Origin: Escherichia phage UGJNEcP3 | DNA length: 64,000 bases | Reading direction: 5' to 3' (one strand) | Sequence record: OV876907 | In this document: in pieces, positions 1 through 64,000 of the stretch | How the letters are laid out: each line of letters opens with the position of its first letter | How positions within the stretch are numbered: the first letter of the stretch is position 1 | Made by a program: the position numbers and the translations under genes | Notes under the pieces: generated by a model | What the model saw: the letters and a program-made list of their open reading frames with translations, nothing else | Told to the model about the DNA's origin: nothing | Databases searched by the model: none

Positions 1-528
1 ACCAATTGAAGCATTAGAACCATGAATACGAGCCTTAACCGCGATGACAGAAGGGGTCTTATCAGTAGCTCCTGATTTAATAAGGTCCTTAAGTCGTTTT
101 TCACGCTTTTTAAGGCCTCTTTGGGTGTCTTTAATATTTTTAACGATTTTACGAATTTTATAATAGTTATCGGGGGTGACTTTAAAACTATTAGGCATTT
201 TAGAACTACCTGAAATACGGACCGCTAAACGGGTTTGTGCACGTTTCAATTCGTCTAGAGACAAATCGGCCCGTAAGCTGTTATACTTGATTTTAACTGG
301 GATTACATTACCCTCAATATAGCCGATATCATTATTAAAACGTTCAAATGAAATCTTATCACTAACTGAATTCTCATCAAAGCTCTCGCCTGAATAAGCA
401 CACACTTTTTGTTCGAGAAGTCTACGAACATACTTACTAGACAGATTGAAGTCCTTACCACGTTTATAAGCAGAAGCTTTGGTGTGTTTGCGGCGGTTGT
501 AAACCTTTAACTCAAATTCAGGGGTCAT
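1..528 (-). CDS. HNH/homing-endonuclease-like protein, partial (3' end beyond window)
   Basis: ATG at 528 (minus), frame open to position 1 (176 codons); motif ...FERFNNDIGYIEGNV... resembles HNH-type core; not in ORF track because incomplete. Confidence 0.4.
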   Translation of the reverse strand, partial: MTPEFELKVYNRRKHTKASAYKRGKDFNLSSKYVRRLLEQKVCAYSGESFDENSVSDKISFERFNNDIGYIEGNVIPVKIKYNSLRADLSLDELKRAQTRLAVRISGSSKMPNSFKVTPDNYYKIRKIVKNIKDTQRGLKKREKRLKDLIKSGATDKTPSVIAVKARIHGSNASIG

Positions 529-569
529 GGTATTTTTCTCATCTTACGGACGATTAGTTGATAGGTTCT

Positions 570-599
570 ATAGTATCATGTTGCTTGGTAAAGTAAACA
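570..599 (-). promoter_or_regulatory. early-type promoter-like element (GTTTAC -35, 18-nt spacer, TACTAT -10)
   Basis: read on minus strand; member of recurring conserved intergenic module; lies upstream of ORF starting at 528. Confidence 0.45.
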
Positions 600-667
600 C
601 TTTTTTGCTTTAAATTTTCGACGGTATAATGAATCAAGGACTTTGCCTTTCAATTAAACCGGGTGGT

Positions 668-1282
668 TCAGTAAGAAAGAACGGAAAGATTCCAAATGGT
701 GTAATTATTCCATTTAGGATTTCTCTCAATAGAGTCTACGCGCAGCGTAGTTCCCGCAGGGAACATCATCTCATCTTCATCATTAATTAATTGTAAGTTT
801 GCTACACGTGTAGATTCAGGAAATGCGCCTGGGAACTCTTCAGGGGGCGCAGCACATAACATTTTAAAGATTTCTTCCTGATAATTGTACACAAATGGTG
901 CATCATTAATACAAAAGATATTAAATGTGCCGTAGAAGTTATAAGATGCGAAATTCCTTGCCACGTTGAAGTCTTTAGAGAAGCTCATCACGCGGTCGAA
1001 TTCAATTACCGCACCTACACACATTGTGGACTCTAGATACCTCATAGTCTTTTTAGATATGCCGCGATAGAGCTTATCAGGCACTACAGAAGTCAGGTTC
1101 TTACGAATAATTTTGTTCAGAGTTTCCTGGATAGAATCAGGTTTATTTTCCATACACTGCCAGAGCGTGCTCTGTTCTAAATCAGAATACACCTCATCAA
1201 TTTCTATCTGAGTATTCTCACGGAAATCATCGCATTTGACATTGTTGATAAATTCTGCTAATTTATAGCTTGGATATAACAT
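668..1282 (-). CDS. ADP-ribosyltransferase, ModA/ModB-like (paralog 1)
   Basis: R-S-E type motifs: LYRG, SFS, E-D-E; tandem paralog of next ORF; position before soc/56 as for T4 modA/modB. Confidence 0.55.
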   Translation of the reverse strand: MLYPSYKLAEFINNVKCDDFRENTQIEIDEVYSDLEQSTLWQCMENKPDSIQETLNKIIRKNLTSVVPDKLYRGISKKTMRYLESTMCVGAVIEFDRVMSFSKDFNVARNFASYNFYGTFNIFCINDAPFVYNYQEEIFKMLCAAPPEEFPGAFPESTRVANLQLINDEDEMMFPAGTTLRVDSIERNPKWNNYTIWNLSVLSY

Positions 1283-1336
1283 ATTATTCTCCTCAGTTGA
1301 TAGAAAGATAGTACCACAAGCCTCCTTGCCTGTAAA

Positions 1337-1906
1337 CTAAAAATCCAACATTTTTAAATGAATTATTTTGTACTCGATTTCGTATGGATCCCTTTTGACG
1401 GTTTCGATTGCAACAATCTCAAATCGCGATAGACTAGAGACCATGAACTCGCATTCAGTTTCAACCATATCATAGAGGTCGATACGAGATTCATCTATTT
1501 CAAGCTCATCCACATTCCCTGCAAGAACAAGGTCGATAGCATGATTGTAGTAGTCGAAAATGAACGGTGCATTCCTGAGACTTAAAATGGTTTTGGTTCC
1601 ATACTCCCATGCCCCTGCGAACTGACGAGCCTGAGAGTATTGTGTACTAAAAGAAGTAACTCGACCAGGAGACCATTGACACCCTACTGAAAGGAGCTCT
1701 AATTGCTCAAGTTCTCTGGGGGTAATCCCGCGATACAACTCTACTGGAACCGCTGAAGTAACATGCTTGCGAACCAGTTTGTCGAGGTCGTAATGGAAGT
1801 TAGGGTCCTTTTTAGCGTCCAGACATTTTTCTAAAAGATTCTGTTCGTGTTTTGAGAATTTGGAATTGATTCGGTCTTGATAAAGACATTTTTGTTCGAT
1901 GTTCAT
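1337..1906 (-). CDS. ADP-ribosyltransferase, ModA/ModB-like (paralog 2)
   Basis: LYRG, SFS, E-C-E motifs; alignable with 668..1282. Confidence 0.55.
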   Translation of the reverse strand: MNIEQKCLYQDRINSKFSKHEQNLLEKCLDAKKDPNFHYDLDKLVRKHVTSAVPVELYRGITPRELEQLELLSVGCQWSPGRVTSFSTQYSQARQFAGAWEYGTKTILSLRNAPFIFDYYNHAIDLVLAGNVDELEIDESRIDLYDMVETECEFMVSSLSRFEIVAIETVKRDPYEIEYKIIHLKMLDF

Positions 1907-1930
1907 ATGACCTCCAGTGATTTAGAGGTC

Positions 1931-1959
1931 ATTATAACATGAAGGGAGGAGGTGTAAAC
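1931..1959 (-). promoter_or_regulatory. promoter-like element GTTTAC-N17-TATAAT
   Basis: minus-strand reading of gtaaac(1954-1959) and attata(1931-1936); immediately upstream of ORF start 1906. Confidence 0.5.
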
Positions 1960-2213
1960 TACTTAAACACACCAAGTGGGGCGCCAAACACTGCAATGTC
2001 AGCAGCCATGCCTAATGAGGATTGGGTATATGAAGTATAGGAGCTTTTTGATTCATAAGAGCTTTTTGTTTCTGGCTTCTCGGCTTCAATCTTAGGAGCT
2101 TTCGCCTGAATATTTTTTTGCTCGATTTCCTTACGAGCCTGTTTACGGTCGATATCCAACGCCGATGTAGGTATATTAGTCAGCCAATTCATTATTTTAC
2201 CCAAGGAGCCCAA
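1959..2213 (-). CDS. hypothetical protein (84 aa)
   Basis: ORF on dominant strand; no motif recognised. Confidence 0.35.
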   Translation of the reverse strand: MGSLGKIMNWLTNIPTSALDIDRKQARKEIEQKNIQAKAPKIEAEKPETKSSYESKSSYTSYTQSSLGMAADIAVFGAPLGVFK

Positions 2214-2380
2214 GGTGGAGGGTCTAAGTAATAAGAAGCAAGGTCACTAAGGACCTCTTTAGGCAACTTAAAACCGTGCTTCTGTATAATCATATCAAGT
2301 TCGTTGACAAGGTCAACAGGCGGCTCCTGAGTTGTTTCAGGCTCAGGGTCTGGGATGACAAACATATCAAATAAGTCCAT
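2192..2380 (-). CDS. hypothetical protein (62 aa)
   Basis: ORF on dominant strand, start abuts upstream stop. Confidence 0.3.
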   Translation of the reverse strand: MDLFDMFVIPDPEPETTQEPPVDLVNELDMIIQKHGFKLPKEVLSDLASYYLDPPPWAPWVK

Positions 2381-2871
2381 TAGTAACCACCGATAGGGCC
2401 GTAACCGTACATACGAGCTCGTAGCTTAGCATCATGAATAGCTTCTTCGGTCGGGGTAAAGCGCAAACCTATATCAAAGTGTTTCCAAATCTGACATTCT
2501 ACTTCCGCCAGGTCTTCGACGGTAGAAATCAGATAAGTACGACCTTTAAGACGTTCGCCTGTCATTGTATCATGACCTTTATAGAAAATATCCGTTGTTC
2601 CTTCGGCATACGGGTCCGCCGGATAACGATAGCCTTTGATATGCAAGGCTTGAGCCACACTAAAAGGGCATCCCTCAGCAACATCAACGTTTTGATTATG
2701 GCGTACTTTCATCATAACATTTTCAGGAAGATTGATATCTTTTAAGCGCGATTCTAACTGGGTGATAGAATTCATACCGTTGTCAACAAGGATAAGACTT
2801 GCTGTAGCATCATAAGGACGCGTTTGGCCGGCAGAATCACGTACATGGAATTCGAGTTCATAGACTTTCAT
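2380..2871 (-). CDS. hypothetical protein (163 aa)
   Basis: ORF on dominant strand; no motif recognised. Confidence 0.45.
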
Positions 2872-3021
2872 TATGTTTTCCTCTTCTTAGTTTACCTACT
2901 AAAGGACCATCCGGAATTTTATTTTCTTGGATGTATTTCTCGTTTTCTTCCATCATTTTACTACCAATTTTAAGAAGCAAATCCAGTGCCTCTTTAGCAT
3001 GTTTTTCAGCCTCTTCAGTAG

Positions 3022-3222
3022 TCATGATTTATCCCCATAGATGTCACGCATAATTCTAAGAGCTTCACGTTCTAATTTCTTTTCGCGTTCGTCACGGATG
3101 CCTTTAAGAATCCATTCCTCGGATTCACGTTTCATTTCTGCATTAGCTTGGTCTAACCAACCGTCATCAAGATAATCACCGGGACGGTCTAGCCAATCTT
3201 TAAGCCATGATAAAGGTTTCAT
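3022..3222 (-). CDS. hypothetical protein (66 aa)
   Basis: ORF; stop/start junction with 3222..3557. Confidence 0.35.
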
Positions 3223-3557
3223 TAATCACACGAGCTAGACGACGAGTCACAGCTTCCTGAGTCATAAGACGAATAAGAAGAATCACCAGTCCAAGAACTA
3301 ACAGCCGCCGCAACCATAATAGGAGTACTATCAATATGGCTTGTGCGACGAGCTTCTAAATGTTCTTTTAACTTTTCAGAATTCAAAGGAAGGGCACCTG
3401 GGCCTACATTACCTGCTTTTTCAGGTTGCCGGATAACTTCTTCCATCATACCATCGCCCACATAAACATATTCCCTTAACTTAACGTCTGATGGACTAAT
3501 AGGAACCGGACCTTCGCCTGGGGTAATTTTGAATAAATTCTTAAGCCACTGAATCAT
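3222..3557 (-). CDS. hypothetical protein (111 aa)
   Basis: ORF; overlapping junctions with neighbours. Confidence 0.4.
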   Translation of the reverse strand: MIQWLKNLFKITPGEGPVPISPSDVKLREYVYVGDGMMEEVIRQPEKAGNVGPGALPLNSEKLKEHLEARRTSHIDSTPIMVAAAVSSWTGDSSYSSYDSGSCDSSSSSCD

Positions 3558-3799
3558 AGGAAACCTCGTTTAAATTCAACTTTATCGATATCATCAGTCT
3601 CGTGACGGATTTCAGCATTAAATTCGATAGAACCGTCTTCATGCATCATAAATGAATGGACAATAACTTCGGTATACCAAGGAGTATAAAAGTACTTTTT
3701 CAATACGTGGTTAGCGATAATTTCATCCAAAGTTTTATTAGGTTTAATCCAACGATTTAACATAGTGTTCTCCTCTATAAGGTAAGACCATCTTAACAC
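3554..3799 (-). CDS. hypothetical protein (81 aa)
   Basis: ORF; ATGA-type overlap with downstream ORF. Confidence 0.4.
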   Translation of the reverse strand: MLRWSYLIEENTMLNRWIKPNKTLDEIIANHVLKKYFYTPWYTEVIVHSFMMHEDGSIEFNAEIRHETDDIDKVEFKRGFL

Positions 3800-3828
3800 A
3801 ACCTTTCTAGAAAGTAAACCCTTAAAAC

Positions 3829-3854
3829 GAAAAAAGGAATCCCGAAGGATTCCT
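3829..3854 (-). terminator. intrinsic terminator-like hairpin downstream of soc
   Basis: AGGAATC-loop-GATTCCT stem followed by U-run on minus strand (A-run 3829-3835 on plus). Confidence 0.55.
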
Positions 3855-3859
3855 CATAA

Positions 3860-4102
3860 TTAAACTCCAGGTGATACAGGAGTCGGCGTGAACATTGCTG
3901 CGTTCTTGGTCTTCCAGTCAGCAGCATCAGTCACTACGGTTGAGTAGGCTGCAACGGCCGAAGGAAAAGTCTGATAATGAGCATTGGCAATACGGTGCTC
4001 GTTCGAATAGATTTCAAACGGAACTGATACTTCAACACCTTTAACTTCTTTACCTTCACCAGCTGGATGCGTAAAGGTTTTTATATTAACGAAACCACCC
4101 AT
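3860..4102 (-). CDS. soc: small outer capsid protein Soc
   Basis: 80 aa; ...YVNIKTF...AHYQTFPS...AAYSTV... matches Soc as recalled; late promoter upstream. Confidence 0.8.
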   Translation of the reverse strand: MGGFVNIKTFTHPAGEGKEVKGVEVSVPFEIYSNEHRIANAHYQTFPSAVAAYSTVVTDAADWKTKNAAMFTPTPVSPGV

Positions 4103-4133
4103 AATTAACTCCTTTGTTGTTTAATTACAGGTG

Positions 4134-4141
4134 TATTTATA
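4134..4141 (-). promoter_or_regulatory. T4-type late promoter TATAAATA
   Basis: plus tatttata = minus TATAAATA, about 30 nt upstream of soc ATG. Confidence 0.5.
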
Positions 4142-4144
4142 TCA

Positions 4145-4666
4145 TTAATAACCACGGTCCTGACGAGCAAAGTTCTCGGCATTTTTCAGATAATACAGTT
4201 TAAAGATTTCTTCTGCAGTAAGTCCAAGACCCTGGAACATATTCAGAACAAAGTGCAGAATATCAATCATTTCGAATTTAATTTCGAGTTGGTCTTCAGG
4301 AGACAACTCGTCGATACGACGATTACGGAATTCAGCATGCTGAGCTTTCCAAGGCTTCCACACACTAGAGGCTGCTTTTTCACCGTTGGACATACCGCCA
4401 AGAGAAGTCAGCAGTTCACGGAATTCATCGTCAATATAATCTTTCTGGTTGCGAAGCCAATCGACGACTTGACCTGCGGTAGCCAGTTCATCAGGATTAG
4501 AGTTGAATTCTGATTTTTCGGTAGCCAGGCGAACCTGTAAAGATTTCTGCATATCAAGCATAACTTGCAGAGGGTCTTTATCTTCATGAATCAGAGCATT
4601 AAAATAAGCTTCCTCAGCTTTATCAACACCAGAAATCAAACCACTACATTCGTTAAAAAATGCCAT
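4145..4666 (-). CDS. 56: dCTP pyrophosphatase (gene 56-like, MazG family)
   Basis: 173 aa, size and position as T4 gp56; all-alpha MazG-like sequence character. Confidence 0.7.
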   Translation of the reverse strand: MAFFNECSGLISGVDKAEEAYFNALIHEDKDPLQVMLDMQKSLQVRLATEKSEFNSNPDELATAGQVVDWLRNQKDYIDDEFRELLTSLGGMSNGEKAASSVWKPWKAQHAEFRNRRIDELSPEDQLEIKFEMIDILHFVLNMFQGLGLTAEEIFKLYYLKNAENFARQDRGY

Positions 4667-4670
4667 TATA

Positions 4671-5327
4671 TTATTTCCTATTAAAGTTTTCTATCATTCG
4701 TCGATAACAAATATCAGGATATCCATTATCAACAGCTATTTTATTAAATTTGGTGCGTTTAGGTTTATTATTGTAAACCCATAATTCATAAAGCATATCG
4801 TAACTATTCCATATTTCTCCACGCCTAGGATTTGGCAAACCATATCGAGGGGAATCTTTACCACTAAATCTTCCTTTTCTAGCTTTACTCATATTGGCCT
4901 TGGCTTCATCAGATATAATTTTATCTTTATGAGCCAGGCGCATTTTGGCTTTAGTTTCTTCAGGAGTTTTCATCCCTCTAATCCAGGAAGGTTTACCAAA
5001 CATCGGGTTATTTTTTCCCGAAAATGCTTTAGCGTTATTTTCTCTTAACGTGGCTATAGTTCTACTAGTTAATTTAACTCCTTTATTATATCTCATTAAA
5101 TTAACAGCATAATGTAGACCTTTTACTTCGGGATATATTTTTGTTAAAAGCCTATGAGCTACAAAGTGTTCTCTTGGCAATAAAGCAACTAAATTGTTTT
5201 TATCATCAGAACCATTCATACATCTAGGTATAACATGGTGTTCTTCCGTATAATACGATAAAGACCGCTTAGAACCTCTTAATTTTCCTTTAGATATTAA
5301 TTCCTGGTATATTTTTTCGTAATTCAT
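4671..5327 (-). CDS. HNH homing endonuclease
   Basis: EEHHVIPRCMNGSDDKNNLVALLPREHFVAH HNH core plus repeated GKNNPMFGK / NUMOD-like motifs; free-standing between 56 and 61. Confidence 0.7.
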   Translation of the reverse strand: MNYEKIYQELISKGKLRGSKRSLSYYTEEHHVIPRCMNGSDDKNNLVALLPREHFVAHRLLTKIYPEVKGLHYAVNLMRYNKGVKLTSRTIATLRENNAKAFSGKNNPMFGKPSWIRGMKTPEETKAKMRLAHKDKIISDEAKANMSKARKGRFSGKDSPRYGLPNPRRGEIWNSYDMLYELWVYNNKPKRTKFNKIAVDNGYPDICYRRMIENFNRK

Positions 5328-5360
5328 GGGATAATTGTATCATTAATTTGTAAAGCAAGT

Positions 5361-5368
5361 TATAAATA
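5361..5368 (+). promoter_or_regulatory. late promoter TATAAATA (plus strand)
   Basis: tataaata followed by AGGAGG and ATG at 5390. Confidence 0.45.
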
Positions 5369-5389
5369 TTAATTTAACAGGAGGATAAC

Positions 5390-5590
5390 ATGGGCAGTAT
5401 TTTTTACCAAATCTGGAAATTGGCCGAAAAGAAAGACAAGAAAATGATGTTAGGTTTTCTTGCGCTAGACGTATTCCTTTGGAATCTTTTAGTAGTTCCT
5501 GTAGCCGCTAGCCAAGGGGTAATTTTACCAGCGGTTACAATGGAACACGTATTAAGCATAATTGGATTCTTTAGCGGAGTTCCTGTCTAA
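5390..5590 (+). CDS. small hydrophobic membrane protein (66 aa); rare plus-strand gene
   Basis: occupies a gap with no minus ORF; strong SD AGGAGG; late promoter motif upstream; two hydrophobic segments. Confidence 0.45.
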   Translation: MGSIFYQIWKLAEKKDKKMMLGFLALDVFLWNLLVVPVAASQGVILPAVTMEHVLSIIGFFSGVPV

Positions 5591-6615
5591 ATTTTAGAAT
5601 ATTTTGAAAGCCTCATTTTTGCCATTAACCCTTGGGCTATATTAGCTTTCATATACGCCAATATATCATTTATATCAGCTTTATCTTTCATAACCATATC
5701 ATTTATATCTTTAGAAGGCCATGGAGCCTTGTCCCAGAATAGGACCCTTTCGCCGGCATCAACTAATCGTTGCATACGCTTAATTGTGTCAGGATGACGG
5801 GGTTCATTGTCCATTACCCAAGCACGAGTTTCTTTACATGGAACCATAGCCAAGTCCAACGACCCACCAGTAATTGCTATTGCATTAGGTACGAATAATG
5901 AATCAATAGGACCTTCCATTACCCACACCAATTGACGTTCGTCAACTGTATCCATTCCATATATTTTTGTAGCTTGGTCATGAGCTTTTATTGTAATATA
6001 TTTTTGTGGAGCATCTTTACGCAAGGCTCGGCCCTGAAAACTTTCAATTTGTTTATTCTTATTGAAAATTGGAATAACCAAACGTGGTTCAGGCATTTCT
6101 TTGGAATAGGTCCCTGGATTCACAGAGTTAACTAATGCTGGCCATTCTTTAGTAAACCATAACCGATTCCATTTATTTTCAGGAATGCACCGCAGAGTTA
6201 CATACTTAATAATAGGATGGTCTTTCGGCATTCTATCTAATCGTTCACAGAAATTAAGCTTTTCAATGACAGGCATCTTAGCTTTAATTTTTTCAGATAT
6301 CTCCACCTTAGGTGCAGCTTGTCTCCCAAACGATTGCTCTTTATGTTTCTCAAGAATATATTCGCGATATAAATCAGGCTCATATTCGTATAGGTACTTC
6401 TTAATTCCTGCCGAATAATCACAGTTAAAACAGTGCAGCATTACGGAGCCATCATTAGCTGGATAGGCCCAAAAACGAGCTTTGTTCTCATCTTTTAGGG
6501 AGTCGCCACATACACGACAACGACAGTTTAATTTAAAATCACTACCGGTTACTTGTCTGAATTTAGGTTGGTAATTCAAGGCACGTACAGCAAATTCTCT
6601 ATCGACATATGACAT
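5587..6615 (-). CDS. 61: DNA primase (gene 61)
   Basis: 342 aa; N-terminal zinc ribbon CRCRVCGDS...HCFNCDYS; TOPRIM-like core; position between 56 and 41. Confidence 0.85.
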   Translation of the reverse strand: MSYVDREFAVRALNYQPKFRQVTGSDFKLNCRCRVCGDSLKDENKARFWAYPANDGSVMLHCFNCDYSAGIKKYLYEYEPDLYREYILEKHKEQSFGRQAAPKVEISEKIKAKMPVIEKLNFCERLDRMPKDHPIIKYVTLRCIPENKWNRLWFTKEWPALVNSVNPGTYSKEMPEPRLVIPIFNKNKQIESFQGRALRKDAPQKYITIKAHDQATKIYGMDTVDERQLVWVMEGPIDSLFVPNAIAITGGSLDLAMVPCKETRAWVMDNEPRHPDTIKRMQRLVDAGERVLFWDKAPWPSKDINDMVMKDKADINDILAYMKANIAQGLMAKMRLSKYSKI

Positions 6616-6653
6616 TGTTTTTCCTTGGGCTCTAAATTAATAGAGCCATTATA

Positions 6654-6815
6654 TCATTCGTTTTCGGATTTTTCTTTACGCTTTTTGGATGGGATTTGTT
6701 CAGGCCCTTTGTTGACGACTGCACCTGAGGTAGTTCCGGAGGCAATATTAGATGGGTTTCCACCTGCATCACCTGCGACCATATCTTCGTTCATAACTTC
6801 TTTAAAAGATTTCAT
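6654..6815 (-). CDS. small hypothetical protein (53 aa)
   Basis: ATG 6815 preceded by AGGAG and minus-strand TATAAATA (6829-6836); below ORF-track size cut-off. Confidence 0.3.
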   Translation of the reverse strand: MKSFKEVMNEDMVAGDAGGNPSNIASGTTSGAVVNKGPEQIPSKKRKEKSENE

Positions 6816-6831
6816 AGGCTCCTGGCCTTAT

Positions 6832-7023
6832 TTATATTACGAAAATAGCTTTATCGCCATTTGCATCAGTGACTTCGTACGTATCTTCGTGGTAAAGTGG
6901 GATAATCCAGGTCACACCATCATCAGCAATAACATGGATAGCTTCTTGGTCTTTTGATACGATTTCATATTCTTCGAACAACTCGAATACAGAAATCTTA
7001 GAGCCCGTACACATTGCACTCAT
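6832..7023 (-). CDS. hypothetical protein (63 aa)
   Basis: ORF on dominant strand. Confidence 0.35.
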   Translation of the reverse strand: MSAMCTGSKISVFELFEEYEIVSKDQEAIHVIADDGVTWIIPLYHEDTYEVTDANGDKAIFVI

Positions 7024-7219
7024 ATTGTTCCCTTCTTTTAATCAGGTGGCGATGAGCCTTTTTAAGTTTACGAAGCTGGCGTTTAGTTGGCCGTGCAACA
7101 TAAGCTTGAGTAGTTACTCGTCCAAAAACACCATACTTAGGTGAAGGAGAATCAATAAAGACTTCCCACTGGCAGGAGTAACCATATACCGCTTTAGAGA
7201 ATTGAGTTAAAACAAACAT
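6998..7219 (-). CDS. hypothetical protein (73 aa)
   Basis: ORF; start lies inside the 44-bp repeated junction. Confidence 0.35.
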   Translation of the reverse strand: MFVLTQFSKAVYGYSCQWEVFIDSPSPKYGVFGRVTTQAYVARPTKRQLRKLKKAHRHLIKRREQYECNVYGL

Positions 7220-7260
7220 ATCAACCTCGATTCATAAAGGCATTAAAAATCTGGTCGTCG
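7217..7260. repeat. 44-bp direct repeat copy A (gene-junction module)
   Basis: about 90% identical to 7569-7612; encodes the C-terminal VDDQIFNAFM(N/K)R of the upstream ORF, its stop and the ATG of the next ORF. Confidence 0.7.
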
Positions 7261-7571
7261 ACAGACTGTTCTTGAGCTTTGTCTACCCCGTTCAAAATGT
7301 CGTTCGCTTCATCAGATAGCATGACTCCAATTTTGGGATTTCCTGTTATCCAGGCGGCGCAATCACGTACATTCTTTTTATCAAATGGATAGCCACGAGT
7401 ATCTTCATAAGGTCCATTCATTACCAGGAATGAGCGAGCCTTTATGATAATATCATCTTTAACGATAATATAACCAATCGCTTGATTAAACCGAGGGTCG
7501 CGGAATTCATAATGAGCATTACCATCATTATTGCTCGCCAGTTCAAAATTCAGAAAATTGTAATCATTCAT
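7221..7571 (-). CDS. hypothetical protein (116 aa), C-terminal VDDQIFNAFMNRG
   Basis: ORF; shares C-terminal tail with 7573..8007. Confidence 0.45.
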   Translation of the reverse strand: MNDYNFLNFELASNNDGNAHYEFRDPRFNQAIGYIIVKDDIIIKARSFLVMNGPYEDTRGYPFDKKNVRDCAAWITGNPKIGVMLSDEANDILNGVDKAQEQSVDDQIFNAFMNRG

Positions 7572-7612
7572 ATCAATCTCGCTTCATGAAGGCATTAAAA
7601 ATCTGGTCGTCA
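7569..7612. repeat. 44-bp direct repeat copy B
   Basis: see copy A. Confidence 0.7.
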
Positions 7613-8007
7613 ACTGAATATACAGGGGTTTCCAGAATTTTCAACAGGCTGTTTTTGATGTACTTGCTAGGGATATCCATATTAACGCAGTCGTTCAATT
7701 CGTTGTTAGGGATGATGTCTTTAAATTCAAACCCTTCAAACTCAACCTTGTCAGGAATACCATCAGCGAAAAAATAAACCAATTGGTGCATTGTATTGCA
7801 TGAAAATAATTTAGACTTCACTGCAATAAGTTCTTGCCAATGGTTTAATTCTCTATTAAGAAGTTTATGGGCAAATACAATCCTATCATCACTATCAACA
7901 ATAAAATAGCCCAGGTATTGATGGTCATCGTTCCAATACATCCTGTATGCCTGGGCATTTGGATTTTTACAACGAAGTTTTTTGATAACCAAATTTCTGT
8001 TAATCAT
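7573..8007 (-). CDS. hypothetical protein (144 aa from internal ATG), C-terminal VDDQIFNAFMKRD
   Basis: track ORF extends to 8094, overlapping the upstream gene; ATG at 8007 has SD AGGTGA. Confidence 0.4.
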   Translation of the reverse strand: MINRNLVIKKLRCKNPNAQAYRMYWNDDHQYLGYFIVDSDDRIVFAHKLLNRELNHWQELIAVKSKLFSCNTMHQLVYFFADGIPDKVEFEGFEFKDIIPNNELNDCVNMDIPSKYIKNSLLKILETPVYSVDDQIFNAFMKRD

Positions 8008-8008
8008 T

Positions 8009-8302
8009 TTATTCACCTGTAACTTCTTTAACGATATTTTTGTTATCGAAATTAGCATCGCAGTACAGAACATAGTTATACTGCATAACACCACCTGAAG
8101 CTAATTGGTCTGACACTTCTTTAGCCATATCAGGGCGGTCACGTTTAGTGATGTTCATGATATCAGCATAAATCTGATGTTCGACTGATTCTTGGTCTGC
8201 AGTCATAGACCATTCACAAAGGTCTTTATCCAATCCGGCTGTAACTGGAGCTGTACCACATGATGCTACTGTAAGGATTGCTGCGATTAATAACTTTTTC
8301 AT
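8009..8302 (-). CDS. secreted/lipoprotein (signal peptide MKKLLIAAILTVASCG)
   Basis: track ORF starts further upstream (non-ATG); ATG at 8302 with SD GAGGAG gives classic lipobox; possibly Spackle-like by position (weak). Confidence 0.5.
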   Translation of the reverse strand: MKKLLIAAILTVASCGTAPVTAGLDKDLCEWSMTADQESVEHQIYADIMNITKRDRPDMAKEVSDQLASGGVMQYNYVLYCDANFDNKNIVKEVTGE

Positions 8303-8330
8303 TTGAATCTCCTCGTTAGTTGATAGGTCT

Positions 8331-8360
8331 ATAGTATCACTACCATAGACCGTTGTAAAC
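8331..8360 (-). promoter_or_regulatory. promoter-like element GTTTAC-N18-TACTAT with inverted repeat
   Basis: conserved module ttgataggtctatagtatca; upstream of lipoprotein start. Confidence 0.45.
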
Positions 8361-8362
8361 AC

Positions 8363-8659
8363 TTATTTTACTTTAGAGTAATCCAAAGTTACTAACTGTG
8401 GTTCCATTGCCAGCCGACGCTGACGACGGAGAACCTCACCACCAACATAAGCTCGAAAAGCTTTTTTGCACTGGCGAATCTGACGCTTAGTAGGGCGAAC
8501 AGTAAATTCGTAGAACTCTACAAAATCCATTTCGCCTTTAGTTTCCTGAGAAAGGACAAGTTCCCAACGACTATTAATACGGTCTACATAAAACTTGTGC
8601 TTACCAAAAGACCGGTCCCAAAAGCCACTTTTAACAGGTTTCATAATTTGAATATTCAT
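8363..8659 (-). CDS. hypothetical protein (98 aa)
   Basis: ORF on dominant strand. Confidence 0.45.
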   Translation of the reverse strand: MNIQIMKPVKSGFWDRSFGKHKFYVDRINSRWELVLSQETKGEMDFVEFYEFTVRPTKRQIRQCKKAFRAYVGGEVLRRQRRLAMEPQLVTLDYSKVK

Positions 8660-8800
8660 TTATTCCTCACCTTCATGTTTGTGAGCAAATTCTTCGTATT
8701 CGCTGTCGCAGTCTAAACAGGTAGCGTTGTCCCAAGCATCAAATACTGCCTGGTCTTCACATACTGAACAACCACATACTACACATTCAACTTCTTCCAT
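8660..8800 (-). CDS. small Cys-rich zinc-ribbon-like protein (46 aa)
   Basis: MEEVECVVCGCSVCEDQ...CLDCDSEYEE; fills gap exactly between neighbouring ORFs; below track cut-off. Confidence 0.3.
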   Translation of the reverse strand: MEEVECVVCGCSVCEDQAVFDAWDNATCLDCDSEYEEFAHKHEGEE

Positions 8801-9007
8801 TTAGATTTCCTCAATGCGGGCATCATATTCAAAAACTTTATTGTCATTAACAAAGGCTTTCACCAGTGCATTATTCACTTCTGCATACTGCACTGTAACC
8901 CATTCAATCATTTTTTGGTCACTAACATCCAGCGCAGTTTCTTTGGTAAACATATTACCATTTTCAAACCAACCAATAAACACTACGATCTCTTTTAATT
9001 TCCACAT
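8801..9007 (-). CDS. dmd: Dmd-like antitoxin (inhibitor of RnlA/LsoA-type toxins)
   Basis: ...GWFENGNMFTKE...VQYAEVNNALVKAF... matches T4 Dmd (gene 61.5) as recalled; SD GAGGAAA. Confidence 0.6.
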   Translation of the reverse strand: MWKLKEIVVFIGWFENGNMFTKETALDVSDQKMIEWVTVQYAEVNNALVKAFVNDNKVFEYDARIEEI

Positions 9008-9325
9008 TTAGATTTCCTCACAGAAGGCCCATTCAGCATGATAAACCGTAGCGCCTTTAGTATCATTTAAACAAACCACATCTACCGGAGCAATTACACG
9101 ATAAAGACGGGGTTCTCCTCCCACTGAACGAGCTGCTCGTCCAGCATAAATCTTAGCCAAACCGATATCTTCAGTAAAGAACACACGATTTAGGTTTTTC
9201 TTACGACCGGTTTCAGACAGAACTCCTGTTTCCTCGGGAGGACAAAGCATATTACCGATATTAGCAACACTGCAACTTCCGTGATAATACACTTTATATT
9301 CTGTTTTACAGTCGATGGTTTTCAT
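9008..9325 (-). CDS. hypothetical protein (105 aa from second ATG)
   Basis: leader ATGGAGAACAAAATG: first ATG belongs to the conserved GGAG leader, second is the likely start. Confidence 0.45.
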   Translation of the reverse strand: MKTIDCKTEYKVYYHGSCSVANIGNMLCPPEETGVLSETGRKKNLNRVFFTEDIGLAKIYAGRAARSVGGEPRLYRVIAPVDVVCLNDTKGATVYHAEWAFCEEI

Positions 9326-9349
9326 TTTGTTCTCCAAGTTGATAGGTCT

Positions 9350-9378
9350 ATAGTATCATGCCTATAGGAGATGTAAAC
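9350..9378 (-). promoter_or_regulatory. promoter-like element GTTTAC-N17-TACTAT
   Basis: conserved module; follows the terminator after gene 41. Confidence 0.5.
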
Positions 9379-9385
9379 CCTTAAA

Positions 9386-9410
9386 ACAAAAAAAGGAGCC
9401 GAAGCTCCTT
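9386..9410 (-). terminator. intrinsic terminator after gene 41
   Basis: AAGGAGC-CGAA-GCTCCTT hairpin then U7 on minus strand. Confidence 0.6.
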
Positions 9411-10839
9411 AAAATTTGATAGATGCTGCTAAATCGTCCAAATCACTTCTATTAACACGCGTCTGTCGATTGACCTCGGCTTGTCGATTCATCTCACCTG
9501 TAGCCTCACGAACGGTGTTCACTGGACCCGGGTTGGAATCGTCTTCAACTTCATACCAACGTTGATTTCCTTTCTTAACACCAATCTTAAATTTGTTGTA
9601 GTAGCTCTTATCGCCATAACGAGATTTAAGCTGCTTAACCATCTGCATACCCATCTGGGCAAACTCTTCTGTCTCGACCACACCTAACATGAAGTCTGCA
9701 GTATGTGCAATACCAAAGGATTCAGCAATATCGGCCATATCGATTTCGGCTGCAACGTTCGCACCACGAGTAGTCTGGGCTGCAGTCCACAACAATAATT
9801 TCTTCTCTACTGCAAGTCCACGTAGTTCTTCGGCAACCATCTTAATCAATCCGTAACTGTTTTCAGAGAAAACTTTCGTACGAGACGATGCACAGATGGC
9901 CAAGTAGTCGACGATAACGACCTGTGGGACAAAGTTTTGTTTGAGCTTATATTCGTTTAATAATGCACGGAATGTATCGGCATTCGCACCACCAGTAGGA
10001 TACTGTTTAATCTTTAAACGACCTAAGGTAGCAGTTGAACGCCATTTATCCATCTTAGCTTTATATTCAGGCCATGAGACGTGACCATCATCGATATCGT
10101 CCAGTGACACGTCCAGAAGGTTGGCATCGATACGCTTAGCACATACTTCCTCTGCCATCTCCATGGAGATATAAAGAACATCGTATCCGGATTGAAGGTA
10201 ATCAGCAGCCAATGAACAAAGACCAAGAGACTTACCTACGTTTGTTCCTGCCAACAATACGTTTTCAGTACCAAACTCGGCACCACCCTTGGTAATCTTA
10301 TTCAGAATATTAAGACGGAATGGAACCTTACGTGCTTTATCGGAATAACTTTTGAATCGTTCTTCATAGTCATCCATCCAGTCATGACCTAATTCAGAAT
10401 CGAAACAAATCGATAATGCATCACGCATGATATCCGGAATAGCACCAATACCTGGAAGTTTTCTATTTTGTTGCTCAACCGGAAGGTCGGCATTAGTTTG
10501 GATTTCAATGATTTTTGAAGTTGCATTATACATCGCTGCTTTCTGAACGTATTTCTCCGTCTCTTTAACCAACCATTCTTGGTCTTCAGGTCCGGCATTC
10601 AGCGAACTTAAAAGCTCTTTAGCGCCTTGGTGTTCAACTTCTGAAAGCGTACTGTTATCTAACGCAATACTCAATGCATTCTTAGAAGGCACTGCATTAT
10701 ATTCATTGACATGTTTTTTAATTTCTTTGAAAAGGGTCTTTGCAGGACCCTGGTCAAAATATGAATCATTCATATAAGGCCAAACCTTAGTGAAATAATC
10801 ACTATTGCCTAGCAGTTGAGCCAAAATAGTTTCTACCAC
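9409..10839 (-). CDS. 41: replicative DNA helicase (gene 41, DnaB-like)
   Basis: Walker A AGTNVGKS; strong match to T4 gp41 over full length as recalled; likely GTG start at 10839 (SD GAGG 8 nt upstream); track start 10848 is an alternative. Confidence 0.85.
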   Translation of the reverse strand: MVETILAQLLGNSDYFTKVWPYMNDSYFDQGPAKTLFKEIKKHVNEYNAVPSKNALSIALDNSTLSEVEHQGAKELLSSLNAGPEDQEWLVKETEKYVQKAAMYNATSKIIEIQTNADLPVEQQNRKLPGIGAIPDIMRDALSICFDSELGHDWMDDYEERFKSYSDKARKVPFRLNILNKITKGGAEFGTENVLLAGTNVGKSLGLCSLAADYLQSGYDVLYISMEMAEEVCAKRIDANLLDVSLDDIDDGHVSWPEYKAKMDKWRSTATLGRLKIKQYPTGGANADTFRALLNEYKLKQNFVPQVVIVDYLAICASSRTKVFSENSYGLIKMVAEELRGLAVEKKLLLWTAAQTTRGANVAAEIDMADIAESFGIAHTADFMLGVVETEEFAQMGMQMVKQLKSRYGDKSYYNKFKIGVKKGNQRWYEVEDDSNPGPVNTVREATGEMNRQAEVNRQTRVNRSDLDDLAASIKF

Positions 10840-11162
10840 TTCCACCACCTCTTAGATTTAATTTTATCCAGTTCTTCTTGTATTTGCATTGTAACACATT
10901 TTTCTACATGAAGCGCTAGCTCTTCTTTTCGGTCTTCGGAAGGTGTTCCGAAATCAACCGACACTTTTCCATCTTTCTCAATAACAATATTCATCACATA
11001 AACGATGTGAGCAGTGCCATCGGGTAAAGTAAGCATAATTTCCTGCTTAACAGAACCCATTGACTTACGGATTATATCTAATGATTTCTCATAATAACGA
11101 GGGTCACTAGGACCCTCTTCGGTATCTTTAACAAAATTATCTAAATCAGATAAATCAGTCAT
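10833..11162 (-). CDS. 40: gene 40-like head-assembly protein
   Basis: 109 aa in the position between uvsX and 41. Confidence 0.5.
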   Translation of the reverse strand: MTDLSDLDNFVKDTEEGPSDPRYYEKSLDIIRKSMGSVKQEIMLTLPDGTAHIVYVMNIVIEKDGKVSVDFGTPSEDRKEELALHVEKCVTMQIQEELDKIKSKRWWKW

Positions 11163-12327
11163 CTAAATCCATCTCTTCTAAATCGTTTTCGATATCAGCA
11201 GCGCTTTGGGTATTTCCACCTAATTTAACAGCAACGTTCTTAGAGACGCGAGAGTTAATAAGGTCGTTAACCGCATCGTCAACTTCTTTAATAGAATTAA
11301 TTGCACCGAGCTTATACTTATTCTCGATTGCTTCACGGAACGGAGCATGTTTAAACAGCGGTCCCCAGAACTCAACGCAATCGGTAGCTTTAGCACGCCA
11401 TGCTTTTTCTTCTTGAACCATTTCACCTGTGGTTTCGTCAAGGAATGCACGATTATACCAGCCAGCTTTAGGTTTCACGACAAAGCCGATATCAGTAGCC
11501 ATTTCAAGCAATCCACTGAATGGGTCGATACCACCTTCGAAGTTAACGGTGATAGGGAACGTTGATTTCTCTTTAACCGTACGAGATTTCTCGGCCTTCA
11601 GTGTGAAGTCATAACCTGTGAGCTCGGTACCATCTTTAACCTGACGTTTAGAGATAAAGAATACGGTAGAAGCAGAGTACAGAATACCAGTACCACCACC
11701 CATAATCTCTTTAGGATACATTCCACCAATTTCCATAGCCGTGTGGTTAATTGCTACACAAGGAATATCCTTGATGGTCAGATAAGGCGTTACGATACGG
11801 AACAGAGATTTCAGTGACTTAGCACGAGTCATATCACCTACAACTTTCTCGTTCAAAGCATCTTCGGTTTCTTTCTTAGAAGCAGTGTTACCAATAGAGT
11901 CGATAAAGATAATAACCTTTTCGCCACGAGTAATTTCTTCTAACTGGTTGGTCATATCAACTTTAAGCTGTTCGACTGACTGGATTGGGGTATGAACCAC
12001 ACGTTCCAAATCAACACCCATCGAACGGAAATAAGATTCTGAAGCACCAAACTCAGAGTCATAGAACAAACAAATTGCGTCTGGATATTTCTTCATATAT
12101 GCCGCAACCATGGTAAGTCCAAACAACGTTTTAAAGTGCTTAGATGGAGCAGCAAAGATTGTCAAACCTGATTGTAAGCCTGCATTCAACGCACCACCCA
12201 ATGCAATATTCAGCATAGGGATACGAGTAGGAACTTCGTCACGACCATTAAACAATTTAGATTTGGTCAGGTCGGCAGTCATTTTAGAAGTAGAAGCTTT
12301 AATCAAACGGGATTTTAAATCAGACAT
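11155..12327 (-). CDS. uvsX: recombinase UvsX (RecA/Rad51 family)
   Basis: 390 aa; RecA-like core; position 41-40-uvsX as in T4. Confidence 0.85.
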   Translation of the reverse strand: MSDLKSRLIKASTSKMTADLTKSKLFNGRDEVPTRIPMLNIALGGALNAGLQSGLTIFAAPSKHFKTLFGLTMVAAYMKKYPDAICLFYDSEFGASESYFRSMGVDLERVVHTPIQSVEQLKVDMTNQLEEITRGEKVIIFIDSIGNTASKKETEDALNEKVVGDMTRAKSLKSLFRIVTPYLTIKDIPCVAINHTAMEIGGMYPKEIMGGGTGILYSASTVFFISKRQVKDGTELTGYDFTLKAEKSRTVKEKSTFPITVNFEGGIDPFSGLLEMATDIGFVVKPKAGWYNRAFLDETTGEMVQEEKAWRAKATDCVEFWGPLFKHAPFREAIENKYKLGAINSIKEVDDAVNDLINSRVSKNVAVKLGGNTQSAADIENDLEEMDLDD

Positions 12328-12404
12328 TATATTTTTCCATAGGCATCATTATATTTTACTCACGTTTTAAGATAGGGTAATTATATCACTTCACATTTAC
12401 AGCG

Positions 12405-13298
12405 TTAAAGGACCACGTCCTCATAACTTGGCATTTCGTGCTCAGAATGGATATGGGCACCGAAATAAATGAATTCAGCTAGACCAGGATGGAATACTAA
12501 ACCAGGATTCTCGTGATAAATGATATGAGGTCTTGATTTCAGAATCTGATAATATTCAACCTTACTAGGTTTGAATTTAATAATCTCTACATCAGGACGA
12601 TAGTCTTCACGTTTAAATGAATCATTCGGGTCGGTGATATAAAGGCGAGAACCTTCAGCTGCAGCTTGGTCTACAACTCTTTCGAATTGATAACATTTAT
12701 CAGAGATACGGAATGGATGGAAAATACCATCAATTTTAATAGGCGCTAGACCTTCAGAGTAACGCTCAATTACTGCGGGATTAATTACCTTTTGGTCTAC
12801 AAAAATCTTATCAGAGGACGCACCTCGTGACACCAGGACGTCTTTCTGGCATTGATTCAGGACTGTAGTATAAATCGAACGTTCAACTGAGGACACGTCG
12901 GTATCAATAAACTCGTCGATATAATAACGAGGAACTTCAGGGTCCATTGTAATGTTAAAGTTGAATTGTACAGTCTGAGTGCCATCATAACCTGTGATAT
13001 CGGTTACTAATCCTGAGCAGTCATAGTATTCGATTAACGAATCAACAACGAACTCGTTTTCAGACCAAAAATGTTTACGAGTTTCATAAGCATTTTCTTT
13101 ATACCAAAGCGGTACAAAATTCAGTTCAGGAAATAATTCAATGCATTCTTTGATATCGCTCGAATTTCTAGGATAAGCCAGATAATCACCTGGGCAAGCA
13201 CGGTTTAAATGGAGTTGAAAATTACCGTCCTTAAGGACGGCATATTCACCTGTTTCGTAACTACGCATACTGAAAATAGGAACGATAAACAGACTCAT
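12405..13298 (-). CDS. hypothetical protein in the beta-glucosyltransferase slot; candidate DNA-base transferase
   Basis: 297 aa; sits where T4 beta-gt lies (between uvsX and 42); no resemblance to T4 beta-gt seen by eye; ATGA overlap with gene 42 homolog. Confidence 0.5.
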   Translation of the reverse strand: MSLFIVPIFSMRSYETGEYAVLKDGNFQLHLNRACPGDYLAYPRNSSDIKECIELFPELNFVPLWYKENAYETRKHFWSENEFVVDSLIEYYDCSGLVTDITGYDGTQTVQFNFNITMDPEVPRYYIDEFIDTDVSSVERSIYTTVLNQCQKDVLVSRGASSDKIFVDQKVINPAVIERYSEGLAPIKIDGIFHPFRISDKCYQFERVVDQAAAEGSRLYITDPNDSFKREDYRPDVEIIKFKPSKVEYYQILKSRPHIIYHENPGLVFHPGLAEFIYFGAHIHSEHEMPSYEDVVL

Positions 13299-13993
13299 TT
13301 CAGGAATCCTCGAACATAGTCAAAATCACGTTCAAATACATGTGCACTAACCATAGTATGGGAATACGTACCCAGACCAACACCACACTGTTCAGCAATA
13401 AAGGCCATCAGTTTACCCTGCAGATAGAAATCCAGCTGCATAACGATAGCACAGTTCTGTGAACGCATATGAGTGTGTGCATACAGACGTCCATCACGAA
13501 TATAATATGTCACCGAATCGGTACAAGGATATTCTAAGGATTCGTCAGAATCAAGGAGGGCTTGGTCTTGTTCTTGGAGAATCTGGAACACAACTCTTCT
13601 TGAGTTAGGCTTCTCTTTAAGCTCTTTAAGTAAGGCTGGGAGTTGGGCCACAATTCGAGGTCCATAGAAAGTGTTGAAGTTTGCAGGCAATACGTCACTT
13701 TTCGGCTTATCAATGAACTTAGCAACATTAGGGTATTCCTTAAATGCTTCGGCGGCGTCAGTACCACCGGAAATCATAAACTTCCAGAAAGATTCGGCAT
13801 AATCATAGTTGATACGATTAATACGAGGGTCGGTGAATTTATAGGTGCTTGCATCCAGAACTTCAACTGAAGCCGAACCAATTTCATAACAACGACCGAT
13901 ACGAGAATCAACTGCAAACTGTGGAGCTTCCAGGATTTCTTCGTTCATTTGTTTAAATGCATTTTCAAAACTAACAGCGGTAATGTGTTTCAT
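13295..13993 (-). CDS. 42: deoxynucleotide hydroxymethylase (gene 42-like, thymidylate-synthase fold), divergent
   Basis: PNSRRVVFQ, PCTDSVTYYIRD (catalytic Cys), MRSQN...LD motifs; far more divergent from T4 than flanking core genes. Confidence 0.7.
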   Translation of the reverse strand: MKHITAVSFENAFKQMNEEILEAPQFAVDSRIGRCYEIGSASVEVLDASTYKFTDPRINRINYDYAESFWKFMISGGTDAAEAFKEYPNVAKFIDKPKSDVLPANFNTFYGPRIVAQLPALLKELKEKPNSRRVVFQILQEQDQALLDSDESLEYPCTDSVTYYIRDGRLYAHTHMRSQNCAIVMQLDFYLQGKLMAFIAEQCGVGLGTYSHTMVSAHVFERDFDYVRGFLK

Positions 13994-14526
13994 TTATTCA
14001 CCTCATAATTAATGTATTCATTAAGACGTTTTAATTCTACCATATCGACGTTAAGCAAGTTATTATGGCCGTCGTGATTTAAGATTTTAAACACGTTTTC
14101 AAAACATGTTTCATATTGGCGGATAGTTAGGTTGAACTCATCTTTAGTCAGTTTAATGAGGTCATCTTCAAAGTCTTTATCCAACGGATTACGGGTTAAA
14201 ATAACCTCAATGATATTGAATTCTTTTTTGAAATCAATCCAATCTGCTAGTTCTACATAAGGGTCCATTTCACCACGAAGGAATCCCGAGTAAACAATAT
14301 TACTAGGATAACCACGGTCTAGGATGTAAACGAAATTAGGGTCTAAAAACTTATACAACGTCTCGACTAAAGCCTTGTCATTATCAGTTCCTAACGAAAT
14401 ACATTTACCATTAATCTTTTTAGGAAAATCAATAAGACGATATTTCTTATCAGATAAAAGGGTTTCGATTAAAGTAGACTTCCCGGAATTATCCGGGCCG
14501 TCTATAACAATGATTTTTGGATTCAT
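13990..14526 (-). CDS. P-loop kinase (nucleotide/nucleoside-kinase-like)
   Basis: Walker A VIDGPDNSGKSTL near N-terminus; later DRGY motif; 178 aa. Confidence 0.55.
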   Translation of the reverse strand: MNPKIIVIDGPDNSGKSTLIETLLSDKKYRLIDFPKKINGKCISLGTDNDKALVETLYKFLDPNFVYILDRGYPSNIVYSGFLRGEMDPYVELADWIDFKKEFNIIEVILTRNPLDKDFEDDLIKLTKDEFNLTIRQYETCFENVFKILNHDGHNNLLNVDMVELKRLNEYINYEVNK

Positions 14527-14897
14527 GGATGATAGGCCTTATAACTATCAAGAGTTCCTTCGCGAACCATTTCTTTAAAGTGGTCAGGACGAATTGCTCG
14601 GTCATCGATGATAAAAGTATAACTCGGCTTGTGTGTAAGCAAATTGTGATATTTCAATCCAATTTTTTCAAGGTTCTTAACCAATGCAGGAACTACTTCA
14701 ACCAAGATTCGGCCTGGGCCGCATGAAGTCATACCACGGGCAGTGAACAATGTAATCTCATGACCTTCATCGTACAGCTTATTAATCATGGACACCATTT
14801 CGGTGTCCGGTTTAAAGTTTTCATAATCACGGTCATCTTGCCAGTGAGTAATGGTATTATCGATGTCAAAGCACAAATGCATTAAATTTTCTTCCAT
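14523..14897 (-). CDS. HAD-superfamily phosphatase-like protein
   Basis: N-terminal motif I LCFDIDNTIT (DxDxT); 124 aa. Confidence 0.5.
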   Translation of the reverse strand: MEENLMHLCFDIDNTITHWQDDRDYENFKPDTEMVSMINKLYDEGHEITLFTARGMTSCGPGRILVEVVPALVKNLEKIGLKYHNLLTHKPSYTFIIDDRAIRPDHFKEMVREGTLDSYKAYHP

Positions 14898-16555
14898 TGT
14901 TTGTGGAGTTCAGTAGAACCTGTAGGTTTATATTTTACACCAGTTTCCTGGTCAAGCAAAACCCACTTATCAGGGCATCGAGTGATAATTTGGGCCGTAA
15001 TAGGGTCACGAACTTCATCGACAAATTCACCTGTAATAAGCTTACGCTTACGAGGATGCCGCTTCAGCAGCACACTCAGTTGATATAGACCGTTGTAATA
15101 AGCGCCCAGAGCTTTCAGAGGGTTATTTTTAAAGTAACCTGCCAACGCCATCCAGATAACAGCAATCCAGAGCTTGTGCTTAAATGTACACATTGGAATA
15201 TCATCTAAAGGCATAACCTTTTCAATATCAACGAATACTCGAGTTCCATTACGAGTTAAGCCACCCCATAGAGGGTCAGAGTTAAATTTGTCATAACCAT
15301 CGATAGAATAAAGCACCTTAGCTTCATCATAAATCGCAGGGCCTTTAGAACTATTACCAAAATAACCGCGTGGGTCGATGATTTTAATATCACCTTCGTC
15401 CGACAGCATAATATTACTGTAGTGCGGGTCGCCGTGAATAAGTTGGTACGGTTCTTTATGTTCAGACAGAATTTCTAGTGCATGACGAAGAAGTTTTTCT
15501 GGGTCGCCTACCTTAAAGTCATTGACATGGGTAATGCCCTGTGGAGCAAAGCCTTCAATCAATCCAGCAATAGAAGCATTACGAATAAGGACCTTGTCCA
15601 ATACTTCTTTCTTAACATCGGAATACCATTGCTCATCGGATGGATTATCGATAGTTCCACCAAATGAACGTAATGCACTAATGACCTTATAAACCATGAG
15701 GACTTTAGTTTCTTTAGACATAAACCGATAGGCATCTGCCATGGTGCGACCAAAGATACGTTCCATTTTAATGAATTCACCTGGAGCAAAGTCTACAATG
15801 CTCGGAACAAATTCAGAATCAATAGAATTATACCAATTGATTTCTTTAGATTGGATTTCTTTACCTAATTCGTTGGTAGGTACTTTAATAGCCAGATTCT
15901 CAGTGAACTCTAATTTATTAAATTCACGGTTAATTTCAGAATCTTCATGGGCCTTAGCCAGTTTCAATTTGTCACCGACATCAACTACAAAGTCCAGCTT
16001 ACGTTCGGTCAAATGGACCATCGAATCTAGGTTATCAGCAAGGTCTTCGCCATAATTAGAACGGTTGAAGCCTGTCCAATTAGCCACCTGATACAAACCA
16101 ACCACACCACCGCCAGTACCAATTTCACGCAAGTACGGTTCTTCAAATGTAAAACGACAGTCAGTCCCGTAGGTATAGCAATAGTCGTTATCCCACTCAA
16201 CTTTATGACCCTCAGGAATGATGTCACACCAGTTAAACAAGACGTTATGGCCAATGATATCTTCAGCAATGCAATCGATAGCATGAGCTGAACCATTAGC
16301 CACATCTACGTTACGAATAGTGAATTTAGGCTTATCACTATTAATCATGTTAATGGATTTAATATAGCCTTTAACGAGGTCGTTAAATTTGCTGTGAATA
16401 ACCAGAATAATTTCATCTGATTGGTTACTATACAAATCATACAAATGTTTTAATACAGTATGTTGTTTGTAGTTAACCAATACCTTCGGGATTTCGTTAG
16501 TAATTGGATACAACCGTGAGCCAAGACCCGCGCCTAAAATAACAACCTTTTTCAT
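14882..16555 (-). CDS. bifunctional nucleotidyltransferase / APH-family (sugar- or choline-type) kinase
   Basis: N-terminal VILGAGLGSRLYPIT...PK (NDP-sugar pyrophosphorylase signature); C-terminal LIHGDPHYSNIML and IIDPRG (Brenner phosphotransferase motif); ATG 16555 with SD GAGGAA. Confidence 0.65.
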   Translation of the reverse strand: MKKVVILGAGLGSRLYPITNEIPKVLVNYKQHTVLKHLYDLYSNQSDEIILVIHSKFNDLVKGYIKSINMINSDKPKFTIRNVDVANGSAHAIDCIAEDIIGHNVLFNWCDIIPEGHKVEWDNDYCYTYGTDCRFTFEEPYLREIGTGGGVVGLYQVANWTGFNRSNYGEDLADNLDSMVHLTERKLDFVVDVGDKLKLAKAHEDSEINREFNKLEFTENLAIKVPTNELGKEIQSKEINWYNSIDSEFVPSIVDFAPGEFIKMERIFGRTMADAYRFMSKETKVLMVYKVISALRSFGGTIDNPSDEQWYSDVKKEVLDKVLIRNASIAGLIEGFAPQGITHVNDFKVGDPEKLLRHALEILSEHKEPYQLIHGDPHYSNIMLSDEGDIKIIDPRGYFGNSSKGPAIYDEAKVLYSIDGYDKFNSDPLWGGLTRNGTRVFVDIEKVMPLDDIPMCTFKHKLWIAVIWMALAGYFKNNPLKALGAYYNGLYQLSVLLKRHPRKRKLITGEFVDEVRDPITAQIITRCPDKWVLLDQETGVKYKPTGSTELHKQWKKI

Positions 16556-16615
16556 TATCTGTTCCTCAAGTGAATGTAGGTACATTATACACTATTTTTA
16601 ATAAATTGGTATTGC

Positions 16616-17116
16616 TTAAATCTTATCTTTACCGATTTCAATACACTGTTCTATTGCCGCCGGTACTTTGGTCTTGAGCTTATCGATTTGTTTCTTATAA
16701 TCACGAGCTTTACCGAAGCTCTCGGTTTCGAGCATTTCGTAATAACGAGCCTCGTGGATGGAAATCTGTAGATTGATATGGTTTACGCACATCGCATACA
16801 GTTTCTGCTTTTTGTACAAATCATCTTGGCGCTTCATTTCTGCCTGGTGTTTGGCTAGTACCGCTTCACGCTTAGACTCTTGTTCACGTTGGAATTCGAT
16901 TTCCCTTTGAGCATATTTTGCACAGTTATTACCACATTGATTATTAGCTCGGGTATACACAAGTCCAGAACCGGCACGGAATTTCATTTCGCCATCGAAT
17001 TGTTTCTGTTCAGCTGCGATACGAGCTTTACCAACTTCATCGGCTGAAACTGCATCACCATATTGGACCGCACAACCTGATAGGAGCATACTCATTGCGA
17101 TAATTAACTTTTTCAT
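16616..17116 (-). CDS. lipoprotein (signal MKKLIIAMSMLLSGC)
   Basis: lipobox LSGC; coiled-coil-rich mature part. Confidence 0.5.
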   Translation of the reverse strand: MKKLIIAMSMLLSGCAVQYGDAVSADEVGKARIAAEQKQFDGEMKFRAGSGLVYTRANNQCGNNCAKYAQREIEFQREQESKREAVLAKHQAEMKRQDDLYKKQKLYAMCVNHINLQISIHEARYYEMLETESFGKARDYKKQIDKLKTKVPAAIEQCIEIGKDKI

Positions 17117-17123
17117 AATATCC

Positions 17124-17261
17124 TCAATTAAAACAGTTATACTTAATTTGTGCTATAAGAATAATCCATCCTATGATTAATGTCGGAATCATTGGCGGAA
17201 TTGCCACTGCCCAATAAACGGTAAAGGCAGCCATTATAAGAAATAAAATAATTATCTTCAT
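17124..17261 (-). CDS. small hydrophobic protein (45 aa)
   Basis: ATGA overlap with imm stop; below ORF-track cut-off. Confidence 0.25.
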   Translation of the reverse strand: MKIIILFLIMAAFTVYWAVAIPPMIPTLIIGWIILIAQIKYNCFN

Positions 17262-17494
17262 TGTTTAACGATAATGATTTGTGCGGTTGATTTACGTTCA
17301 GCGACGATAGCCCAGATTAAAGCCACTACCCAACCAATCATCGTCCATCCTAACAGGAGATTAAGGAAGAAGATTCCGACATTGTTACGAGTGCCTCGCA
17401 GAAGAGCTAGAATCCATGGTAAGAAGTAAGCGATGAACATCATAACCAGAGAACCGAATCCTAAAACACCAGCACTAACGATTAAAGCTTCCAT
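17258..17494 (-). CDS. imm: superinfection immunity protein Imm
   Basis: 78 aa two-TM protein with ...FFLNLLLGWTMIGWVVALIWA... motif; position next to gene 43. Confidence 0.6.
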   Translation of the reverse strand: MEALIVSAGVLGFGSLVMMFIAYFLPWILALLRGTRNNVGIFFLNLLLGWTMIGWVVALIWAIVAERKSTAQIIIVKQ

Positions 17495-17526
17495 TGTAAT
17501 TTCCTCTTAAGTAGTTGTTAGGAAGG

Positions 17527-17556
17527 ATAATACCACGTTCCATGTGGTATGTAAAC
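17527..17556 (-). promoter_or_regulatory. promoter-like element GTTTAC-N18-TATTAT
   Basis: upstream of imm. Confidence 0.45.
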
Positions 17557-17558
17557 AC

Positions 17559-20270
17559 TTAAAAGTCAAACATGTCAAATAATGTTGCTTTTTTCTCGTA
17601 GTCGATTTTAGCAGACTCGGTGAAACCGGTAAGAGGTTTGATAAAGGTCTTTTGGAACAATACGTTGTAGTCCATCCAACGGAGGACTTGGTCACGAATC
17701 TGAACTGGAAGTTCAATACCTGATGGCCATGCCATACAAGCTTCACCGAACGGGTTGCCTTCTTTAAGTGGAAGTACATATACCTTTTCACCGTCGACGA
17801 TACGTGGCATAGTCAAATCACCAGCAGAAGCACGCATGTAAGCTAAGCAACCTTTGATGTGATACGGGCATTTAGAACCAGGGAATCCACCTTCATTATA
17901 TTTCTCGATGTTGTTAGCACTGGATACTGCTGCAATGCTTACATAGTTTAGTTCGTTAAATTCCTTATTAAACTGTTTGAAATATTCTTGCAAAGAGGCC
18001 TCGCCTTCCTGAAGCATACGACGGATACATTCTTTCAGAGCTTTCTGAACTGCTTTAGGTGTACTTGATTTCTGAGTTTCGAGACCCATGATTTTCAAGT
18101 GTGGTTCAGCATAACGAGTACCTTCCATGTCCCAAACGTTCAGTGCATAACGTTTCTTGCCTGTCCAGAATCCACCAAGACCTTTAGAACCAAGTGGAGG
18201 TCCTGCGATAGCTTCTCGGTCCATGAACATCAAGTGCTGTTTGTTGTTCATGTATTCACACATCTCACGGAAGCCTGCATCAATAGCAGGTTCCATACGT
18301 TCACGTGCAAATTTATCTAAGAAGTCGACCCAGTGGTTAGTATCACGGAATTTTTCTTCGCCAACTTTATTGATGATGGCATCTGCCTTAACATAAATGG
18401 AGTCAGTATCACCATAGAGCACGAACTTCTGGTTTTCAGTCTTGCACACTCTATTCAGATATTCGTTAACCTTACGTTCAATCCATTGGAGGGCCATTTG
18501 ACCAAACAGTGTGATTGCAGTTGCGTTCCTGAGGTCATAATAACGGAACCATACGTTACCAAGTGCACCATAAAGGGAGTTGATAAGCAACTTACGGTTA
18601 ATCTGAGCAGTGTTACCTGCAACTTCAGTGAGCTCGGCTTTCTTCAACATTTCTCTTAAAGAAGGCCCTGACAGTGCTTTAATCTGGGCTTTGATTTCGT
18701 CAGAGAAGTCAAAACGATAATCGATATCTAGTGGACTATCAACTGAGAGATTAGGATTTTCCAATGCTTCTTTAATTAACTCACCATTACGTTGAGCTGC
18801 AAGCATGTAACCTTTATGTTCTTTACGCTGCAAGAATACCTTGGTGATTTCTGTCGGAATCACACCTTCACGGTCTTTATAATACATCATGCCGTTAGGA
18901 GAGCAACTGTAGGTGTCGCTAGGACGCTGAGCAGTTCCGGCAATATATTCATGTATCGGTGCGTTGGCGAATGTCCCTGCGATGGTCTCTGGGCTTATAT
19001 TCACTTGCCGAATGATACTCGGGTACAGAGATGTAAGGTCAAAACTCATTACATATTTGTAAGCGTTAGGAATAGGTTCCTTAACGAAAGCACCAGGATA
19101 AGGTTGGACCACGTGTGAACGACCCTGTGGAATTACCTTGCCTTGTTCTTTAAGACTATTAAAGATAATAGCGTCCCAAGTCTTAATTGGACTGAACACC
19201 GACTGAATCTGCATCTTGGCATAATAACCCATGTCCAAACTCAGAAGAATGAACTGACGTTTCATATCAATCTGCACTACACGATATACGTCGATAATGT
19301 TATAGGAAATATATCGTTGGTGGTTCGTCTCACGTAACTTAGAGATTGGACCATCATATTTCAACTTACCTACTTTCAATTCATATTCAGAAACATAATC
19401 CAGAGAATAAGAAGGCTGGTTGGTAAAGCTGAATTTTTTATACAGGTCGATATAATCCAGAACAGAGATACCGAACAGTGTAATAATTTCACGAGCACCG
19501 TACATGTTCTCAATAACTTTAACACGAGTTTTACGATGCGGGCTTAATCGCTTAGCAGTGTTCTCACCGAACAGATTTTTCAGACGGTTATAAACGTACG
19601 GCACGTCAAATGACTCAACGTTCCACCCAGTCAAAATCACAGGAGTTTTCTGTTGCCAGAAATTCAGGTACTCAAGCATCATTTCTTCTTCAGAATTAAA
19701 CGAAAGATAAACGATTTTGTCAATGATTTCCTGTGGAACTTCGTCACCACCTTCGTCTTGGAGTTTCTCAGCGATTTTAATCGACCACTCTTCAACAGTA
19801 CCATAAGGCGAAACTAAAAGGTCGAATACATAGAATTTATCGTCAATCGAGTCGTAGTGGGTAATGGCATCGATAGGATGTTTAGCCTGAGCTGGTTCAG
19901 GGAATCCATCAGGAGATGTTACCTCGATGTCGAAGTTAGCAATACGAATCTTAGAAGAATCATATTTGATTTCTTTACGATAGGTATCAGACAAATAGGC
20001 TAATTTATAGTCGTCCATACCCAGGGCTTCGAGACCCATATCGTCCATACGTTTCATCCATTGGGATGCATCACGCATAGAGTCGAATTCTTTCTTAACA
20101 CAACCCTTACCATAGATATCAATGTATTTTACGGCTTGCTCTGGATTGGCATGCATAAACATTGTAGGCTTGTATGGAACTTCACGACTACGTTCGTTAC
20201 CATTTTTATCGATGTAACGTTCGAGAATATTATCACCGATTTGTTCGACTGTCAAATAGAATTCTTGCAT
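17559..20270 (-). CDS. 43: DNA polymerase (gene 43, family B)
   Basis: exo motif FDIE, DLTSLYPSII, KLLINSLYG, YGDTDS; track ORF starts at a TTG 60 nt upstream; ATG at 20270 with SD AAGGAAA matches T4 N-terminus. Confidence 0.9.
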   Translation of the reverse strand: MQEFYLTVEQIGDNILERYIDKNGNERSREVPYKPTMFMHANPEQAVKYIDIYGKGCVKKEFDSMRDASQWMKRMDDMGLEALGMDDYKLAYLSDTYRKEIKYDSSKIRIANFDIEVTSPDGFPEPAQAKHPIDAITHYDSIDDKFYVFDLLVSPYGTVEEWSIKIAEKLQDEGGDEVPQEIIDKIVYLSFNSEEEMMLEYLNFWQQKTPVILTGWNVESFDVPYVYNRLKNLFGENTAKRLSPHRKTRVKVIENMYGAREIITLFGISVLDYIDLYKKFSFTNQPSYSLDYVSEYELKVGKLKYDGPISKLRETNHQRYISYNIIDVYRVVQIDMKRQFILLSLDMGYYAKMQIQSVFSPIKTWDAIIFNSLKEQGKVIPQGRSHVVQPYPGAFVKEPIPNAYKYVMSFDLTSLYPSIIRQVNISPETIAGTFANAPIHEYIAGTAQRPSDTYSCSPNGMMYYKDREGVIPTEITKVFLQRKEHKGYMLAAQRNGELIKEALENPNLSVDSPLDIDYRFDFSDEIKAQIKALSGPSLREMLKKAELTEVAGNTAQINRKLLINSLYGALGNVWFRYYDLRNATAITLFGQMALQWIERKVNEYLNRVCKTENQKFVLYGDTDSIYVKADAIINKVGEEKFRDTNHWVDFLDKFARERMEPAIDAGFREMCEYMNNKQHLMFMDREAIAGPPLGSKGLGGFWTGKKRYALNVWDMEGTRYAEPHLKIMGLETQKSSTPKAVQKALKECIRRMLQEGEASLQEYFKQFNKEFNELNYVSIAAVSSANNIEKYNEGGFPGSKCPYHIKGCLAYMRASAGDLTMPRIVDGEKVYVLPLKEGNPFGEACMAWPSGIELPVQIRDQVLRWMDYNVLFQKTFIKPLTGFTESAKIDYEKKATLFDMFDF

Positions 20271-20330
20271 TTCATTTCCTTTATAGACGAGTGATTGTCT
20301 TTTGTTTGTTGATGAATCATTATACTCCAA

Positions 20331-20348
20331 AAGGGACCGAAGTCCCTT
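20331..20348 (-). other. stable RNA hairpin (8-bp stem, UUCG-type loop) followed by TGGAGTATAATG
   Basis: AAGGGAC-CGAA-GTCCCTT; between small upstream ORF and gene 43 leader. Confidence 0.5.
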
Positions 20349-20351
20349 TGC

Positions 20352-20567
20352 TTAAATTTCTATTGTTTGACGTTTAATGGTTGAATTACCATCTTCGTCT
20401 TTAGTTTTAATCATAGCCTGGAAGACTTGCTGACCGGGGTGTAGTAACTTTTGGAGGTCCTTTTGAAATTCTATTTGGAGCTCTTCGGAAAGGTCAAAAA
20501 TCGTTTGAGTTGGAGAAAGTCCGTATACCTCTTTAAGACGTTCACACGTTTCAATTTCAAGAATCAT
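20352..20567 (-). CDS. hypothetical protein (71 aa)
   Basis: track ORF overlaps regA; ATG at 20567 directly after regA stop. Confidence 0.3.
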   Translation of the reverse strand: MILEIETCERLKEVYGLSPTQTIFDLSEELQIEFQKDLQKLLHPGQQVFQAMIKTKDEDGNSTIKRQTIEI

Positions 20568-20568
20568 A

Positions 20569-20931
20569 TTAATTACCAATGGTATACTTAGACAGTAGTT
20601 CCCAGTCATTTTTCTGCTTAAAGGAAATGACACGGAAGTTATTGGTGATTTCGAACAGCTCAGAGTCGTCTACGATATCAATCAGTCCCCACTCCTTAAG
20701 AAGCTGAGCAATTGAATCTCGACGTTGATAGTCTTCACCATCGATATCAACCTGGCGGCCATCCATACGTAACATCTCTTTAAAGTGGACGATATAATAT
20801 AGCCCTTGCTTTTGCAAAATGTGACAAGATTGATATAGTTTCTTTTCTTTATTATTAGCGATACCCATACGAGTTAGGGTCTCTTTCACTTTCAAGAAGT
20901 CTTCAGGTTGTTTCAGAGTAATTTCAATCAT
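20569..20931 (-). CDS. regA: translational repressor RegA
   Basis: 120 aa, MIEITLKQPEDFLKVKETLTRMGIANNKEK... matches T4 RegA as recalled. Confidence 0.8.
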   Translation of the reverse strand: MIEITLKQPEDFLKVKETLTRMGIANNKEKKLYQSCHILQKQGLYYIVHFKEMLRMDGRQVDIDGEDYQRRDSIAQLLKEWGLIDIVDDSELFEITNNFRVISFKQKNDWELLSKYTIGN

Positions 20932-20937
20932 TTTAAT

Positions 20938-21510
20938 TTACCATTCCAATGCTTTCTTTTTCAAGTCTTTTTGTTCTTTAACATTTTTAGTTACGGATTT
21001 CAGGAATTCGTCCGTAACCAACCCTTTCATCTTCTTAAGCACCGCCGGAAGATGGCCTTTAATTTTATAAGTCTCGAGATAACGATAAGCGTCATCATTA
21101 TTAATTGAATGGTATTTCATCAATAAACGAGTAATAAAAACTACACTAACTTCATCATCATGGGCCTTAGCCCATTTACCAAATCTCTTACCCTTAGGAA
21201 CCGCGTGTAAAAGATAGTTAAAATGACTTTGGTCATCAAGTTTCAAACAGTTAACCATTGCAGCTTGCATAATGCAATCCACATGTTGGCTCAAACTATT
21301 ATCGAGCCAAAATTGATTGTAGTTTTCCGACTGAGCCAAGTTACGTTGGTTCTTACCATATGTGATATCGTTCATAATGGCGAACAATTCGTTTTCAGCC
21401 TTTTCTTTAAATGAATCGGCCAAGGCTTGAATAGCCGCATCGTTACGTTGTTTCCAAGCAACTTCATGTTCGTTCAGTTCAACGTCATCATCAAAAAGAC
21501 TTATAGCCAT
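20938..21510 (-). CDS. 62: clamp-loader small subunit (gene 62)
   Basis: 190 aa immediately upstream of gene 44 with overlapping junction. Confidence 0.7.
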   Translation of the reverse strand: MAISLFDDDVELNEHEVAWKQRNDAAIQALADSFKEKAENELFAIMNDITYGKNQRNLAQSENYNQFWLDNSLSQHVDCIMQAAMVNCLKLDDQSHFNYLLHAVPKGKRFGKWAKAHDDEVSVVFITRLLMKYHSINNDDAYRYLETYKIKGHLPAVLKKMKGLVTDEFLKSVTKNVKEQKDLKKKALEW

Positions 21511-22460
21511 TGGAGCTCCAGAGCAAGTTGGATGAACAGATAAGTCATGTGAATTTCTGGGTTAGCAGCAATACCATGGTATTGGTTATTTTCACCGACA
21601 ATTTCATACATTCTAACAATGCTTGGCCCAGGCAATTTACCATAGAGTTCGTTAGCCAATGTCATAATAAAGTTGGCATAATCATTGACATGGCGTGGGG
21701 CTAATGCACGGAGTTCTTTAAAGTTTTTATCTTTAAGTGCAGCCACTACTTCATCGATAGGCGAATTGGTATTCATTACAATACTCAAAATGCCTGAATC
21801 GATTTTACCACCGGACGAGTAACGGTCTAGTTGGTTAACTGTTTTACGGAAGTCAGGAAAGTTTTGTTTAACTAAAGCAGCAATAACTTTAAGGTCTTCG
21901 ACTTCGATATTTTCGTTTTTACAGATTGCTACAGCACGATGAATCATTTCTTTCATCATGTTTGTTTGGTCGGCCGGAGTGGCTTCACCAAATTTAATAA
22001 CACGACAACGGGACTGAAGTGGACCGATAATACCATCAATATTGTTCGCTGTAATAATTACAGAACAGTTTGAGGAATAGGCTTCTAAGAACGAACGAAG
22101 GTGACGTTGAGCTTCAGCAACACCGGCCCGGTCGAATTCGTCGATAACAATTACCTTACGCTTACCTTCGATAGATTTAGAAGATGCAAAACGAGTAAGT
22201 TCATTACGAACGAAATCAATACGGCAGTCAGAACCGTTAACAAAAAGCATATCTGAATTTGTATCAGCACACAATGCTTTAGCTACGGTAGTTTTGCCAG
22301 TGCCTGGTGAAGCAGAGACTAGGATAATGTTAGGGATTAGGCCCTTATTAACAATGGCTTGGAGAGTTTCTTTATCATGAGCAGGCAGAATACATTCAGA
22401 TAAAGTACCCGGACGATATTTCTGCTCGAACATGAATTCATTATTATTTACTGTAAGCAT
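21501..22460 (-). CDS. 44: clamp-loader ATPase (gene 44, AAA+)
   Basis: Walker A SASPGTGKTT, Walker B VIVIDEFD; 319 aa. Confidence 0.85.
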   Translation of the reverse strand: MLTVNNNEFMFEQKYRPGTLSECILPAHDKETLQAIVNKGLIPNIILVSASPGTGKTTVAKALCADTNSDMLFVNGSDCRIDFVRNELTRFASSKSIEGKRKVIVIDEFDRAGVAEAQRHLRSFLEAYSSNCSVIITANNIDGIIGPLQSRCRVIKFGEATPADQTNMMKEMIHRAVAICKNENIEVEDLKVIAALVKQNFPDFRKTVNQLDRYSSGGKIDSGILSIVMNTNSPIDEVVAALKDKNFKELRALAPRHVNDYANFIMTLANELYGKLPGPSIVRMYEIVGENNQYHGIAANPEIHMTYLFIQLALELQWL

Positions 22461-22497
22461 ATTAATTTCCTCAGGTTTGTTTTTACATTATACTCCA

Positions 22498-22516
22498 AGG
22501 GAGGATATTCCTCCCT
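22498..22516 (-). other. RNA hairpin followed by TGGAGTATAATG upstream of gene 44
   Basis: AGGGAGGA-loop-TCCTCCCT; same arrangement as upstream of gene 43. Confidence 0.45.
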
Positions 22517-22521
22517 ATGCT

Positions 22522-23220
22522 TTAGAACGAGTGGCTTGAGCCTGCTTCCATAGCCAATACATAAGAAGCTTGTGAACCTTCAAACTTGGCTGCGAAACGA
22601 GCATCCTGACCTTCACCACGAGCCCATAGCAATACATGGTAATCAGCCGGCATCATTTTCATATTGGTTTTGTTAATGATGAACTTAAAGTCAGGGCCAT
22701 CATGGTCTGCAACCACTAAGGAATACAATGGACGTGCCAGGTCCTTATCATCAACTTGTTTGTAGCCATTGATTACAATTTTACCATTGTCTACAGTAAT
22801 AGCAAATGTATCAATACCCAGACCGGAGGACACACGCATCAACTGTTGGTAATCTTCGGCTTTAAGGTCAAAAATAACTTCAGCCACTGGGAACGGAATA
22901 GCTTTGCTTGGGAATGCTATTGTGCTTGGGTCGGCAATAGGCCACTTAATAGTTGAACGTTGGTCTTTAATAATTAAGGTGGTTTGGTCTTCACTTACCG
23001 AAACTTCAGCACTTTCAGATACTAAAGACAGAATACTTAAGAAGCCGTTCAAATCATAAATTGCAGCTTCGATATCAAAGGTATCACTTACAGTAGCTTC
23101 ACCATAACTTGCACCTGTTACTGAACGGGTTAGAATAGTGTTACCAGGTTTAAGCATGATACCTGGGTTAATACCGGAGAAGTTTTTCAGAATGTTCAGA
23201 GTTTCTTTAGAGAATTTCAT
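22522..23220 (-). CDS. 45: sliding clamp (gene 45)
   Basis: 232 aa; matches T4 gp45 as recalled. Confidence 0.8.
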   Translation of the reverse strand: MKFSKETLNILKNFSGINPGIMLKPGNTILTRSVTGASYGEATVSDTFDIEAAIYDLNGFLSILSLVSESAEVSVSEDQTTLIIKDQRSTIKWPIADPSTIAFPSKAIPFPVAEVIFDLKAEDYQQLMRVSSGLGIDTFAITVDNGKIVINGYKQVDDKDLARPLYSLVVADHDGPDFKFIINKTNMKMMPADYHVLLWARGEGQDARFAAKFEGSQASYVLAMEAGSSHSF

Positions 23221-23244
23221 AATGTTTCCTTATCAAGACAAAAA

Positions 23245-23673
23245 TTAAGCAATAACGATCATTTGTTTACGAATGGATTCAGGCAGAGATTCAATATACT
23301 CTGGAATCTGGGAAGCAACAATAGCACCGGCTTCAAGCAGTTGTTCGTCAAAATCTACGCAATAATCATCTTCGAGACGTTCAGAACCATCACGGTCGAT
23401 AACCAGTTTAGCACCTGCGGCCAGCGAATCGTTATAATGACGACGCATGATTTCTACCCACTTATCGGATACGTCGTTATCAATGATACCGTAGAGCATG
23501 AACTTGGTTTCTTGTGGAAGAGACTGCAGACGACGTGCAGAGTCGGTATCAATATTCAGTACCCATGATTTACGAATACGGTTTTGATTGTGTGGGTTGG
23601 AATCGGTACGAATGGTTTTAACTTGGATATCTTTAACAGTAATAGCGTTAGCAAACATAATATTTTCTCTCAT
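23245..23673 (-). CDS. hypothetical protein in the rpbA position
   Basis: 142 aa ORF downstream of gene 45; assignment positional only. Confidence 0.35.
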   Translation of the reverse strand: MRENIMFANAITVKDIQVKTIRTDSNPHNQNRIRKSWVLNIDTDSARRLQSLPQETKFMLYGIIDNDVSDKWVEIMRRHYNDSLAAGAKLVIDRDGSERLEDDYCVDFDEQLLEAGAIVASQIPEYIESLPESIRKQMIVIA

Positions 23674-23714
23674 TTGGTTGGTAAATGTATTATAAATCTA
23701 TATTTTAAAGCAAT

Positions 23715-23906
23715 TTAATCAAAGTACTCGTAGACAAACCATGCCGGATTTCTATTTGACATGATTTTATCATATTCTGACTTAAAAGCATTTCGGAGAT
23801 ATTCTTCAGTAACAAGATGCTCATCTCCAGAGAAGTTGTTAACTAAAACGTATCTCTTTATTTCTGGAAAGGCCAACAAATGCTGGCCTGTTATAAAATC
23901 ACTCAT
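23715..23906 (-). CDS. hypothetical protein (63 aa)
   Basis: ORF on dominant strand. Confidence 0.35.
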   Translation of the reverse strand: MSDFITGQHLLAFPEIKRYVLVNNFSGDEHLVTEEYLRNAFKSEYDKIMSNRNPAWFVYEYFD

Positions 23907-24589
23907 TATGAAGCATCCTTTAATTTACAATTATCAAAGTGCCATCGTTTCATAATGTTGTTAGAGCCAATTTTATCACAATATGGGCACTTTACAGTTG
24001 GTCTGCTTTTAGCTTTTGCAGATTGTTTGCTTTTCATAGCCTGTTTTGCTTCGTCAGACCTAGAATTAAGGGCTATAGAAATTTTATCCCTTGTTTCTTG
24101 GCTATGAGTTTTTCCGAACATAGGGTTGTTCTCAGGCAAATATGTACCATTTCTTATATTACTCTGACGAATTTTTTCTATATGTTCTTTAGATTTATTT
24201 CTTAGCTCTAGGCATTTAGATTTCTTTCTAGTTTTAAAAAGGTTTTCATAAAATGAATACGGTCTATTTTTAGCAGCTATACTCTGTTTAAGTCTGGTTT
24301 CCTCTTTTATAAAAGGTGCGGCATTACCTCCTAAAGAAATATTATATGTAAGAGGGTTCTTTATAAATTCCTCATTGACTATAATTCTTTCCATTTGGAT
24401 AGCCTCTTCTCTGGTATCAAAATTATAAAGTATTTCCTTTCTATGATTTTCCAAACCATATTTTTTAATAGAAGCTTTAATATATAAACCAGAGCCCATA
24501 TACGAATCTTTAATATTTTCAGTACTATGTATCCCTACATAGTACTTATTATTAACTAAATTTATTATTTTGTAAACAAGATGTCTCAT
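23906..24589 (-). CDS. GIY-YIG homing endonuclease (Seg-like)
   Basis: N-terminal YKIINLVNNKYYVGIHS...YMGSG...R...E...NISLGGN; basic C-terminal DNA-binding region; free-standing between 45 and 46. Confidence 0.65.
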   Translation of the reverse strand: MRHLVYKIINLVNNKYYVGIHSTENIKDSYMGSGLYIKASIKKYGLENHRKEILYNFDTREEAIQMERIIVNEEFIKNPLTYNISLGGNAAPFIKEETRLKQSIAAKNRPYSFYENLFKTRKKSKCLELRNKSKEHIEKIRQSNIRNGTYLPENNPMFGKTHSQETRDKISIALNSRSDEAKQAMKSKQSAKAKSRPTVKCPYCDKIGSNNIMKRWHFDNCKLKDAS

Positions 24590-26283
24590 TATTCTAATAC
24601 TGTAAAGCGGCCAACCTTCTTCATTTGTAAATGTTGTCCATACGATTGTGGGTCATGGTCTTTGTGTGAAATTATAAAGACATTAGAATCTTCCAAAGAA
24701 TTTATAATATTTGATACACCTTTAATACCTTCTGCATCAAAACTTCCATCAAAGACCTCATCAAGAATAAGAGTAGATATATTAATGCCTGAAACCTTTG
24801 AAGCAATATCTCGCCAGGTAAATAACAGAGCCACATCTATTCTAGACTTTTCACCTTCACTAAATGAAGCATAACTAAAGTCTTCGCGTCCACGCGACTT
24901 AATCGTCTCATTGAACTCTTCGTCAAGAGAAAAACTATAATCCGCCTCTAACATCTTCAAATAAGAATTTATTTGCTTATTAAAGATAGGAATGTATTTC
25001 TTAATAATGGAACCTTTAATACCAGTGTCCTTCAACATTTCTGTCAGAATTCCACGGTGATATTTTTCCATTACCAATGACGATTTGGTAGAGACGATTT
25101 TATCAAGCTCTGCTTGAAGCGTGGCAATCTCTTCGGCATTACTTACGAACTCTGCAGCCGCTTGGTCAATTAATACTTTAACCTTTTTAGCTTTCTCGAC
25201 AGCAGTAATGGCTTGCTGCTTATGAGTAGCTATCTGAGATTTAATAGCCAGCGCTTTATTACGTTGCTCGGTTACTTGGTCTTTAATAAGTTTGAGCTCT
25301 TGGTACTGCTCATTAATCTTATCCAAAGATTTTTGAAGCTCAAAGTTCTTATCCTTAATTTTAGTAAGGATGTTCCCATGTTCTTCCAATCCTTGCATAC
25401 ATGTAGGGCAGTGACCACCTGTTTCGTATAACTTAACCACCTTTGTAAAGGTTGCCATATCATTTTTGATTGCAAACCCTTTATTACTCAGGTCACTCAT
25501 GGAGTCGCTAGGGTCATCATCTACGATAACATTGAGTAATTCATCAGTCAGGAATTCTATGCTCGCTTTCGCAGTCCTGGCTTCTTTAACGAGCTCATCA
25601 TACATTAATTGTAGTCGTGCCGCATTCTCGCCGGATAATTTACGCTGACGCTCTTCGTTGTCATTATAAATTTTAATTTGCTGGGTAATAGAATCCTGTT
25701 TAACGTCTATCACCTGGATTTGGCTATTAGTCTCACGAATCAAAGATTTGTTCAACTTATCCATATCCGCTAATACAGAAACCTCTAAAAGGTCTTCCAC
25801 CAGCTTTCGACGCGCTGGGGTTGACAAACCCATGAAGGGGGTATACCCTGCCGTGCCAAGAACGACAATCTGTTTGAAGCTTGCATAGGACATTCCGATA
25901 AGCTGTTCAAATTCTGCTTGGAAGTCTTTACTGCTGGCAGATTCATCAAGACGTTCACCGCCACAAGAGATTTCAAAAACGTTCGGTTTTTGTCCGCGTT
26001 TGATATAGTATTCTTTGCCATCGTATTCCATCCACAGTTCGACCAAAAGGTCTTTCTTGTTACTTGAGTTAATCAACTGCCCTTTCTTAACATCACGAAA
26101 AGGCTTACCGAACAGAGCAAATGTTACAGCTTCAAGGAATGTTGATTTCCCTGCACCATTTTTACCAGTGACTAAGGTCTTTTGGACCTTATCAAGTTGG
26201 ATTGTAATGGGCTGCTGCCCGACCGACATAATATTTTTATACGTTACTTTCTTTAACTTAAAAGTCTTCATCGTTATAAGCAT
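24589..26283 (-). CDS. 46: recombination nuclease subunit gp46 (Rad50/SbcC-like ATPase)
   Basis: N-terminal Walker A GKNGAGKST, long coiled coil, C-terminal LILDEVFDGSFD. Confidence 0.85.
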   Translation of the reverse strand: MLITMKTFKLKKVTYKNIMSVGQQPITIQLDKVQKTLVTGKNGAGKSTFLEAVTFALFGKPFRDVKKGQLINSSNKKDLLVELWMEYDGKEYYIKRGQKPNVFEISCGGERLDESASSKDFQAEFEQLIGMSYASFKQIVVLGTAGYTPFMGLSTPARRKLVEDLLEVSVLADMDKLNKSLIRETNSQIQVIDVKQDSITQQIKIYNDNEERQRKLSGENAARLQLMYDELVKEARTAKASIEFLTDELLNVIVDDDPSDSMSDLSNKGFAIKNDMATFTKVVKLYETGGHCPTCMQGLEEHGNILTKIKDKNFELQKSLDKINEQYQELKLIKDQVTEQRNKALAIKSQIATHKQQAITAVEKAKKVKVLIDQAAAEFVSNAEEIATLQAELDKIVSTKSSLVMEKYHRGILTEMLKDTGIKGSIIKKYIPIFNKQINSYLKMLEADYSFSLDEEFNETIKSRGREDFSYASFSEGEKSRIDVALLFTWRDIASKVSGINISTLILDEVFDGSFDAEGIKGVSNIINSLEDSNVFIISHKDHDPQSYGQHLQMKKVGRFTVLE

Positions 26284-26521
26284 CCTTGATGCATGATTCA
26301 GCCATATGAATTAATGTTTCTGGAGTATCATCTACCATTACATTAAAGCTAAATTCTACAGCCCAATCGGTAGCAACATAAACTTTAATAAGCTCGCCGG
26401 TATCACGAGTGCTCACGGCTTCAAACCAGAACTTAATTGTACTAGGTTGACCATCATCATCAATAACTATACAGTCGTGTTCCAGTTCAAGTCCCGATTT
26501 TTTGAATTCATCTAAAGTCAT
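26258..26521 (-). CDS. hypothetical protein (87 aa)
   Basis: ORF between 47 and 46. Confidence 0.4.
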   Translation of the reverse strand: MTLDEFKKSGLELEHDCIVIDDDGQPSTIKFWFEAVSTRDTGELIKVYVATDWAVEFSFNVMVDDTPETLIHMAESCIKDAYNDEDF

Positions 26522-27540
26522 CGTGTAACCTCATTATAAAGTTGTGCAGCCATAGTCTTAAGGGCTTTAACATCGGCTTCAGTGTGGCCATCAGGAAGGG
26601 CATCGATATAATCATACATCATATCCAAGAGGGATTTAACTTCGTCTTCCTCTTCAGAATCATCAATATCAACACTATTATCTACCTTAGACACAATACG
26701 TAAAGAGTGAACAACCTTTTCAAGCTCTGATTCGAACTTAGTAAGACCGTCATCGATTTTATCGACTATAACACGAACTGCGATATTTGTAAAATCTTTG
26801 TAATCGATAGTCTCGTTAGGATAATGAATCTTACGATGCCAACAGGTTTCATTAATGATGAAATCCATTTTATGAGTTTCGGTATCGAAAATCCAGAAAC
26901 CACGAGGGTCGTTCTCATCGCCTGCAGTAAGGGTCCATGGCGTACCAATGTACTTGACGTTTGCTGCATCAGAAATGGTGTGGAAGTGGCCAGACCATAC
27001 TTGCTTATACTTCTTAAGGAAATCAGGTTCTAAACCATGTGATTTCATTCCTTTATAGAAATAGAAACCATTTAATTCCCAGTGGCCAATACAGAAATCT
27101 GCCGTGGTATTTTTGATATGGTCCATGATATCAGTGGTGTTTTCTTCACACATCCATGGAATCAAATCAATTTCGGTGCCATCAAAGTTAACCGTAGTAG
27201 GTTTCTCAATAACCTTGATATGGTCATATTTACCCAGAACTTCAGAAGCTGCGTTCGGCGTCAGGGTATTTTTGTAGTGGGCATCATGGTTACCAACGAC
27301 CGTATACATGGTAATGCCACTTTCTTTAAGCAAATCAGAGATTTCGCGAGCGAATTCCATACACTTATGGGTAATTGCTTTACGAACGTCAAAGATATCA
27401 CCGTATTGAATCCACACGGTAATACCATTTGCTTTAGAATAATTGATAGCGTCTTGGATACCTTGACGTTGGATATTTTGTACCCACACATCATCGGCCT
27501 TCACTCCAAGGTGCCAGTCACCTGTGTTTAATATTTTCAT
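26518..27540 (-). CDS. 47: recombination nuclease subunit gp47 (Mre11/SbcD-like)
   Basis: phosphoesterase motifs GDWHLG, GDIFD, GNHD, GHWE, GHFH; track ORF begins at upstream TTG; ATG at 27540. Confidence 0.85.
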   Translation of the reverse strand: MKILNTGDWHLGVKADDVWVQNIQRQGIQDAINYSKANGITVWIQYGDIFDVRKAITHKCMEFAREISDLLKESGITMYTVVGNHDAHYKNTLTPNAASEVLGKYDHIKVIEKPTTVNFDGTEIDLIPWMCEENTTDIMDHIKNTTADFCIGHWELNGFYFYKGMKSHGLEPDFLKKYKQVWSGHFHTISDAANVKYIGTPWTLTAGDENDPRGFWIFDTETHKMDFIINETCWHRKIHYPNETIDYKDFTNIAVRVIVDKIDDGLTKFESELEKVVHSLRIVSKVDNSVDIDDSEEEDEVKSLLDMMYDYIDALPDGHTEADVKALKTMAAQLYNEVTR

Positions 27541-27680
27541 AAGCCGAGCACCGTTATCGCAATGCAAAATAAAATTATTGAGATGAACCCATCAGGAGTA
27601 GAAAAGAATCCTATCCAACAGGCTCGTGTGAATGTGTAGAATGCCATGAATAACACGACATATCCTAAAAGTAATTCCAT
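27537..27680 (-). CDS. small hydrophobic protein (47 aa)
   Basis: SD GAGGAG + ATG; stop overlaps gp47 ATG. Confidence 0.3.
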   Translation of the reverse strand: MELLLGYVVLFMAFYTFTRACWIGFFSTPDGFISIILFCIAITVLGL

Positions 27681-27723
27681 ATGTTCTCCTCAGTTGGTTC
27701 ATTTTATCATCCGAATATAAAGC

Positions 27724-27745
27724 AAAAAAGGAGCCTAAGCTCCTT
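27724..27745 (-). terminator. intrinsic terminator-like hairpin
   Basis: AAGGAGC-CTAA-GCTCCTT followed by U-run on minus strand. Confidence 0.5.
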
Positions 27746-27900
27746 TACCAATTAATACGCCATACAGAGGTTCATGAGAAGACCTGAACTTGATAGGCTT
27801 ATAGGTAATAGTACCTTCATTTTCCGCTTTAATACGAGCAGCTTCAAATTTAAGTATCATCTCATTTTTGTCAGATTTAATCTTATCAAAATCCATCGAA

Positions 27901-27977
27901 TTCGTCATTCATAAAACCTCTTAAACTTTTTCGTATTCGTCATTCATAGCTTAAAAATCTGGATGTTCGTCTTTCAT
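27901..27977. repeat. three spaced copies of ttcgtcattcat (third degenerate) forming tandem 8-codon mini-ORFs
   Basis: copies at 27901-27912, 27936-27947, 27965-27977; minus-strand ATGAATGACGAA... each closed within 8 codons. Confidence 0.6.
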
Positions 27978-28180
27978 TAGCCACCTGTCCATGTTATCAT
28001 CGTTGCCACCACTTCTTAAGTTGATGTGAATCCACCCAAACCTTGGCTACAGGCTCAATCCGAAAAATTTCATCGGAATACTGCCCAACCATTTTATATT
28101 CGGTTTCAGTCTGCTTAATACAAATATTACCGTATGAGCGAAGTCTGAAGGCGGCTCCAATAAGAAGCCGTTTAAAGGGT

Positions 28181-28492
28181 TTATTTACTAGCGCCATTGA
28201 TAATTTCCCAAATCTGTTTACGCGTAGTTTCCCACATAACTCTAACGATTTCGTCAGTAGTTGGTTGACGGTAAATACCACGTAATTTAATTATAGCATA
28301 TTTGTAAGCTTCGAAATTGTTTTCGAGAACAGCGCCCTGAGCATGTGTATTAAGACGCTTAATTTCACGGGCATTCTTTTTAAGAATTTTGGCAGCTTGG
28401 GAAGCGGCTTCTTTAGCATTATTCTCTTCTAAACGCTTCTGGGCTTCTTCAATTTGCTCTTCGGTCAATTGAGAAATGTCGGTGCTTTGCAT
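28181..28492 (-). CDS. hypothetical protein (103 aa)
   Basis: ORF on dominant strand. Confidence 0.4.
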   Translation of the reverse strand: MQSTDISQLTEEQIEEAQKRLEENNAKEAASQAAKILKKNAREIKRLNTHAQGAVLENNFEAYKYAIIKLRGIYRQPTTDEIVRVMWETTRKQIWEIINGASK

Positions 28493-28493
28493 A

Positions 28494-28742
28494 TTAATCC
28501 TTGTAATTCAGTTTTATATAAAAATCTTCGTCGGTAACGTGATAGTTATAAGTTAATGTTCCTTTTTCAGCTTTAATTTCTACCGAATCAGGGTGTTTTG
28601 GGTCTATTACAATAGGAAGCTTGGCAATATCCTTAAGATACATTTTAAGAACATAAGGAATTGCCGAATACTCTCCATCTACTTCTTCTAAAAGGCCTAC
28701 CAGGTTAATCTTGAGTTCCATATAAAAAATCCAGCTCACCAA
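28494..28742 (-). CDS. hypothetical protein (82 aa or shorter)
   Basis: ORF; overlaps gene 55 3' end. Confidence 0.35.
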
Positions 28743-29262
28743 CTTTAGATTCGGCGCTCTTATCAGACCCTGGCGCTTTAACTAAAGAGGTTTCATACTG
28801 AGTCATTTTGTCGTAAATATCCTGGATAAAAGTTTCATCTGCGATACCTACCATGTCGTCGTCATTGGCGTCATAAACGTTATGGACGAAGTAGCTGTAT
28901 TTCTTTGCCATTTCTTTACGTTCTTTCTTGATACGCTGAACAAAGGCATTAAAACAAGCCATAGTGATATATGCATGTGGGTTGTCGTATTTTGTTTCGT
29001 CGAAGTTATGAAGACCTTTAATAGAGGCTTCGATTCCATCAGCAATCATTTCTTGCTTCCAAGATTGGGTATATCCGGAGAAGTTGAAACGCTTAGAAAG
29101 GCCTTCAGCAATGAGCATAATAGCCAAGCCGATAACGTCGTTCTGACGAACTATTTTATTAGGGTCGGTATTTTCTCGGAGTTCTGTTTTCCACTGGGTA
29201 ATGGCTTTCAGAAGCTCCTTATTATTTACATAGTTATTTTTAGTCAGTTTAATTTCGGTCAT
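28705..29262 (-). CDS. 55: late sigma factor gp55
   Basis: 185 aa; [10 protein letters not shown]...[55 protein letters not shown]... near-identical to T4 gp55 as recalled. Confidence 0.9.
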
Positions 29263-29328
29263 TGTTACCTCAGATAACTCAAATCATAGGTCTATTATAT
29301 CATAGTATTTGGAGACCCGTTTAAAGCA

Positions 29329-29592
29329 TCAACGGAGTAAGCAATAAGCCTGAAATACTGTTTCAAGGATTTGTATGAACTCGGGATAAGAAATTGTATC
29401 AGTACATCCATGTTCGGACATATATCCGCAAAATTCTTTAAAAAGTTCCGGATAATCCCGATGGTTGTATTTGGAAATACGAGACTTCCATACTAAAGAA
29501 GTCTCACCACAAACAAACTCAACATCCATACAGTTATCTATTAAGAAAAATCCGAGACCTTCATAAGCGAGGGTGGTGGATATGGGTTTCAT
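29329..29592 (-). CDS. hypothetical protein (87 aa)
   Basis: ORF. Confidence 0.4.
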   Translation of the reverse strand: MKPISTTLAYEGLGFFLIDNCMDVEFVCGETSLVWKSRISKYNHRDYPELFKEFCGYMSEHGCTDTISYPEFIQILETVFQAYCLLR

Positions 29593-29855
29593 TGTAGGAA
29601 TCGAGCTCCTTCTAATGCATCATCAAGATTATCAAACTCATCGACGTAATCAATACCGCCAACTTCATCTTTAGCGTATAGCCAGTACCGTTTAAATTCA
29701 TATTCGATAATAAAGTGGTCACCTTCAATCTGGAGAGCCCCATCACCATTAAATTGGACTGCATAACCTGTAAAGCGGACATCATTCAGGAGTTCTTCTT
29801 TCATAGCAATCATTTCCAAGTTTTTATCGTAATTAGAGAGTTTTATTTTAATCAT
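29589..29855 (-). CDS. hypothetical protein (88 aa)
   Basis: ORF. Confidence 0.4.
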   Translation of the reverse strand: MIKIKLSNYDKNLEMIAMKEELLNDVRFTGYAVQFNGDGALQIEGDHFIIEYEFKRYWLYAKDEVGGIDYVDEFDNLDDALEGARFLQ

Positions 29856-30096
29856 TTAAATAATCCTCAAATTCATTTAATGTCATGCCTTCATCCCAAG
29901 CTATTTTAGGATCCGGCATTTTCATATAAGTGGTCTTAGAGCTTATAGGAAATATCCTAAAATCGCGATGACTTCCACTTAGCATATTAGCCGCTTTTAT
30001 AATGGTTTCACTATTATTCATCATAGGGGTACGTTGGAAACCGGCTAAAGCTTTAAGGACTATTATAACCGATACATCTTCAGGCAAATTACTCAT
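29848..30096 (-). CDS. hypothetical protein (82 aa)
   Basis: ORF. Confidence 0.4.
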   Translation of the reverse strand: MSNLPEDVSVIIVLKALAGFQRTPMMNNSETIIKAANMLSGSHRDFRIFPISSKTTYMKMPDPKIAWDEGMTLNEFEDYLND

Positions 30097-30422
30097 TTAG
30101 CTGCCTTAACAATTTTCAGGTCAACGAATTTTTTCTTACGTTGATTCTTCATACGACGGATGGTTTTGTCTGTGATTTCACCTGGCTGCCAAGCTTTAGA
30201 TTCGACACCAAAGGCGGCCACATCAAACTCGTCGAGAATATATTGAACCAGGATTTCACGAATACCGTTCTTACCAATTTTTTGGTCTTTAGAGTGCATG
30301 ATTGGTAACAGTTCAGCAACCCATTGGTCAAGAACCTGAGGAGTTACAAAGCCAGTTTTCATCAGTTCATTAACTTTATCGAAAGCGAAAGAGTTCAGTA
30401 CGTTTTTAATAGCTTGTGACAT
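30093..30422 (-). CDS. hypothetical protein (109 aa)
   Basis: ORF. Confidence 0.45.
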   Translation of the reverse strand: MSQAIKNVLNSFAFDKVNELMKTGFVTPQVLDQWVAELLPIMHSKDQKIGKNGIREILVQYILDEFDVAAFGVESKAWQPGEITDKTIRRMKNQRKKKFVDLKIVKAAK

Positions 30423-30491
30423 AATAATTTCCTCAGTTTAAAAATTTATAATCCGTAGGACCATTATACTCTGGTCCCAAGAGTTTGTAAA

Positions 30492-30692
30492 CTATTTTTG
30501 TGCTAATGCACCTTTCCAACCTTCATACATCATTGCGGCTGATATTAATATTGCTCCTGCGCATTTTGAATATTTGTTATTCCAAAACCAGTTTAGAAAA
30601 ACTTCGTCATCAATACCTTGAGCTATCATATTTTCAAAGAACTGACGACGGGCTTCAGCAATTCGTTGTGATAATTTAGATTCAGGATTCAT
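30492..30692 (-). CDS. hypothetical protein (66 aa)
   Basis: ORF. Confidence 0.35.
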   Translation of the reverse strand: MNPESKLSQRIAEARRQFFENMIAQGIDDEVFLNWFWNNKYSKCAGAILISAAMMYEGWKGALAQK

Positions 30693-30824
30693 TTAAATTT
30701 TCCAGTTGCCGTTTTCATCAATAAATTTAATCCAGTCATTTACTGACCACTTAGTCGTATCGCCTTTTGGAGTAACATTTAAAGTGTATAATCCTTGTTT
30801 AAAAAGCATACGTTTGATATTCAT
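30693..30824 (-). CDS. small hypothetical protein (43 aa from internal ATG)
   Basis: ATG 30824 with SD GAGGAAAA; track ORF extension overlaps upstream gene. Confidence 0.3.
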   Translation of the reverse strand: MNIKRMLFKQGLYTLNVTPKGDTTKWSVNDWIKFIDENGNWKI

Positions 30825-30831
30825 ATTTTCC

Positions 30832-31125
30832 TCAGCTGTAACGATAGCATTCGTTTGATTTACGTTTTGCAACTCGATGAGAAGTATTGTAATCGGGTTC
30901 ATCGTCGCTGTAAACATCTTTTTTCAGTTTTCTCACTTCTTTACGAAGTTGGCGGTTCATTTCATTCTTAACTTCAGAATCAACGCCGCTAAAGCGTTTC
31001 CATTTATCTGACCGGAAGATATTTTCATTCAAAGTTTCTTCCGATACGCCATCAGGTGCTTTACGTCTAGCAATGCAATTAAAATCTCTAGATGGCAATT
31101 CTTTACGACGGATAGTTTTACCCAT
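30832..31125 (-). CDS. hypothetical basic protein (97 aa)
   Basis: ORF. Confidence 0.4.
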   Translation of the reverse strand: MGKTIRRKELPSRDFNCIARRKAPDGVSEETLNENIFRSDKWKRFSGVDSEVKNEMNRQLRKEVRKLKKDVYSDDEPDYNTSHRVAKRKSNECYRYS

Positions 31126-31127
31126 AG

Positions 31128-31382
31128 TTACCTCAACAGTTTGTATCCAATAAGGTTTTTAATGTACTGGATGTCTTTGATATCCAAATCCAACTTAAGG
31201 TCTTTCAGACGGTCGGCCAGGGTCAAAAAGGTTACATGCTTCCAATTCTTAACAGGACAGCAATAAGTCTTAGGACCATTTGCAATTTCAATATTCTTAT
31301 CAGTGACGGTGAGAAAAATTAGGCGCTCATCATCCAGATTAAGGGTGATGACATTTTTCATTGAATGCAATTTCAGGCTCAT
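31128..31382 (-). CDS. hypothetical protein (84 aa)
   Basis: ORF. Confidence 0.4.
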   Translation of the reverse strand: MSLKLHSMKNVITLNLDDERLIFLTVTDKNIEIANGPKTYCCPVKNWKHVTFLTLADRLKDLKLDLDIKDIQYIKNLIGYKLLR

Positions 31383-31614
31383 AATTTAATTTCCTTAGCT
31401 ATCGAACAAAATACACCACGGTCACAAATCATTTTAATATTAAGGTCAATTATGGTATACCACACGTCTAGGCTAGATATTTCAGTTACTAGAACAGCTT
31501 TGCCGTTGATTGAATAATACTGGTTGACTTTAATTTCTTTATCTTGGATAGTCATAATGTTCTCCTCATGTGTTGATAGGATAGACTATAACACGTGAGG
31601 AGAGGAAGTAAACA

Positions 31615-31932
31615 CTAATCTTCAATTAAATCTCGGTCATAGCCAAGCTCAATCAAAAGGGATTTGAAGGCAGGAATATTTTCTATTTTCTTATTATCAA
31701 CAAAGATTACAGGATAGCGTATAGCTAAGCTCTTGAAGCCGGCACGTTTGGCCAATGATACTATAAGAGGCTTGTCATATACTGCGCCTGACGGCGTCTG
31801 GTTAATCACAGGATAGAAAGTATGTGGGATAGAAAGGGAATTTAGGAGCGATAGAACTGCAATGCACCCTGGACAGCGCATGACTGCCTCAGGGATACCG
31901 TAAATCTCAATTTTAGTTAACTTTTGGTCCAC
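31615..31932 (-). CDS. glutaredoxin/thioredoxin-like protein (CPGC motif)
   Basis: KIEIYGIPEAVMRCPGC; probable GTG start at 31932 with SD AAGGAG 9 nt upstream; track start further upstream. Confidence 0.4.
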   Translation of the reverse strand: MDQKLTKIEIYGIPEAVMRCPGCIAVLSLLNSLSIPHTFYPVINQTPSGAVYDKPLIVSLAKRAGFKSLAIRYPVIFVDNKKIENIPAFKSLLIELGYDRDLIED

Positions 31933-32209
31933 AGGAAATAACTCCTTGGTAGTCCCAAGTTTTGATAACTTCGTCTTCATTAGTTCCGTATGGGACGTAA
32001 ATCTGGATAAGGAAACCCGTGTCATCAAAAGAGAAATAAACCGTTGGTTTAATACCATGAATCTCTGACAGAGCATAGATGTCCTTAAGGTCGTCTTCCT
32101 TACCTTTAAAGAATTCAGGGTTCAGGTCACAGTCATGGAAGTACCAGTCATTACCGAACTTGTCCCATGCGGTCCAATTCAAAGCTACATACTCTTCAAA
32201 ACGTTTCAT
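31913..32209 (-). CDS. hypothetical protein (98 aa)
   Basis: ORF. Confidence 0.4.
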   Translation of the reverse strand: MKRFEEYVALNWTAWDKFGNDWYFHDCDLNPEFFKGKEDDLKDIYALSEIHGIKPTVYFSFDDTGFLIQIYVPYGTNEDEVIKTWDYQGVISCGPKVN

Positions 32210-32433
32210 TCTTTCACCTTCATCATTTTAGAAATAACACTATGAACAGCCTGGATTCGTTTGTCGAACTCAGTCCCTTCAAGACCCTTTTCAGTACTCA
32301 ATGCACCAATAATAACGAACAGCACTCCAAATGGGATAACCAGGATTAAAAGGCACACAATAAACAGGACAAATGTAATATTGGCCAGGATATCAGAAGC
32401 AGCATTACGAAATTTATTCATACGATAGTCCAT
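32206..32433 (-). CDS. small membrane protein (75 aa)
   Basis: long hydrophobic segment. Confidence 0.4.
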   Translation of the reverse strand: MDYRMNKFRNAASDILANITFVLFIVCLLILVIPFGVLFVIIGALSTEKGLEGTEFDKRIQAVHSVISKMMKVKE

Positions 32434-32527
32434 GTATTAGTTACAACAAATAACCATTGAGCAGGATACTCAACACCCATGCGCCGGATAATATCGTTCA
32501 TAGATTCGGTTAAGGCATAAAAATTAA

Positions 32528-33001
32528 TCATTTAAGCGATTTCCTCAGTTGTTTTTTAAATGAATCGACCATTTGTTTCTTTGTGTCAGATTCATTATAA
32601 GTCATTCCGTGTGAAAGCATTTCAGCAATCATTTCTTCCTTACCTAATCTACTGAACTCTTTGGTTTTATCAGGAACGAAATTAGGATGGATATTGTTTT
32701 CAGTATAATCAGATTTCAGATAGACAAGCAAATTCTCTAACCATTCGAGGTAGTCAACGTTTTGACCTTTAAGACCAGAGCGGTTAAACTTATGCTTCAT
32801 TTGTCCTTCTGCGGCATTACACAGGTTGCATAGTAACCCACGAACCTTACCAGCTTTTGGCCCGTTTAATTCGTGGTCATGGTCAAGGTGGTTGCTTTGA
32901 ACATCAGGGTTTAATTCACGGGTACAGATTAAACACTTACCATCCTGTGCATCATAAAGTTTTTGTTTTTCTTCTTTGTATAATTTACCAGTCAACAACA
33001 T
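32528..33001 (-). CDS. 49: endonuclease VII (gene 49, Holliday-junction resolvase)
   Basis: 157 aa; MLLTGKLYKEEKQK...CLICTRELNP...HLDHDHELNGPKAGKVRGLLCNLCNAAEG... near-identical to T4 gp49 as recalled. Confidence 0.9.
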   Translation of the reverse strand: MLLTGKLYKEEKQKLYDAQDGKCLICTRELNPDVQSNHLDHDHELNGPKAGKVRGLLCNLCNAAEGQMKHKFNRSGLKGQNVDYLEWLENLLVYLKSDYTENNIHPNFVPDKTKEFSRLGKEEMIAEMLSHGMTYNESDTKKQMVDSFKKQLRKSLK

Positions 33002-33212
33002 AATAAACCCTTACCTGTATTAGATAAGGGTATTTATTAAACATTATAAAATGAGCGATGCAACCGTTTAAATTGACGAATCATCTTTTTAGTAGGACGA
33101 GTATACAATCCAATACAGGTGGCCATAAACTGGTCGGTAGGACTTCCTTTAATAAGAAGTTTCCAGACTTTGTCACCATTTAACTTTTCGGTATAGACTA
33201 ATTTAGTTTTCA

Positions 33213-33641
33213 TCAGAATGCCTCATCAGAATAGCGAAGTTGAGCTTCAAGCCAATGGATATAATCAGCTGCGGCAGCAATCAGATTTGATTCCTGGTCT
33301 GGTAATGAACCGGAATCTGCTAGTTCATAAAGTGAATTCTCAATCAAACGACCTTTATGACGTCCTGGGTGGTGACGTTCTTCAAATTCTTCAACTTCTT
33401 TAAGTTGATTCATTGTGGCATTGCAATAGAAGCACCAGAAGCAAGATTCGCGACTATTTACATGGAGATACACGCCATTCTTAATTTTAACAGAAGTAAT
33501 ACCATCCGCATAATCAAGGTCACGAGCGGCAGTGGTAATAACCTTGAATACAACACCCTTCTTCAATTCAGGAAACTGCATCAGCAACTCTTCATCGTCG
33601 GCGATGATTTCAAATACTTTATTCACTAAATTCATACCCAA
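33213..33641 (-). CDS. hypothetical protein (142 aa)
   Basis: ORF. Confidence 0.45.
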   Translation of the reverse strand: MGMNLVNKVFEIIADDEELLMQFPELKKGVVFKVITTAARDLDYADGITSVKIKNGVYLHVNSRESCFWCFYCNATMNQLKEVEEFEERHHPGRHKGRLIENSLYELADSGSLPDQESNLIAAAADYIHWLEAQLRYSDEAF

Positions 33642-33751
33642 ACTCCATATCGATTAAATCATTGTTTGAAGGTTCATTATAATCTATTTCGGAACCGTTG
33701 TAAACCGGTTCCTCTGGCTCGGTAGTTTCCCACCGAGCGACATACCACGGC

Positions 33752-34060
33752 TTAACGGTCACACCACCAACTCGATACTTCAAAATCAGGCTCGCCGTTT
33801 TCCCAATACCAAGGGCCAACTGGATGCCAATCGCCATGCTCATCTTCTTCAAATTCTTCAGATTCTAGCCCAACGTATTGCCATTGGACTTCATAAGCAG
33901 TGCCACCGATTACAACAGTATTCTCGCCATATGGGTTAGCCACAACAAAATCAATACCTTCTGCTTTAGCCAACCAAACCATATATTCGTATAGCTTATA
34001 TTCCAGGTCATCTTCGGTACCATCACCTAGAAAAATAGTCTGTTCATTTAATTCAATCAT
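33752..34060 (-). CDS. hypothetical acidic protein (102 aa)
   Basis: ATG with SD GGAG; ATGA overlap with upstream ORF. Confidence 0.45.
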   Translation of the reverse strand: MIELNEQTIFLGDGTEDDLEYKLYEYMVWLAKAEGIDFVVANPYGENTVVIGGTAYEVQWQYVGLESEEFEEDEHGDWHPVGPWYWENGEPDFEVSSWWCDR

Positions 34061-34302
34061 AACTCCGCCATAAATTCAAATAGTTGGTCACGTACACAGG
34101 TATCAGTCCAGCCCCATTCGGTGGCTTCTTCTTTTAACCAAACCGGGAGATTTGCCAATACGGTTTCTTTACTAGGGGCAGGAGTATCAAACTCTCCTGC
34201 GCAGGTTTCATAAGCTGTATCAAATTCAGTCATTTGAAGTTCCAGAATGAAGCACCAACCAGAAATAAAGGCCAACAAATCATTGACGTCAACCACCAAC
34301 AA
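34057..34302 (-). CDS. hypothetical protein (81 aa)
   Basis: ORF. Confidence 0.4.
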   Translation of the reverse strand: MLVVDVNDLLAFISGWCFILELQMTEFDTAYETCAGEFDTPAPSKETVLANLPVWLKEEATEWGWTDTCVRDQLFEFMAEL

Positions 34303-34387
34303 AAATCACCGGAATCATCCAATTTAGCTAGGGTCTTAGCATAACCAATGCCAATGATAAGATACAAAATAACTAATGATAATTCAA

Positions 34388-34651
34388 TCATTTGAAATAT
34401 GCTCGCAGTTGGTCAAAGCCGCCAATAGAAGTTCCGTCCGGAGCAAATACCTGAGGCATAGTCAAACCCACCTGAGATTCACGTCCAAGAGCGGCCAGGA
34501 GTTCAGCAATCTTCTCATCATCAAACACACCTTTTTCTGGCATAATGTTGATGAATTCGTAAGGTTGTTTCTTAACATCCAAAAAACGTTTAGCATTATC
34601 ACAGAAAACACAACGATGAATATTTGAATCATAACCATAAATTTTAAACAT
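34388..34651 (-). CDS. nrdC: thioredoxin/glutaredoxin NrdC
   Basis: 87 aa; MFKIYGYDSNIHRCVFCDNAKR...IMPEKGVFDDEKIAELL... matches T4 NrdC as recalled; CxxC. Confidence 0.85.
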   Translation of the reverse strand: MFKIYGYDSNIHRCVFCDNAKRFLDVKKQPYEFINIMPEKGVFDDEKIAELLAALGRESQVGLTMPQVFAPDGTSIGGFDQLRAYFK

Positions 34652-34652
34652 T

Positions 34653-34889
34653 TTAAATTCCTAATACTTGTTTGAAGGTCTCAGTATAATCCGGGTATTG
34701 ACCGGTTTGTTCTTTATGTTTGTCCATAATATCATAAACTTCTGAACGCATATTATTATATGAGCGAGTTAAAGCAGATTTCAATACTGAATAACTGTCT
34801 GGGAATTTACCATGCTCTTTATAATAAGCCAGAGTAAGTTCACGAACCGCCTTATCGGCGGCCTCTACATATTCTTTACGCTTTGCCAT
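34653..34889 (-). CDS. hypothetical protein (78 aa from internal ATG)
   Basis: track ORF overlaps upstream gene; internal ATG at 34889. Confidence 0.35.
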
Positions 34890-35097
34890 TATCTTCTCGC
34901 TCAAATTTATGTTTGCAATGTCGGCATTTGTAACGAAGATTACTAGACTGCCAATGGACCAGTTGGACTTGTTCGGTTCCGCATTCCGGACAGTTAGGAA
35001 CATTCTTGGAAGCTTGTTCACGGCGATGAACCATAGCCATCACAGCATCCCAATCAGGAATAGTTTGGTCAATATCGTCAGCTAATTGATATTTCAT
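34876..35097 (-). CDS. zinc-ribbon protein (73 aa)
   Basis: CPECG...CRHCKH. Confidence 0.4.
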
Positions 35098-36104
35098 TTC
35101 AACAGCTCCAGAGCTTGTTCAAGGCGGTCTAAACGATTAGTAGACTCTTCCCAAAGTTTCTTGGCAGCAGTATATTGTCCAGTCAGTTTTTTGTTAATAG
35201 CAAGGGCGTCTTTATACGCTTTTTCCAGAGCAACGACTTCTGGTAACTTGGATTTAGTAATTGGTGTAGGGACCATGATAGGGCTGTTCAAGTCGTTAAT
35301 CAAGTCTTCTAATGTAGCAGGCTCTTTATCAGTATTCACAATTTCCTCACATTTTTCTTGGTAAATTTCAGCATCGGTTTTTGGAACATGACATTTGATT
35401 TCACGGACTGTTACTAAAACTTCATATCCTTTCCAGCCTAAGTGGTGTTTAACTTCTTGGGTCTCATATTTCTCTACGGTATCCATCAGAGCTAAAGCCT
35501 GTTCGATAGTATTCAAGGTATCGTAAGCAATATCTTGATACTTTACAACTTCTGGCTCATCTTTAGGTTTCCGGTTTGGTGACCAGATAACGGAAATAAG
35601 CACCTTTCCTTTATAGGCGTTTGTTTTAATCATGCAATTTGCCATAGGATGAATGGTGCGGCTATCACCAGCAACTACTGTTTTAGTGGCGGCTTTGAGG
35701 ATTAATGCAGAGTTAGCCTTGAATTCAGCGGCCCAACGTTGTGGAAATAAACTACTAGGGTCCATACCTTTAATTTTGACATAACCTTTTATGGTATCGC
35801 CAAACCATTTGTAGCTAACAACATGGCTAGAACCAGGATATTTCTCTCTACCAAACTCAGAAAGGATGTCCTTATTGACCAGCCGCGAAAGCAGTCGAGA
35901 ACCTTTAAATGTATCTACGATATCATTAATAAACAAGCGACCCGCGATCTTTTCGATTTCAGCTTTGAAACAGCGCGATAATGCATCATCAATTTGGTCG
36001 ACCCATTTATTGATATTAGAAACTATTACCACATATGGGGTTAATGGAGGGGTATTGGCAGTGATATACGTAGTAAAGGCATTGATGTATTCGGTACGAG
36101 TCAT
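35094..36104 (-). CDS. hypothetical protein (336 aa)
   Basis: large ORF; no motif recognised. Confidence 0.5.
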   Translation of the reverse strand: MTRTEYINAFTTYITANTPPLTPYVVIVSNINKWVDQIDDALSRCFKAEIEKIAGRLFINDIVDTFKGSRLLSRLVNKDILSEFGREKYPGSSHVVSYKWFGDTIKGYVKIKGMDPSSLFPQRWAAEFKANSALILKAATKTVVAGDSRTIHPMANCMIKTNAYKGKVLISVIWSPNRKPKDEPEVVKYQDIAYDTLNTIEQALALMDTVEKYETQEVKHHLGWKGYEVLVTVREIKCHVPKTDAEIYQEKCEEIVNTDKEPATLEDLINDLNSPIMVPTPITKSKLPEVVALEKAYKDALAINKKLTGQYTAAKKLWEESTNRLDRLEQALELLK

Positions 36105-36161
36105 GATATTCTCCTCAAGTTGATAGAAAGATTATACTCCATCCGTCCTTGGATGTAAACA

Positions 36162-37067
36162 TTATTTTAGAGCTAATACTGCAGCGCGAAGCTTATCACG
36201 TTGGAGTTCCATGTTCTTGATGCGAATCAATACGTCTTGAATGCTCTTTTTCTCATCTTCAATCTGACCATTTAAACGGTGGATTGATTCCTGAATGCTA
36301 TCTGCATAATAGGTCTCAATAGGTTTCATCGTAGGGTTAGTAACAACCAAAGAATTATCAGGTTTAATTTTCCAATGATATGGTTCGGAATTGAATGGAC
36401 TAGGCACAGCAGTGGTTTTGAATTTGTCATAGGCTGCATACTGGGCTACACTGTCACATGATACTGTAGAGGTAGCGATAGATATACGACGTTCCATTTG
36501 TGGGTCCTTTTGTTGGGATTGATAAGGGGCATAAGACAAAAGATATTCACGAGTTAGTTTAACATTAAAATACACCGCATCAGCCCGTCCAGAACAATCA
36601 GCATATTCATCGGTTGTAACTTTATATGATTCTACGGCCTTAATACGAGTCATTGCTTCTCTGAATAAGGTTTCGAATGCTTCACGAAGGGCCTTATTAC
36701 CTTTTGAGGTAGGACGGAAACGAACTTGAATACCGTCAGCCAGAATATTAATGACTAGGTTACGAGCCGTAAAATTAATACTTTTGATATTAACAGGAAC
36801 CGTAGAAATACGTCCTGCGGTAGCCAAGAGGTCTTTGATATTAGCCCGCAATGTTGCACCAAACAGGTGGGCTGGGCAACGGCAATAATCGTTCAAAGAA
36901 CCGATATAAGTTCCTTTACGTCCTACACCATAAGTATAATTACCATTACGAATATAGCCAAAGTCGGCTAGCCGATCGATAGCGATACGACGAGTCGTGT
37001 CATGGTCGTATATAGAGTATTCTTTACGTGTTTTAATGTTCATATTAAAGTCCAAATAATTTTTCAT
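36162..37067 (-). CDS. hypothetical protein (301 aa)
   Basis: large ORF; no motif recognised. Confidence 0.5.
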   Translation of the reverse strand: MKNYLDFNMNIKTRKEYSIYDHDTTRRIAIDRLADFGYIRNGNYTYGVGRKGTYIGSLNDYCRCPAHLFGATLRANIKDLLATAGRISTVPVNIKSINFTARNLVINILADGIQVRFRPTSKGNKALREAFETLFREAMTRIKAVESYKVTTDEYADCSGRADAVYFNVKLTREYLLSYAPYQSQQKDPQMERRISIATSTVSCDSVAQYAAYDKFKTTAVPSPFNSEPYHWKIKPDNSLVVTNPTMKPIETYYADSIQESIHRLNGQIEDEKKSIQDVLIRIKNMELQRDKLRAAVLALK

Positions 37068-37245
37068 AGAATTTAGCGATTGGCCAGGTTATAATAAAAA
37101 CTATCCCAAACATAACAAGAACTGGCCAGATAAAGGTGGCAAACACTGCTTCACCACCTGAGTTAATTTCCATATGATTACGACCAATAAGGACAGTAAT
37201 GAATCCTAATGCAAGGTACAGAAGAATAAAACCTGCGATTTCCAT
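37045..37245 (-). CDS. small membrane protein (66 aa)
   Basis: two hydrophobic segments. Confidence 0.4.
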   Translation of the reverse strand: MEIAGFILLYLALGFITVLIGRNHMEINSGGEAVFATFIWPVLVMFGIVFIITWPIAKFYEKLFGL

Positions 37246-37247
37246 AA

Positions 37248-38093
37248 TTAATCCTTAAGAAGATTTAAAATATCTGTATATTTCCTACGTTCAGCCTTAG
37301 CTTTAGCGTTCAGACCAGAGAGTCGGAAAATCTCATCATCTTGTTGTTGGATTGTAACATTCAAGCAAGTAAGCAAATTGCTAAAATACTCGATTTGAGC
37401 TTGATGCTTCTCATTGCTGCGCACTGGTACAGGTTCTGGTTTAGGAGCTTGTTCTGAAGGCTCTTCAGCCAGGTCTTTAATTTTATAAAGTTTAATACGC
37501 TGACCCACTCCAGTTTCGGCATCACCGAAACTAAGAACACCATGCTGTTCTAATTCAGACAGGGCCAAGCGCAGATGGAACTTCCAGTTGTCGTATTGAC
37601 ACCCACTGTAATGGGAAATAGTATACTCATTTTCATTTCCTGGGTGGTTAACAATATTAAAGATAATCCAATCACCTGAGCCATTGGTCTTAAAGGTCAT
37701 TTGTTTATCAAGACCTTTTGCAAGGCGAGCGCCAAGAGCCAGTAGACGTCGTTGGTTGGCATTAAGGTCTTGAACAACTTCGTCAAATGACATCGCCGGG
37801 ATTAAACGACCATAAAGGTCGTAGCCTTTGTTATAATTTTTAAGAATAATTTTGGCATTAGCACGAGACAACATACCTGTTTTACGAAGAGTTTTCATGA
37901 CCCGGTCTTCTAAGGTAAAAGACCCTTTGGTCTTTTCAAAGATTTTAGTGAAGTCATCTTTAACAGTACAAACATTGAACTTGTCCCACATCATATATAG
38001 AACCTTTTCAACTACTTCTTTAGAACTCGGAATACGACCAAATTTAATAACTTTTTTAACTTCAGAACGAATTTGATTAATTGCCTGTGACAT
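37248..38093 (-). CDS. hypothetical protein (281 aa)
   Basis: ORF. Confidence 0.5.
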   Translation of the reverse strand: MSQAINQIRSEVKKVIKFGRIPSSKEVVEKVLYMMWDKFNVCTVKDDFTKIFEKTKGSFTLEDRVMKTLRKTGMLSRANAKIILKNYNKGYDLYGRLIPAMSFDEVVQDLNANQRRLLALGARLAKGLDKQMTFKTNGSGDWIIFNIVNHPGNENEYTISHYSGCQYDNWKFHLRLALSELEQHGVLSFGDAETGVGQRIKLYKIKDLAEEPSEQAPKPEPVPVRSNEKHQAQIEYFSNLLTCLNVTIQQQDDEIFRLSGLNAKAKAERRKYTDILNLLKD

Positions 38094-38156
38094 AATAATT
38101 TCCTCAGTAAGTAATTAAGAACCTAGAACCATTATACCATCCTTGGTATAAAGCGT

Positions 38157-38681
38157 TTATGCGAGAACCGTCTTTAAACGCTCTTCAAATTTCTGAAGCA
38201 GAACTTGGCGTTCAGCTCGTTGTGATTTGTACTGCTCGATACGACCTGAAGTGAGGGCGTACTGTTCGTTTACTGATTCCCGCATGAATTCAGGAATCTC
38301 TTTACAAGCTTTGATTTCGTCAAACTTATCAATAACAGCTTGTTGTTCAGCAATCAGATTATCGAAATAAGCGATATCAGATTTAACGTTTGCCAGGTCA
38401 GATTCGGTAGGCATTAAACGTTTGTTACGTTCAGCTTGATAAGCTTGATTGGTTTCACGGCTCCAGTGAAGAGTACGTTTTTTGTTAGTGTTTTTATAGA
38501 GCTCTACAATACCAACTGAATCGATGACTGCAATCCAGTTCCAACGGCTTTTGTAAATCTCTCCTCCAGATACGGTAATCTCATTACCACAAGCAACGTC
38601 GTTAAAGAACTTGCTTTGTTTTTCAGATTTGAAATTACCGTTGTTGAAATTAATCAGTGAAAAAATATCTTTAGCGTTCAT
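38157..38681 (-). CDS. hypothetical protein (174 aa)
   Basis: ORF. Confidence 0.45.
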   Translation of the reverse strand: MNAKDIFSLINFNNGNFKSEKQSKFFNDVACGNEITVSGGEIYKSRWNWIAVIDSVGIVELYKNTNKKRTLHWSRETNQAYQAERNKRLMPTESDLANVKSDIAYFDNLIAEQQAVIDKFDEIKACKEIPEFMRESVNEQYALTSGRIEQYKSQRAERQVLLQKFEERLKTVLA

Positions 38682-38707
38682 GATAACCTCCAGTAGTTGA
38701 TAGGTCT

Positions 38708-38736
38708 ATAGTATCATTTCTACTGGAGATGTAAAC
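38708..38736 (-). promoter_or_regulatory. promoter-like element GTTTAC-N17-TACTAT flanked by 9-bp inverted repeat
   Basis: ctccagtag (38688-38696) / ctactggag (38721-38729) bracket the -10. Confidence 0.5.
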
Positions 38737-38738
38737 AA

Positions 38739-39080
38739 CTAATAGAAACTTTTTTCACCGGATTGTCCACTAAACCATGCTGATTGGGTGTTCTCTTTCC
38801 GTTGATGTTCAATACGAATGCGATATTCATTCCTGATGGCGCAGAGTTCACCTCGGAAGTCGCCTGCCAACTTTACCTGCTTGCGGTCTAGATTTATTAA
38901 GGCCTGGGTCTTCGCTGCCAAGAGCAGTCTCTTGTAGTCTCCTTCTTCACAATCAGTTTTATAAACTCTATTAGTATATCCATCGATAAGTTCTTTATCA
39001 TAGTCCTCGACAGACTGTTTCATGGCTTTGGAAAAAGTCTGACCTGCGTTATAAAGATTGTAAATAAATTGTTCGAACAT
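38739..39080 (-). CDS. hypothetical protein (113 aa)
   Basis: ORF. Confidence 0.45.
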   Translation of the reverse strand: MFEQFIYNLYNAGQTFSKAMKQSVEDYDKELIDGYTNRVYKTDCEEGDYKRLLLAAKTQALINLDRKQVKLAGDFRGELCAIRNEYRIRIEHQRKENTQSAWFSGQSGEKSFY

Positions 39081-39090
39081 AATTTCACCT

Positions 39091-40146
39091 TTATTTCAGA
39101 AGTGTAACTTCAGCGATTTCGCTCCAGTCATTTTTATCGGTGGCAATGAAATCCGCCAGATAAAGAGCTGTACGTAATGATACGTTACGAAGACGAGATA
39201 CATTAGCCTTCATCCAGGACAGTGCTTGATAAGTCTCGGCATCAGTCAGACCACGGTTTTGCATCATATCAGTGGACAGGATAACGTCTTCAACACGAAC
39301 CATAATCTCTTCGTTAGAGTGAACTCCGAGGTCTAAGTAAACTGAACGAGATACTAAAGCCTGGAGGTGTGGAGCAAGTTTAGTTCCACGCTCTAATTCA
39401 CGGTCAATATCAACGTTGGTGATGAACACGATGGTGCCTTCGTATTCGAATTCTTTATCGATATTTTTATCATCAAGGTAAGAACTTGAAGTGCTCCAGC
39501 ACACCTTACGTTTTTCACCGGTATCCAATGCTGCTTTTAACAGGTTCAGGATATCCATATCAGAGAATACATCAACATCATCAATAAGAAGAACACTATT
39601 AGGGCCGCGGTTATTCCAAAGCTGCTCGTAAAGACCGATTCCACTAATCTTTCCGTTGATTGATTTATATTCGATAGTTTCATTTTCGTGGGCATTTTGT
39701 AATGCTTTATCCAAAGAGTACGTTTTACCAATACCTGCTGCACCAGAGATGATAAGGGAACGAATTTTACCATCGATGATTCCATTAGTCATCATATTCA
39801 TTACTTTAAAACGTTTGTTGATGCGGTGTTTCATTTCATCCTGGGATTCAGTTACGACTACAGGAGATTCAGTACCTTCCATTTCGATGTCACATTTGAA
39901 CACCCATACACCACGTTCAACACCATCAATCTGTACAAATACCTTGCCATCACCGAGATGAGCTTCGGATTCATGAATTTTATTAGGGAACCAGGTTTTA
40001 CCTGAACTCATGAACGTACCAGAGATTTCATTACCGCGATAGATGCCTTTGTTGATTTTGATAGTTAACATTTTATTCTCCATTTCACTCAGTAGATTTG
40101 ATAGGTCCATAATAACATGCTCTACGAGGTTGTAAACACTTTTTTG
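39091..40146 (-). CDS. AAA-type P-loop ATPase
   Basis: Walker A ISGAAGIGKTYSL, Walker B VLLIDDVD; start at second ATG of ATGGAGAATAAAATG leader. Confidence 0.55.
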   Translation of the reverse strand, partial: QKSVYNLVEHVIMDLSNLLSEMENKMLTIKINKGIYRGNEISGTFMSSGKTWFPNKIHESEAHLGDGKVFVQIDGVERGVWVFKCDIEMEGTESPVVVTESQDEMKHRINKRFKVMNMMTNGIIDGKIRSLIISGAAGIGKTYSLDKALQNAHENETIEYKSINGKISGIGLYEQLWNNRGPNSVLLIDDVDVFSDMDILNLLKAALDTGEKRKVCWSTSSSYLDDKNIDKEFEYEGTIVFITNVDIDRELERGTKLAPHLQALVSRSVYLDLGVHSNEEIMVRVEDVILSTDMMQNRGLTDAETYQALSWMKANVSRLRNVSLRTALYLADFIATDKNDWSEIAEVTLLK

Positions 40147-40187
40147 CACTAGACCCAAAAAAGGACCCTTCTGGGTCCTAAATTTAG

Positions 40188-41186
40188 TTATCGATAATAG
40201 GCGTTGTGGTTGTCAAGATAAACCTCTTCAACAAATTTGTCCCAGAAGCTCATGTCTACCTTATCAGGCATACCGTTCTTGGCGGCCCAGATAGCATTTG
40301 TTTCGACTTCATCAACGATTGATTCAAGCTCAGCTTGGACATCTTTAAAAGCGTGTAGACCCTGCTTGATTTCCAGGATAAACGGAGCAGTTCTTAAAGG
40401 GTACTTTAAGTCACCAGTCATATAAATTTCTTTCAACTGATAACCAGCACGATAAGCATGACTCAGAGCTTTCCAGTCAATACCTTCATTAGCTTCGGCC
40501 TTACGAGCACGTTCACCATATTCAGCGTCCAGTTTGTTCAGAGACTGCTTAAGCTCGATAAGAGAAAGCGTTGTCTGATATTTTCGACCCAACACAGTGT
40601 AGAATGTTTGTGGACCTGTTTTCTCGTGATTGTGGAATACCCATTCGCAGAATTCGTTCTCTGGGAGTCGATGTTTAATATCTTCTACCTTAGTACGACG
40701 TTGTTTAGTTGAACCATCTTCTTGATAATCGACCCATTGTTCAGGAATCTGGTTGACGATTGCCAGTACACCACGCAGAGCAGCCAGACGAGAACCTTTA
40801 ACACCATATTTAGAAGCTTGCTTACGGACGTACCCTAAATAGGCTTTCATGTTAGTCGTATAGAACCGAGAACGGTTATCTTGGATAAATTTCCATACAT
40901 CAGGTAAATCGGATTTAACCACCATTTCAGGCGGAGTATGGAGCATATCCAGAGCAACGGTTTCGCCTTCAGCCGCTAGTTTAAAGAAATATTTCAGACT
41001 GTAAAGCTCATGGTCAACATCATCTTTAGTGTTTTTGGACGCAGTGTTATTCGTGTTCAGGTTGGTATGGTTCATTGCCGTACCCAACAGAATATCACGC
41101 GGATGTGGAACAAAGATTTCTTTAAAATCGACATCAGATTCCGGAGTACTTGTTCCATAAAGATGGCTACCGAAGTAGCCTTTCAT
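40188..41186 (-). CDS. Pol-beta-superfamily nucleotidyltransferase-like protein
   Basis: N-terminal GSHLYGTSTPESDVDF (GS-x10-DxD); start at second ATG (41186). Confidence 0.45.
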   Translation of the reverse strand: MKGYFGSHLYGTSTPESDVDFKEIFVPHPRDILLGTAMNHTNLNTNNTASKNTKDDVDHELYSLKYFFKLAAEGETVALDMLHTPPEMVVKSDLPDVWKFIQDNRSRFYTTNMKAYLGYVRKQASKYGVKGSRLAALRGVLAIVNQIPEQWVDYQEDGSTKQRRTKVEDIKHRLPENEFCEWVFHNHEKTGPQTFYTVLGRKYQTTLSLIELKQSLNKLDAEYGERARKAEANEGIDWKALSHAYRAGYQLKEIYMTGDLKYPLRTAPFILEIKQGLHAFKDVQAELESIVDEVETNAIWAAKNGMPDKVDMSFWDKFVEEVYLDNHNAYYR

Positions 41187-41194
41187 AATTGTTC

Positions 41195-41647
41195 TCATTC
41201 TTTGTTCTCGAAGTGGATTACAGGACACATCTTAGATTTACGAGCTTTAATATATTGGATAACGATGTTTTCTTTAATTTCCTTTCCTGCTCGTCGGGCT
41301 TTAATACGTTCCCATTCCTTTTCTTCTCTACGCATATCATACCATGCGTGTAAATTCATCGCGCCGAATGCCAAACCAATGGATAACGCAATAATAAGAG
41401 CTATTGCAACCAACCCTAAAACAAACCCTAGACTCAACAGAATAGGGGTACTTAATACAAAGAAATGCTCTAATACACCAGCGCCTGCAACAGTCAATCC
41501 AAAAAGCGTACTACCCGCAACAACAGCACAAGCAAAACAGGCCCAAACCATTTTCCAGAAATAAGCACACAAAGAGTGTGGTCGAGAATGACGGTCATAA
41601 AAACGGTCGTGTAATTTAACGTGCCAAGAGTTTGTATTGATAATCAT
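41195..41647 (-). CDS. membrane protein (150 aa)
   Basis: several hydrophobic segments. Confidence 0.45.
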   Translation of the reverse strand: MIINTNSWHVKLHDRFYDRHSRPHSLCAYFWKMVWACFACAVVAGSTLFGLTVAGAGVLEHFFVLSTPILLSLGFVLGLVAIALIIALSIGLAFGAMNLHAWYDMRREEKEWERIKARRAGKEIKENIVIQYIKARKSKMCPVIHFENKE

Positions 41648-41657
41648 AATATTTTCC

Positions 41658-42218
41658 TTAAGAGTTCATAGTTGGGATAACAGAGTTCAGATAAGAGACT
41701 AAAGCCTTGAGCTCGTCTTTAGTAAATACCACTTCATTTTCACCATCATGTCTTTGGACCAAGGATAGCAAATCACGGCCCTGGTGTTGATACACAGATA
41801 ATTCGGTATCATAATCCAGTTCTTCTTCGTCGCCTTCAAAGGTTTCACTAGAACGAATCACAGCATCTTGGCCTGGGACTTTCCATTCAACTTCAGGCTT
41901 ACATTCTTCTTGGAAGAGTTTAAAAATGCATTTAAAGAAATTAGCAGAATCACTAATGCTTAGGCATTCTGCATCCGTTTCCAAATTAAACCCGTTGTCA
42001 TGGTTATAAATCTGGGCCCACGTATTATCGTTAATAACAAATACACCTCTAAAACTACCATTAAGATATTCGTGTTTGTCCAAAACCTTTAAATCGTAAA
42101 GTGGTTTGATATCTTGGATAGTTAGTACGATTTTATCGTCTTCTTGTGAAAGCTCAATTGCGTTATTAACTACTTCAGCAGTCAGGTCACCAAACAAGCC
42201 AGATGTTTCGATAATCAT
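41658..42218 (-). CDS. hypothetical protein (186 aa)
   Basis: ORF. Confidence 0.45.
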   Translation of the reverse strand: MIIETSGLFGDLTAEVVNNAIELSQEDDKIVLTIQDIKPLYDLKVLDKHEYLNGSFRGVFVINDNTWAQIYNHDNGFNLETDAECLSISDSANFFKCIFKLFQEECKPEVEWKVPGQDAVIRSSETFEGDEEELDYDTELSVYQHQGRDLLSLVQRHDGENEVVFTKDELKALVSYLNSVIPTMNS

Positions 42219-42229
42219 TTTCTATTTCC

Positions 42230-42412
42230 TCATTTCACATTTTGTTTAATAAAATTTAGCAATTCTTTAAGAGCTTTATCTTCTTCTTTAGAAAGCCTAG
42301 TACAATCATCAACCGAGTAATGGTGGCAAAATGCTGTTTCGAATCTAGCAACTGTACCGGCATAGGCCTCGATAAGCTCTTCAAGCTTTAAGTGCTTTTC
42401 TTTAGTTTTCAT
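42230..42412 (-). CDS. hypothetical protein (60 aa)
   Basis: ORF. Confidence 0.3.
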   Translation of the reverse strand: MKTKEKHLKLEELIEAYAGTVARFETAFCHHYSVDDCTRLSKEEDKALKELLNFIKQNVK

Positions 42413-42415
42413 AAA

Positions 42416-42688
42416 TCACCGGTTGTGTTTTAAAATACTATAAAGCTCTTCAACTTGACTCGCGTCCAAACAAATCATATCATTTTCTTGTTGAAGCGTA
42501 ATTCCACCATGGCAGTCCCACTCTGTAACGAAAACATCGTCGTCAGAGTCTTTGTTATCCGCAAAAAGGACAATAATACCATCTTCAGAATTACCACTCG
42601 GATCATATAACATTACAGTTTCCTCGCTAACCATGAAAAGAATAAACCAATTAAAACAGGCCCTACAAGCATTGTTAACCAAGCCCAA
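42416..42688 (-). CDS. hypothetical protein (90 aa)
   Basis: ORF. Confidence 0.35.
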   Translation of the reverse strand: MGLVNNACRACFNWFILFMVSEETVMLYDPSGNSEDGIIVLFADNKDSDDDVFVTEWDCHGGITLQQENDMICLDASQVEELYSILKHNR

Positions 42689-42733
42689 GGTTCAAGATAG
42701 TAAATCATCTTCAGGCTCCTGTGCCAATAGCCG

Positions 42734-42916
42734 TTATGCTTTCAACTCATTCAGATACTCAACCAAGGCTGCTTTAGAGTTAGCCAAATCTCGTTTACAC
42801 TGCTCTATTCCGGAATACGAATAGCCTTCACAATGTTCTACTGCACTATCATAAGAATCACGTTCAATATCAGTAGCAAGTTTAATAATTTTCTCAATCT
42901 GTTCGGTAGTTAACAT
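42734..42916 (-). CDS. hypothetical protein (60 aa)
   Basis: ORF; promoter module at 42945-42973 upstream. Confidence 0.35.
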   Translation of the reverse strand: MLTTEQIEKIIKLATDIERDSYDSAVEHCEGYSYSGIEQCKRDLANSKAALVEYLNELKA

Positions 42917-43013
42917 AACTTTCTCCTCATTAGTTGATAGGTGTATAGTATCACGTTCCTAGAGGATGTAAACACTAAAACGAAAAAAGGTCCCACCGAA
43001 GTGAGACCTTTGG

Positions 43014-43400
43014 TTATTCTAACGTTAACAAATACTTAGTCTGGTAAAAGACACCAGTGATGTCGTCCAAAGTCGATTGGATGGCCTTAGGAAGATTTTT
43101 GTAGATTTTATCAGACGCTTTAATAAGTTCATCAAGAAAATCTATAGGGTCTTTAGGCAGTTCTGAAGCAGATGGTAGTGATGCTTTATATTCTTTGCCA
43201 CTAAATCCTAAATACTGTTCACTGAACTGGTCTAGTGGTCCTTGAACTTCTGTATAATAGAAGTCATATGCTTTGTGTCTTGCATAGCTTTTGGTTTCCA
43301 AATGGGCTGACTTAAAATAGGCTAAAGAAACCAACAGCCAACCAATATAAGAATCTACTTCAGTCCCTCGACTAAGTACGAAATCATTGAATTTCATCAT
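43014..43400 (-). CDS. hypothetical protein (128 aa)
   Basis: ORF. Confidence 0.45.
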   Translation of the reverse strand: MMKFNDFVLSRGTEVDSYIGWLLVSLAYFKSAHLETKSYARHKAYDFYYTEVQGPLDQFSEQYLGFSGKEYKASLPSASELPKDPIDFLDELIKASDKIYKNLPKAIQSTLDDITGVFYQTKYLLTLE

Positions 43401-43677
43401 CTACCTTCATTAGTTTAGCGTATCGTTCTCCGATAGCCCGACCTTCAATCGAGCAAGACTCTATTGTATTGCAATTTGAAATTTTCCAAGAAGCAGTTAC
43501 ATAAGCCCAGTAGTCTTCGGAGGCCTTTACACTAGGTTTACTCATTTGCGCATAAACTGGCATCGCACTACTAGCAAAGGCGTCCATCAATTTAGGGTCG
43601 GATTTGTTTGCTAGTGAAGATGTTGGGCTTAAACATCCAATCATAAGGATACAAGCCACTGTACGGAAAATACCCAT
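43384..43677 (-). CDS. secreted/lipoprotein-like protein (97 aa)
   Basis: N-terminal hydrophobic signal ...ACILMIGC. Confidence 0.4.
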   Translation of the reverse strand: MGIFRTVACILMIGCLSPTSSLANKSDPKLMDAFASSAMPVYAQMSKPSVKASEDYWAYVTASWKISNCNTIESCSIEGRAIGERYAKLMKVDDEIQ

Positions 43678-43770
43678 ACAAAAGTCCTTTGTTATTTTAT
43701 ACGAATTTGCCTTTCGGCCTTAACCGATAGCGATTACCAAAAGCTAAAGCTCTACGGTTAGTATTACTAT

Positions 43771-44049
43771 TTATAGCTTTTTAAGCTTACGACAATAAGA
43801 ATAGAACACGTCGTTAAAATTATATTCAACCCAATTCCTCTGTATAGGCGAGGTAATGGAAAGCATATAATGTGCTTTAATTAAATCCATTCCATTTTTA
43901 TTAGGGCATTCTTTATTATTAGCATTATACGTCGCTGCTACAACTTCTATCTCTCTTTTGTAAGCCGCATCATCCATGATGGGCGAAAGAACAATATAAG
44001 AGATGGCCACAGCGAACGCTAGAATTAAAATCTTTGAATTTAGGTCCAT
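43771..44049 (-). CDS. secreted protein (92 aa), possibly RI-like lysis-inhibition factor
   Basis: signal peptide; position immediately upstream of tk; weak resemblance only. Confidence 0.35.
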   Translation of the reverse strand: MDLNSKILILAFAVAISYIVLSPIMDDAAYKREIEVVAATYNANNKECPNKNGMDLIKAHYMLSITSPIQRNWVEYNFNDVFYSYCRKLKKL

Positions 44050-44056
44050 AGTACCC

Positions 44057-44629
44057 TCAACTCGTTATTTCTATCCAGTGCTTCCTGCACAATGACACGT
44101 AAGAATCGTTGCCACCTATAGAAACTTGGGCTCCGTCCTTAATTGCGACACCATCTTGGACCCTAGCAGTCATAGTAGCTTTACGGCCGCAATGGCACAC
44201 ACCTTTGTACTCAACGAGTTTATCTGCCGTAGCGAGTAATTCAGCAGAACCAGGAAACAGTTTACCCTGAAAATCAGTTCTTAGCCCATAACACATAACT
44301 GGAACATTATAATTGTCTACTATCTTTGCCAGTTGTTTTATCTGTGCAGGTTCTAAGAATTGTGCTTCATCCACAAACACACAGTGGATATCTTTTTGAG
44401 ATTCAGCCCAACGATAGAACTCGTATAGGTCCATATCTGGAGTCACCCCATTAGCCTCTTGACTAATCCCTATACGAGACGAAATGGTATGGCTTGATTC
44501 TCTATTATCTATCGCAGGCTTTAAAAGGAGTACGCCCATACCGCGTTCTTTGTAGTTATGAGCTGCCGTTAGCAATGAAGCGGTCTTACCGGAATTCATT
44601 GCTGCATAATGAAAATAAAGTTGGGCCAT
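44057..44629 (-). CDS. tk: thymidine kinase
   Basis: Walker A AAMNSGKTASLL; C-terminal zinc-binding CHCGRKAT...C; 190 aa. Confidence 0.85.
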   Translation of the reverse strand: MAQLYFHYAAMNSGKTASLLTAAHNYKERGMGVLLLKPAIDNRESSHTISSRIGISQEANGVTPDMDLYEFYRWAESQKDIHCVFVDEAQFLEPAQIKQLAKIVDNYNVPVMCYGLRTDFQGKLFPGSAELLATADKLVEYKGVCHCGRKATMTARVQDGVAIKDGAQVSIGGNDSYVSLCRKHWIEITS

Positions 44630-44798
44630 ATTACCTTCTTAAAGACTATTTACATAAGCAATTAATTCATTTTCCTTTTTAGAAAACTCATCCTCTTCGT
44701 CACCTCTCCAGTCCCAATCCAGAGAGTTATCAAATTCACATTCTGTGTTGAGTTCCATAAGCTCATGGATAAGCTCAAACAATTTATCTTTCTGCTCT

Positions 44799-45254
44799 TT
44801 ACTTAGGCTCATAATCTACCACCACCAAATTAATATCAGGAGTAAACAAATTAATCAATTGATAAACCTTATCCCAATCACCACCGGCAATACCACAACC
44901 AATACGAGGGATATAAATTCTCGGTTTAAACAAAAGACCTTTTGCTTGTTGATTTAATTCTATCATACAGTTTACTAAAGCACTGTAATCAAGATTAGGA
45001 CCTGGTTCATATTGCGTATAAAGATTATAGCAAATTTGGCCGTTATTGCCTGTGGCTTTAGTAAATGTTCCAAGTTTTGCTGCATCACCTAAATAGGTGG
45101 CTTCTCTATCAATAGCAAGAATAGGTGAATACGCCTTAGCCAATTGACCTGCTACACCTGAACCCATAGTATGGAAACAGTTACACCCATGAGCAACGTT
45201 ATTACCTTGAAGAAACAGGGCGACGATATCGCCCTTAATATAATCAATAATCAT
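44799..45254 (-). CDS. macro-domain-like protein (ADP-ribose binding/processing)
   Basis: GDIVALF...NVAHGCNC...GSGVAGQL resembles macro-domain glycine-rich motifs. Confidence 0.45.
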   Translation of the reverse strand: MIIDYIKGDIVALFLQGNNVAHGCNCFHTMGSGVAGQLAKAYSPILAIDREATYLGDAAKLGTFTKATGNNGQICYNLYTQYEPGPNLDYSALVNCMIELNQQAKGLLFKPRIYIPRIGCGIAGGDWDKVYQLINLFTPDINLVVVDYEPK

Positions 45255-45607
45255 TTAGAGTTTAGCCCTCGGTTGTAAGAGTCAACGAGTCTGTCTACCA
45301 TAGACGCGCACATTTCTTTGTACTTTTTATCAGATGGAACACATTCAGTGACGTTTAGACGTTGCTCGTATCTTTTAGAAAGAGTTTTCTCTTTCATTCG
45401 ACGATGCTCGACGTCGTTCTGCCCATCTTTAAAAGCAGCTGTTATTTTTGAACTGAATTCAATAACACATTCAGTATTACTCGGATGACAATAATCTTTT
45501 GCTGTACGGGTGGCATACTCGACAATTGAATTATTTGTATCATCAACCTGTGATGCTAATACTCCCGGAGCAATCAACATAAGCGCTATAGTCATCTGTT
45601 TAATCAT
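45251..45607 (-). CDS. secreted protein (118 aa)
   Basis: signal peptide MIKQMTIALMLIAPGVLAS. Confidence 0.45.
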   Translation of the reverse strand: MIKQMTIALMLIAPGVLASQVDDTNNSIVEYATRTAKDYCHPSNTECVIEFSSKITAAFKDGQNDVEHRRMKEKTLSKRYEQRLNVTECVPSDKKYKEMCASMVDRLVDSYNRGLNSK

Positions 45608-46147
45608 TTAATATACCGCCTCAAACATCTTTTTAGATTTTAGGTAATTGGCCTTTTCTAGAACTTCGGAAGCATATTTACTGCCTGCTTTGACATTCCA
45701 GCCCGCATTATAAGAAGCAATCGCTTTTCTCAGGTCACCTTTGTGAACATTAATCCAATAAGACAGTTCAATGTAGGCCCAAGAGGCACTGTTCTGTCGT
45801 TTTTGGACCATACGAATTATTTCTTTGTCAGACATCTTCCAACCTACCTGTTGAACACGACTTCTTAACGTAGGCAAGTAATTTTGGAACATGCCATAAG
45901 CATGGTGCTTATCTTTATTTAAACCCTGATTAATTCCGGCGGATGATTCCTGCCATAGTAATCCGGCCATAATATATCCTAATCCTTTTTGATTAGGGTT
46001 TTCTTTGAACTTTCCCGACTTTTGGTATTGTTCACCGAAAGCATACGCATAATGTAAATTATCGAGTTGTTCATTACTGAAAGTAGGCTCTACGCTATGG
46101 GCAGACATACTAACTGTCAATAGTAAAGTGGCTAATACTTTTTTCAT
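45608..46147 (-). CDS. periplasmic lytic-transglycosylase-like protein (SLT domain)
   Basis: signal peptide; WQESSAG, GMFQ, SYNAGW motifs typical of SLT family. Confidence 0.5.
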   Translation of the reverse strand: MKKVLATLLLTVSMSAHSVEPTFSNEQLDNLHYAYAFGEQYQKSGKFKENPNQKGLGYIMAGLLWQESSAGINQGLNKDKHHAYGMFQNYLPTLRSRVQQVGWKMSDKEIIRMVQKRQNSASWAYIELSYWINVHKGDLRKAIASYNAGWNVKAGSKYASEVLEKANYLKSKKMFEAVY

Positions 46148-46159
46148 GAGACCTCATTA

Positions 46160-46618
46160 TTAAAGATAGATTACTTTCGTGCTGGTTTTACCTTCTAAAC
46201 GTTTAGAGTTAACAAATGCCATACGACATTTAAGGGAATATCCTTTATCAGGATGTTTACGATCTACGGTCATACCTAGCCATAAGGTTTTATCGGTAAT
46301 TTCGAGACGCAGTGGGCGATACACCTTACCTGGGACAATTTCAGATTCTACGTCAGGAAGAGGCTCCTGGATTAAAAATTCATGGATTTCTTTAACATGG
46401 TTATGGAGCTTCTTGAACAAAGAGAAAACATATTTTTCGTCAATTTCACGTTGGATAGCACGGTCCAACAAGTGATTAGAGTACTTAATAAAGAAAGCTG
46501 GGACACCGCTCTTAATGGCGGCTTTTTTGATGGACGCGTTAAGTTCACGAAATTCGGTTTCGAACTGACGACGTAATTTGTTGCGGCGGATGAATACTTC
46601 TGAATTAATTTCTGACAT
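46160..46618 (-). CDS. regB: endoribonuclease RegB
   Basis: 152 aa; EVFIRRNKLRR...HLLDRAIQREIDE...RLEITD..LWLG... matches T4 RegB as recalled. Confidence 0.8.
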   Translation of the reverse strand: MSEINSEVFIRRNKLRRQFETEFRELNASIKKAAIKSGVPAFFIKYSNHLLDRAIQREIDEKYVFSLFKKLHNHVKEIHEFLIQEPLPDVESEIVPGKVYRPLRLEITDKTLWLGMTVDRKHPDKGYSLKCRMAFVNSKRLEGKTSTKVIYL

Positions 46619-46646
46619 TTTATAATCTCCTGTAGTTTATAGGTCT

Positions 46647-46675
46647 ATAGTATCATGTCTACAGGAGATGTAAAC
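46647..46675 (-). promoter_or_regulatory. promoter-like element GTTTAC-N17-TACTAT flanked by 9-bp inverted repeat
   Basis: ctcctgtag (46627-46635) / ctacaggag (46659-46667); upstream of regB. Confidence 0.5.
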
Positions 46676-46680
46676 TGCTT

Positions 46681-46959
46681 TTAGTATTTTTCTTCAGGTT
46701 GGAAAACGGAACGACAGGCCCACATGGATGCTTCTTTCAAGCGTTCGATTGCCGTACGAATCTGGGCGAGACGTTCATGAGTGAGGTCGAATTCTTCATC
46801 ACTCATTTTATCGACACCTGAGCATGTAAAGGCTTCAACGTATTCTTCTTCTAATGCTTTAAAGATTAAGCCTAATCGAACTTCAGCATCTTTAATGGCA
46901 TTCACTTTACCGATTTTATCGTCGGTATGCGGCTTGTAACCTTTGATATCTTCAATCAT
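46681..46959 (-). CDS. hypothetical protein (92 aa)
   Basis: ORF. Confidence 0.4.
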   Translation of the reverse strand: MIEDIKGYKPHTDDKIGKVNAIKDAEVRLGLIFKALEEEYVEAFTCSGVDKMSDEEFDLTHERLAQIRTAIERLKEASMWACRSVFQPEEKY

Positions 46960-47174
46960 TTTACTTCCTCATCAGATGCAATATCATATTCTACAAAACG
47001 AAGGCCATCGTATCCACCACTAACAGAGATATACGTAGTCGGGTAAACAATTTCTTTACCGTTCCATTGGCCACCGTCCCAACACTCCATAAAGCCTTGT
47101 TCACCCTGTTCGTGGAACCAGTCAACAAACATCTTCAGAGCTTCATCAGAGCCTTCAATTGTCAATTTAGACAT
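46956..47174 (-). CDS. hypothetical protein (72 aa)
   Basis: ORF. Confidence 0.4.
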   Translation of the reverse strand: MSKLTIEGSDEALKMFVDWFHEQGEQGFMECWDGGQWNGKEIVYPTTYISVSGGYDGLRFVEYDIASDEEVK

Positions 47175-47463
47175 ATTTTTTCCAGTCAGAAATCATATGA
47201 ATCTCTTGGTCATACGTCAAGAGACTGCGAGTAATAATACCCTTACACGGCCCAGAGATGAACTCGAGAGTGAAGTAAGGAACCTGTTTCATTAATCGGA
47301 TGCTTGGGGCATGACATCTAAAACGAGAGCCCTTAAAGGGCCCTGACATGAATACATATTCTAATGGATAGAAATAAGCATATTCGAAATTTGCAGTAAG
47401 GTCCTCTCTTCGAACCTTACGTGAGAAATAACAGAACTCAAAAAGCTCTTCATCAGTCATCAT
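47167..47463 (-). CDS. hypothetical protein (98 aa)
   Basis: ORF. Confidence 0.4.
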   Translation of the reverse strand: MMTDEELFEFCYFSRKVRREDLTANFEYAYFYPLEYVFMSGPFKGSRFRCHAPSIRLMKQVPYFTLEFISGPCKGIITRSLLTYDQEIHMISDWKKYV

Positions 47464-47987
47464 TGCATTCCTATCACAAAGAACAGTGGCAGAGGTTTAG
47501 AACCCTGGCACATAAATTTGTTAATCATTACCTGGTAAGCTTCATAGAACTTATCCATCGATGGAAGGCGCATTGGCTCTTCGATAATAATCAATAATCG
47601 AGTAACTGATAGACCACGATACTTATGGAAGTTATCTTCGTCTAAAAATGAACGCACGGTATCATATACAACAAATCCAGGACCTTCTACTTGAAGGTGT
47701 GGTTGGGCCTTAGAAACCCTTTTTATTATATTACAGATTTCTCGTGAGCGATGCGAAGAACTTGACATAACAATCACATCATTACCCTTGGAAACCCAAT
47801 CAGCTGCGAACTGAGCAAGGGCACTTGTTTTACCTGTTTGACGCCCGCCGTCAAGTCGAAGAGTACCAAACTCTTGCATTCTTGAAGTGGGTTCGTACCA
47901 GGTATATTGGTCTGAGTCTAAACGTTCAATGGCGCGTTCAGCGAAGGCGTGCATTAAGGTTAGATAAATGGGAGTTAAAAATTTCAT
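47460..47987 (-). CDS. P-loop protein (175 aa)
   Basis: Walker A-like GGRQTGKTS. Confidence 0.45.
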   Translation of the reverse strand: MKFLTPIYLTLMHAFAERAIERLDSDQYTWYEPTSRMQEFGTLRLDGGRQTGKTSALAQFAADWVSKGNDVIVMSSSSHRSREICNIIKRVSKAQPHLQVEGPGFVVYDTVRSFLDEDNFHKYRGLSVTRLLIIIEEPMRLPSMDKFYEAYQVMINKFMCQGSKPLPLFFVIGMQ

Positions 47988-48147
47988 AATGGTCTCTTAG
48001 TTGTGGGGCCGTTCCTTGGCACATAATTCAACCATGTATCCGAATGTAAACCCCTTACCGCACTCGGGCTCGACCTTATTACAGGTAGGGAAAGGTCCAT
48101 CACTCAGAGGACGCGACGTTCATGAGGAGAGGGTCGGTTTGCCTTTA

Positions 48148-48447
48148 TTAGAAAGAACCAGAACCTCTAATTGTGTTCTGGCGACCTTTATTTTCTAATT
48201 CGGAGTGGTCGATTTCATATGCTTGTGCTACGCCAAAGGCCTTTTTAACTTTAGCTAAAGAACCTTTAGATGTAACAATATTAAAAGTATTACCTTTGGT
48301 AAAATCAACAAAATCGACTTGTACGCCCTGTTTACCGAGGCTTGCTACAATAGCATCAACATATTCTTGGTCTAAATTGCCTTGAACTCCAATTTGAAAT
48401 GCTTTAGGAGCTTTGGCTTCTGTGATAAATTCTTGATAAGTTTTCAT
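48148..48447 (-). CDS. internal-protein-like capsid cargo (CTS MKTYQEFITEA)
   Basis: N-terminal capsid-targeting sequence shared with T4 IPI/IPII/IPIII. Confidence 0.55.
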   Translation of the reverse strand: MKTYQEFITEAKAPKAFQIGVQGNLDQEYVDAIVASLGKQGVQVDFVDFTKGNTFNIVTSKGSLAKVKKAFGVAQAYEIDHSELENKGRQNTIRGSGSF

Positions 48448-48490
48448 TGTTATTCCTTAAGTTGATAGAAGTATTCTATCACGGATTTAA

Positions 48491-48907
48491 TTAAGCGTAA
48501 ATAGCCTTGCCATAATGTTTGTACCAGGTAGGACGCTGTGCAATTTTTTCATCCAAACGGGTCTGAGATATAGCAATAGAAGCTTCGTGTGGAGTATAGT
48601 CACCACGGAATTCCTGAGGAATGTCACTAATGTCCTGGACAGTAGTGTCCTTGATATTAAAACCACGTTTTAAACATTCGGCTATAAGCTCAATTTGTCG
48701 CTTACGTAAAAATTCAAGCTTATCGTAAAAGAATGTAACATGGCCTGTGCCAAGGATAAAAGTAGGACTGATTTTGAAATCACGGACACGTTTACCATTA
48801 GCAACATGCTTACGAACTGCACCGAAAACACGTGGTAATTCACGGTACTCGGCCATTAAGTGTTGGTCAGCCAATTCAGATACTAAGGTAAGGTTGATAC
48901 GAGTCAT
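48491..48907 (-). CDS. denV: endonuclease V (pyrimidine-dimer DNA glycosylase DenV)
   Basis: [35 protein letters not shown]... near-identical to T4 DenV as recalled; start at second ATG (48907). Confidence 0.9.
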
Positions 48908-48967
48908 TTTAGTGTTCTCCATGTTTGTATGAGAACACTATATCACAACTATCGTAAAAATAAACCG

Positions 48968-49270
48968 TTATTTACCTTTAATTGCTTTAGCTGCTTCGGT
49001 AGCCGCTTGCTGAAGGTCATCCATAGACATACCGAATTTAGAAGCAAAGTTATCAATTTTCTTTTCGACAGAATTCAAAGGCTTGGCCTGTTTACCTTCA
49101 TTAGCGCCAGGGAGAGCGAGAATACGCTCTTTCTCAATATAAAGGCTTACAAGTTTCTTACGGTCTTTATCTGGCAAATCATGAAATGAATGGGCCTTTT
49201 TATTTACGGCGGCTTCTAATTTACCTGCAGTTACGCGGGCTTCAGTGATAAATTCTTGATAGGTTTTCAT
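48968..49270 (-). CDS. internal protein (IPII-like), CTS MKTYQEFITEA
   Basis: CTS; 100 aa; position between denV and e. Confidence 0.6.
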   Translation of the reverse strand: MKTYQEFITEARVTAGKLEAAVNKKAHSFHDLPDKDRKKLVSLYIEKERILALPGANEGKQAKPLNSVEKKIDNFASKFGMSMDDLQQAATEAAKAIKGK

Positions 49271-49311
49271 ATGTTTCCTTTAAAGGTAAATAGGTCTAAG
49301 TAATCTCTTTA

Positions 49312-49908
49312 TTAATTACCACGGGCTGCATTAGCAACGGCGTAAGCGTACTGAATATTAGCGTCTTTAAACGTACCTTTAGAGGTATCTATTTCTGCCT
49401 TAAAGCCGCCTTTAGCCATAACATCAGCAAATTCTTTACGGAAAGTCATTGCATCAAGACCTTTCCATGTTGATTTGTGCTTGGCAAATTCAAGACCAGC
49501 GAAGTTAACTGCTTTAGCCAATTTATTATCAATAGTCCATTTACCTGCTTTAGGTACAAATACCGGACCTTTCTGTTTAGAGAACAGTTTTAAATTCCAG
49601 CGACGAAGGTCACCGTCAGCTTTAACAAAAGCTGCGTCCAAGTTACTAGCAACAACATCTTGGATATGGGCAAATTTAAGTCCATCAGCTTCAATATTTA
49701 GGTCGTTACGCCAGCGAAGTCCTTCCCAGGCGAAAGCTTTAAAGTCGGAAGCTTTTGTAGCCAAGTACCGTTCAATAGGAGCTGTTTTAGCGTCAAAACC
49801 GTTTCCTGGGTTGTCAACGCCGTTTCCTTTGTAAGTCCACTCATCTTTATTAATGCCTTGGACCTTTCCTACAGAAGCTTCGGCGATAAATTCTTTATAC
49901 GTTTTCAT
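49312..49908 (-). CDS. internal protein (IPIII-like), CTS MKTYKEFIAEA
   Basis: CTS; 198 aa basic protein. Confidence 0.6.
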   Translation of the reverse strand: MKTYKEFIAEASVGKVQGINKDEWTYKGNGVDNPGNGFDAKTAPIERYLATKASDFKAFAWEGLRWRNDLNIEADGLKFAHIQDVVASNLDAAFVKADGDLRRWNLKLFSKQKGPVFVPKAGKWTIDNKLAKAVNFAGLEFAKHKSTWKGLDAMTFRKEFADVMAKGGFKAEIDTSKGTFKDANIQYAYAVANAARGN

Positions 49909-49990
49909 ACGGGTTCCTTAAAGGTAAATATTTTAATTGGTCTGTTCAAGTAACTGTAGATATACTATCACAATTCTAGGAGATGTAAAC

Positions 49991-50389
49991 TTATTTGTAG
50001 GTTTTCATCCAATTCTTGAACAAAGCCGCGACGTCTTTCTCTTTAACGTTCAGTTTAACATCCAACATTTTACCACCCGCTGCTCTTGTTTGGCGAATCT
50101 TAGCAGTACCGGTTTCGCCATTCCACTCAACATAATACTGTCCAGTGTTCATTGCAATACCATCGCCGTAGTCTTCGTTTTTAGAAGTGGTGAAGGCCAG
50201 CTTCATAGTCTTAGAGACACGAGCCTGCATGCCTGTCTGAAGAGCATTACGAACGCGAATAACCTGAGGAGTGGCCTGGGTCAGGTTCTCATTCAGTTCT
50301 TCAGTGAACTCTTCAGATTCAAACATAGCCAAAAGTTCTTTAGATGCAGGAATTACATTCTCTGCGATAAATTCATTATAAGTTTTCAT
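49991..50389 (-). CDS. internal-protein-like cargo, [13 protein letters not shown]
   Basis: CTS; 132 aa. Confidence 0.55.
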
Positions 50390-50870
50390 ATGCTTTCCAA
50401 GTACCTGTTTTAAATGTAGAAATCACGCGCTTAGCACGATTAGGAGTTTGTCTATACCAACGAGATTGGGCCAGGTTAACTGCCGCATCGTCCCAACGTT
50501 TCTGTTGGAGCATACGTAAAGAGTTAGTGAACCCGGCTACACCTGCTTCACCCATCTGGAAGACCATGTTAATTAAAGCACAACGACGAACTTCGTCTAA
50601 TACATCATAAACAGGTTTCAATTTAGGATTACGCAGAATAGCTCTACGAGCATTTTCAACCGATCGATTAAAGAGTTGCTCGGCTTCAGCCATAGTAATA
50701 CGACCATTACAAACTCGGCCCATAAGCTTATCAAGTTCAGCACGAGCAACATCTTTAGATGGGTTCTTGGTAACTAACTGGCCAATACCAATAGTCCAAT
50801 AACCTTCGGTGTCTTTATAAAGATTTAAATCAAGACCTTCGTCTTGACGCAACATATCAAAAATATCCAT
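50376..50870 (-). CDS. e: lysozyme (endolysin e)
   Basis: 164 aa; ...[20 protein letters not shown]...[22 protein letters not shown]...[10 protein letters not shown]... matches T4 lysozyme as recalled. Confidence 0.9.
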
Positions 50871-50900
50871 AATACCTCCTGAGTATAGGAGGTATTTATA

Positions 50901-51350
50901 TCAAAAGAGCGAATCTAAAACCTTAAACATCGACGGGCCCATGACATATTCCCATTGCGGACGTTTAATCAAGGCAAAAGCATCAAATTCAGGAATAGTA
51001 CGACCATCAGGGAACGTATGGTAAGCTGTACATTTGCAATCCTTGAACTGCTCGTGTTCCACAGGCACTGTATATAAGAACAGATGTAGATTCTTATTGC
51101 TTGAATATTTGAACTCACCTAGGTCTTTCAGGAATGCAGGATCGTATGCTGTGAATCCAATCTCTTCTTCGGTTTCGCGCATTGCCGCTTGAATAGGCTC
51201 TTCGCCTGGTTCGACATGACCCTTAGGAATGTCCCATTTATGACGCATGTTCTCTGGATTACGAGAGCCTGTTACACGGCCCATGACCAGTTCTTTATCA
51301 ACGGTCATGAATAAAATACCTGCCGATAATTCCTTAGCTTTCTTACTCAT
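50901..51350 (-). CDS. nudE: Nudix hydrolase (NudE-like)
   Basis: Nudix box GHVEPGEEPIQAAMRETEEEIG; internal ATG 51350 preferred over track start. Confidence 0.7.
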   Translation of the reverse strand: MSKKAKELSAGILFMTVDKELVMGRVTGSRNPENMRHKWDIPKGHVEPGEEPIQAAMRETEEEIGFTAYDPAFLKDLGEFKYSSNKNLHLFLYTVPVEHEQFKDCKCTAYHTFPDGRTIPEFDAFALIKRPQWEYVMGPSMFKVLDSLF

Positions 51351-51579
51351 CGTCTCGTTCCCATGATTGTTTAAAGATATCTCGTATAATAATTTCAACA
51401 CATGTTTCTGTTGACGGGCTTTCACTATCAGATATTTGGACCATATAATCAGAAATAGGTCGGAACATATCCAAGTCACTTTCTAAATCTTCTTTGATTT
51501 TCTCTTCTGATGTTCCGGTGTCATAGGAATACAGATAAGAATCACATGACTCAGATTTAATATAAATTGCAATACTCAT
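51343..51579 (-). CDS. hypothetical acidic protein (78 aa)
   Basis: ORF; RBS embedded in upstream gene tail. Confidence 0.4.
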   Translation of the reverse strand: MSIAIYIKSESCDSYLYSYDTGTSEEKIKEDLESDLDMFRPISDYMVQISDSESPSTETCVEIIIRDIFKQSWERDDE

Positions 51580-52163
51580 TTACGGCATTCCTTAATAAAA
51601 GAGTTTAATGTATTTTTCTTAGTGATATCGTCATATACCTTTTTAACTTTAGAAATACGAAAAGGTACTTCGATAACAGAGGTCCATAAAAATGATGCGA
51701 TAAGACCTAAGATAGCAGCAGACATCGCTGAAGCGAATACACAAATAGGCAGGTCATTATCTGTTGTCAGGAAAAACCCTAGGAGTGGGAAAAATAATAT
51801 ACCCATCCAAACATAGAATCTAGAACTCACCAATTTGTCGTATTCATCACTCCATGCACGGAAGCCGTATTTTTTGCTATAACAAATCAATGGGTCTGGA
51901 GTCTGTTCTTTATGTGGTTCCGCTTGCCAGCCGTTTACGATATAGCCCATTTTATATTCCTCAATTAAAAGCTGTTTCATTTCGGCAGTACAACCTGACC
52001 AATCTATTGTACTGGCTGAAATTCCTTCATCGCCGTCATCGATATTTCGCCAGGACTTTTTAATAATCATAGTCTCACCACTTGGGATAATAATTCCAGC
52101 ATTTTCCGACCGACGGATGAAGTTTGTGTCAATACCCATACAACCGGGTTCATAAAGGGCCAT
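51576..52163 (-). CDS. membrane protein (195 aa)
   Basis: hydrophobic segments; C-terminal FIKECRK overlaps downstream RBS. Confidence 0.45.
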   Translation of the reverse strand: MALYEPGCMGIDTNFIRRSENAGIIIPSGETMIIKKSWRNIDDGDEGISASTIDWSGCTAEMKQLLIEEYKMGYIVNGWQAEPHKEQTPDPLICYSKKYGFRAWSDEYDKLVSSRFYVWMGILFFPLLGFFLTTDNDLPICVFASAMSAAILGLIASFLWTSVIEVPFRISKVKKVYDDITKKNTLNSFIKECRK

Positions 52164-52852
52164 TACCAGCCCTCCATAGGGAATTCCAGATATACTTGAG
52201 CATTAACGCGGATTTCATTTGTAATCTTTTTAACACGGTCTGTATTACGAGACACACGACCAAACCAGCGCCACCCGTTACTTACTGCACGAGAACCTGT
52301 ATGCCATGTCTGCCAATCAAACTGGAGCAACGTGCGGTCAGGAGCATCCCACTTGGTTAATTCATTGGACTCAATTTTTTCCAGAACTTCTTTATGCCAC
52401 TGGCGATAGATAAGTTCGCCTTCAGGAATCTGACTAAATTGAGCAGTTCCGGTTGCAAAATGAGTAGGACACACATCAGCGTTAACAAGACCAAGAATAT
52501 GTTCAGAATGGTATCGAGGATTATCATAATCAGGTTGCCCTGCGGTAATAAAGTGTTGACCCACCGGAATATCCGGGCGTGGTACATCATCATGGTGGAA
52601 GCCTGGAATTGCAGGGTACCAGCCAGGCATTAACATATGTACACGGGAATCAAATACAATATCAGGGCCACATTGCCAATCTTCAGGCAGGTTTTCAATA
52701 AAGCTACGAGTAATAGGACCGCCGTGTTTATGAGCAAAATAAGCATCGCAATTAAAGAACATAGGCTCATTTTTAATCATATCATTATTGATATCTTGAG
52801 CAAAACCACCGACTGCACGAGCTTGAGAATTAAAAGTTTTCGGGCCGTTCAT
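52163..52852 (-). CDS. hypothetical protein (229 aa), His/Asp-rich
   Basis: ORF; HHDD...H cluster could be a metal site (speculative). Confidence 0.45.
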   Translation of the reverse strand: MNGPKTFNSQARAVGGFAQDINNDMIKNEPMFFNCDAYFAHKHGGPITRSFIENLPEDWQCGPDIVFDSRVHMLMPGWYPAIPGFHHDDVPRPDIPVGQHFITAGQPDYDNPRYHSEHILGLVNADVCPTHFATGTAQFSQIPEGELIYRQWHKEVLEKIESNELTKWDAPDRTLLQFDWQTWHTGSRAVSNGWRWFGRVSRNTDRVKKITNEIRVNAQVYLEFPMEGW

Positions 52853-52866
52853 AATATTTTCCTCAA

Positions 52867-53079
52867 TTACTTTTTGTTGAAAAAGTACATTTTACCTTTA
52901 GGAGATAAGGATACACGAAGTGCGTTACCAATACCAACTGAACATTTAACCAGGTCAGCAGATTTCAATTCACCAAATGCTTGACGAAGGTCACCGTCAC
53001 GAGTGTTAACCATCAGACATTTAGCACCAGCTGCACGAACTTCGTTTAACATGTTGATTGCTTGGTTAGAAAGTTTCAT
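52867..53079 (-). CDS. hypothetical protein (70 aa from second ATG)
   Basis: ATGGAGAATAAAATG leader; promoter module 53117-53145 upstream. Confidence 0.4.
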   Translation of the reverse strand: MKLSNQAINMLNEVRAAGAKCLMVNTRDGDLRQAFGELKSADLVKCSVGIGNALRVSLSPKGKMYFFNKK

Positions 53080-53157
53080 TTTATTCTCCATTTCACTCTG
53101 TTGTTTTGATAGGTCTATAGTATCACACCTATAGACCTTGTATACTGTTTTATGCAA

Positions 53158-54117
53158 TTATTTTTCGAAAGGACGAATTAAATGATGGTTATCTTGGAAC
53201 CGCTTGATGTAGTCATTTTCACCTAGGGTCTTATACATGTTCACTACCGAGTTATAATTCTCGTATGCGTATTCGCGGAACCAACCTGAAGTGATTGAGG
53301 TGCACACTTTCTCAAGAGCCATATAGAAACTTAATGACGGCGAAATATTAAAGTCATTAGGAACCTGTGAACGTTCTAGTGCCAGGACACAAGTTTCTTC
53401 ATACACACCGGCCAATTTAATAGCTTCAGGCAAAGCTTCAAACTTCTCACGAGAGGTCATGACTTCAGAACCATCCTTCATATAAAAGGTATATGCAGGG
53501 CGCCCTGCCAATGCTACTGCTTCGTGGATGGAGTCATGGTCCAGCGTATAAATGGTATCATTAAAGAATGATGATTTGTTAACGTCTAATTTAGGGTGAG
53601 AATAGCTCAACGTTTCTTTTTGACGTTGCAACATAATTTCCTGGAGTTCTTCGTTCAGGGTCACGCCTTTATTACGAAGGTATTTGATGTGGGACATAGT
53701 TTTCAAGAAGAACGGATTATTCTTAAGGAAACGATGAGAGGTTTTGATAGCCAGACAGATATCAGGGGTTGCCCAATAGAAACCTGTAAGACGGTCCTTT
53801 TTAATATGATTTTCAGCATATTTCAGGAGACGATAGCTTGAGGTGTAGTCTTCATCTTGGAGCTCACCGGTAATTTCTCGTACATTAGTCAGGGCACGGA
53901 CGATATAAGCTTCGAAATAGGTTTCTTTACCATTATGCATACATTTGAAAGCCTGAACATCAGGATTGTCAACGTGTACATGGGCGCCGAACATCCGAGC
54001 TTTAAAGTGGTTCCATGAGCCTTGGTCGGCAATGAAATCCCAATCAGAATTTTCGATATACTTATTTTCAATCAGACCTGCGTGGTGCAGTGCACGAGAA
54101 CCAATAACTAGCATCAT
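53158..54117 (-). CDS. hypothetical protein (319 aa from internal ATG)
   Basis: ATG 54117 with SD GAGGAAAA; track start further upstream. Confidence 0.45.
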   Translation of the reverse strand: MMLVIGSRALHHAGLIENKYIENSDWDFIADQGSWNHFKARMFGAHVHVDNPDVQAFKCMHNGKETYFEAYIVRALTNVREITGELQDEDYTSSYRLLKYAENHIKKDRLTGFYWATPDICLAIKTSHRFLKNNPFFLKTMSHIKYLRNKGVTLNEELQEIMLQRQKETLSYSHPKLDVNKSSFFNDTIYTLDHDSIHEAVALAGRPAYTFYMKDGSEVMTSREKFEALPEAIKLAGVYEETCVLALERSQVPNDFNISPSLSFYMALEKVCTSITSGWFREYAYENYNSVVNMYKTLGENDYIKRFQDNHHLIRPFEK

Positions 54118-54136
54118 AATATTTTCCTCAGTAAAC

Positions 54137-54376
54137 TTAAATTTCGGCAACGTAAGTATTATGTAATTCCCACATATCATTGGAATTACTCTCAACGATA
54201 GGAATTATCTCATTAGAGATTTCTTCTGCATAAGGGTCATTGATACAGTGAGCATCTTCAAAACGAACACCGTAATCAGACTTCTTATAAGAGAAGCCAT
54301 AAATCTTTTTAAACTTGGCACGAGTAATGCGTACCGGTTCATTAGACTTATCGGACATCGGGGCGTAATACCACAT
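54137..54376 (-). CDS. hypothetical protein (79 aa)
   Basis: SD GAGGAG. Confidence 0.4.
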   Translation of the reverse strand: MWYYAPMSDKSNEPVRITRAKFKKIYGFSYKKSDYGVRFEDAHCINDPYAEEISNEIIPIVESNSNDMWELHNTYVAEI

Positions 54377-54419
54377 ATGTACTCCTCATGTTTGTGTAAG
54401 GTAATAGTAACACGTATTT

Positions 54420-54770
54420 TTAGAGTTGTACATCACTTCTGCAATATTCTAAAAATAATTTATCGTTGTCTACTGTATCCCAACGACGCCAAGATGGATT
54501 CCAGACCAGAGCGTTGTCACCACAATCATTGAGCTTAAAATGGTCGTAGTACATAGCTATATGTCTAGTTTCGTCACCAGAGAACCCCAGTATAGGCTCA
54601 CCATGGGTGTGATACATATGATGGTGCATTGAGAGGTCGCATTTGTAAAACATCTCACGTTTACCACGAACGAACAAGAAGGCCTGTCCATTCATATAGA
54701 ATTCTTTATTTGTTTTCAAAAGATATTTGAATACTGAATCTTTATGCATAAGTCCTCCTACCACATCCAT
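54420..54770 (-). CDS. hypothetical protein (116 aa)
   Basis: ORF. Confidence 0.4.
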   Translation of the reverse strand: MDVVGGLMHKDSVFKYLLKTNKEFYMNGQAFLFVRGKREMFYKCDLSMHHHMYHTHGEPILGFSGDETRHIAMYYDHFKLNDCGDNALVWNPSWRRWDTVDNDKLFLEYCRSDVQL

Positions 54771-54779
54771 GTGGTTAAA

Positions 54780-55007
54780 TTATTTTCCTAACGAAACACG
54801 AGTAGGTTTTTTACCAAAATAGTCTTCGTAAGAACCATCTAAACGGCCTGCTTTAGACCGACAATACGAATCATACTTTTTGTAATAAGTCATCTCGGTA
54901 TTATAACGTGGGTGTCTATCAGCCATAATAATACTTAGTGGCCAACCTTTGGCATAATCGCGAAGACCATTTATTTTACGAATGTATCGTTTTTTCAATT
55001 TTAGCAT
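54780..55007 (-). CDS. hypothetical protein (75 aa)
   Basis: ORF. Confidence 0.4.
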   Translation of the reverse strand: MLKLKKRYIRKINGLRDYAKGWPLSIIMADRHPRYNTEMTYYKKYDSYCRSKAGRLDGSYEDYFGKKPTRVSLGK

Positions 55008-55225
55008 GAGCTTGGGTACCAGATTTTACCATCGGCCTGAGCAACGAAGGTGCGACCAGCTTCTTCACCATAACAAGAGCTATTCAGCCAATCTTCGAGA
55101 CGAACTTCACCGTCATAATCATCGAGCTCAACACCGAAATCCTGGGCAGAAGCCATATCTTTTACTTTCTTATACAGTGCAGCCAGTTCAAGAGCAGCTT
55201 TTTCTAATTCATTAATATCAGACAT
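55001..55225 (-). CDS. small protein, C-terminal tail family member 5 (...WYPSSC)
   Basis: ATG 55225 with SD AAGGAA; tail related to W-x-S-S-x-x-C family. Confidence 0.4.
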   Translation of the reverse strand: MSDINELEKAALELAALYKKVKDMASAQDFGVELDDYDGEVRLEDWLNSSCYGEEAGRTFVAQADGKIWYPSSC

Positions 55226-55235
55226 TTTTATTTCC

Positions 55236-55448
55236 TTAGCAAGACATAGAAGAAGTAAACCAGAAACCATCACCATCAGGAATGCCGTAATCATCACGGA
55301 CCCATTCGTAATCATCATATTCCGGGTTCTTTGGAGAAATGTATTGTCCACGACCAGAAACATGGAACTCTTCACCTGTTTCGTCAGCCACGGACTGGCC
55401 TTTACGTACTAATTCACGGATTTGTTTTTCAATTTCATCAATAGTCAT
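55236..55448 (-). CDS. small protein, C-terminal tail family member 4 (...WFTSSMSC)
   Basis: tandem paralog array. Confidence 0.45.
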   Translation of the reverse strand: MTIDEIEKQIRELVRKGQSVADETGEEFHVSGRGQYISPKNPEYDDYEWVRDDYGIPDGDGFWFTSSMSC

Positions 55449-55457
55449 TTTATTACC

Positions 55458-55655
55458 TTAGCATTCGTAAGAGGAGGACACCCAAGAGGTACCACTAATA
55501 GTAATACAACCGTTATAAAGCGTGATATGTCGTTCTAGGTCACGAACACCATCGATATAGATATCAGCTTCTTCGCGTTCTTCTTTACAAATCTGGATAA
55601 CGTTTTCAATAGCTGCGGCTGCAGTACGGATTGCACAATCTAGTTCACGAGACAT
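55458..55655 (-). CDS. small protein, C-terminal tail family member 3 (...WVSSSYEC)
   Basis: tandem paralog array. Confidence 0.45.
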   Translation of the reverse strand: MSRELDCAIRTAAAAIENVIQICKEEREEADIYIDGVRDLERHITLYNGCITISGTSWVSSSYEC

Positions 55656-55664
55656 AATAATTCC

Positions 55665-55946
55665 TTAACATTCAGAAGAAGAGGATACCCATCCACCATT
55701 TTCTAGGCTGGTAGTGTAATCATGTTGGTTTACAATAGCGTACTGAGCTTCACCGTATTCTTCCCAGTGGGCAAGGTCGGCTTTCAGGGCGCCAGGAGAA
55801 TAATAGTCACCGCCCATACCGCGAGCAGGGTATATATTAAAATGAGTCTCATATTTGTTAGCAATTTCCTCAGCACGACGAATAGCTTTATGAATATCAT
55901 TTACTGCTTCAGCCAGCTCTTTATTTTTACGGTAATCATTCATCAT
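55665..55946 (-). CDS. small protein, C-terminal tail family member 2 (...WVSSSSEC)
   Basis: tandem paralog array. Confidence 0.45.
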   Translation of the reverse strand: MMNDYRKNKELAEAVNDIHKAIRRAEEIANKYETHFNIYPARGMGGDYYSPGALKADLAHWEEYGEAQYAIVNQHDYTTSLENGGWVSSSSEC

Positions 55947-55955
55947 AGAATTTCC

Positions 55956-56246
55956 TTAGCACATTGCTGAAGAGGAGACCCAAGCACCAACTGTAACGAC
56001 ACCGTTTTCAACTTCACCGCCATTGTTTTCAATTTCATCTTTAAACCACTGGGAGCATTCATAACCGACAGGATAATATGTACGGCCTGAACCATAATCA
56101 CCGGTACCGAATTGAATACCGTACTTATCGGCAATAGCTTCGCATTCATGTTCGATGGTATCTACTTTATTCAGAAGAGCATAGATAGCCTTTTCTGCAG
56201 ACAGCGCGCTGTTGTATTCAGGGATTTCAATTTCAATTTTATTCAT
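55956..56246 (-). CDS. small protein, C-terminal tail family member 1 (...WVSSSAMC)
   Basis: tandem paralog array. Confidence 0.45.
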   Translation of the reverse strand: MNKIEIEIPEYNSALSAEKAIYALLNKVDTIEHECEAIADKYGIQFGTGDYGSGRTYYPVGYECSQWFKDEIENNGGEVENGVVTVGAWVSSSAMC

Positions 56247-56596
56247 GATTTACATTCCTTAATAAAGGTTTCAAGGTCATTACGTTTAGTTTGTTTTACA
56301 TACTCATTATAATTAGCCATAGCTAAAGCATATCTCTTTTTACGTGGCTTGTTTATTTTATTAGTTTGGGCAATATCAAAGACCCATGGGATAAAAAATC
56401 CTATTAAAGCCGGAACCCAAATCCACGCGAGGCTCATATCTTCAAACGGATGGCGAGGCATACCATTAATAATCCCACCGACAAGAAATCCAATTATCCC
56501 TGCAGTCATACTAGTAGCAATGCCGAGGAATAATGAAATAGAGATATCGTAATCTGCTAATGCGTAACCAGGGTCGGTTTTACTAGGCTTATGCAT
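56243..56596 (-). CDS. membrane protein (117 aa from internal ATG)
   Basis: hydrophobic core; ATG 56596 with SD AGAGG. Confidence 0.4.
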   Translation of the reverse strand: MHKPSKTDPGYALADYDISISLFLGIATSMTAGIIGFLVGGIINGMPRHPFEDMSLAWIWVPALIGFFIPWVFDIAQTNKINKPRKKRYALAMANYNEYVKQTKRNDLETFIKECKS

Positions 56597-57125
56597 TTTG
56601 AACCTCTTTAGCGTATTCGCGACATTCAGCAATAAAACGATTAAGCTTACGTTGTTGTTTACGACTTTCTAATGTGTACTCATTAGACAAAATAATAAGC
56701 TCATCTTTATCGTAATTTTTAATATCAGAGTAAGATGGGCGACGGTCAACCATTCCAAATACATCACCATTTTCTAAAGCTACATAGCATACTAAATGGT
56801 AATCATCGTCTGCCATATTAAGAAGCACACAATCAGCGCTCTCGTTTAAAGAATATACTGAATAACGTAGTCCAGCGAATTCCACTCGTTGAATAGCCAG
56901 ATTTACGTCAATAATTTCCAAAGCATCTTCAAAAGAAAGGTCTTCAGCTAAAGCAAAAATAAAAGGTAATTTGGTAGTATCGCCACGGCTAGATGTTCTG
57001 CTTAAGAAATCGTTTGAATAGCCTAGGTCTTGGCGAATTCTATAAAGAACTGAATTGGTTTCATGGGAAAGACCACTATTTTTAAACCAATCAATATTTG
57101 ATATCAGGTCGTCATATAAACTCAT
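56589..57125 (-). CDS. hypothetical protein (178 aa)
   Basis: ORF. Confidence 0.45.
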   Translation of the reverse strand: MSLYDDLISNIDWFKNSGLSHETNSVLYRIRQDLGYSNDFLSRTSSRGDTTKLPFIFALAEDLSFEDALEIIDVNLAIQRVEFAGLRYSVYSLNESADCVLLNMADDDYHLVCYVALENGDVFGMVDRRPSYSDIKNYDKDELIILSNEYTLESRKQQRKLNRFIAECREYAKEVQNA

Positions 57126-57173
57126 AATATTCTCCTCTCCTCCAAATAGGGAGACCGAAGTCTCCCGGTAACA

Positions 57174-57767
57174 TTACTTAAGTGAATTAATGTAGTCTTC
57201 GATATCAGCAGAAGTCGTATCCATTCCAACTTGCGGGCCTTTAAACGTTTCTACGCGCATCAGGGTGTCTTCGATATCAATCTTGGTCAGTGCAGCAATT
57301 TCAACAACATCGTCGGCAGTAGCAATACCAAGGGCAGCCATATTACGAGTTTCACGAATGTACTCAAGCTTAACCGCTAGTTCCTGGCGAGAGTCATCAA
57401 GTTCCTTGACCTTAAGCTTAATTTCATTACGCATTTCAACATAATCATCGGCTTTCTTACGAAGTTGAGTAGCCGTACGACGATAAAGGAGGCCGAGTTT
57501 AGCATGTACCTGGACATCGGCACCTTCTTTAATCAGTTTACGAATTTCGCGTTCTTTGGAACTAGCCAGTTGGTCCTTTTCGTTAGCGAGTTCACGAATA
57601 CGTTTTTCTTCATTCACAGACTTAACATGGGCAGTCTGGAGCTCAGTGATTTTATCAATCAAGGTAGAAGCAGCTTTAGTATACTGGTCTTCAATTGACA
57701 GGTTCTGAGCCATTGCGGTACCCAGTTTAGAACGAATGAATTCAACGAGTTTCTTTAAAGTGTTCAT
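57174..57767 (-). CDS. coiled-coil protein (197 aa), possibly PspA/IM30-like
   Basis: heptad-rich, charge-alternating sequence; family assignment speculative. Confidence 0.4.
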
Positions 57768-57845
57768 AGTATTTCCTTCAGTTGGTTAACGTTTTGTAAT
57801 CCATGAGGACATTATACCCTGTCCTCTGAGGGTTGTAAACATTTT

Positions 57846-58244
57846 TTATTTCATTTTTGCGAGGCAAATTTCATTGGCTTCCCATTGAGCTTGCTTAATA
57901 ATAGCTTTGGATACAGGAGCCCTTTGGCCATAAGTTTTTGACGTTGAGAGAACAATACATTTGTTTGCTTCATTATGCCAGCCCCATGATTTTTCGCCAT
58001 GGGTGCCTTTAACTACAGCTGACACCTCAACAGAGCAACCACCATCAGAAATCTTGGTTTCGACAATCCATTCATTTCTCTCAACAGCTTCAATTTCTAA
58101 TCTAGTTTTTTCTTCATACATCGCGGCCCAATCAGTTTTTGCCAAGTTGAAAGTAAGAGCTTTCTCTAATTCTTTGGCATATTTTTGTTGTTCAGGTGTT
58201 AATGAATTATACAACTCTTGCATTTCTTTATCTTCGATATTCAT
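57846..58244 (-). CDS. hypothetical protein (132 aa)
   Basis: ORF. Confidence 0.45.
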   Translation of the reverse strand: MNIEDKEMQELYNSLTPEQQKYAKELEKALTFNLAKTDWAAMYEEKTRLEIEAVERNEWIVETKISDGGCSVEVSAVVKGTHGEKSWGWHNEANKCIVLSTSKTYGQRAPVSKAIIKQAQWEANEICLAKMK

Positions 58245-58302
58245 TATGTTCTCCTCAAATTATGGGCTCATAATATCTTAATCATGAGCCCATGTAAACG
58301 TT

Positions 58303-58581
58303 TTATTTCATATTATTGAAATAATTTTCTGCATCAAAATCATTACCATGGTAAACTTTGGTAGACGATTTGGCGTAACCTTCAGCTGAGAACATATTAA
58401 TCACAACTTTAATTGTATACCACTGTCCATCTTCATTACCCATTACTGCATAGGTTTCATACACCGGGTGTTCAGGACCGATAACTTTAATATCGTTAAC
58501 TGTAGCACCAAATTCTTCCGGAACACATTTCATAAAGAAATTAAACACTTCACCATAATTATCCATTTTACTCTCCTTCAC
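58303..58581 (-). CDS. hypothetical protein (92 aa)
   Basis: ORF; promoter module 58602-58630 upstream. Confidence 0.45.
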   Translation of the reverse strand: MKESKMDNYGEVFNFFMKCVPEEFGATVNDIKVIGPEHPVYETYAVMGNEDGQWYTIKVVINMFSAEGYAKSSTKVYHGNDFDAENYFNNMK

Positions 58582-58653
58582 ACTGTTGTTTTGATAGGTC
58601 TATAGTATCATGTTCTACGAAAGAGTAAACATCTTTTTTAAACTTTTTAGAAA

Positions 58654-58682
58654 CAAAAAAGGCCCAACCTTTCGGAAGGGCC
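58654..58682 (-). terminator. intrinsic terminator
   Basis: GGCCC...GGGCC hairpin followed by U7 on minus strand. Confidence 0.6.
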
Positions 58683-58687
58683 TAGAA

Positions 58688-59242
58688 TCAGTTCTTGTAG
58701 AACCGGAACGGGTTTACATGGAAGGCTAACATGGCCTTAGGGATTTTACGAGACAAAAGGCTCTTAAGCTTCCAACCACAGTACACGCGAAGGTAAAAGG
58801 TAATCCCACCAACCTTAAGATATGGAACTGAAGCAAATACACCCCAGGCGTCGTCATTCCACATCCATAACCACCCGTGATGAGCTTTATCAGGAGAACC
58901 GGATTCAACGTCGGGATTACCACGATAATGGAATTCTGAGCTACAATCACGACCGAGTTTATGGTAAGCAAAGTTATAAGCTTTATTTCGCCATAGCCAA
59001 GCTACTCTCTGGAGATAAACACCACCTGGCATTTTCCTGATTTTAGCCCAACGTTTAATGTGACCTTTGTCACCGTCAATTGGATTATCGTATGTCATCA
59101 TCCAATCAAAGCCATAAGGCAATTTACCGGTCTTTTTATTGTGGAAAGGAACTACAAAAGGCGCAAGGATAACAGCCAGAACCATAGAGATAAAATCCAG
59201 TGGAACCAACAGAACCCAACTCAAATATTTTAAAAGTTTCAT
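58688..59242 (-). CDS. membrane-anchored protein (184 aa)
   Basis: N-terminal TM segment; ATG 59242 preferred over TTG at 59263. Confidence 0.45.
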   Translation of the reverse strand: MKLLKYLSWVLLVPLDFISMVLAVILAPFVVPFHNKKTGKLPYGFDWMMTYDNPIDGDKGHIKRWAKIRKMPGGVYLQRVAWLWRNKAYNFAYHKLGRDCSSEFHYRGNPDVESGSPDKAHHGWLWMWNDDAWGVFASVPYLKVGGITFYLRVYCGWKLKSLLSRKIPKAMLAFHVNPFRFYKN

Positions 59243-59286
59243 ATATTTCTCTAATTTAACCAAAAAAGCACCAGATGGGGCTTTCG

Positions 59287-59751
59287 TTATTTGATTTGTT
59301 TAGCGGACCAGATACGGTCTTTGATGATTTTCTGAATATCTTCAACATACTCTAAGTCGTGAGCATGCGGATTATCTTTGAAGCTATGTGCTCGTGCCAG
59401 TTTCTGGCCTTCTGTTTTGATTACTAAAAGCTCTTTAAGAATTGCTTCATACTTAGAAATAATTCCTTTGGCGATATTTTTTTCTTGAGCGGCTTTAGGG
59501 TCCGCTTTTGTAGCAGGTGCTTTACCTGTAGCTTTCTGGAACAATTCACCTGATGCAGCTAGGCTTTTAAAAACTCGGCTAACAGTATTAGCATTAGTAA
59601 AACCTTCGGCTTTAAAATCTCTAATAAAACGGAAACGTTCTTCATCAGAGGCGTCTTTGTAAGAATATTTACCTGCTTGAATTGCTGCAATCGCAGCGGC
59701 TTTTACATCTGAACTAGATTGTTCAGTCAAAAATTCATTGTAAGTTTTCAT
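59287..59751 (-). CDS. internal-protein-like cargo, CTS MKTYNEFLTE
   Basis: CTS; 154 aa. Confidence 0.55.
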   Translation of the reverse strand: MKTYNEFLTEQSSSDVKAAAIAAIQAGKYSYKDASDEERFRFIRDFKAEGFTNANTVSRVFKSLAASGELFQKATGKAPATKADPKAAQEKNIAKGIISKYEAILKELLVIKTEGQKLARAHSFKDNPHAHDLEYVEDIQKIIKDRIWSAKQIK

Positions 59752-59791
59752 TATTATTTCCTAAGTTAATTAACTTATCTATTTATTATGC

Positions 59792-59820
59792 CAAAAAGCC
59801 CCAACCTTTCGGAAGGGGCT
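59792..59820 (-). terminator. intrinsic terminator downstream of tRNA/small-RNA cluster
   Basis: AGCCCC...GGGGCU hairpin followed by U-run on minus strand. Confidence 0.6.
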
Positions 59821-59861
59821 ATGCCTTGCGGCAACCTTGTCGGGGTTCCACCTGCTAGGCA

Positions 59862-60201
59862 AGTGTTTGTACGAAACGCCGGGATTCGAACCCGGTTATT
59901 AAGTAGTTGACGCTACTCAATATTTTTAAAAGGCCATATCTCGACCATATCCGAACGTTCCGTCAAAAACGCTACTCGGCTTACGGCAAAGATATTTCCT
60001 CGAATCGATAATTCGGTGCGCCGTTTCTGCTGTGATGTAAGGGGGCGTTAACAGATCGTAAAGATTTGTTAATGCCAGTCCTTACTCAGGGAACATCAGT
60101 CCGACGACTTACCGGTAGCGACCCGGTTTCTTGTTTGTTGCGCCGGTGAATGCTGGTAATCAGTCTTCATACGACGGCTTGACTATATAATAGTCTTCAT
60201 T
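59862..60201 (-). ncRNA. candidate stable small RNA(s) with tRNA-like 3' T-arm
   Basis: 340 nt with no ORF between tRNA-Arg and terminator; CCGGGTTCGAATCCCGG T-arm at 59880-59896 but no acceptor/anticodon fold; local hairpins; T4 has stable RNAs next to tRNA-Arg. Confidence 0.35.
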
Positions 60202-60276
60202 TGGTATCCCGCCCTGGGATCGAACCAGGACCGCAAACTTAGAAGGATCGTATGCTATCCATTACACCAGCGGGAC
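60202..60276 (-). tRNA. tRNA-Arg (anticodon TCT)
   Basis: 75 nt incl. encoded CCA; acceptor GTCCCGC/GCGGGAT, T-arm CCTGG-TTCGATC-CCAGG, anticodon loop CTTCTAA; folded by hand. Confidence 0.75.
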
Positions 60277-60281
60277 ATAGT

Positions 60282-60359
60282 TGGTGACCCGGACCAGATT
60301 TGAACTGGTAACCTTTCCCTTATGAGGGGACTGCTGCTAACCAATTGAGCTACAGGGCC
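60282..60359 (-). tRNA. tRNA with anticodon CAT (Met, or Ile if C34 is modified)
   Basis: 78 nt incl. encoded CCA; T-arm ACCAG-TTCAAAT-CTGGT; anticodon loop CTCATAA; acceptor stem with one mismatch; folded by hand. Confidence 0.65.
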
Positions 60360-60364
60360 TTAAT

Positions 60365-60631
60365 TTAAATTACAAATCCAGCAGGAGCATTATCATCTTT
60401 AGCCATGTGCTGAATTGTATGATAAGTCATTTCTTCAGGAGCAACCAGATAAGCCGCAACGTTAACTAGTGGAATTATTTTTGGTTTAGCGAACGTGCTA
60501 TCAGAAATTGCCATAAAGGGCTCGCCATCGGTCTCAACTTCACCAAATTGGCATTCATATGAAATAGAACAACGTTTGGTAGTTGTTGTCTTGGTTTTAG
60601 GGTCATAAAAAGCTAATTTCAATACTAACAT
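60365..60631 (-). CDS. hypothetical protein (88 aa)
   Basis: ATG 60631 with SD GAGGTG. Confidence 0.4.
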   Translation of the reverse strand: MLVLKLAFYDPKTKTTTTKRCSISYECQFGEVETDGEPFMAISDSTFAKPKIIPLVNVAAYLVAPEEMTYHTIQHMAKDDNAPAGFVI

Positions 60632-60760
60632 AAACACCTCAAATAAAATTAAGTAAAGTAAGTTTTATTAATAGACCTTGTCTATTATGAAAGGTTCTTT
60701 GAGGGAAGAACCTTTGGTAATAGAGGGTATTAATGATAGAGTAATAATATCACATAATTC

Positions 60761-61246
60761 TTAAAGCATATTAAGTGCTTTAACACTAGGTATTTGGATT
60801 TCTTCTTCAACGATGTACAGCTTAACATAAGAAATTACACGGATGAAATCGCCATCATATTCACAAGCCATACCAAGGAGCTCAGTAAGAGCTTCATTCA
60901 AGTAGTATGCTTCTTCATCGTCATTCAACAAGGCTTCTAAGTCTTGAATACCTAGGACCTTATCTAAAAATTCCGGAGTCAACTGGCCCGATTTTACACC
61001 AGATTCAATGTGAGCAATAACCAAATGCTTAACTACGCCCCAGTCTTCGTTACCACATTTATCCGGGCTGTTACAATGCGAACCATGGAAAAGTTCTAAG
61101 ATATATTTGTACTGTTGGATTTCCTGTTCTTCTACACCAAATACAGTCTGGGTTTTATAGTTATCACCATCATTTTCCCAGGTTTCGATTTCAAGAACAT
61201 AACCTTTAGGAATAACTTGTCCAAATTTAATATTCATTGCGGCCAC
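60761..61246 (-). CDS. hypothetical acidic protein (161 aa)
   Basis: ORF. Confidence 0.45.
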   Translation of the reverse strand: MAAMNIKFGQVIPKGYVLEIETWENDGDNYKTQTVFGVEEQEIQQYKYILELFHGSHCNSPDKCGNEDWGVVKHLVIAHIESGVKSGQLTPEFLDKVLGIQDLEALLNDDEEAYYLNEALTELLGMACEYDGDFIRVISYVKLYIVEEEIQIPSVKALNML

Positions 61247-61524
61247 ATATTAATGTAATCAAGTTTAATAGAAGCAATCTTCAAAGGATTTTTAAAGATG
61301 TCGTATTCGATCAATCCATTTTCAGTTGCGGTATAAAAAGTAAAGTTAACAGAATTATAACGATGGCTGTTAACTTTGAGTTTAACATCGCTTGAACTAC
61401 GGCCAATATTAACCTGTTGAACATCAAGCACAGCATCTTTGCCGTAATTTCGAATCAACAACTCGGCTGCAACCTGGTCTGAATTATAGCCGTTCTCCGG
61501 ATTAGTAACCTTAACGTATAGCAT
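61234..61524 (-). CDS. hypothetical protein (96 aa)
   Basis: ORF. Confidence 0.4.
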   Translation of the reverse strand: MLYVKVTNPENGYNSDQVAAELLIRNYGKDAVLDVQQVNIGRSSSDVKLKVNSHRYNSVNFTFYTATENGLIEYDIFKNPLKIASIKLDYINMWPQ

Positions 61525-61905
61525 TTAACCCTCGTCTACAATAGTGTGGGTATTGGCATTAACAATTTGCCACCAGTCAAAACGATTGGACCCATATTGA
61601 GGTGTATTCTCGTTTTCTTTAATGATATCACGTAGTTCATCTTCAGTAGCAGCTTTTGCGATTAAGTCGGCATAGCCGCCGCGAGGATAATAGTTATCAC
61701 CTGCGAAAAGTAAAAAGTTTGGTTTGATATTATTGAACTCTTCAAGAGTAATAACCGTTCCGTTTGGTTGAACAATATCTACATAACTATATCCTAATTT
61801 CTGAGCTTCGGAAACCGCTTCAAGCAGGGTATCATGGGCCCATCCAATTTGACAATCGGGTTTTTCGGATGGATTAGCTTGGTAGTCCGCATACACTTTA
61901 TACAT
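61525..61905 (-). CDS. hypothetical protein (126 aa from internal ATG)
   Basis: ATG 61905 with SD AAGGTGA. Confidence 0.4.
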   Translation of the reverse strand: MYKVYADYQANPSEKPDCQIGWAHDTLLEAVSEAQKLGYSYVDIVQPNGTVITLEEFNNIKPNFLLFAGDNYYPRGGYADLIAKAATEDELRDIIKENENTPQYGSNRFDWWQIVNANTHTIVDEG

Positions 61906-61906
61906 T

Positions 61907-62092
61907 TTACTCACCTTTAGAGATTTTATCCATAACAAAAGAGATTGAACCAATTAAAAATGCCACTACTAAAGAGATTATATTCTCGGAAGTTGAAAGC
62001 ATATCGAGCATGAATCCTGCAAACATACTAAAGCCAAAAGCAGTAACGGCGGCCAGTGCAGTAACATTTCTAATTAATTCACAACGTTTCAT
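61907..62092 (-). CDS. small membrane protein (61 aa)
   Basis: second ATG of conserved leader; hydrophobic. Confidence 0.4.
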   Translation of the reverse strand: MKRCELIRNVTALAAVTAFGFSMFAGFMLDMLSTSENIISLVVAFLIGSISFVMDKISKGE

Positions 62093-62160
62093 TTTATTCT
62101 CCAATCACTCATTTGTTTTGATAGGGCTATAGTATCATCACTAGAGCCCGTTGTAAACAA

Positions 62161-62433
62161 TTATTTTAGATAAATTGCATACTTTTTATAACCAGCCGTT
62201 TCGTGACGCAGTCCTTTTTCATTAGCAAAACGTTCAATATTGTTAATTTGATTCTGGTCGAGTTCTGAAGTATCAAAAACAAAAAAGTTTCGCTTATTGC
62301 CTAAAGTTACGTGATTAGTCAAATCAATGTTATAGAGATGATTTATATTATCAATCATAGTCTTAACAGATTTGTTAATTTTTACTTCTTCATTAAGAAT
62401 AGATTCAGCGATAAATTCTTGGTATGATTTCAT
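62161..62433 (-). CDS. internal-protein-like cargo, CTS MKSYQEFIAE
   Basis: CTS; in the ipI position. Confidence 0.55.
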   Translation of the reverse strand: MKSYQEFIAESILNEEVKINKSVKTMIDNINHLYNIDLTNHVTLGNKRNFFVFDTSELDQNQINNIERFANEKGLRHETAGYKKYAIYLK

Positions 62434-62434
62434 T

Positions 62435-62656
62435 TTATTCTACGCCCGCGGCTTTCAAAAGTTTTTTAAGATTGGCAGTGCCTTGAGCAGAAAATGTGAC
62501 CTTGCCGCCTTTTTCGCTGATGCTCCCAGTCAATTTAGCAAGTTTATCACTAGAGACTTTTTTAAAATCAGCCAATGTACCGTCAAAGGTTTTTGTAACA
62601 ACCGGCAGTTGGTCATGTTTTTTAGCTTCTGTAATAAATTCTTGATAAGCTTTCAT
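62435..62656 (-). CDS. internal-protein-like cargo, CTS MKAYQEFITEA
   Basis: CTS; 73 aa. Confidence 0.55.
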   Translation of the reverse strand: MKAYQEFITEAKKHDQLPVVTKTFDGTLADFKKVSSDKLAKLTGSISEKGGKVTFSAQGTANLKKLLKAAGVE

Positions 62657-62693
62657 TTTGATTTCCGTTTGGTTAGTTTGTTTTGATAGGTCT

Positions 62694-62722
62694 ATAGTAT
62701 CACGCCTATAGACCTTGTAAAC
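62694..62722 (-). promoter_or_regulatory. promoter-like element GTTTAC-N17-TACTAT with perfect 9-bp inverted repeat
   Basis: ggtctatag (62689-62697) / ctatagacc (62706-62714). Confidence 0.5.
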
Positions 62723-62734
62723 ACCTTTTTTAAA

Positions 62735-63427
<693 letters not shown>

Positions 63428-63435
<8 letters not shown>

Positions 63436-64000
63436 TTTTATTTCCTAATAATTTATCAATAGTAGTGTATAGTTCAGAAAGAGTGCCGTTATTTTCAACA
63501 ACAACGTCACCAGGTAAAATTGGTAGACCCGCTTCAGTGATGTGCGAGTCTTGTACTTGACCGGTTTCAGCGCGAACTACATGAATAATCGTAGCACCCA
63601 TCGCTCTGAGTGAATCAATTTCGTGTGTTTGACGAACATCAGGTACGACATAGTATTTCGCATCAGAGTATATTTTATCAAAATAGTCTAAAGCGAACAA
63701 CTTAACCCAATACATCTTATCAAATTGGTTAACAATAATATCAGTCCCAAGGGTCTGCATGAGACGACGTACTGACCAATTGTTATTTTTATTTATTACT
63801 TCAAATAGCTGGTCTTTTGTTTCTTCAGACAGATATTGGACCGGGGTAAGACCGTAATGATATGCGGTAAGAACATCAATTCCTGGAATAGGAAGGATAT
63901 TATTCAGTTTAACAATAGCATGTTCAAAAATATCAACCACATCATACGGTTTTAAAGGAAGGGTTTCTTCACGGTCGTAACCGATACCTTCAAAACAATT
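63428..64000 (-). CDS. 1: dNMP kinase (gene 1), 5'-truncated by window edge
   Basis: ...NWSVRRLMQTLGTDIIVNQFDKMYWVKLFALDYFDK...VPDVRQTHEIDSLRAMGATIIHVVR...HITEAGLP... matches C-terminal two-thirds of T4 gp1; frame stays open to position 64000. Confidence 0.8.

What the first reader, a model, noticed from the sequence alone, without database searches (positions are those of the whole stretch)
12405..13298. Unknown 297-aa protein sits exactly where beta-glucosyltransferase should be
The position and the translational coupling to the hydroxymethylase gene make it the prime candidate for the enzyme that transfers the new group onto hydroxymethyl-pyrimidine DNA. I could not see any similarity to T4 beta-gt.
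Basis: inference. Interest (0 to 1): 0.75.

Follow-up and report, generated by a model that had tools for sequence, protein, structure and literature searches.

The report
Phage cytosine first-sugar transferase candidate
This phage gene most likely encodes the enzyme that attaches the first sugar (arabinose) to a hydroxylated cytosine of the virus's DNA; the family was proposed for phage RB69 in 2025-26, so the find is real but not new, and its activity has not been shown in any paper I could read.

Summary
The ORF is real. It encodes 297 aa on the minus strand (12405-13298) and is ATGA-coupled to the upstream thymidylate-synthase homologue. It sits where T4 carries beta-gt and is under purifying selection. 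The window is Dhakavirus phage UGJNEcP4 (100% identity over the 25 kb tested).

The protein has no Pfam or NCBIfam model and no sequence similarity to T4 alpha/beta-gt. An alignment-based AlphaFold model (pLDDT 95) shows a compact GT-B glycosyltransferase fold. It is the 67%-identical orthologue of RB69 gp46:47 and belongs with DLP3 gp79, both proposed in a 2026 paper (2025 preprint) as "arabinosyltransferase 1".

The neighbour is not a hydroxymethylase. It carries the D169N/N177D/L143E signature of flavin-dependent 5-hydroxy-dCMP synthases. The acceptor is therefore 5-hydroxycytosine, and the donor is probably UDP-arabinofuranose made by the adjacent AfhE/AfhF-like genes. No second transferase was detected in this genome, which predicts mono-arabinosylated DNA.

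Not mentioned in the papers I could read: the family is repeatedly fused to a TMK-like nucleotide kinase and to KdsC-like sugar phosphatases, and it is strongly acidic. This keeps open that the first sugar is added to the nucleotide rather than to DNA. Activity remains undemonstrated.

Verdict: correct hunch, wrong chemistry, known family.

The parts
12405..13298 (-). Target gene: 297-aa GT-B-fold protein, predicted initiating 5-hydroxycytosine arabinofuranosyltransferase (orthologue of RB69 gp46:47, DLP3 gp79 and Thanatos TH1_063; PHROG 3891).
   Evidence: - ORF.
- phrog_3891, E 1e-158.
- No Pfam or NCBIfam model.
- 69% and 64% identity to RB69 ORF047c and ORF046c.
- AF2 model pLDDT 95.2, pTM 0.90.
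- GT-B hits in PDB and BFVD.
13295..13298 (-). ATGA stop/start overlap between the ThyA-homologue gene and the target (translational coupling), with AGGA 8 nt upstream of the start codon.
   Evidence: Read directly from the sequence.
13295..13993 (-). 5-hydroxy-dCMP synthase (flavin-dependent thymidylate-synthase homologue). It is not a dCMP hydroxymethylase.
   Evidence: - Pfam Thymidylat_synt.
- 79% identity to RB69 gp48.
- D169N, N177D, L143E and C146 conserved, whereas T4 gp42 and the phage's own td keep D169.
- PDB 9iqu/9iqc/9ir2 match at E 1.5e-125.
- Biochemistry of gp48: PMC13326640.
13990..14526 (-). TMK-like P-loop nucleotide kinase (RB69 gp45 family). It accompanied the transferase in every context examined and is fused to it in some phages.
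   Evidence: - phrog_761 'thymidylate kinase', E 1e-38.
- 37% identity to RB69 gp45.
- Neighbour or fusion partner in L007, L012, L013, L014, L016, L017, L018 and L019.
14523..14897 (-). HAD-family sugar-phosphate phosphatase (AfhF / RB69 gp51 homologue). Proposed step: Araf-1,5-bisphosphate to Araf-1-phosphate. The deposited annotation starts it at 14882.
   Evidence: - 61% identity to RB69 gp51.
- NCBIfam capsule biosynthesis phosphatase, E 5e-14.
- Role taken from PMC13326640.
14882..16555 (-). Bifunctional sugar kinase / sugar-1-phosphate uridylyltransferase (AfhE / RB69 gp52:53 homologue), predicted to make the UDP-pentose donor. The longest ORF runs to 16585. The likely start is the MKKVVILGAGLG methionine at 16555, as in the deposited annotation.
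   Evidence: - Pfam NTP_transferase (residues 13-110) plus APH (356-427).
- phrog_4098.
- 41-44% identity to RB69 gp52/53.
- Annotation in OV877765.
- Role taken from PMC13326640.
4145..4666 (-). gp56 dCTPase/dUTPase. It supplies dCMP and excludes dCTP (upstream step of the pathway).
   Evidence: 94% identity to RB69 gp28. Annotated as a nucleoside triphosphate pyrophosphohydrolase in OV877765.
63428..64000 (-). gp1-type dNMP kinase, cut by the window end. The RB69 homologue phosphorylates 5hodCMP.
   Evidence: Annotation of OV877765 at 76066-76827. RB69 gp159 activity is reported in PMC13326640.

Best explanation
The gene encodes the initiating glycosyltransferase of a cytosine-hypermodification pathway.

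**Pathway**
1. gp56 dCTPase supplies dCMP.
2. The translationally coupled ThyA homologue hydroxylates dCMP to 5-hydroxy-dCMP. This is shown for 79%-identical RB69 gp48 and inferred here from the signature residues.
3. Kinases convert it to the triphosphate, and the phage polymerase inserts 5-hydroxycytosine in place of C.
4. In parallel, the AfhE-like kinase/uridylyltransferase and the AfhF-like phosphatase turn host arabinose-5-phosphate into UDP-D-arabinofuranose (inferred by homology).
5. The 297-aa GT-B enzyme binds the UDP-sugar in its small C-terminal Rossmann domain and the hydroxylated pyrimidine in its highly conserved N-terminal domain. It transfers the arabinofuranosyl group to the C5 hydroxyl, giving 5-O-alpha-D-arabinofuranosyl-cytosine.

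**Less certain steps**
- The transfer most likely acts on 5hoC already in DNA, as the T4 glucosyltransferases do. This is the least certain step.
- I found no RB69 gp3-type extender transferase in this genome, so I predict mono-arabinosylated DNA.
For: 1. **Fold.** The AF2 model built from 58 homologues has pLDDT 95.2 and pTM 0.90. Foldseek against PDB returns only GT-B proteins at probability 1.00. The retaining GT4-type enzymes MshA 3c4q (TMq 0.63), BshA, HepE and PglA have the best TM-scores. BFVD returns viral group-1 glycosyltransferases and 'DNA alpha-GT' entries.
2. **Orthology.** The protein is 69%/64% identical to RB69 ORF047c/046c. The RB69 pair is a single gene split by a sequencing error and was proposed as arabinosyltransferase 1, with the same best PDB match 3c4q (PMC13326640).
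3. **Operon.** The order is AfhE-like, AfhF-like, kinase, 5hodCMP synthase, transferase, with overlapping stops and starts.
4. **Acceptor chemistry.** The neighbour has D169N/N177D/L143E and matches PDB 9iqu/9iqc at E 1e-125.
5. **Phyletic pattern.** This family occurs in 356 phage records and the gp3 extender family in 212, limited to Mosigvirus-level Escherichia/Shigella phages and Acinetobacter phages. Thanatos, reported as mono-arabinosylated, has this family and is described as encoding a single ara-GT. Serratia phage X20, which shares a host with mono-arabinosylated LC53, has this family and no gp3 hit.
6. **Single candidate.** The whole UGJNEcP4 genome has one family member and no gp3, alpha-gt or beta-gt homologue.
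7. **Distant relatives.** Relatives at 35-40% identity on 356-383-kb contigs keep the trio of D169N-ThyA, transferase and kinase.
8. **Fusions.** At least 8 representative clusters fuse the family to a KdsC-type sugar-phosphate phosphatase. At least 9 fuse it to the TMK-like nucleotide kinase. These partners correspond to the donor and acceptor sides of the proposed reaction.
Against: - No paper I could read has measured transferase activity for any member. Lee et al. saw no arabinosylation of 5hoC-DNA by single DLP3 transferases with UDP-Araf or UDP-Arap.
- The 51%-identical Thanatos orthologue was reported to form UDP-xylose from UTP and xylose-1-P.
- The lowest Foldseek E-values belong to UDP-GlcNAc 2-epimerases, which share the GT-B fold.
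- The protein is very acidic: pI 4.83 with 47 acidic against 28 basic residues, family median pI 5.2, against 9.05 for T4 beta-gt. This is unusual for a DNA-binding enzyme.
- The AfhE-like enzyme is only 42-45% identical to those of phages related to the ones with proven arabinose (RB69 itself, Acinetobacter and Serratia relatives), and the genome lacks an arabinose-5-P isomerase. The sugar in Dhakavirus is therefore not proven.
- Two large ORFs without any Pfam hit remain in the window, so a second cryptic transferase cannot be excluded.
- He et al. 2026 and Mahler et al. 2025 could not be read.
Confidence: 0.62

Rival explanations
1. Same enzyme and same donor, but the acceptor is the free nucleotide. 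The transferase arabinosylates 5-hydroxy-dCMP. The dedicated TMK-like kinase then phosphorylates the bulky product, and the polymerase incorporates ready-glycosylated dCTP. This would be pre-replicative glycosylation.
For: - The transferase and the TMK-like kinase were adjacent, near or fused in every context examined.
- They are fused in both orders in at least 9 representative clusters.
- The gene order ThyA*-GT-kinase in RB69, HY126, Thanatos, X20, L012 and L013 matches consecutive steps.
- The phage already has a gp1 dNMP kinase, and the RB69 homologue accepts 5hodCMP. The second kinase therefore needs another role.
- The protein is strongly acidic.
- No activity was seen on 5hoC-DNA, and the authors state they cannot tell the mononucleotide from DNA as the acceptor of the first sugar.
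- From general knowledge: 5-hydroxy-dC in DNA is a mutagenic lesion excised by host Nth, Nei and Fpg, so a phage would gain by never exposing it.
Against: - Every characterised phage DNA glycosylation (T4 alpha/beta-gt, and DLP3 gp76+77 on RB69 DNA) is post-replicative.
- 5hodCTP is readily incorporated in vivo.
- A fusion shows functional linkage, not consecutive steps. The kinase may simply make 5hodCDP, especially in phages without gp1.
- There is no direct evidence for arabinosyl-dCMP or arabinosyl-dCTP pools.
Confidence: 0.15
2. The protein is a glycosyltransferase for 5-hydroxycytosine, but in Dhakavirus (and Marfavirus) it transfers a pentose or other sugar different from D-arabinofuranose.
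For: - The donor-making AfhE-like enzyme is about equally distant (42-45% identity) from the homologues in the phages sampled that are relatives of known arabinosylators. It is 80% identical to that of Klebsiella Marfavirus F48 and 71% to Proteus SJ_PmiM.
- Dhakavirus and Marfavirus F48 both lack the arabinose-5-P isomerase that RB69, HY126, X20 and L013 have.
- Lee et al. assign the gene beside the D169N ThyA homologue of Rhizobium phage RL38J1 (gp215) as a galactosyltransferase. My search found only weak, uninspected hits in Rhizobium phages.
- No chemical analysis of Dhakavirus DNA was found.
Against: - The transferase (67%) and the phosphatase (61%) are close to the RB69 proteins.
- From general knowledge, E. 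coli makes arabinose-5-P itself through KdsD and GutQ, so a phage isomerase is dispensable.
- Lee et al. place Dhakaviruses among the groups in which 5hodC biosynthesis is conserved, and show them in a figure of cytosine arabinosylation gene clusters.
Confidence: 0.12
3. The protein is a UDP-pentose pyrophosphorylase that makes the sugar donor, as reported for the Thanatos orthologue TH1_063. Some other protein transfers the sugar.
For: Purified His-tagged TH1_063 incubated with UTP and xylose-1-P gave a UDP-xylose peak that was absent from a no-enzyme control (PMC12838424). The closely related phage Thanatos-2 encodes a 51%-identical, syntenic, 300-aa homologue, which I take to correspond to TH1_063.
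Against: - The fold is GT-B, not the nucleotidyltransferase fold. There is no GxGxR motif and no NTP_transferase Pfam hit.
- A bona fide NTP_transferase domain with GAGLGSR sits in the adjacent 557/567-aa protein. For HY126 that protein is reported to be the UDP-arabinose pyrophosphorylase.
- The Thanatos assay had only a no-enzyme control, so a co-purified host uridylyltransferase is not excluded (my inference).
- No other transferase candidate exists in this genome.
Confidence: 0.04
4. The protein is a GT-B-fold sugar-nucleotide-modifying enzyme (epimerase-like) that tailors the donor rather than transferring it.
For: The top Foldseek E-values (about 2e-6) belong to non-hydrolysing UDP-GlcNAc 2-epimerases. 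Lee et al. list the same top hit class for RL38J1 gp215.
Against: - TM-scores are higher for true glycosyltransferases (MshA 0.63 against 0.50).
- There is no Epimerase_2 Pfam hit.
- The pathway would be left without any transferase in about 140 genomes.
- The conserved pairing is with a nucleotide kinase and a pyrimidine hydroxylase, not with sugar enzymes.
Confidence: 0.04

Closest known systems
RB69 gp46:47 / DLP3 gp79 / HY126 XAN60474 / Thanatos TH1_063 ('arabinosyltransferase 1', PHROG 3891; Lee et al., NAR 2026, PMC13326640)
   Same: - Full-length orthologue: 67% identity to RB69 and 51% to Thanatos-2.
- Same compact GT-B fold, with the same best PDB neighbour (MshA 3c4q).
- Same position next to the D169N 5hodCMP synthase.
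- Same accompanying AfhE/AfhF-like and TMK-like genes.
   Different: - The operon here is the smallest version I saw. It has no gp3-type second transferase, no arabinose-5-P isomerase and no U32 'peptidase' gp50/gp49.
- The kinase lies upstream instead of downstream.
- The AfhE-like enzyme is divergent at 42% identity.
- Function is predicted, not demonstrated, for all members.
T4 beta-glucosyltransferase (CAZy GT63)
   Same: Same genomic slot between uvsX and the ThyA-family gene, early/middle nucleotide-metabolism region, and the GT-B fold class. It has the same biological role of sugar-coating a C5-oxygenated cytosine to block restriction (fold class from general knowledge).
   Different: - No detectable sequence similarity (hhalign probability 0.2%).
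- T4 beta-gt is not among the 50 best Foldseek PDB matches listed.
- It is 351 aa and basic (pI 9.05), against 297 aa and acidic (pI 4.83) here.
- Its acceptor is 5-hydroxymethyl-C and its donor UDP-glucose.
RB69 gp3 (ORF003c) and DLP3 gp76/gp77 extender arabinosyltransferases
   Same: Same pathway and the same GT-B fold class. DLP3 gp76+77 add arabinose from UDP-Araf to arabinosylated DNA.
   Different: - Unrelated in sequence (hhalign probability 0.2%).
- Restricted to Mosigvirus-level Escherichia/Shigella phages and Acinetobacter phages (212 records against 356).
- Absent from this genome.
- They act on a sugar acceptor, not on the base.
Retaining GT4-type GT-B glycosyltransferases (MshA, BshA, PimA, PglA)
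   Same: - Best structural superpositions, TMq 0.56-0.63.
- The C-domain carries an R197-x3-K201 pair after its first strand and an H270-P-G-x2-E275 segment. From my memory of GT4 enzymes, these lie where GT4 enzymes carry their diphosphate-binding Arg/Lys and EX7E motif (not aligned here).
- A retaining mechanism would fit the alpha-linked first arabinose reported for RB69.
   Different: - No Glycos_transf_1 Pfam hit, even for remote family members.
- No PDB hit with the family profile.
- About 70-100 residues shorter, with a reduced C-domain.
- The acceptor is a nucleobase.
Rhizobium phage RL38J1 gp215 ('galactosyltransferase 1')
   Same: Per Lee et al., it sits beside a D169N 5hodCMP synthase (gp216) and a TMK-like kinase (gp214), and has epimerase/GT-B structural matches. 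My search found weak hits of the target in four Rhizobium phage records, which I did not inspect.
   Different: The proposed donor is a UDP-galactose species and the host family is Pootjesviridae. The sequence relationship to the target was not established here.

Membership tests
Phage 5-hydroxycytosine initiating glycosyltransferase family (RB69 gp46:47 / DLP3 gp79; PHROG 3891) | Full-length sequence homology to the founding members | tested here: met
   - phrog_3891: E 1.2e-158 over residues 1-296.
- 69% and 64% identity to RB69 ORF047c and ORF046c.
- 49.5% identity to Acinetobacter DLP2-type phages and 50.8% to Thanatos-2.
Phage 5-hydroxycytosine initiating glycosyltransferase family (RB69 gp46:47 / DLP3 gp79; PHROG 3891) | GT-B two-Rossmann-domain fold | tested here: met
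   - Model pLDDT 95.2 and pTM 0.90, with alternating beta/alpha elements in two domains.
- 110 PDB matches at E<=1e-3; every one of the 50 listed is a GT-B protein.
- TM 0.96 to the Acinetobacter KARL-1 orthologue model.
Phage 5-hydroxycytosine initiating glycosyltransferase family (RB69 gp46:47 / DLP3 gp79; PHROG 3891) | Encoded next to a D169N thymidylate-synthase homologue (5hodCMP synthase) | tested here: met
   - ATGA overlap with the neighbouring gene.
- D169N, N177D and L143E in the neighbour.
- The same arrangement holds in Thanatos-2, L012 and L013.
- Exception: L014, L018 and L019 show no ThyA homologue within about 5-8 kb on either side.
Phage 5-hydroxycytosine initiating glycosyltransferase family (RB69 gp46:47 / DLP3 gp79; PHROG 3891) | Co-occurrence with UDP-arabinofuranose synthesis genes (AfhE-like kinase/uridylyltransferase, AfhF-like phosphatase) | tested here: met
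   Both genes are present in the same operon, at 41-44% and 61% identity to RB69 gp52:53 and gp51. The arabinose-5-P isomerase is absent.
Phage 5-hydroxycytosine initiating glycosyltransferase family (RB69 gp46:47 / DLP3 gp79; PHROG 3891) | Transfers arabinofuranose from UDP-Araf to the 5-OH of 5-hydroxycytosine | not testable with these tools
   This needs an enzyme assay. It is also not shown for any member in the literature I could read.
T4 beta-glucosyltransferase (GT63) | Sequence homology to T4 beta-gt | tested here: not met
   - tblastn of T4 beta-gt against the window and the whole genome: nothing at E<=0.01.
- hhalign of the family profile against T4 beta-gt: probability 0.2%.
T4 beta-glucosyltransferase (GT63) | Works with a dCMP hydroxymethylase that provides 5-hydroxymethylcytosine as acceptor | tested here: not met
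   The neighbour has Asn, not Asp, at ThyA position 169, unlike T4 gp42. It is 25% identical to gp42 but 79% identical to the RB69 hydroxylase.
GT4-type retaining glycosyltransferases (Pfam Glycos_transf_1 and relatives) | Match to the family's sequence profile, including the EX7E motif | tested here: not met
   - No Pfam family at E<=0.1 for the target or for 10 remote relatives.
- The family profile finds no PDB sequence below E 0.25.
- Only a positional resemblance remains (R197/K201 and H270..E275).
GT4-type retaining glycosyltransferases (Pfam Glycos_transf_1 and relatives) | GT-B fold superposable on MshA, BshA or PimA | tested here: met
   Foldseek probability 1.00. TMq is 0.63 for MshA 3c4q_B, 0.58 for BshA 6n1x and 0.58 for PglA 8dvw.
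Sugar-1-phosphate nucleotidyltransferases (UDP-sugar pyrophosphorylases) | NTP_transferase fold with the N-terminal G-x-G-x-R nucleotide-binding motif | tested here: not met
   There is no NTP_transferase hit and no such motif in the target, and the fold is GT-B. The motif and the domain are in the neighbouring 567-aa protein.
Non-hydrolysing UDP-GlcNAc 2-epimerases | Sequence profile (Pfam Epimerase_2) and the epimerase active site | tested here: inconclusive
   These give the lowest Foldseek E-values (1.8e-6), but TMq is only about 0.50 at 9-14% identity. There is no Pfam hit.

The most novel reading that the evidence does not exclude
The first sugar is put on the free nucleotide, not on DNA. 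The transferase would glycosylate 5-hydroxy-dCMP straight after the coupled hydroxylase makes it. The always-accompanying (and sometimes fused) TMK-like kinase would be specialised to phosphorylate the bulky arabinosyl-dCMP. The polymerase would then build DNA from a pre-glycosylated dCTP. As far as I know, this would be the first pre-replicative nucleotide glycosylation pathway. It would also explain why homologous transferases were inactive on 5hoC-DNA in vitro, and why the phage never exposes the mutagenic, repair-prone 5-hydroxycytosine lesion.
Probability: 0.15. Interest if true: 0.8.

Novelty: new member of a known kind. Interest (0 to 1): 0.35.

Why it matters
**An old puzzle.** JS98-type (Dhakavirus) coliphages were flagged in 2010 as having a gene-42 homologue but no glucosyltransferase (PMC2993671). 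This gene, with its hydroxylase neighbour, is the predicted answer. These phages should carry 5-O-arabinosyl-cytosine, not hmC.

**Practical consequences.** The modification affects restriction and CRISPR evasion, sequencing and cloning of these therapeutic-candidate phages, and the annotation of roughly 350 phage genomes that still call this gene 'hypothetical' and its neighbour 'thymidylate synthase' or 'dCMP hydroxymethylase'.

**A model system.** The Dhakavirus operon is the smallest version of the pathway I saw: five genes and one transferase. That makes it the cleanest system for the still-missing biochemical proof of the first transfer step. It would also settle whether that step acts on DNA or on the nucleotide, a question sharpened by the kinase fusions found here.

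Tried and rejected
**Searches and predictions that gave nothing**
- Single-sequence AlphaFold gave a useless model (pLDDT 31.6). It was replaced by the alignment-based model.
- Pfam and NCBIfam have no model for the target or its remote relatives.
- The family profile against PDB sequences found nothing below E 0.25.
- hhalign against T4 beta-gt and RB69 gp3 showed no relationship.
- tblastn of T4 alpha-gt, beta-gt and RB69 gp3, gp49, gp50 and gp55 against the reconstructed 170,590-bp genome found none.
- phmmer of the window's kinase and phosphatase against the fusion proteins found nothing. Profile-profile comparison was needed.
- The HAD domain fused to some family members is KdsC-type, not the window's AfhF-type.

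**Tools and papers not available**
- He et al. 2026 (Nat Chem Biol) and Mahler et al. 2025 (Cell Host Microbe) are not in the library. Any direct assay of this family reported there is unknown to me.
- The HY126 GenBank record carries no Afh gene names.

**Weak or rejected lines**
- The promoter/terminator scan was not above chance.
- I rejected a structural-protein or RNA-polymerase-binding role. Some records label the orthologue 'RNA polymerase binding protein', and no evidence supports that label.
Full report
**1. Observation.** Its ATG overlaps the TGA of the upstream 232-aa gene in an ATGA junction, with AGGA 8 nt upstream of the start. It lies between uvsX (11155-12327) and a thymidylate-synthase-family gene. 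In T4 that slot holds segA and beta-gt next to gene 42. It is a genuine gene. tblastn finds full-length homologues in about 350 phage genomes. All 12 nucleotide differences from the QL01 copy are synonymous.

**2. Origin and context.** The first 25 kb of the window are 100% identical to Escherichia phage UGJNEcP4 (OV877765.1, genus Dhakavirus), with window position 1 at record position 12639. The target is UGJNECP4_00048, annotated 'hypothetical protein'. It is the last gene of a tightly packed minus-strand operon downstream of DNA polymerase, imm and a 166-aa ORF:
- a 557/567-aa protein with an N-terminal sugar-1-phosphate nucleotidyltransferase domain and a C-terminal APH-type kinase domain;
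- a 119/124-aa HAD phosphatase;
- a 178-aa thymidylate-kinase-like P-loop protein;
- the ThyA homologue;
- the target.

Adjacent genes overlap by 1-4 nt. By tblastn these correspond to RB69 gp52:53, gp51, gp45, gp48 and gp47+gp46 at 41-44%, 61%, 37%, 79% and 69/64% identity.

**3. The neighbour is a hydroxylase, not a hydroxymethylase.** I aligned it with E. coli ThyA, T4 gp42, RB69 gp48 and the phage's own td. It keeps the catalytic Cys146 and has N177D (dCMP specificity) and L143E. It has Asn at position 169, where ThyA, td and T4 gp42 have Asp. Lee et al. (NAR 2026, PMC13326640) showed three things:
- RB69 gp48 and DLP3 gp80 make 5-hydroxy-dCMP, with the oxygen coming from O2 and a bound flavin;
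- D169N is diagnostic, since nine diverse D169N homologues all produced 5hodC;
- RB69 DNA carries beta-D-Araf-(1-3)-alpha-D-Araf ether-linked to C5 of 5-hydroxycytosine, not arabinosyl-hmC as first thought.

The window protein also matches PDB entries 9iqu/9iqc/9ir2 at E 1.5e-125.

**4. The protein itself.** It has no Pfam or NCBIfam match and belongs only to PHROG 3891, 'unknown function'. Sequence comparison with T4 beta-gt, T4 alpha-gt and RB69 gp3 is negative. A family profile finds no PDB sequence. A single-sequence AlphaFold run failed. A run on an alignment of 58 homologues gave pLDDT 95.2 and pTM 0.90.
- The model has two Rossmann-like beta/alpha domains: roughly residues 1-170 and 190-285, with a C-terminal helix.
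- Foldseek against PDB gives 110 hits at E<=1e-3. Every one of the 50 listed is a GT-B protein. UDP-GlcNAc 2-epimerases have the lowest E-values (about 2e-6, TMq 0.5). Retaining GT4 enzymes superpose best: MshA 3c4q 0.63, BshA 0.58, PglA 0.58, HepE 0.56.
- BFVD returns the Acinetobacter orthologue (TM 0.96), the two RB69 half-proteins, and many viral group-1 glycosyltransferases and 'DNA alpha-GT' entries.
- Conservation is concentrated after the first strands of both domains. The motifs are MRS(11-13), KDGN(23-26), Y66/N69/R74/W78, N113-x-N115, R124-x-YID(126-128), FxPFRISDK(193-201), TDPN(222-225), K246 and HPG(270-272).

**5. What the literature says.** Thomas et al. 2018 proposed RB69 ORF003c (gp3) as the arabinosyltransferase and did not consider ORF046c/047c. 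Lee et al. 2026 recognised that ORF046c/047c is one gene split by a sequencing error, modelled it and got the same 3c4q match. They proposed it and DLP3 gp79 as the initiating 'arabinosyltransferase 1', with gp3/gp77/gp76 as extenders. They list Dhakaviruses among the groups with conserved synteny. They detected no activity of single DLP3 transferases on 5hoC-DNA, and state they cannot tell whether the first arabinose goes onto the mononucleotide or onto DNA. Only the third arabinose was reconstituted, using gp76+gp77 on RB69 DNA with UDP-Araf. Brandt et al. reported that Thanatos TH1_063 forms UDP-xylose from UTP and xylose-1-P. I take TH1_063 to correspond to the 51%-identical, syntenic, 300-aa homologue in Thanatos-2. 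Two probably decisive papers, He et al. 2026 and Mahler et al. 2025, are not in the library.

**6. Phyletic pattern.** The target family occurs in 356 phage records, including Escherichia, Acinetobacter, Klebsiella, Shigella, Serratia, Enterobacter, Proteus, Yersinia, Rhizobium and Shewanella phages. The gp3 family occurs in 212: Mosigvirus-level Escherichia/Shigella phages and Acinetobacter phages, plus a few unclassified records. About 140 genomes therefore have this protein as their only candidate transferase. I reconstructed the full 170,590-bp UGJNEcP4 genome from the window and three fetched pieces. It contains exactly one family member and no homologue of gp3, alpha-gt, beta-gt, the arabinose-5-P isomerase gp55 or the U32 'peptidase' gp50. 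Phages reported as mono-arabinosylated fit the picture: Thanatos and Prodigiosinella phage LC53. Serratia phage X20, which shares LC53's host, has this family and no gp3 hit. Bas46, Bas47 and RB69, reported as di-arabinosylated, are Mosigvirus-type. I therefore predict mono-arabinosylation for this phage.

**7. Distant relatives and fusions (not described in the papers I could read).** An exhaustive profile search finds 238 representative clusters at E<=1e-3.
- Relatives at 35-40% identity on 356- and 383-kb contigs keep the trio of D169N-ThyA, transferase and TMK-like kinase. One also has the isomerase and an AfhE-like gene. The other has a Flavodoxin_2 gene two genes upstream.
- Among the best 150 clusters, at least eight carry the TMK-like kinase fused to the C-terminus and one carries it at the N-terminus. 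The fused domain is homologous to the window's kinase family (hhalign 94.3%, E 1e-7, against 0.3% for a control; Pfam Thymidylate_kin E 1e-4).
- At least eight others carry an N-terminal KdsC-type sugar-phosphate phosphatase (profile against PDB KdsC, E 1e-10 to 3e-13).
- The kinase accompanied the transferase in every context I examined.

These fusions tie the family independently to sugar-phosphate chemistry on one side and to pyrimidine-nucleotide chemistry on the other.

**8. Mechanism, and what is shown versus inferred.**
- Shown elsewhere for close homologues: dCMP to 5hodCMP (RB69 gp48); phosphorylation of 5hodCMP by the gp1-type kinase; the AfhE/AfhF activities in HY126, as summarised; extension on DNA from UDP-Araf.
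- Shown here: orthology, fold, operon structure, signature residues, the single candidate in the genome, and the fusions.
- Inferred: this protein binds UDP-Araf in the C-domain. R197/K201, K246 and H270..E275 lie where, from my memory of GT4 enzymes, those enzymes bind the diphosphate and sugar. It binds the 5-hydroxypyrimidine in the conserved N-domain and forms the alpha-glycosidic ether to O5. Arabinose-5-P comes from the host KdsD/GutQ (general knowledge), because the phage lacks the isomerase.
- Least certain: the physical form of the acceptor. I put DNA first, by analogy with all known phage DNA glycosyltransferases and the DNA-level extension step.

**9. Rivals.**
- (a) *Nucleotide-level (pre-replicative) glycosylation.* This is favoured by the kinase linkage and fusions, the ThyA*-GT-kinase gene order in most lineages, the redundancy of the kinase with gp1, the negative 5hoC-DNA assay, and the strong acidity of the family (pI 4.83; family median 5.2; T4 beta-gt 9.05). 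I give it about 15%.
- (b) *A different sugar in Dhakavirus and Marfavirus.* Their AfhE-like enzyme is 80% identical between the two genera. It is only 42-45% identical to the homologues in relatives of known arabinosylators. Both genera lack the isomerase. About 12%.
- (c) *UDP-pentose pyrophosphorylase.* This contradicts the fold and is made redundant by the true nucleotidyltransferase next door. About 4%.
- (d) *Epimerase-like donor tailoring.* About 4%.

**10. Novelty and score.** The family, its position, its predicted role and even the inclusion of Dhakaviruses are already in a 2026 paper (2025 preprint). A specialist would not be surprised. It is a new, still unannotated member of a known (predicted) kind, in the most reduced operon I saw. 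Two things remain open and directly testable: the first transfer step itself, and whether it occurs on DNA or on the nucleotide. Interest 0.35.

**11. Limits.**
- Absence of a second transferase rests on sequence searches. The target itself is invisible to Pfam, and two large unassigned ORFs remain in the window.
- No chemical data exist for any Dhakavirus in the papers I could search.

Noticed in passing
L014 8049-9125; L018 10053-11153; L019 10179-11276; L020 2681-3778 (related loci, not the window): In three distant contexts the transferase sits beside a Peptidase_U32-like protein that is 46-50% identical to RB69 gp50. In two of them it is fused to the TMK-like kinase. No ThyA homologue lies within the roughly 5-8 kb held on either side. 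From general knowledge, U32 proteins include RlhA, TrhP and UbiU/V, which are O2-independent hydroxylation factors. gp50-like proteins may therefore be an alternative, possibly anaerobic, route to 5-hydroxycytosine. The Dhakavirus in the window has only the O2-dependent ThyA-type enzyme and no U32 gene.
   Followed up: partly
window 14882-16585 (-): The AfhE-like kinase/uridylyltransferase is 42-45% identical to the homologues in RB69-type, Acinetobacter, Serratia and Yersinia phages. It is 80% identical to Klebsiella Marfavirus F48 and 71% to Proteus phage SJ_PmiM. Dhakavirus and Marfavirus F48 both lack the arabinose-5-P isomerase. The operon is a mosaic, since the transferase does not show this grouping. 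The donor sugar is not certain.
   Followed up: partly
L012 5426-5932 (GCA_040384225.1 contig JAWVHC010000046.1, 383 kb): A Flavodoxin_2 (FMN-dependent reductase-like) gene lies two genes upstream of a D169N ThyA homologue, transferase and kinase trio on a jumbo-phage-sized contig. This fits a flavin-dependent hydroxylase that needs a reductase.
   Followed up: no
window 23906-24589 (-): A homing-endonuclease gene (UGJNECP4_00063) sits between the gp45.2-like gene and gene 46. Megablast alignments to most other Dhakaviruses (IME08, WG01, C6 and others) stop at window position 23907. This suggests a mobile insertion specific to this phage lineage.
   Followed up: no
window 35094-36104 (-) and 37248-38093 (-): Two large ORFs (336 and 281 aa) have no Pfam match at all. 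They sit in a block of unassigned genes that also holds DUF7235 (36162-37043). The target itself is invisible to Pfam, so they cannot be excluded as further cryptic enzymes.
   Followed up: partly
window 39091-40110 (-) and 40188-41186 (-): Two adjacent genes stand out: a 339-aa protein with weak AAA/STAND-NTPase and HTH_37 matches, and a 332-aa RlaP-type (RNA-repair-pathway, pol-beta superfamily) nucleotidyltransferase. This could be an RNA-repair or counter-defence pair.
   Followed up: no
window 12380-12408 (-): The best sigma-70-like match near the target (TTAACG-17-TATAAT with an upstream TG) starts at the target's stop codon and faces uvsX. It is probably the uvsX promoter. The overall promoter count in the region was not above chance.
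   Followed up: no
Serratia phages PS2 (NC_024121.1 24147-24683) and Muldoon (MN095771.1 23275-24135): These phages have very distant homologues of the target (23-26% identity). The Muldoon model superposes at TM 0.76. Thomas et al. 2018 report that PS2 has T4 beta-gt and T2 beta-alpha-gt homologues, that is, a glucosyl-hmC-type system. This may be a diverged branch with another acceptor.
   Followed up: no
UGJNEcP4 record 124074-130337 (outside the window; L010 1-5438): Three tandem Alt-like RNA-polymerase ADP-ribosyltransferase genes.
   Followed up: no
Public annotations of orthologues (for example PQ572755.1, MT457553.1 TH2_066, MZ348424.1): Orthologues of the target are variously labelled 'RNA polymerase binding protein', 'cysteine desulfurase' or 'hypothetical'. 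The hydroxylase neighbour is labelled 'thymidylate synthase' or 'dCMP hydroxymethylase'. These annotations are misleading and have propagated across hundreds of records.
   Followed up: no

What the first reader, a model, noticed from the sequence alone, without database searches (positions are those of the whole stretch)
14882..16555. Fused nucleotidyltransferase and APH-type kinase suggests a one-protein donor-activation pathway
The N-terminus carries the GxGxRLxPxT...PK signature of sugar-phosphate or choline-phosphate nucleotidyltransferases. The C-terminus carries the HGDxxxxN Brenner motif and a downstream catalytic Asp, as in aminoglycoside, choline and anomeric sugar kinases. Such fusions make NDP-sugar or CDP-choline from a free substrate in two steps. 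Which substrate is used here cannot be read from the sequence, and with the adjacent HAD phosphatase it could be a sugar-phosphate salvage route.
Basis: partly seen in the sequence, partly recalled or inferred. Interest (0 to 1): 0.85.

Follow-up and report, generated by a model that had tools for sequence, protein, structure and literature searches.

The report
Phage UDP-arabinose synthase for DNA decoration
This gene is a T4-like phage's two-in-one enzyme (sugar kinase plus nucleotidyltransferase) that most likely makes the activated arabinose used to coat the phage's cytosines; the enzyme family was described and biochemically characterised in related phages in 2018-2026, so this is an ordinary new member, not a new system.

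Summary

The window is Escherichia phage UGJNEcP4 (Dhakavirus). The protein aligns end to end (43% identity, E 2e-144) with the gene that by position and size corresponds to AfhE in phage HY126, and with RB69 gp52:53. PMC13326640, citing He et al. 2026, reports AfhE as a bifunctional D-arabinose-5-phosphate kinase / UDP-arabinose pyrophosphorylase.

The four genes downstream are orthologs of the rest of that pathway: HAD phosphatase (61%), nucleotide kinase (37%), 5-hydroxy-dCMP synthase (79%) and DNA arabinosyltransferase (67%).

It is an NDP-sugar route tied to DNA modification. But the substrate can be inferred, and by analogy with HY126 the HAD is the middle step between the two fused activities, not a salvage add-on.

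One local twist: this genus lacks the phage arabinose-5-P isomerase and the second transferase.

Verdict: new member of a known kind, low interest.

The parts
14882..16555 (-). AfhE-like bifunctional enzyme, 557 aa: predicted D-arabinose-5-phosphate 1-kinase plus arabinofuranose-1-phosphate uridylyltransferase (UDP-arabinose pyrophosphorylase)
   Evidence: Pfam NTP_transferase and APH. Full-length match to phrog_4098, E 3.4e-269. 43% identity over 1-557 against 1-562 of the HY126 gene at the AfhE position, E 2e-144. 44% and 41% to RB69 p053 and p052. AF2 model pLDDT 94.8.
15941..16555 (-). N-terminal sugar-1-phosphate nucleotidyltransferase domain (residues 1 to about 205), with the GxGxRLxPxT...PK signature and invariant W109, D111, D192, G194, D195 and K198
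15056..15940 (-). C-terminal protein-kinase-like (APH/choline kinase type) domain (residues about 206-500), with invariant K224, E238, H374-G-D376, N381 and D394
14885..15055 (-). Conserved C-terminal tail (residues about 501-557, short beta strands). Its role is unknown.
   Evidence: Aligned and conserved with RB69 and HY126 to the last residue. Modelled with pLDDT 86-93.
16556..16572 (-). Ribosome-binding region: GAGGA 6 nt upstream of the ATG at 16555. A TATAAT hexamer lies further upstream.
   Evidence: Read directly from the sequence. The promoter scan of the region gave no excess over shuffles, 17 found against 18.2 expected, so the promoter is not established.
14523..14882 (-). AfhF-like cap-less HAD phosphatase, 119 aa. 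Predicted arabinose-1,5-bisphosphate 5-phosphatase. Its start overlaps the fusion's stop codon (TAATG).
   Evidence: 61% identity to RB69 gp51 and to the HY126 gene directly downstream of the fusion. 58% to the Thanatos ortholog. DxDxT motif at residues 6-10. TIGR01689 capsule-biosynthesis phosphatase E 6.4e-14, below its cutoff. Overlap seen.
13990..14526 (-). Thymidylate-kinase-like P-loop nucleotide kinase, 178 aa, ortholog of RB69 gp45. Its exact role in the pathway is unknown.
   Evidence: 37% identity to RB69 p045, E 3e-35. phrog_761.
13295..13993 (-). Thymidylate-synthase-family enzyme, 232 aa, ortholog of the experimentally verified 5-hydroxy-dCMP synthase RB69 gp48. It supplies the acceptor base.
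   Evidence: 79% identity to RB69 p048, E 1e-145. Pfam Thymidylat_synt. RB69 gp48 activity reported in PMC13326640.
12405..13298 (-). Predicted DNA arabinosyltransferase 1, 297 aa. It would consume the UDP-arabinose made by the fusion.
   Evidence: 67% full-length identity to the HY126 ortholog. 69% to RB69 p047. 51% to Thanatos TH1_063. phrog_3891. No Pfam hit.

Best explanation
The gene encodes the Dhakavirus ortholog of AfhE (HY126) / gp52:53 (RB69) / gp82 (DLP3). This is the sugar-activating enzyme of the phage pathway that decorates 5-hydroxycytosine in virion DNA with D-arabinofuranose.

Proposed mechanism:
1. The C-terminal kinase domain uses ATP to phosphorylate C1 of D-arabinose-5-phosphate, giving arabinofuranose-1,5-bisphosphate. 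Here the arabinose-5-phosphate presumably comes from the host isomerases KdsD/GutQ, because this phage has no isomerase of its own.
2. The translationally coupled HAD phosphatase encoded directly downstream removes the 5-phosphate.
3. The N-terminal nucleotidyltransferase domain condenses arabinofuranose-1-phosphate with UTP to give UDP-arabinofuranose.
4. The 297-aa transferase encoded three genes downstream puts the arabinose on 5-hydroxycytosine. That base enters the DNA through the ThyA-like 5-hydroxy-dCMP synthase of the same cluster.

Shown here: domain architecture, folds, conserved catalytic residues, full-length orthology and conserved gene context.
Taken from the literature: the activities of AfhE, AfhF and gp48.
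Inferred: that this ortholog keeps the same substrates, that A5P comes from the host, and that the DNA carries a single arabinose.
For: - Two-domain architecture with both Pfam domains above threshold.
- The catalytic Lys/Glu/HxD/N/D set and the GxGxR...PK motif are invariant in 84 homologs.
- 43% identity over the full length, E 2e-144, to the HY126 gene that sits between the A5P isomerase and the HAD. 44% and 41% to the two halves of RB69 gp52:53.
- PMC13326640 reports AfhE as a dual D-arabinose-5-phosphate kinase / UDP-D-arabinose pyrophosphorylase and AfhF as the Mg-dependent phosphatase acting on Araf1,5P.
- The four downstream genes are orthologs of the rest of the pathway at 61%, 37%, 79% and 67-69%. 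All five genes have overlapping stop/start codons.
- Homologs occur in phages reported (by PMC13326640) to carry arabinosylated cytosine: Serratia 92A1 at 47% and Shewanella Thanatos at 44%. In Thanatos the gene is essential (PMC12838424).
- Independent Rosetta-stone evidence: cellular 922-946-aa proteins fuse HAD, SIS isomerase and NTase Pfam domains to a region homologous to the window protein over 89% of its length, so including the kinase part. In cyanophage S-SRM01 a SIS gene abuts the fusion homolog.
- 133 of 159 columns that are at least 90% conserved in the AfhE-like clade are identical in the window's clade.
- PMC13326640 lists Dhakaviruses among the groups with the syntenic cluster.
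Against: - No biochemical or nucleoside data exist for any Dhakavirus in the literature I could search.
- Identity to the characterised enzyme is only 43%. The window's clade carries some non-conservative changes at otherwise conserved positions: E85V, F116G and N150G in the transferase domain, and N378H inside the HGDxxxxN loop.
- The phage lacks the arabinose-5-phosphate isomerase that accompanies the enzyme in HY126, RB69 and DLP3, so the supply of the proposed substrate is not encoded locally.
- He et al. 2026 could not be read directly. The reaction order rests on its summary in PMC13326640, whose own Table 1 still lists the alternative order.
- That the HY126 562-aa gene is AfhE is inferred from its position, its size and the paper's description, not from a stated accession.
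Confidence: 0.8

Rival explanations
1. Same pathway and product, but in the order the first reader implied, which is also the order listed in Table 1 of PMC13326640. The HAD first dephosphorylates arabinose-5-phosphate to free arabinose. The kinase domain then acts as an anomeric kinase on the free sugar, and the transferase domain follows directly. That would make a true two-step, one-protein activation like AmgK/MurU or NahK/GlmU.
For: - Table 1 of PMC13326640 annotates RB69 gp51 as 'dephosphorylates Araf5p to Ara' and the C-terminal domain as 'Phosphorylates Ara to Araf1p'.
- The closest kinase folds act on unphosphorylated small molecules: choline, glucosamine, maltose and aminoglycosides.
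- Fusion of two enzymes usually suggests consecutive steps (inference).
Against: - The text of the same paper, citing biochemical work on HY126, states that AfhE phosphorylates Araf5P to Araf1,5P and that AfhF then dephosphorylates it to Araf1P.
- The HAD resembles bisphosphate phosphatases of the GmhB type according to that paper.
- The NDP-heptose pathway provides an exact precedent for isomerase, then C1 kinase, then bisphosphate phosphatase, then nucleotidyltransferase (established knowledge).
Confidence: 0.1
2. The Dhakavirus enzyme has diverged in specificity. With no phage arabinose-5-phosphate isomerase available, it activates another abundant host pentose phosphate (for example ribose-5-phosphate via ribose-1,5-bisphosphate) or uses a nucleotide other than UTP. 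The DNA would then carry a different sugar from that of RB69 and HY126.
For: - No isomerase, U32-like gene or second transferase in this genome.
- Only 43% identity to AfhE.
- Clade-specific non-conservative substitutions at otherwise conserved positions, including E85V in the transferase domain and N378H in the kinase catalytic loop.
- No chemistry is published for this genus.
Against: - E. coli makes arabinose-5-phosphate constitutively for Kdo synthesis via KdsD and GutQ (established knowledge), so a phage isomerase is not required.
- The Thanatos locus also shows no SIS gene near its cluster, and PMC13326640 describes that phage as mono-arabinosylated.
- The HAD (61%) and the transferase (67%) are much closer to their arabinose-pathway orthologs than the fusion is.
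- 84% of strongly conserved columns, and all catalytic residues, are retained.
Confidence: 0.07
3. It is unrelated to DNA. It could be a LicA/LicC-like CDP-choline or other NDP-alcohol pathway, a GlmU-like cell-wall enzyme that modifies the host surface, or an antibiotic kinase.
For: - Several phage records annotate homologs as 'bifunctional protein GlmU'.
Against: - NCBIfam GlmU, MurU, HddC and RmlA models all score far below their cutoffs. For example, glmU scores 21.8 bits against 366.85, and MurU 23.9 against 370.
- There is no acetyltransferase beta-helix domain in the model.
- The gene is embedded, with overlapping reading frames, in a nucleotide and DNA modification cluster between uvsX and the DNA polymerase gene.
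- The family co-occurs with 5-hydroxy-dCMP synthase and DNA arabinosyltransferases.
Confidence: 0.02

Closest known systems
AfhE of Escherichia phage HY126 (He et al., Nat Chem Biol 2026, as summarised in PMC13326640), together with RB69 gp52:53 (ORF53_52c of Thomas et al. 2018, PMC6024577) and DLP3 gp82
   Same: - Same length and two-domain order (557 against 562 aa).
- Alignable end to end at 43% identity.
- Same catalytic residues.
- Followed directly by the same HAD phosphatase.
- Same genomic slot between uvsX and gene 43, and the same partner genes: 5-hydroxy-dCMP synthase, arabinosyltransferase 1 and a TMK-like kinase.
   Different: - A different genus (Dhakavirus, not Mosigvirus).
- Gene order is rearranged.
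- The cluster has no arabinose-5-phosphate isomerase, no U32-like gene and no second (RB69p003-type) transferase.
- A handful of clade-specific substitutions.
- No experimental data for this ortholog.
NDP-heptose pathway: GmhA (SIS isomerase), HldE kinase domain or HddA, GmhB (HAD), HldE adenylyltransferase domain or HddC
   Same: - Identical chemical logic: isomerase makes a sugar omega-phosphate, a kinase adds the anomeric phosphate, a HAD phosphatase removes the distal phosphate, and a nucleotidyltransferase makes the NDP-sugar.
- HldE is likewise a kinase-nucleotidyltransferase fusion whose two steps are separated by the HAD step (established knowledge).
   Different: - Seven-carbon sugar for LPS and capsule, not a pentose for DNA.
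- The HldE kinase is of the ribokinase fold and HddA is a GHMP kinase, not the APH/protein-kinase-like fold (established knowledge).
- The NCBIfam HddC model scores 19.8 bits against a cutoff of 300, so the window protein is not a member.
AmgK/MurU (MurNAc recycling) and LicA/LicC (phosphocholine activation)
   Same: - An APH/choline-kinase-fold small-molecule kinase paired with an RmlA-fold nucleotidyltransferase to make an NDP-activated donor.
   Different: - Separate proteins rather than a fusion.
- They act on unphosphorylated substrates in two consecutive steps with no intervening phosphatase.
- Their products serve the cell wall or surface, not DNA.
- Sequence models are far below threshold (MurU 23.9 bits against 370).
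T4 alpha- and beta-glucosyltransferase system (glucosyl-hydroxymethylcytosine)
   Same: A T4-like phage, the same genomic neighbourhood (gene 42 / beta-gt slot between uvsX and gene 43), and the same purpose: a sugar coat on a modified cytosine that blocks host nucleases (PMC6024577; established knowledge).
   Different: T4 uses host UDP-glucose and needs no donor-synthesis genes. Its base is 5-hydroxymethyl-C, not 5-hydroxy-C. Here the phage must make its own unusual donor, which is why the fusion enzyme and HAD exist.

Membership tests
AfhE / RB69 gp52:53 family (phrog_4098; bifunctional arabinose-5-P kinase / UDP-arabinose pyrophosphorylase) | A single polypeptide of about 550-565 aa with an N-terminal sugar-1-P nucleotidyltransferase domain and a C-terminal APH-type kinase domain | tested here: met
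AfhE / RB69 gp52:53 family (phrog_4098; bifunctional arabinose-5-P kinase / UDP-arabinose pyrophosphorylase) | Full-length sequence homology to the characterised members | tested here: met
   HY126 562-aa gene: 43% identity, 1-557 against 1-562, E 2e-144. RB69 p053 44% and p052 41%. Serratia 92A1 47% and Thanatos TH1_060 44%.
AfhE / RB69 gp52:53 family (phrog_4098; bifunctional arabinose-5-P kinase / UDP-arabinose pyrophosphorylase) | Catalytic residues of both domains intact | tested here: met
   G10, R14, P17, P23, K24, D111, D192 and D195 in the transferase domain; K224, E238, H374, D376, N381 and D394 in the kinase domain. All are invariant in 84 sequences.
AfhE / RB69 gp52:53 family (phrog_4098; bifunctional arabinose-5-P kinase / UDP-arabinose pyrophosphorylase) | Encoded next to an AfhF-type HAD phosphatase and clustered with a 5-hydroxy-dCMP synthase and a DNA arabinosyltransferase, between uvsX and the DNA polymerase gene | tested here: met
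   Orthologs at 61%, 79% and 67-69%. Layout.
AfhE / RB69 gp52:53 family (phrog_4098; bifunctional arabinose-5-P kinase / UDP-arabinose pyrophosphorylase) | Accompanied by a phage-encoded arabinose-5-phosphate isomerase. This is a feature of the HY126, RB69 and DLP3 clusters, not of the enzyme itself. | tested here: not met
   tblastn of RB69 p055 against the window gave only noise, E above 1. No such annotation in the rest of the genome. No SIS domain in candidate ORFs. Among phage records, 276 carry the isomerase and 367 the fusion.
AfhE / RB69 gp52:53 family (phrog_4098; bifunctional arabinose-5-P kinase / UDP-arabinose pyrophosphorylase) | Enzymatic activities: ATP-dependent C1 phosphorylation of D-arabinose-5-P, and UTP plus arabinofuranose-1-P giving UDP-arabinofuranose | not testable with these tools
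   Requires recombinant protein assays. Activity is known only for HY126 AfhE, via PMC13326640.
AfhE / RB69 gp52:53 family (phrog_4098; bifunctional arabinose-5-P kinase / UDP-arabinose pyrophosphorylase) | Virion DNA carries arabinosylated 5-hydroxycytosine | not testable with these tools
   No nucleoside analysis of any Dhakavirus was found in the literature searched.
GlmU (an annotation used for homologs in several phage records) | Uridyltransferase domain plus a C-terminal left-handed beta-helix acetyltransferase domain; NCBIfam TIGR01173 above its cutoff | tested here: not met
   TIGR01173 scores 21.8 bits against a cutoff of 366.85, and only over residues 3-101. The C-terminal half is a kinase fold, not a beta helix.
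MurU / AmgK | MurU equivalog score; a separate AmgK anomeric MurNAc/GlcNAc kinase | tested here: not met
LicA / LicC (choline kinase / CTP:phosphocholine cytidylyltransferase) | Sequence membership of the choline kinase and LicC families; a choline-related context | tested here: not met
HddC / HldE (NDP-heptose synthesis) | HddC equivalog score; a ribokinase-fold or GHMP-fold heptose kinase | tested here: not met
   NF049965 scores 19.8 bits against a cutoff of 300. The kinase domain here is of the APH/protein-kinase-like fold.
Fucokinase / GDP-fucose pyrophosphorylase (FKP) | N-terminal pyrophosphorylase fused to a C-terminal GHMP-family kinase | not tested

The most novel reading that the evidence does not exclude
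The Dhakavirus version is a stripped-down, host-dependent variant: five overlapping genes, no phage arabinose-5-phosphate isomerase, no U32-like gene and a single transferase. Its kinase-transferase fusion, at 43% identity to AfhE and with substitutions such as E85V and N378H, may have shifted specificity to another host pentose phosphate or nucleotide. In that case these common coliphages would carry a cytosine sugar not yet described.
Probability: 0.08. Interest if true: 0.55.

Novelty: new member of a known kind. Interest (0 to 1): 0.2.

Why it matters
The practical value is mainly for annotation. Public records label the five genes as 'hypothetical protein' (the fusion and the transferase), 'phosphoheptose isomerase', 'thymidylate kinase' and 'thymidylate synthase'. 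Homologs of the fusion in other phage records are labelled 'GlmU'. PHROGs lists the fusion's family as unknown function. The whole block can now be read as a UDP-arabinose / arabinosyl-5-hydroxycytosine DNA-modification module.

For Dhakaviruses, which are candidates for phage therapy, this predicts three things:
- DNA that resists many restriction enzymes and Cas nucleases but is exposed to type IV systems that target the modification.
- Dependence on host arabinose-5-phosphate supply.
- Probably a single arabinose rather than the di- or tri-arabinose chains of RB69 and DLP3.

None of this changes current understanding of the system.

Tried and rejected
1. Searched the window by tblastn for RB69's arabinose-5-P isomerase (p055), U32-like protein (p050) and second arabinosyltransferase (p003). 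Only noise came back, E above 1. Annotation of the rest of the genome and Pfam scans of 18 larger unannotated ORFs found no SIS or glycosyltransferase domain. A whole-genome tblastn was not possible because loci fetched by accession did not reach the sandbox.
2. The promoter and terminator scan of 12200-17600 showed no excess over shuffles, 17 against 18.2 expected. The upstream TATAAT is therefore not claimed as a promoter.
4. The primary papers (He et al. 2026, Nat Chem Biol; Mahler et al. 2025, Cell Host Microbe) are not held. Their results are used only as summarised in PMC13326640.
5. Searched for any Dhakavirus nucleoside chemistry and found none.
6. Rejected the database labels 'GlmU', 'phosphoheptose isomerase' (for the HAD) and plain 'thymidylate synthase' or 'thymidylate kinase' as functional descriptions.
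7. The context of a distant homolog on a 310-kb contig (P0107) looked like a jumbo phage rather than a bacterium and added little.
Full report
**What the window is.** The 64-kb window is 100% identical to Escherichia phage UGJNEcP4 (OV877765.1, positions 12639-76638). This is a T4-like phage of the genus Dhakavirus, and it is 95-96% identical to QL01, WG01, Bp7 and MX01. The finding lies in the variable region between uvsX and the DNA polymerase gene (gene 43).

**Checking the observation.** The coordinates 14882-16555 (minus strand) match the annotated CDS exactly.
- The mechanical ORF extends to 16585. The ATG at 16555 has a GAGGA Shine-Dalgarno 6 nt upstream, the earlier ATG lies inside a TATAAT hexamer, and every homolog starts at the MKK position. 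The product is therefore 557 aa.
- Pfam finds NTP_transferase (E 2.5e-8) and APH (E 1.3e-5), both above their gathering scores.
- In an alignment of 84 homologs down to about 30% identity, the residues invariant include G10, R14, L15, P17, P23, K24, W109, D111, D192, G194 and D195 in the N-terminal half. In the C-terminal half they include K224, E238, H374, G375, D376, S380, N381 and D394. That is the complete catalytic set of a protein-kinase-like small-molecule kinase plus the signature of sugar-1-phosphate nucleotidyltransferases.

**Fold.** An AlphaFold2 model built on that alignment has mean pLDDT 94.8 and pTM 0.91.

| Domain | Best matches |
|---|---|
| C-terminal (Foldseek) | APH(2'')-IIIa, E 1.9e-7 |

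Foldseek agrees for the N-terminal domain as well. No full-length solved structure of this architecture was found.

**What it is.** The family is already in the literature.
- Thomas et al. 2018 (PMC6024577) showed that RB69 ORF053c and ORF052c are one 561-residue gene split by a sequencing error. They proposed it as a candidate for UDP-arabinose synthesis.
- PMC13326640 (NAR 2026) showed that RB69 and DLP3 DNA carry arabinosylated 5-hydroxycytosine and that the ThyA homolog (RB69 gp48) is a 5-hydroxy-dCMP synthase.
- The same paper summarises He et al. 2026. [quoted passage not shown] AfhF, a Mg-dependent HAD phosphatase, converts arabinofuranose-1,5-bisphosphate to the 1-phosphate.
- I fetched both loci. 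The window protein aligns from first to last residue with the HY126 562-aa gene lying between the isomerase and the HAD, at 43% identity and E 2e-144. It also aligns with the two halves of RB69 gp52:53, at 44% and 41%.
- It is a full-length member of phrog_4098, which PHROGs still lists as unknown function. NCBIfam has no model for it.

**Context.** The four genes downstream, all with overlapping stop and start codons (1, 4, 4 and 4 nt), are orthologs of the rest of the pathway.

| Window gene | Predicted role | Ortholog identity |
|---|---|---|
| 14523-14882 | HAD phosphatase | 61% to RB69 gp51 and the HY126 gene at the AfhF position |
| 13990-14526 | TMK-like nucleotide kinase | 37% to RB69 gp45 |
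| 13295-13993 | 5-hydroxy-dCMP synthase | 79% to RB69 gp48 |
| 12405-13298 | arabinosyltransferase 1 | 67-69% to HY126 and RB69 |

PMC13326640 names Dhakaviruses among the groups that share this syntenic cluster.

**Independent support for the arabinose-5-phosphate link.**
- The homolog search found cellular proteins of 922-946 aa with HAD, SIS and nucleotidyltransferase Pfam domains on one chain. They align with the window protein over 89% of its length, so the kinase region is included. One of them sits next to glycosyltransferase genes.
- In cyanophage S-SRM01 a SIS gene directly abuts the fusion homolog.
- Homologs at 44-47% identity occur in Serratia phage 92A1 and Shewanella phage Thanatos. 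PMC13326640 describes both as carrying arabinosylated cytosine, while the Thanatos authors themselves reported a deoxypentose. In Thanatos the homolog TH1_060 is essential for propagation.

**Mechanism proposed.**
1. The kinase domain phosphorylates C1 of D-arabinose-5-phosphate.
2. The downstream, translationally coupled HAD removes the 5-phosphate.
3. The nucleotidyltransferase domain makes UDP-arabinofuranose.
4. The 297-aa transferase puts arabinose on 5-hydroxycytosine in DNA.

Architecture, folds, catalytic residues, orthology and synteny are shown here. The activities come from the literature on orthologs. Their retention in this ortholog is inferred. The logic matches the NDP-heptose pathway step for step (GmhA, HldE or HddA, GmhB, HldE or HddC), where a fused kinase-transferase is likewise interrupted by a HAD step. 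That comparison rests on established knowledge, and it is analogy, not membership, because the NCBIfam HddC model scores far below its cutoff.

It is right about the fusion, the NDP-sugar product and the link to DNA modification. It is wrong, or outdated, in three respects.
- The substrate can be inferred.
- It is a sugar phosphate, not a free sugar.
- The HAD is the obligate middle step, not a salvage route.

A rival order (HAD first, then an anomeric kinase on free arabinose) still appears in Table 1 of PMC13326640. It cannot be excluded from sequence alone, and I give it 0.1.

**What is different here.** This phage has no homolog of three genes found in the RB69 and HY126 clusters.

| Missing gene | Evidence |
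|---|---|
| RB69 p055, arabinose-5-phosphate isomerase | tblastn of the window negative; no SIS domain in ORFs tested; no such annotation genome-wide |
| RB69 p050, U32-like protein | tblastn of the window negative |
| RB69 p003, second arabinosyltransferase | tblastn of the window negative; only small ORFs between rIIA and gene 39 |

- Across the phage collection the fusion occurs in 367 records and the isomerase in 276. The Klebsiella phages whose fusion is 80% identical to this one are largely missing from the isomerase list.
- The Thanatos locus likewise shows no SIS gene near its cluster.
- The simplest reading is reliance on host KdsD/GutQ for arabinose-5-phosphate, and a single arabinose per cytosine.
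- 133 of 159 strongly conserved columns are retained in the window's clade. The exceptions include E85V, F116G, N150G and N378H. They leave a small chance, about 0.07-0.08, of altered sugar or nucleotide specificity.
- No nucleoside chemistry for any Dhakavirus was found.

**Verdict.** The feature is real and correctly spotted, but it is an ortholog of a described and recently characterised enzyme family in a published type of gene cluster. It is a new member of a known kind. Interest is low (0.2). Its main value is correcting annotation and predicting the DNA chemistry and host dependence of Dhakaviruses.

Noticed in passing
window 14523-14882 (-): The HAD phosphatase is annotated 'phosphoheptose isomerase' in this and many other phage records, including RB69p051. 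The label comes from phrog_1238. The protein has a DxDxT HAD motif and resembles a capsule-biosynthesis phosphatase (TIGR01689), so the isomerase name looks like a propagated misannotation.
   Followed up: partly
window 12405-16555 (-); whole genome OV877765.1: The Dhakavirus modification module has only five tightly overlapping genes. It lacks the phage arabinose-5-phosphate isomerase, the U32-like gene and the second (RB69p003-type) transferase found in RB69 and HY126. In the phage collection, 367 records carry the fusion and only 276 the isomerase. This implies host-supplied arabinose-5-P and probably mono-arabinosylation.
   Followed up: partly
P0068, P0077, P0094; locus L009 8001-10775: Cellular or metagenomic proteins of 922-946 aa carry HAD, SIS isomerase and nucleotidyltransferase Pfam domains on one chain. 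They are homologous to the window protein over 89% of its length. One lies next to several glycosyltransferase genes. They look like a single-protein version of the whole ribulose-5-P to NDP-arabinose route.
   Followed up: partly
locus L010 12961-13863 (Shewanella phage Thanatos TH1_063) against window 12405-13298: TH1_063, reported in PMC12838424 as a 'UDP-xylose pyrophosphorylase', is the 51%-identical ortholog of the gene that PMC13326640 assigns as DNA arabinosyltransferase 1. The two published functional assignments for this family disagree.
   Followed up: partly
window 14882-16555 (-), residues 85, 116, 150, 326, 378, 456: The window's clade (with Klebsiella and Providencia phage relatives at 72-80% identity) carries non-conservative changes at positions that are at least 90% conserved in the AfhE-like clade. 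These include E85V next to near-invariant D84, and N378H inside the HGDxxxxN catalytic loop. The consequence for specificity is unknown.
   Followed up: no
window 16616-17116 (-): A 166-aa ORF with a lipoprotein-like signal peptide (MKKLIIAMSMLLSGC), phrog_1754, unknown function. It sits between the modification cluster and an Imm-like superinfection-immunity gene (17258-17494).
   Followed up: no
window 39091-40110 (-) and 40188-41186 (-): Two adjacent unannotated genes: a 339-aa AAA/STAND-like NTPase with a C-terminal HTH, and a 332-aa RlaP-family (RNA-repair-pathway, pol-beta-type) nucleotidyltransferase. They lie within a block of large hypothetical genes (35094-41186) that has no T4 counterpart I could name.
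   Followed up: no
Synechococcus phage S-SRM01 (MW015081.1 / NC_070963.1) 195190-197180: A distant homolog of the fusion (25% identity) lies immediately downstream of a SIS-domain gene in a cyanophage. Homologs at 27-28% also occur in large Vibrio and Tenacibaculum phages. The pathway may extend well beyond T4-like enterobacterial phages.
   Followed up: no
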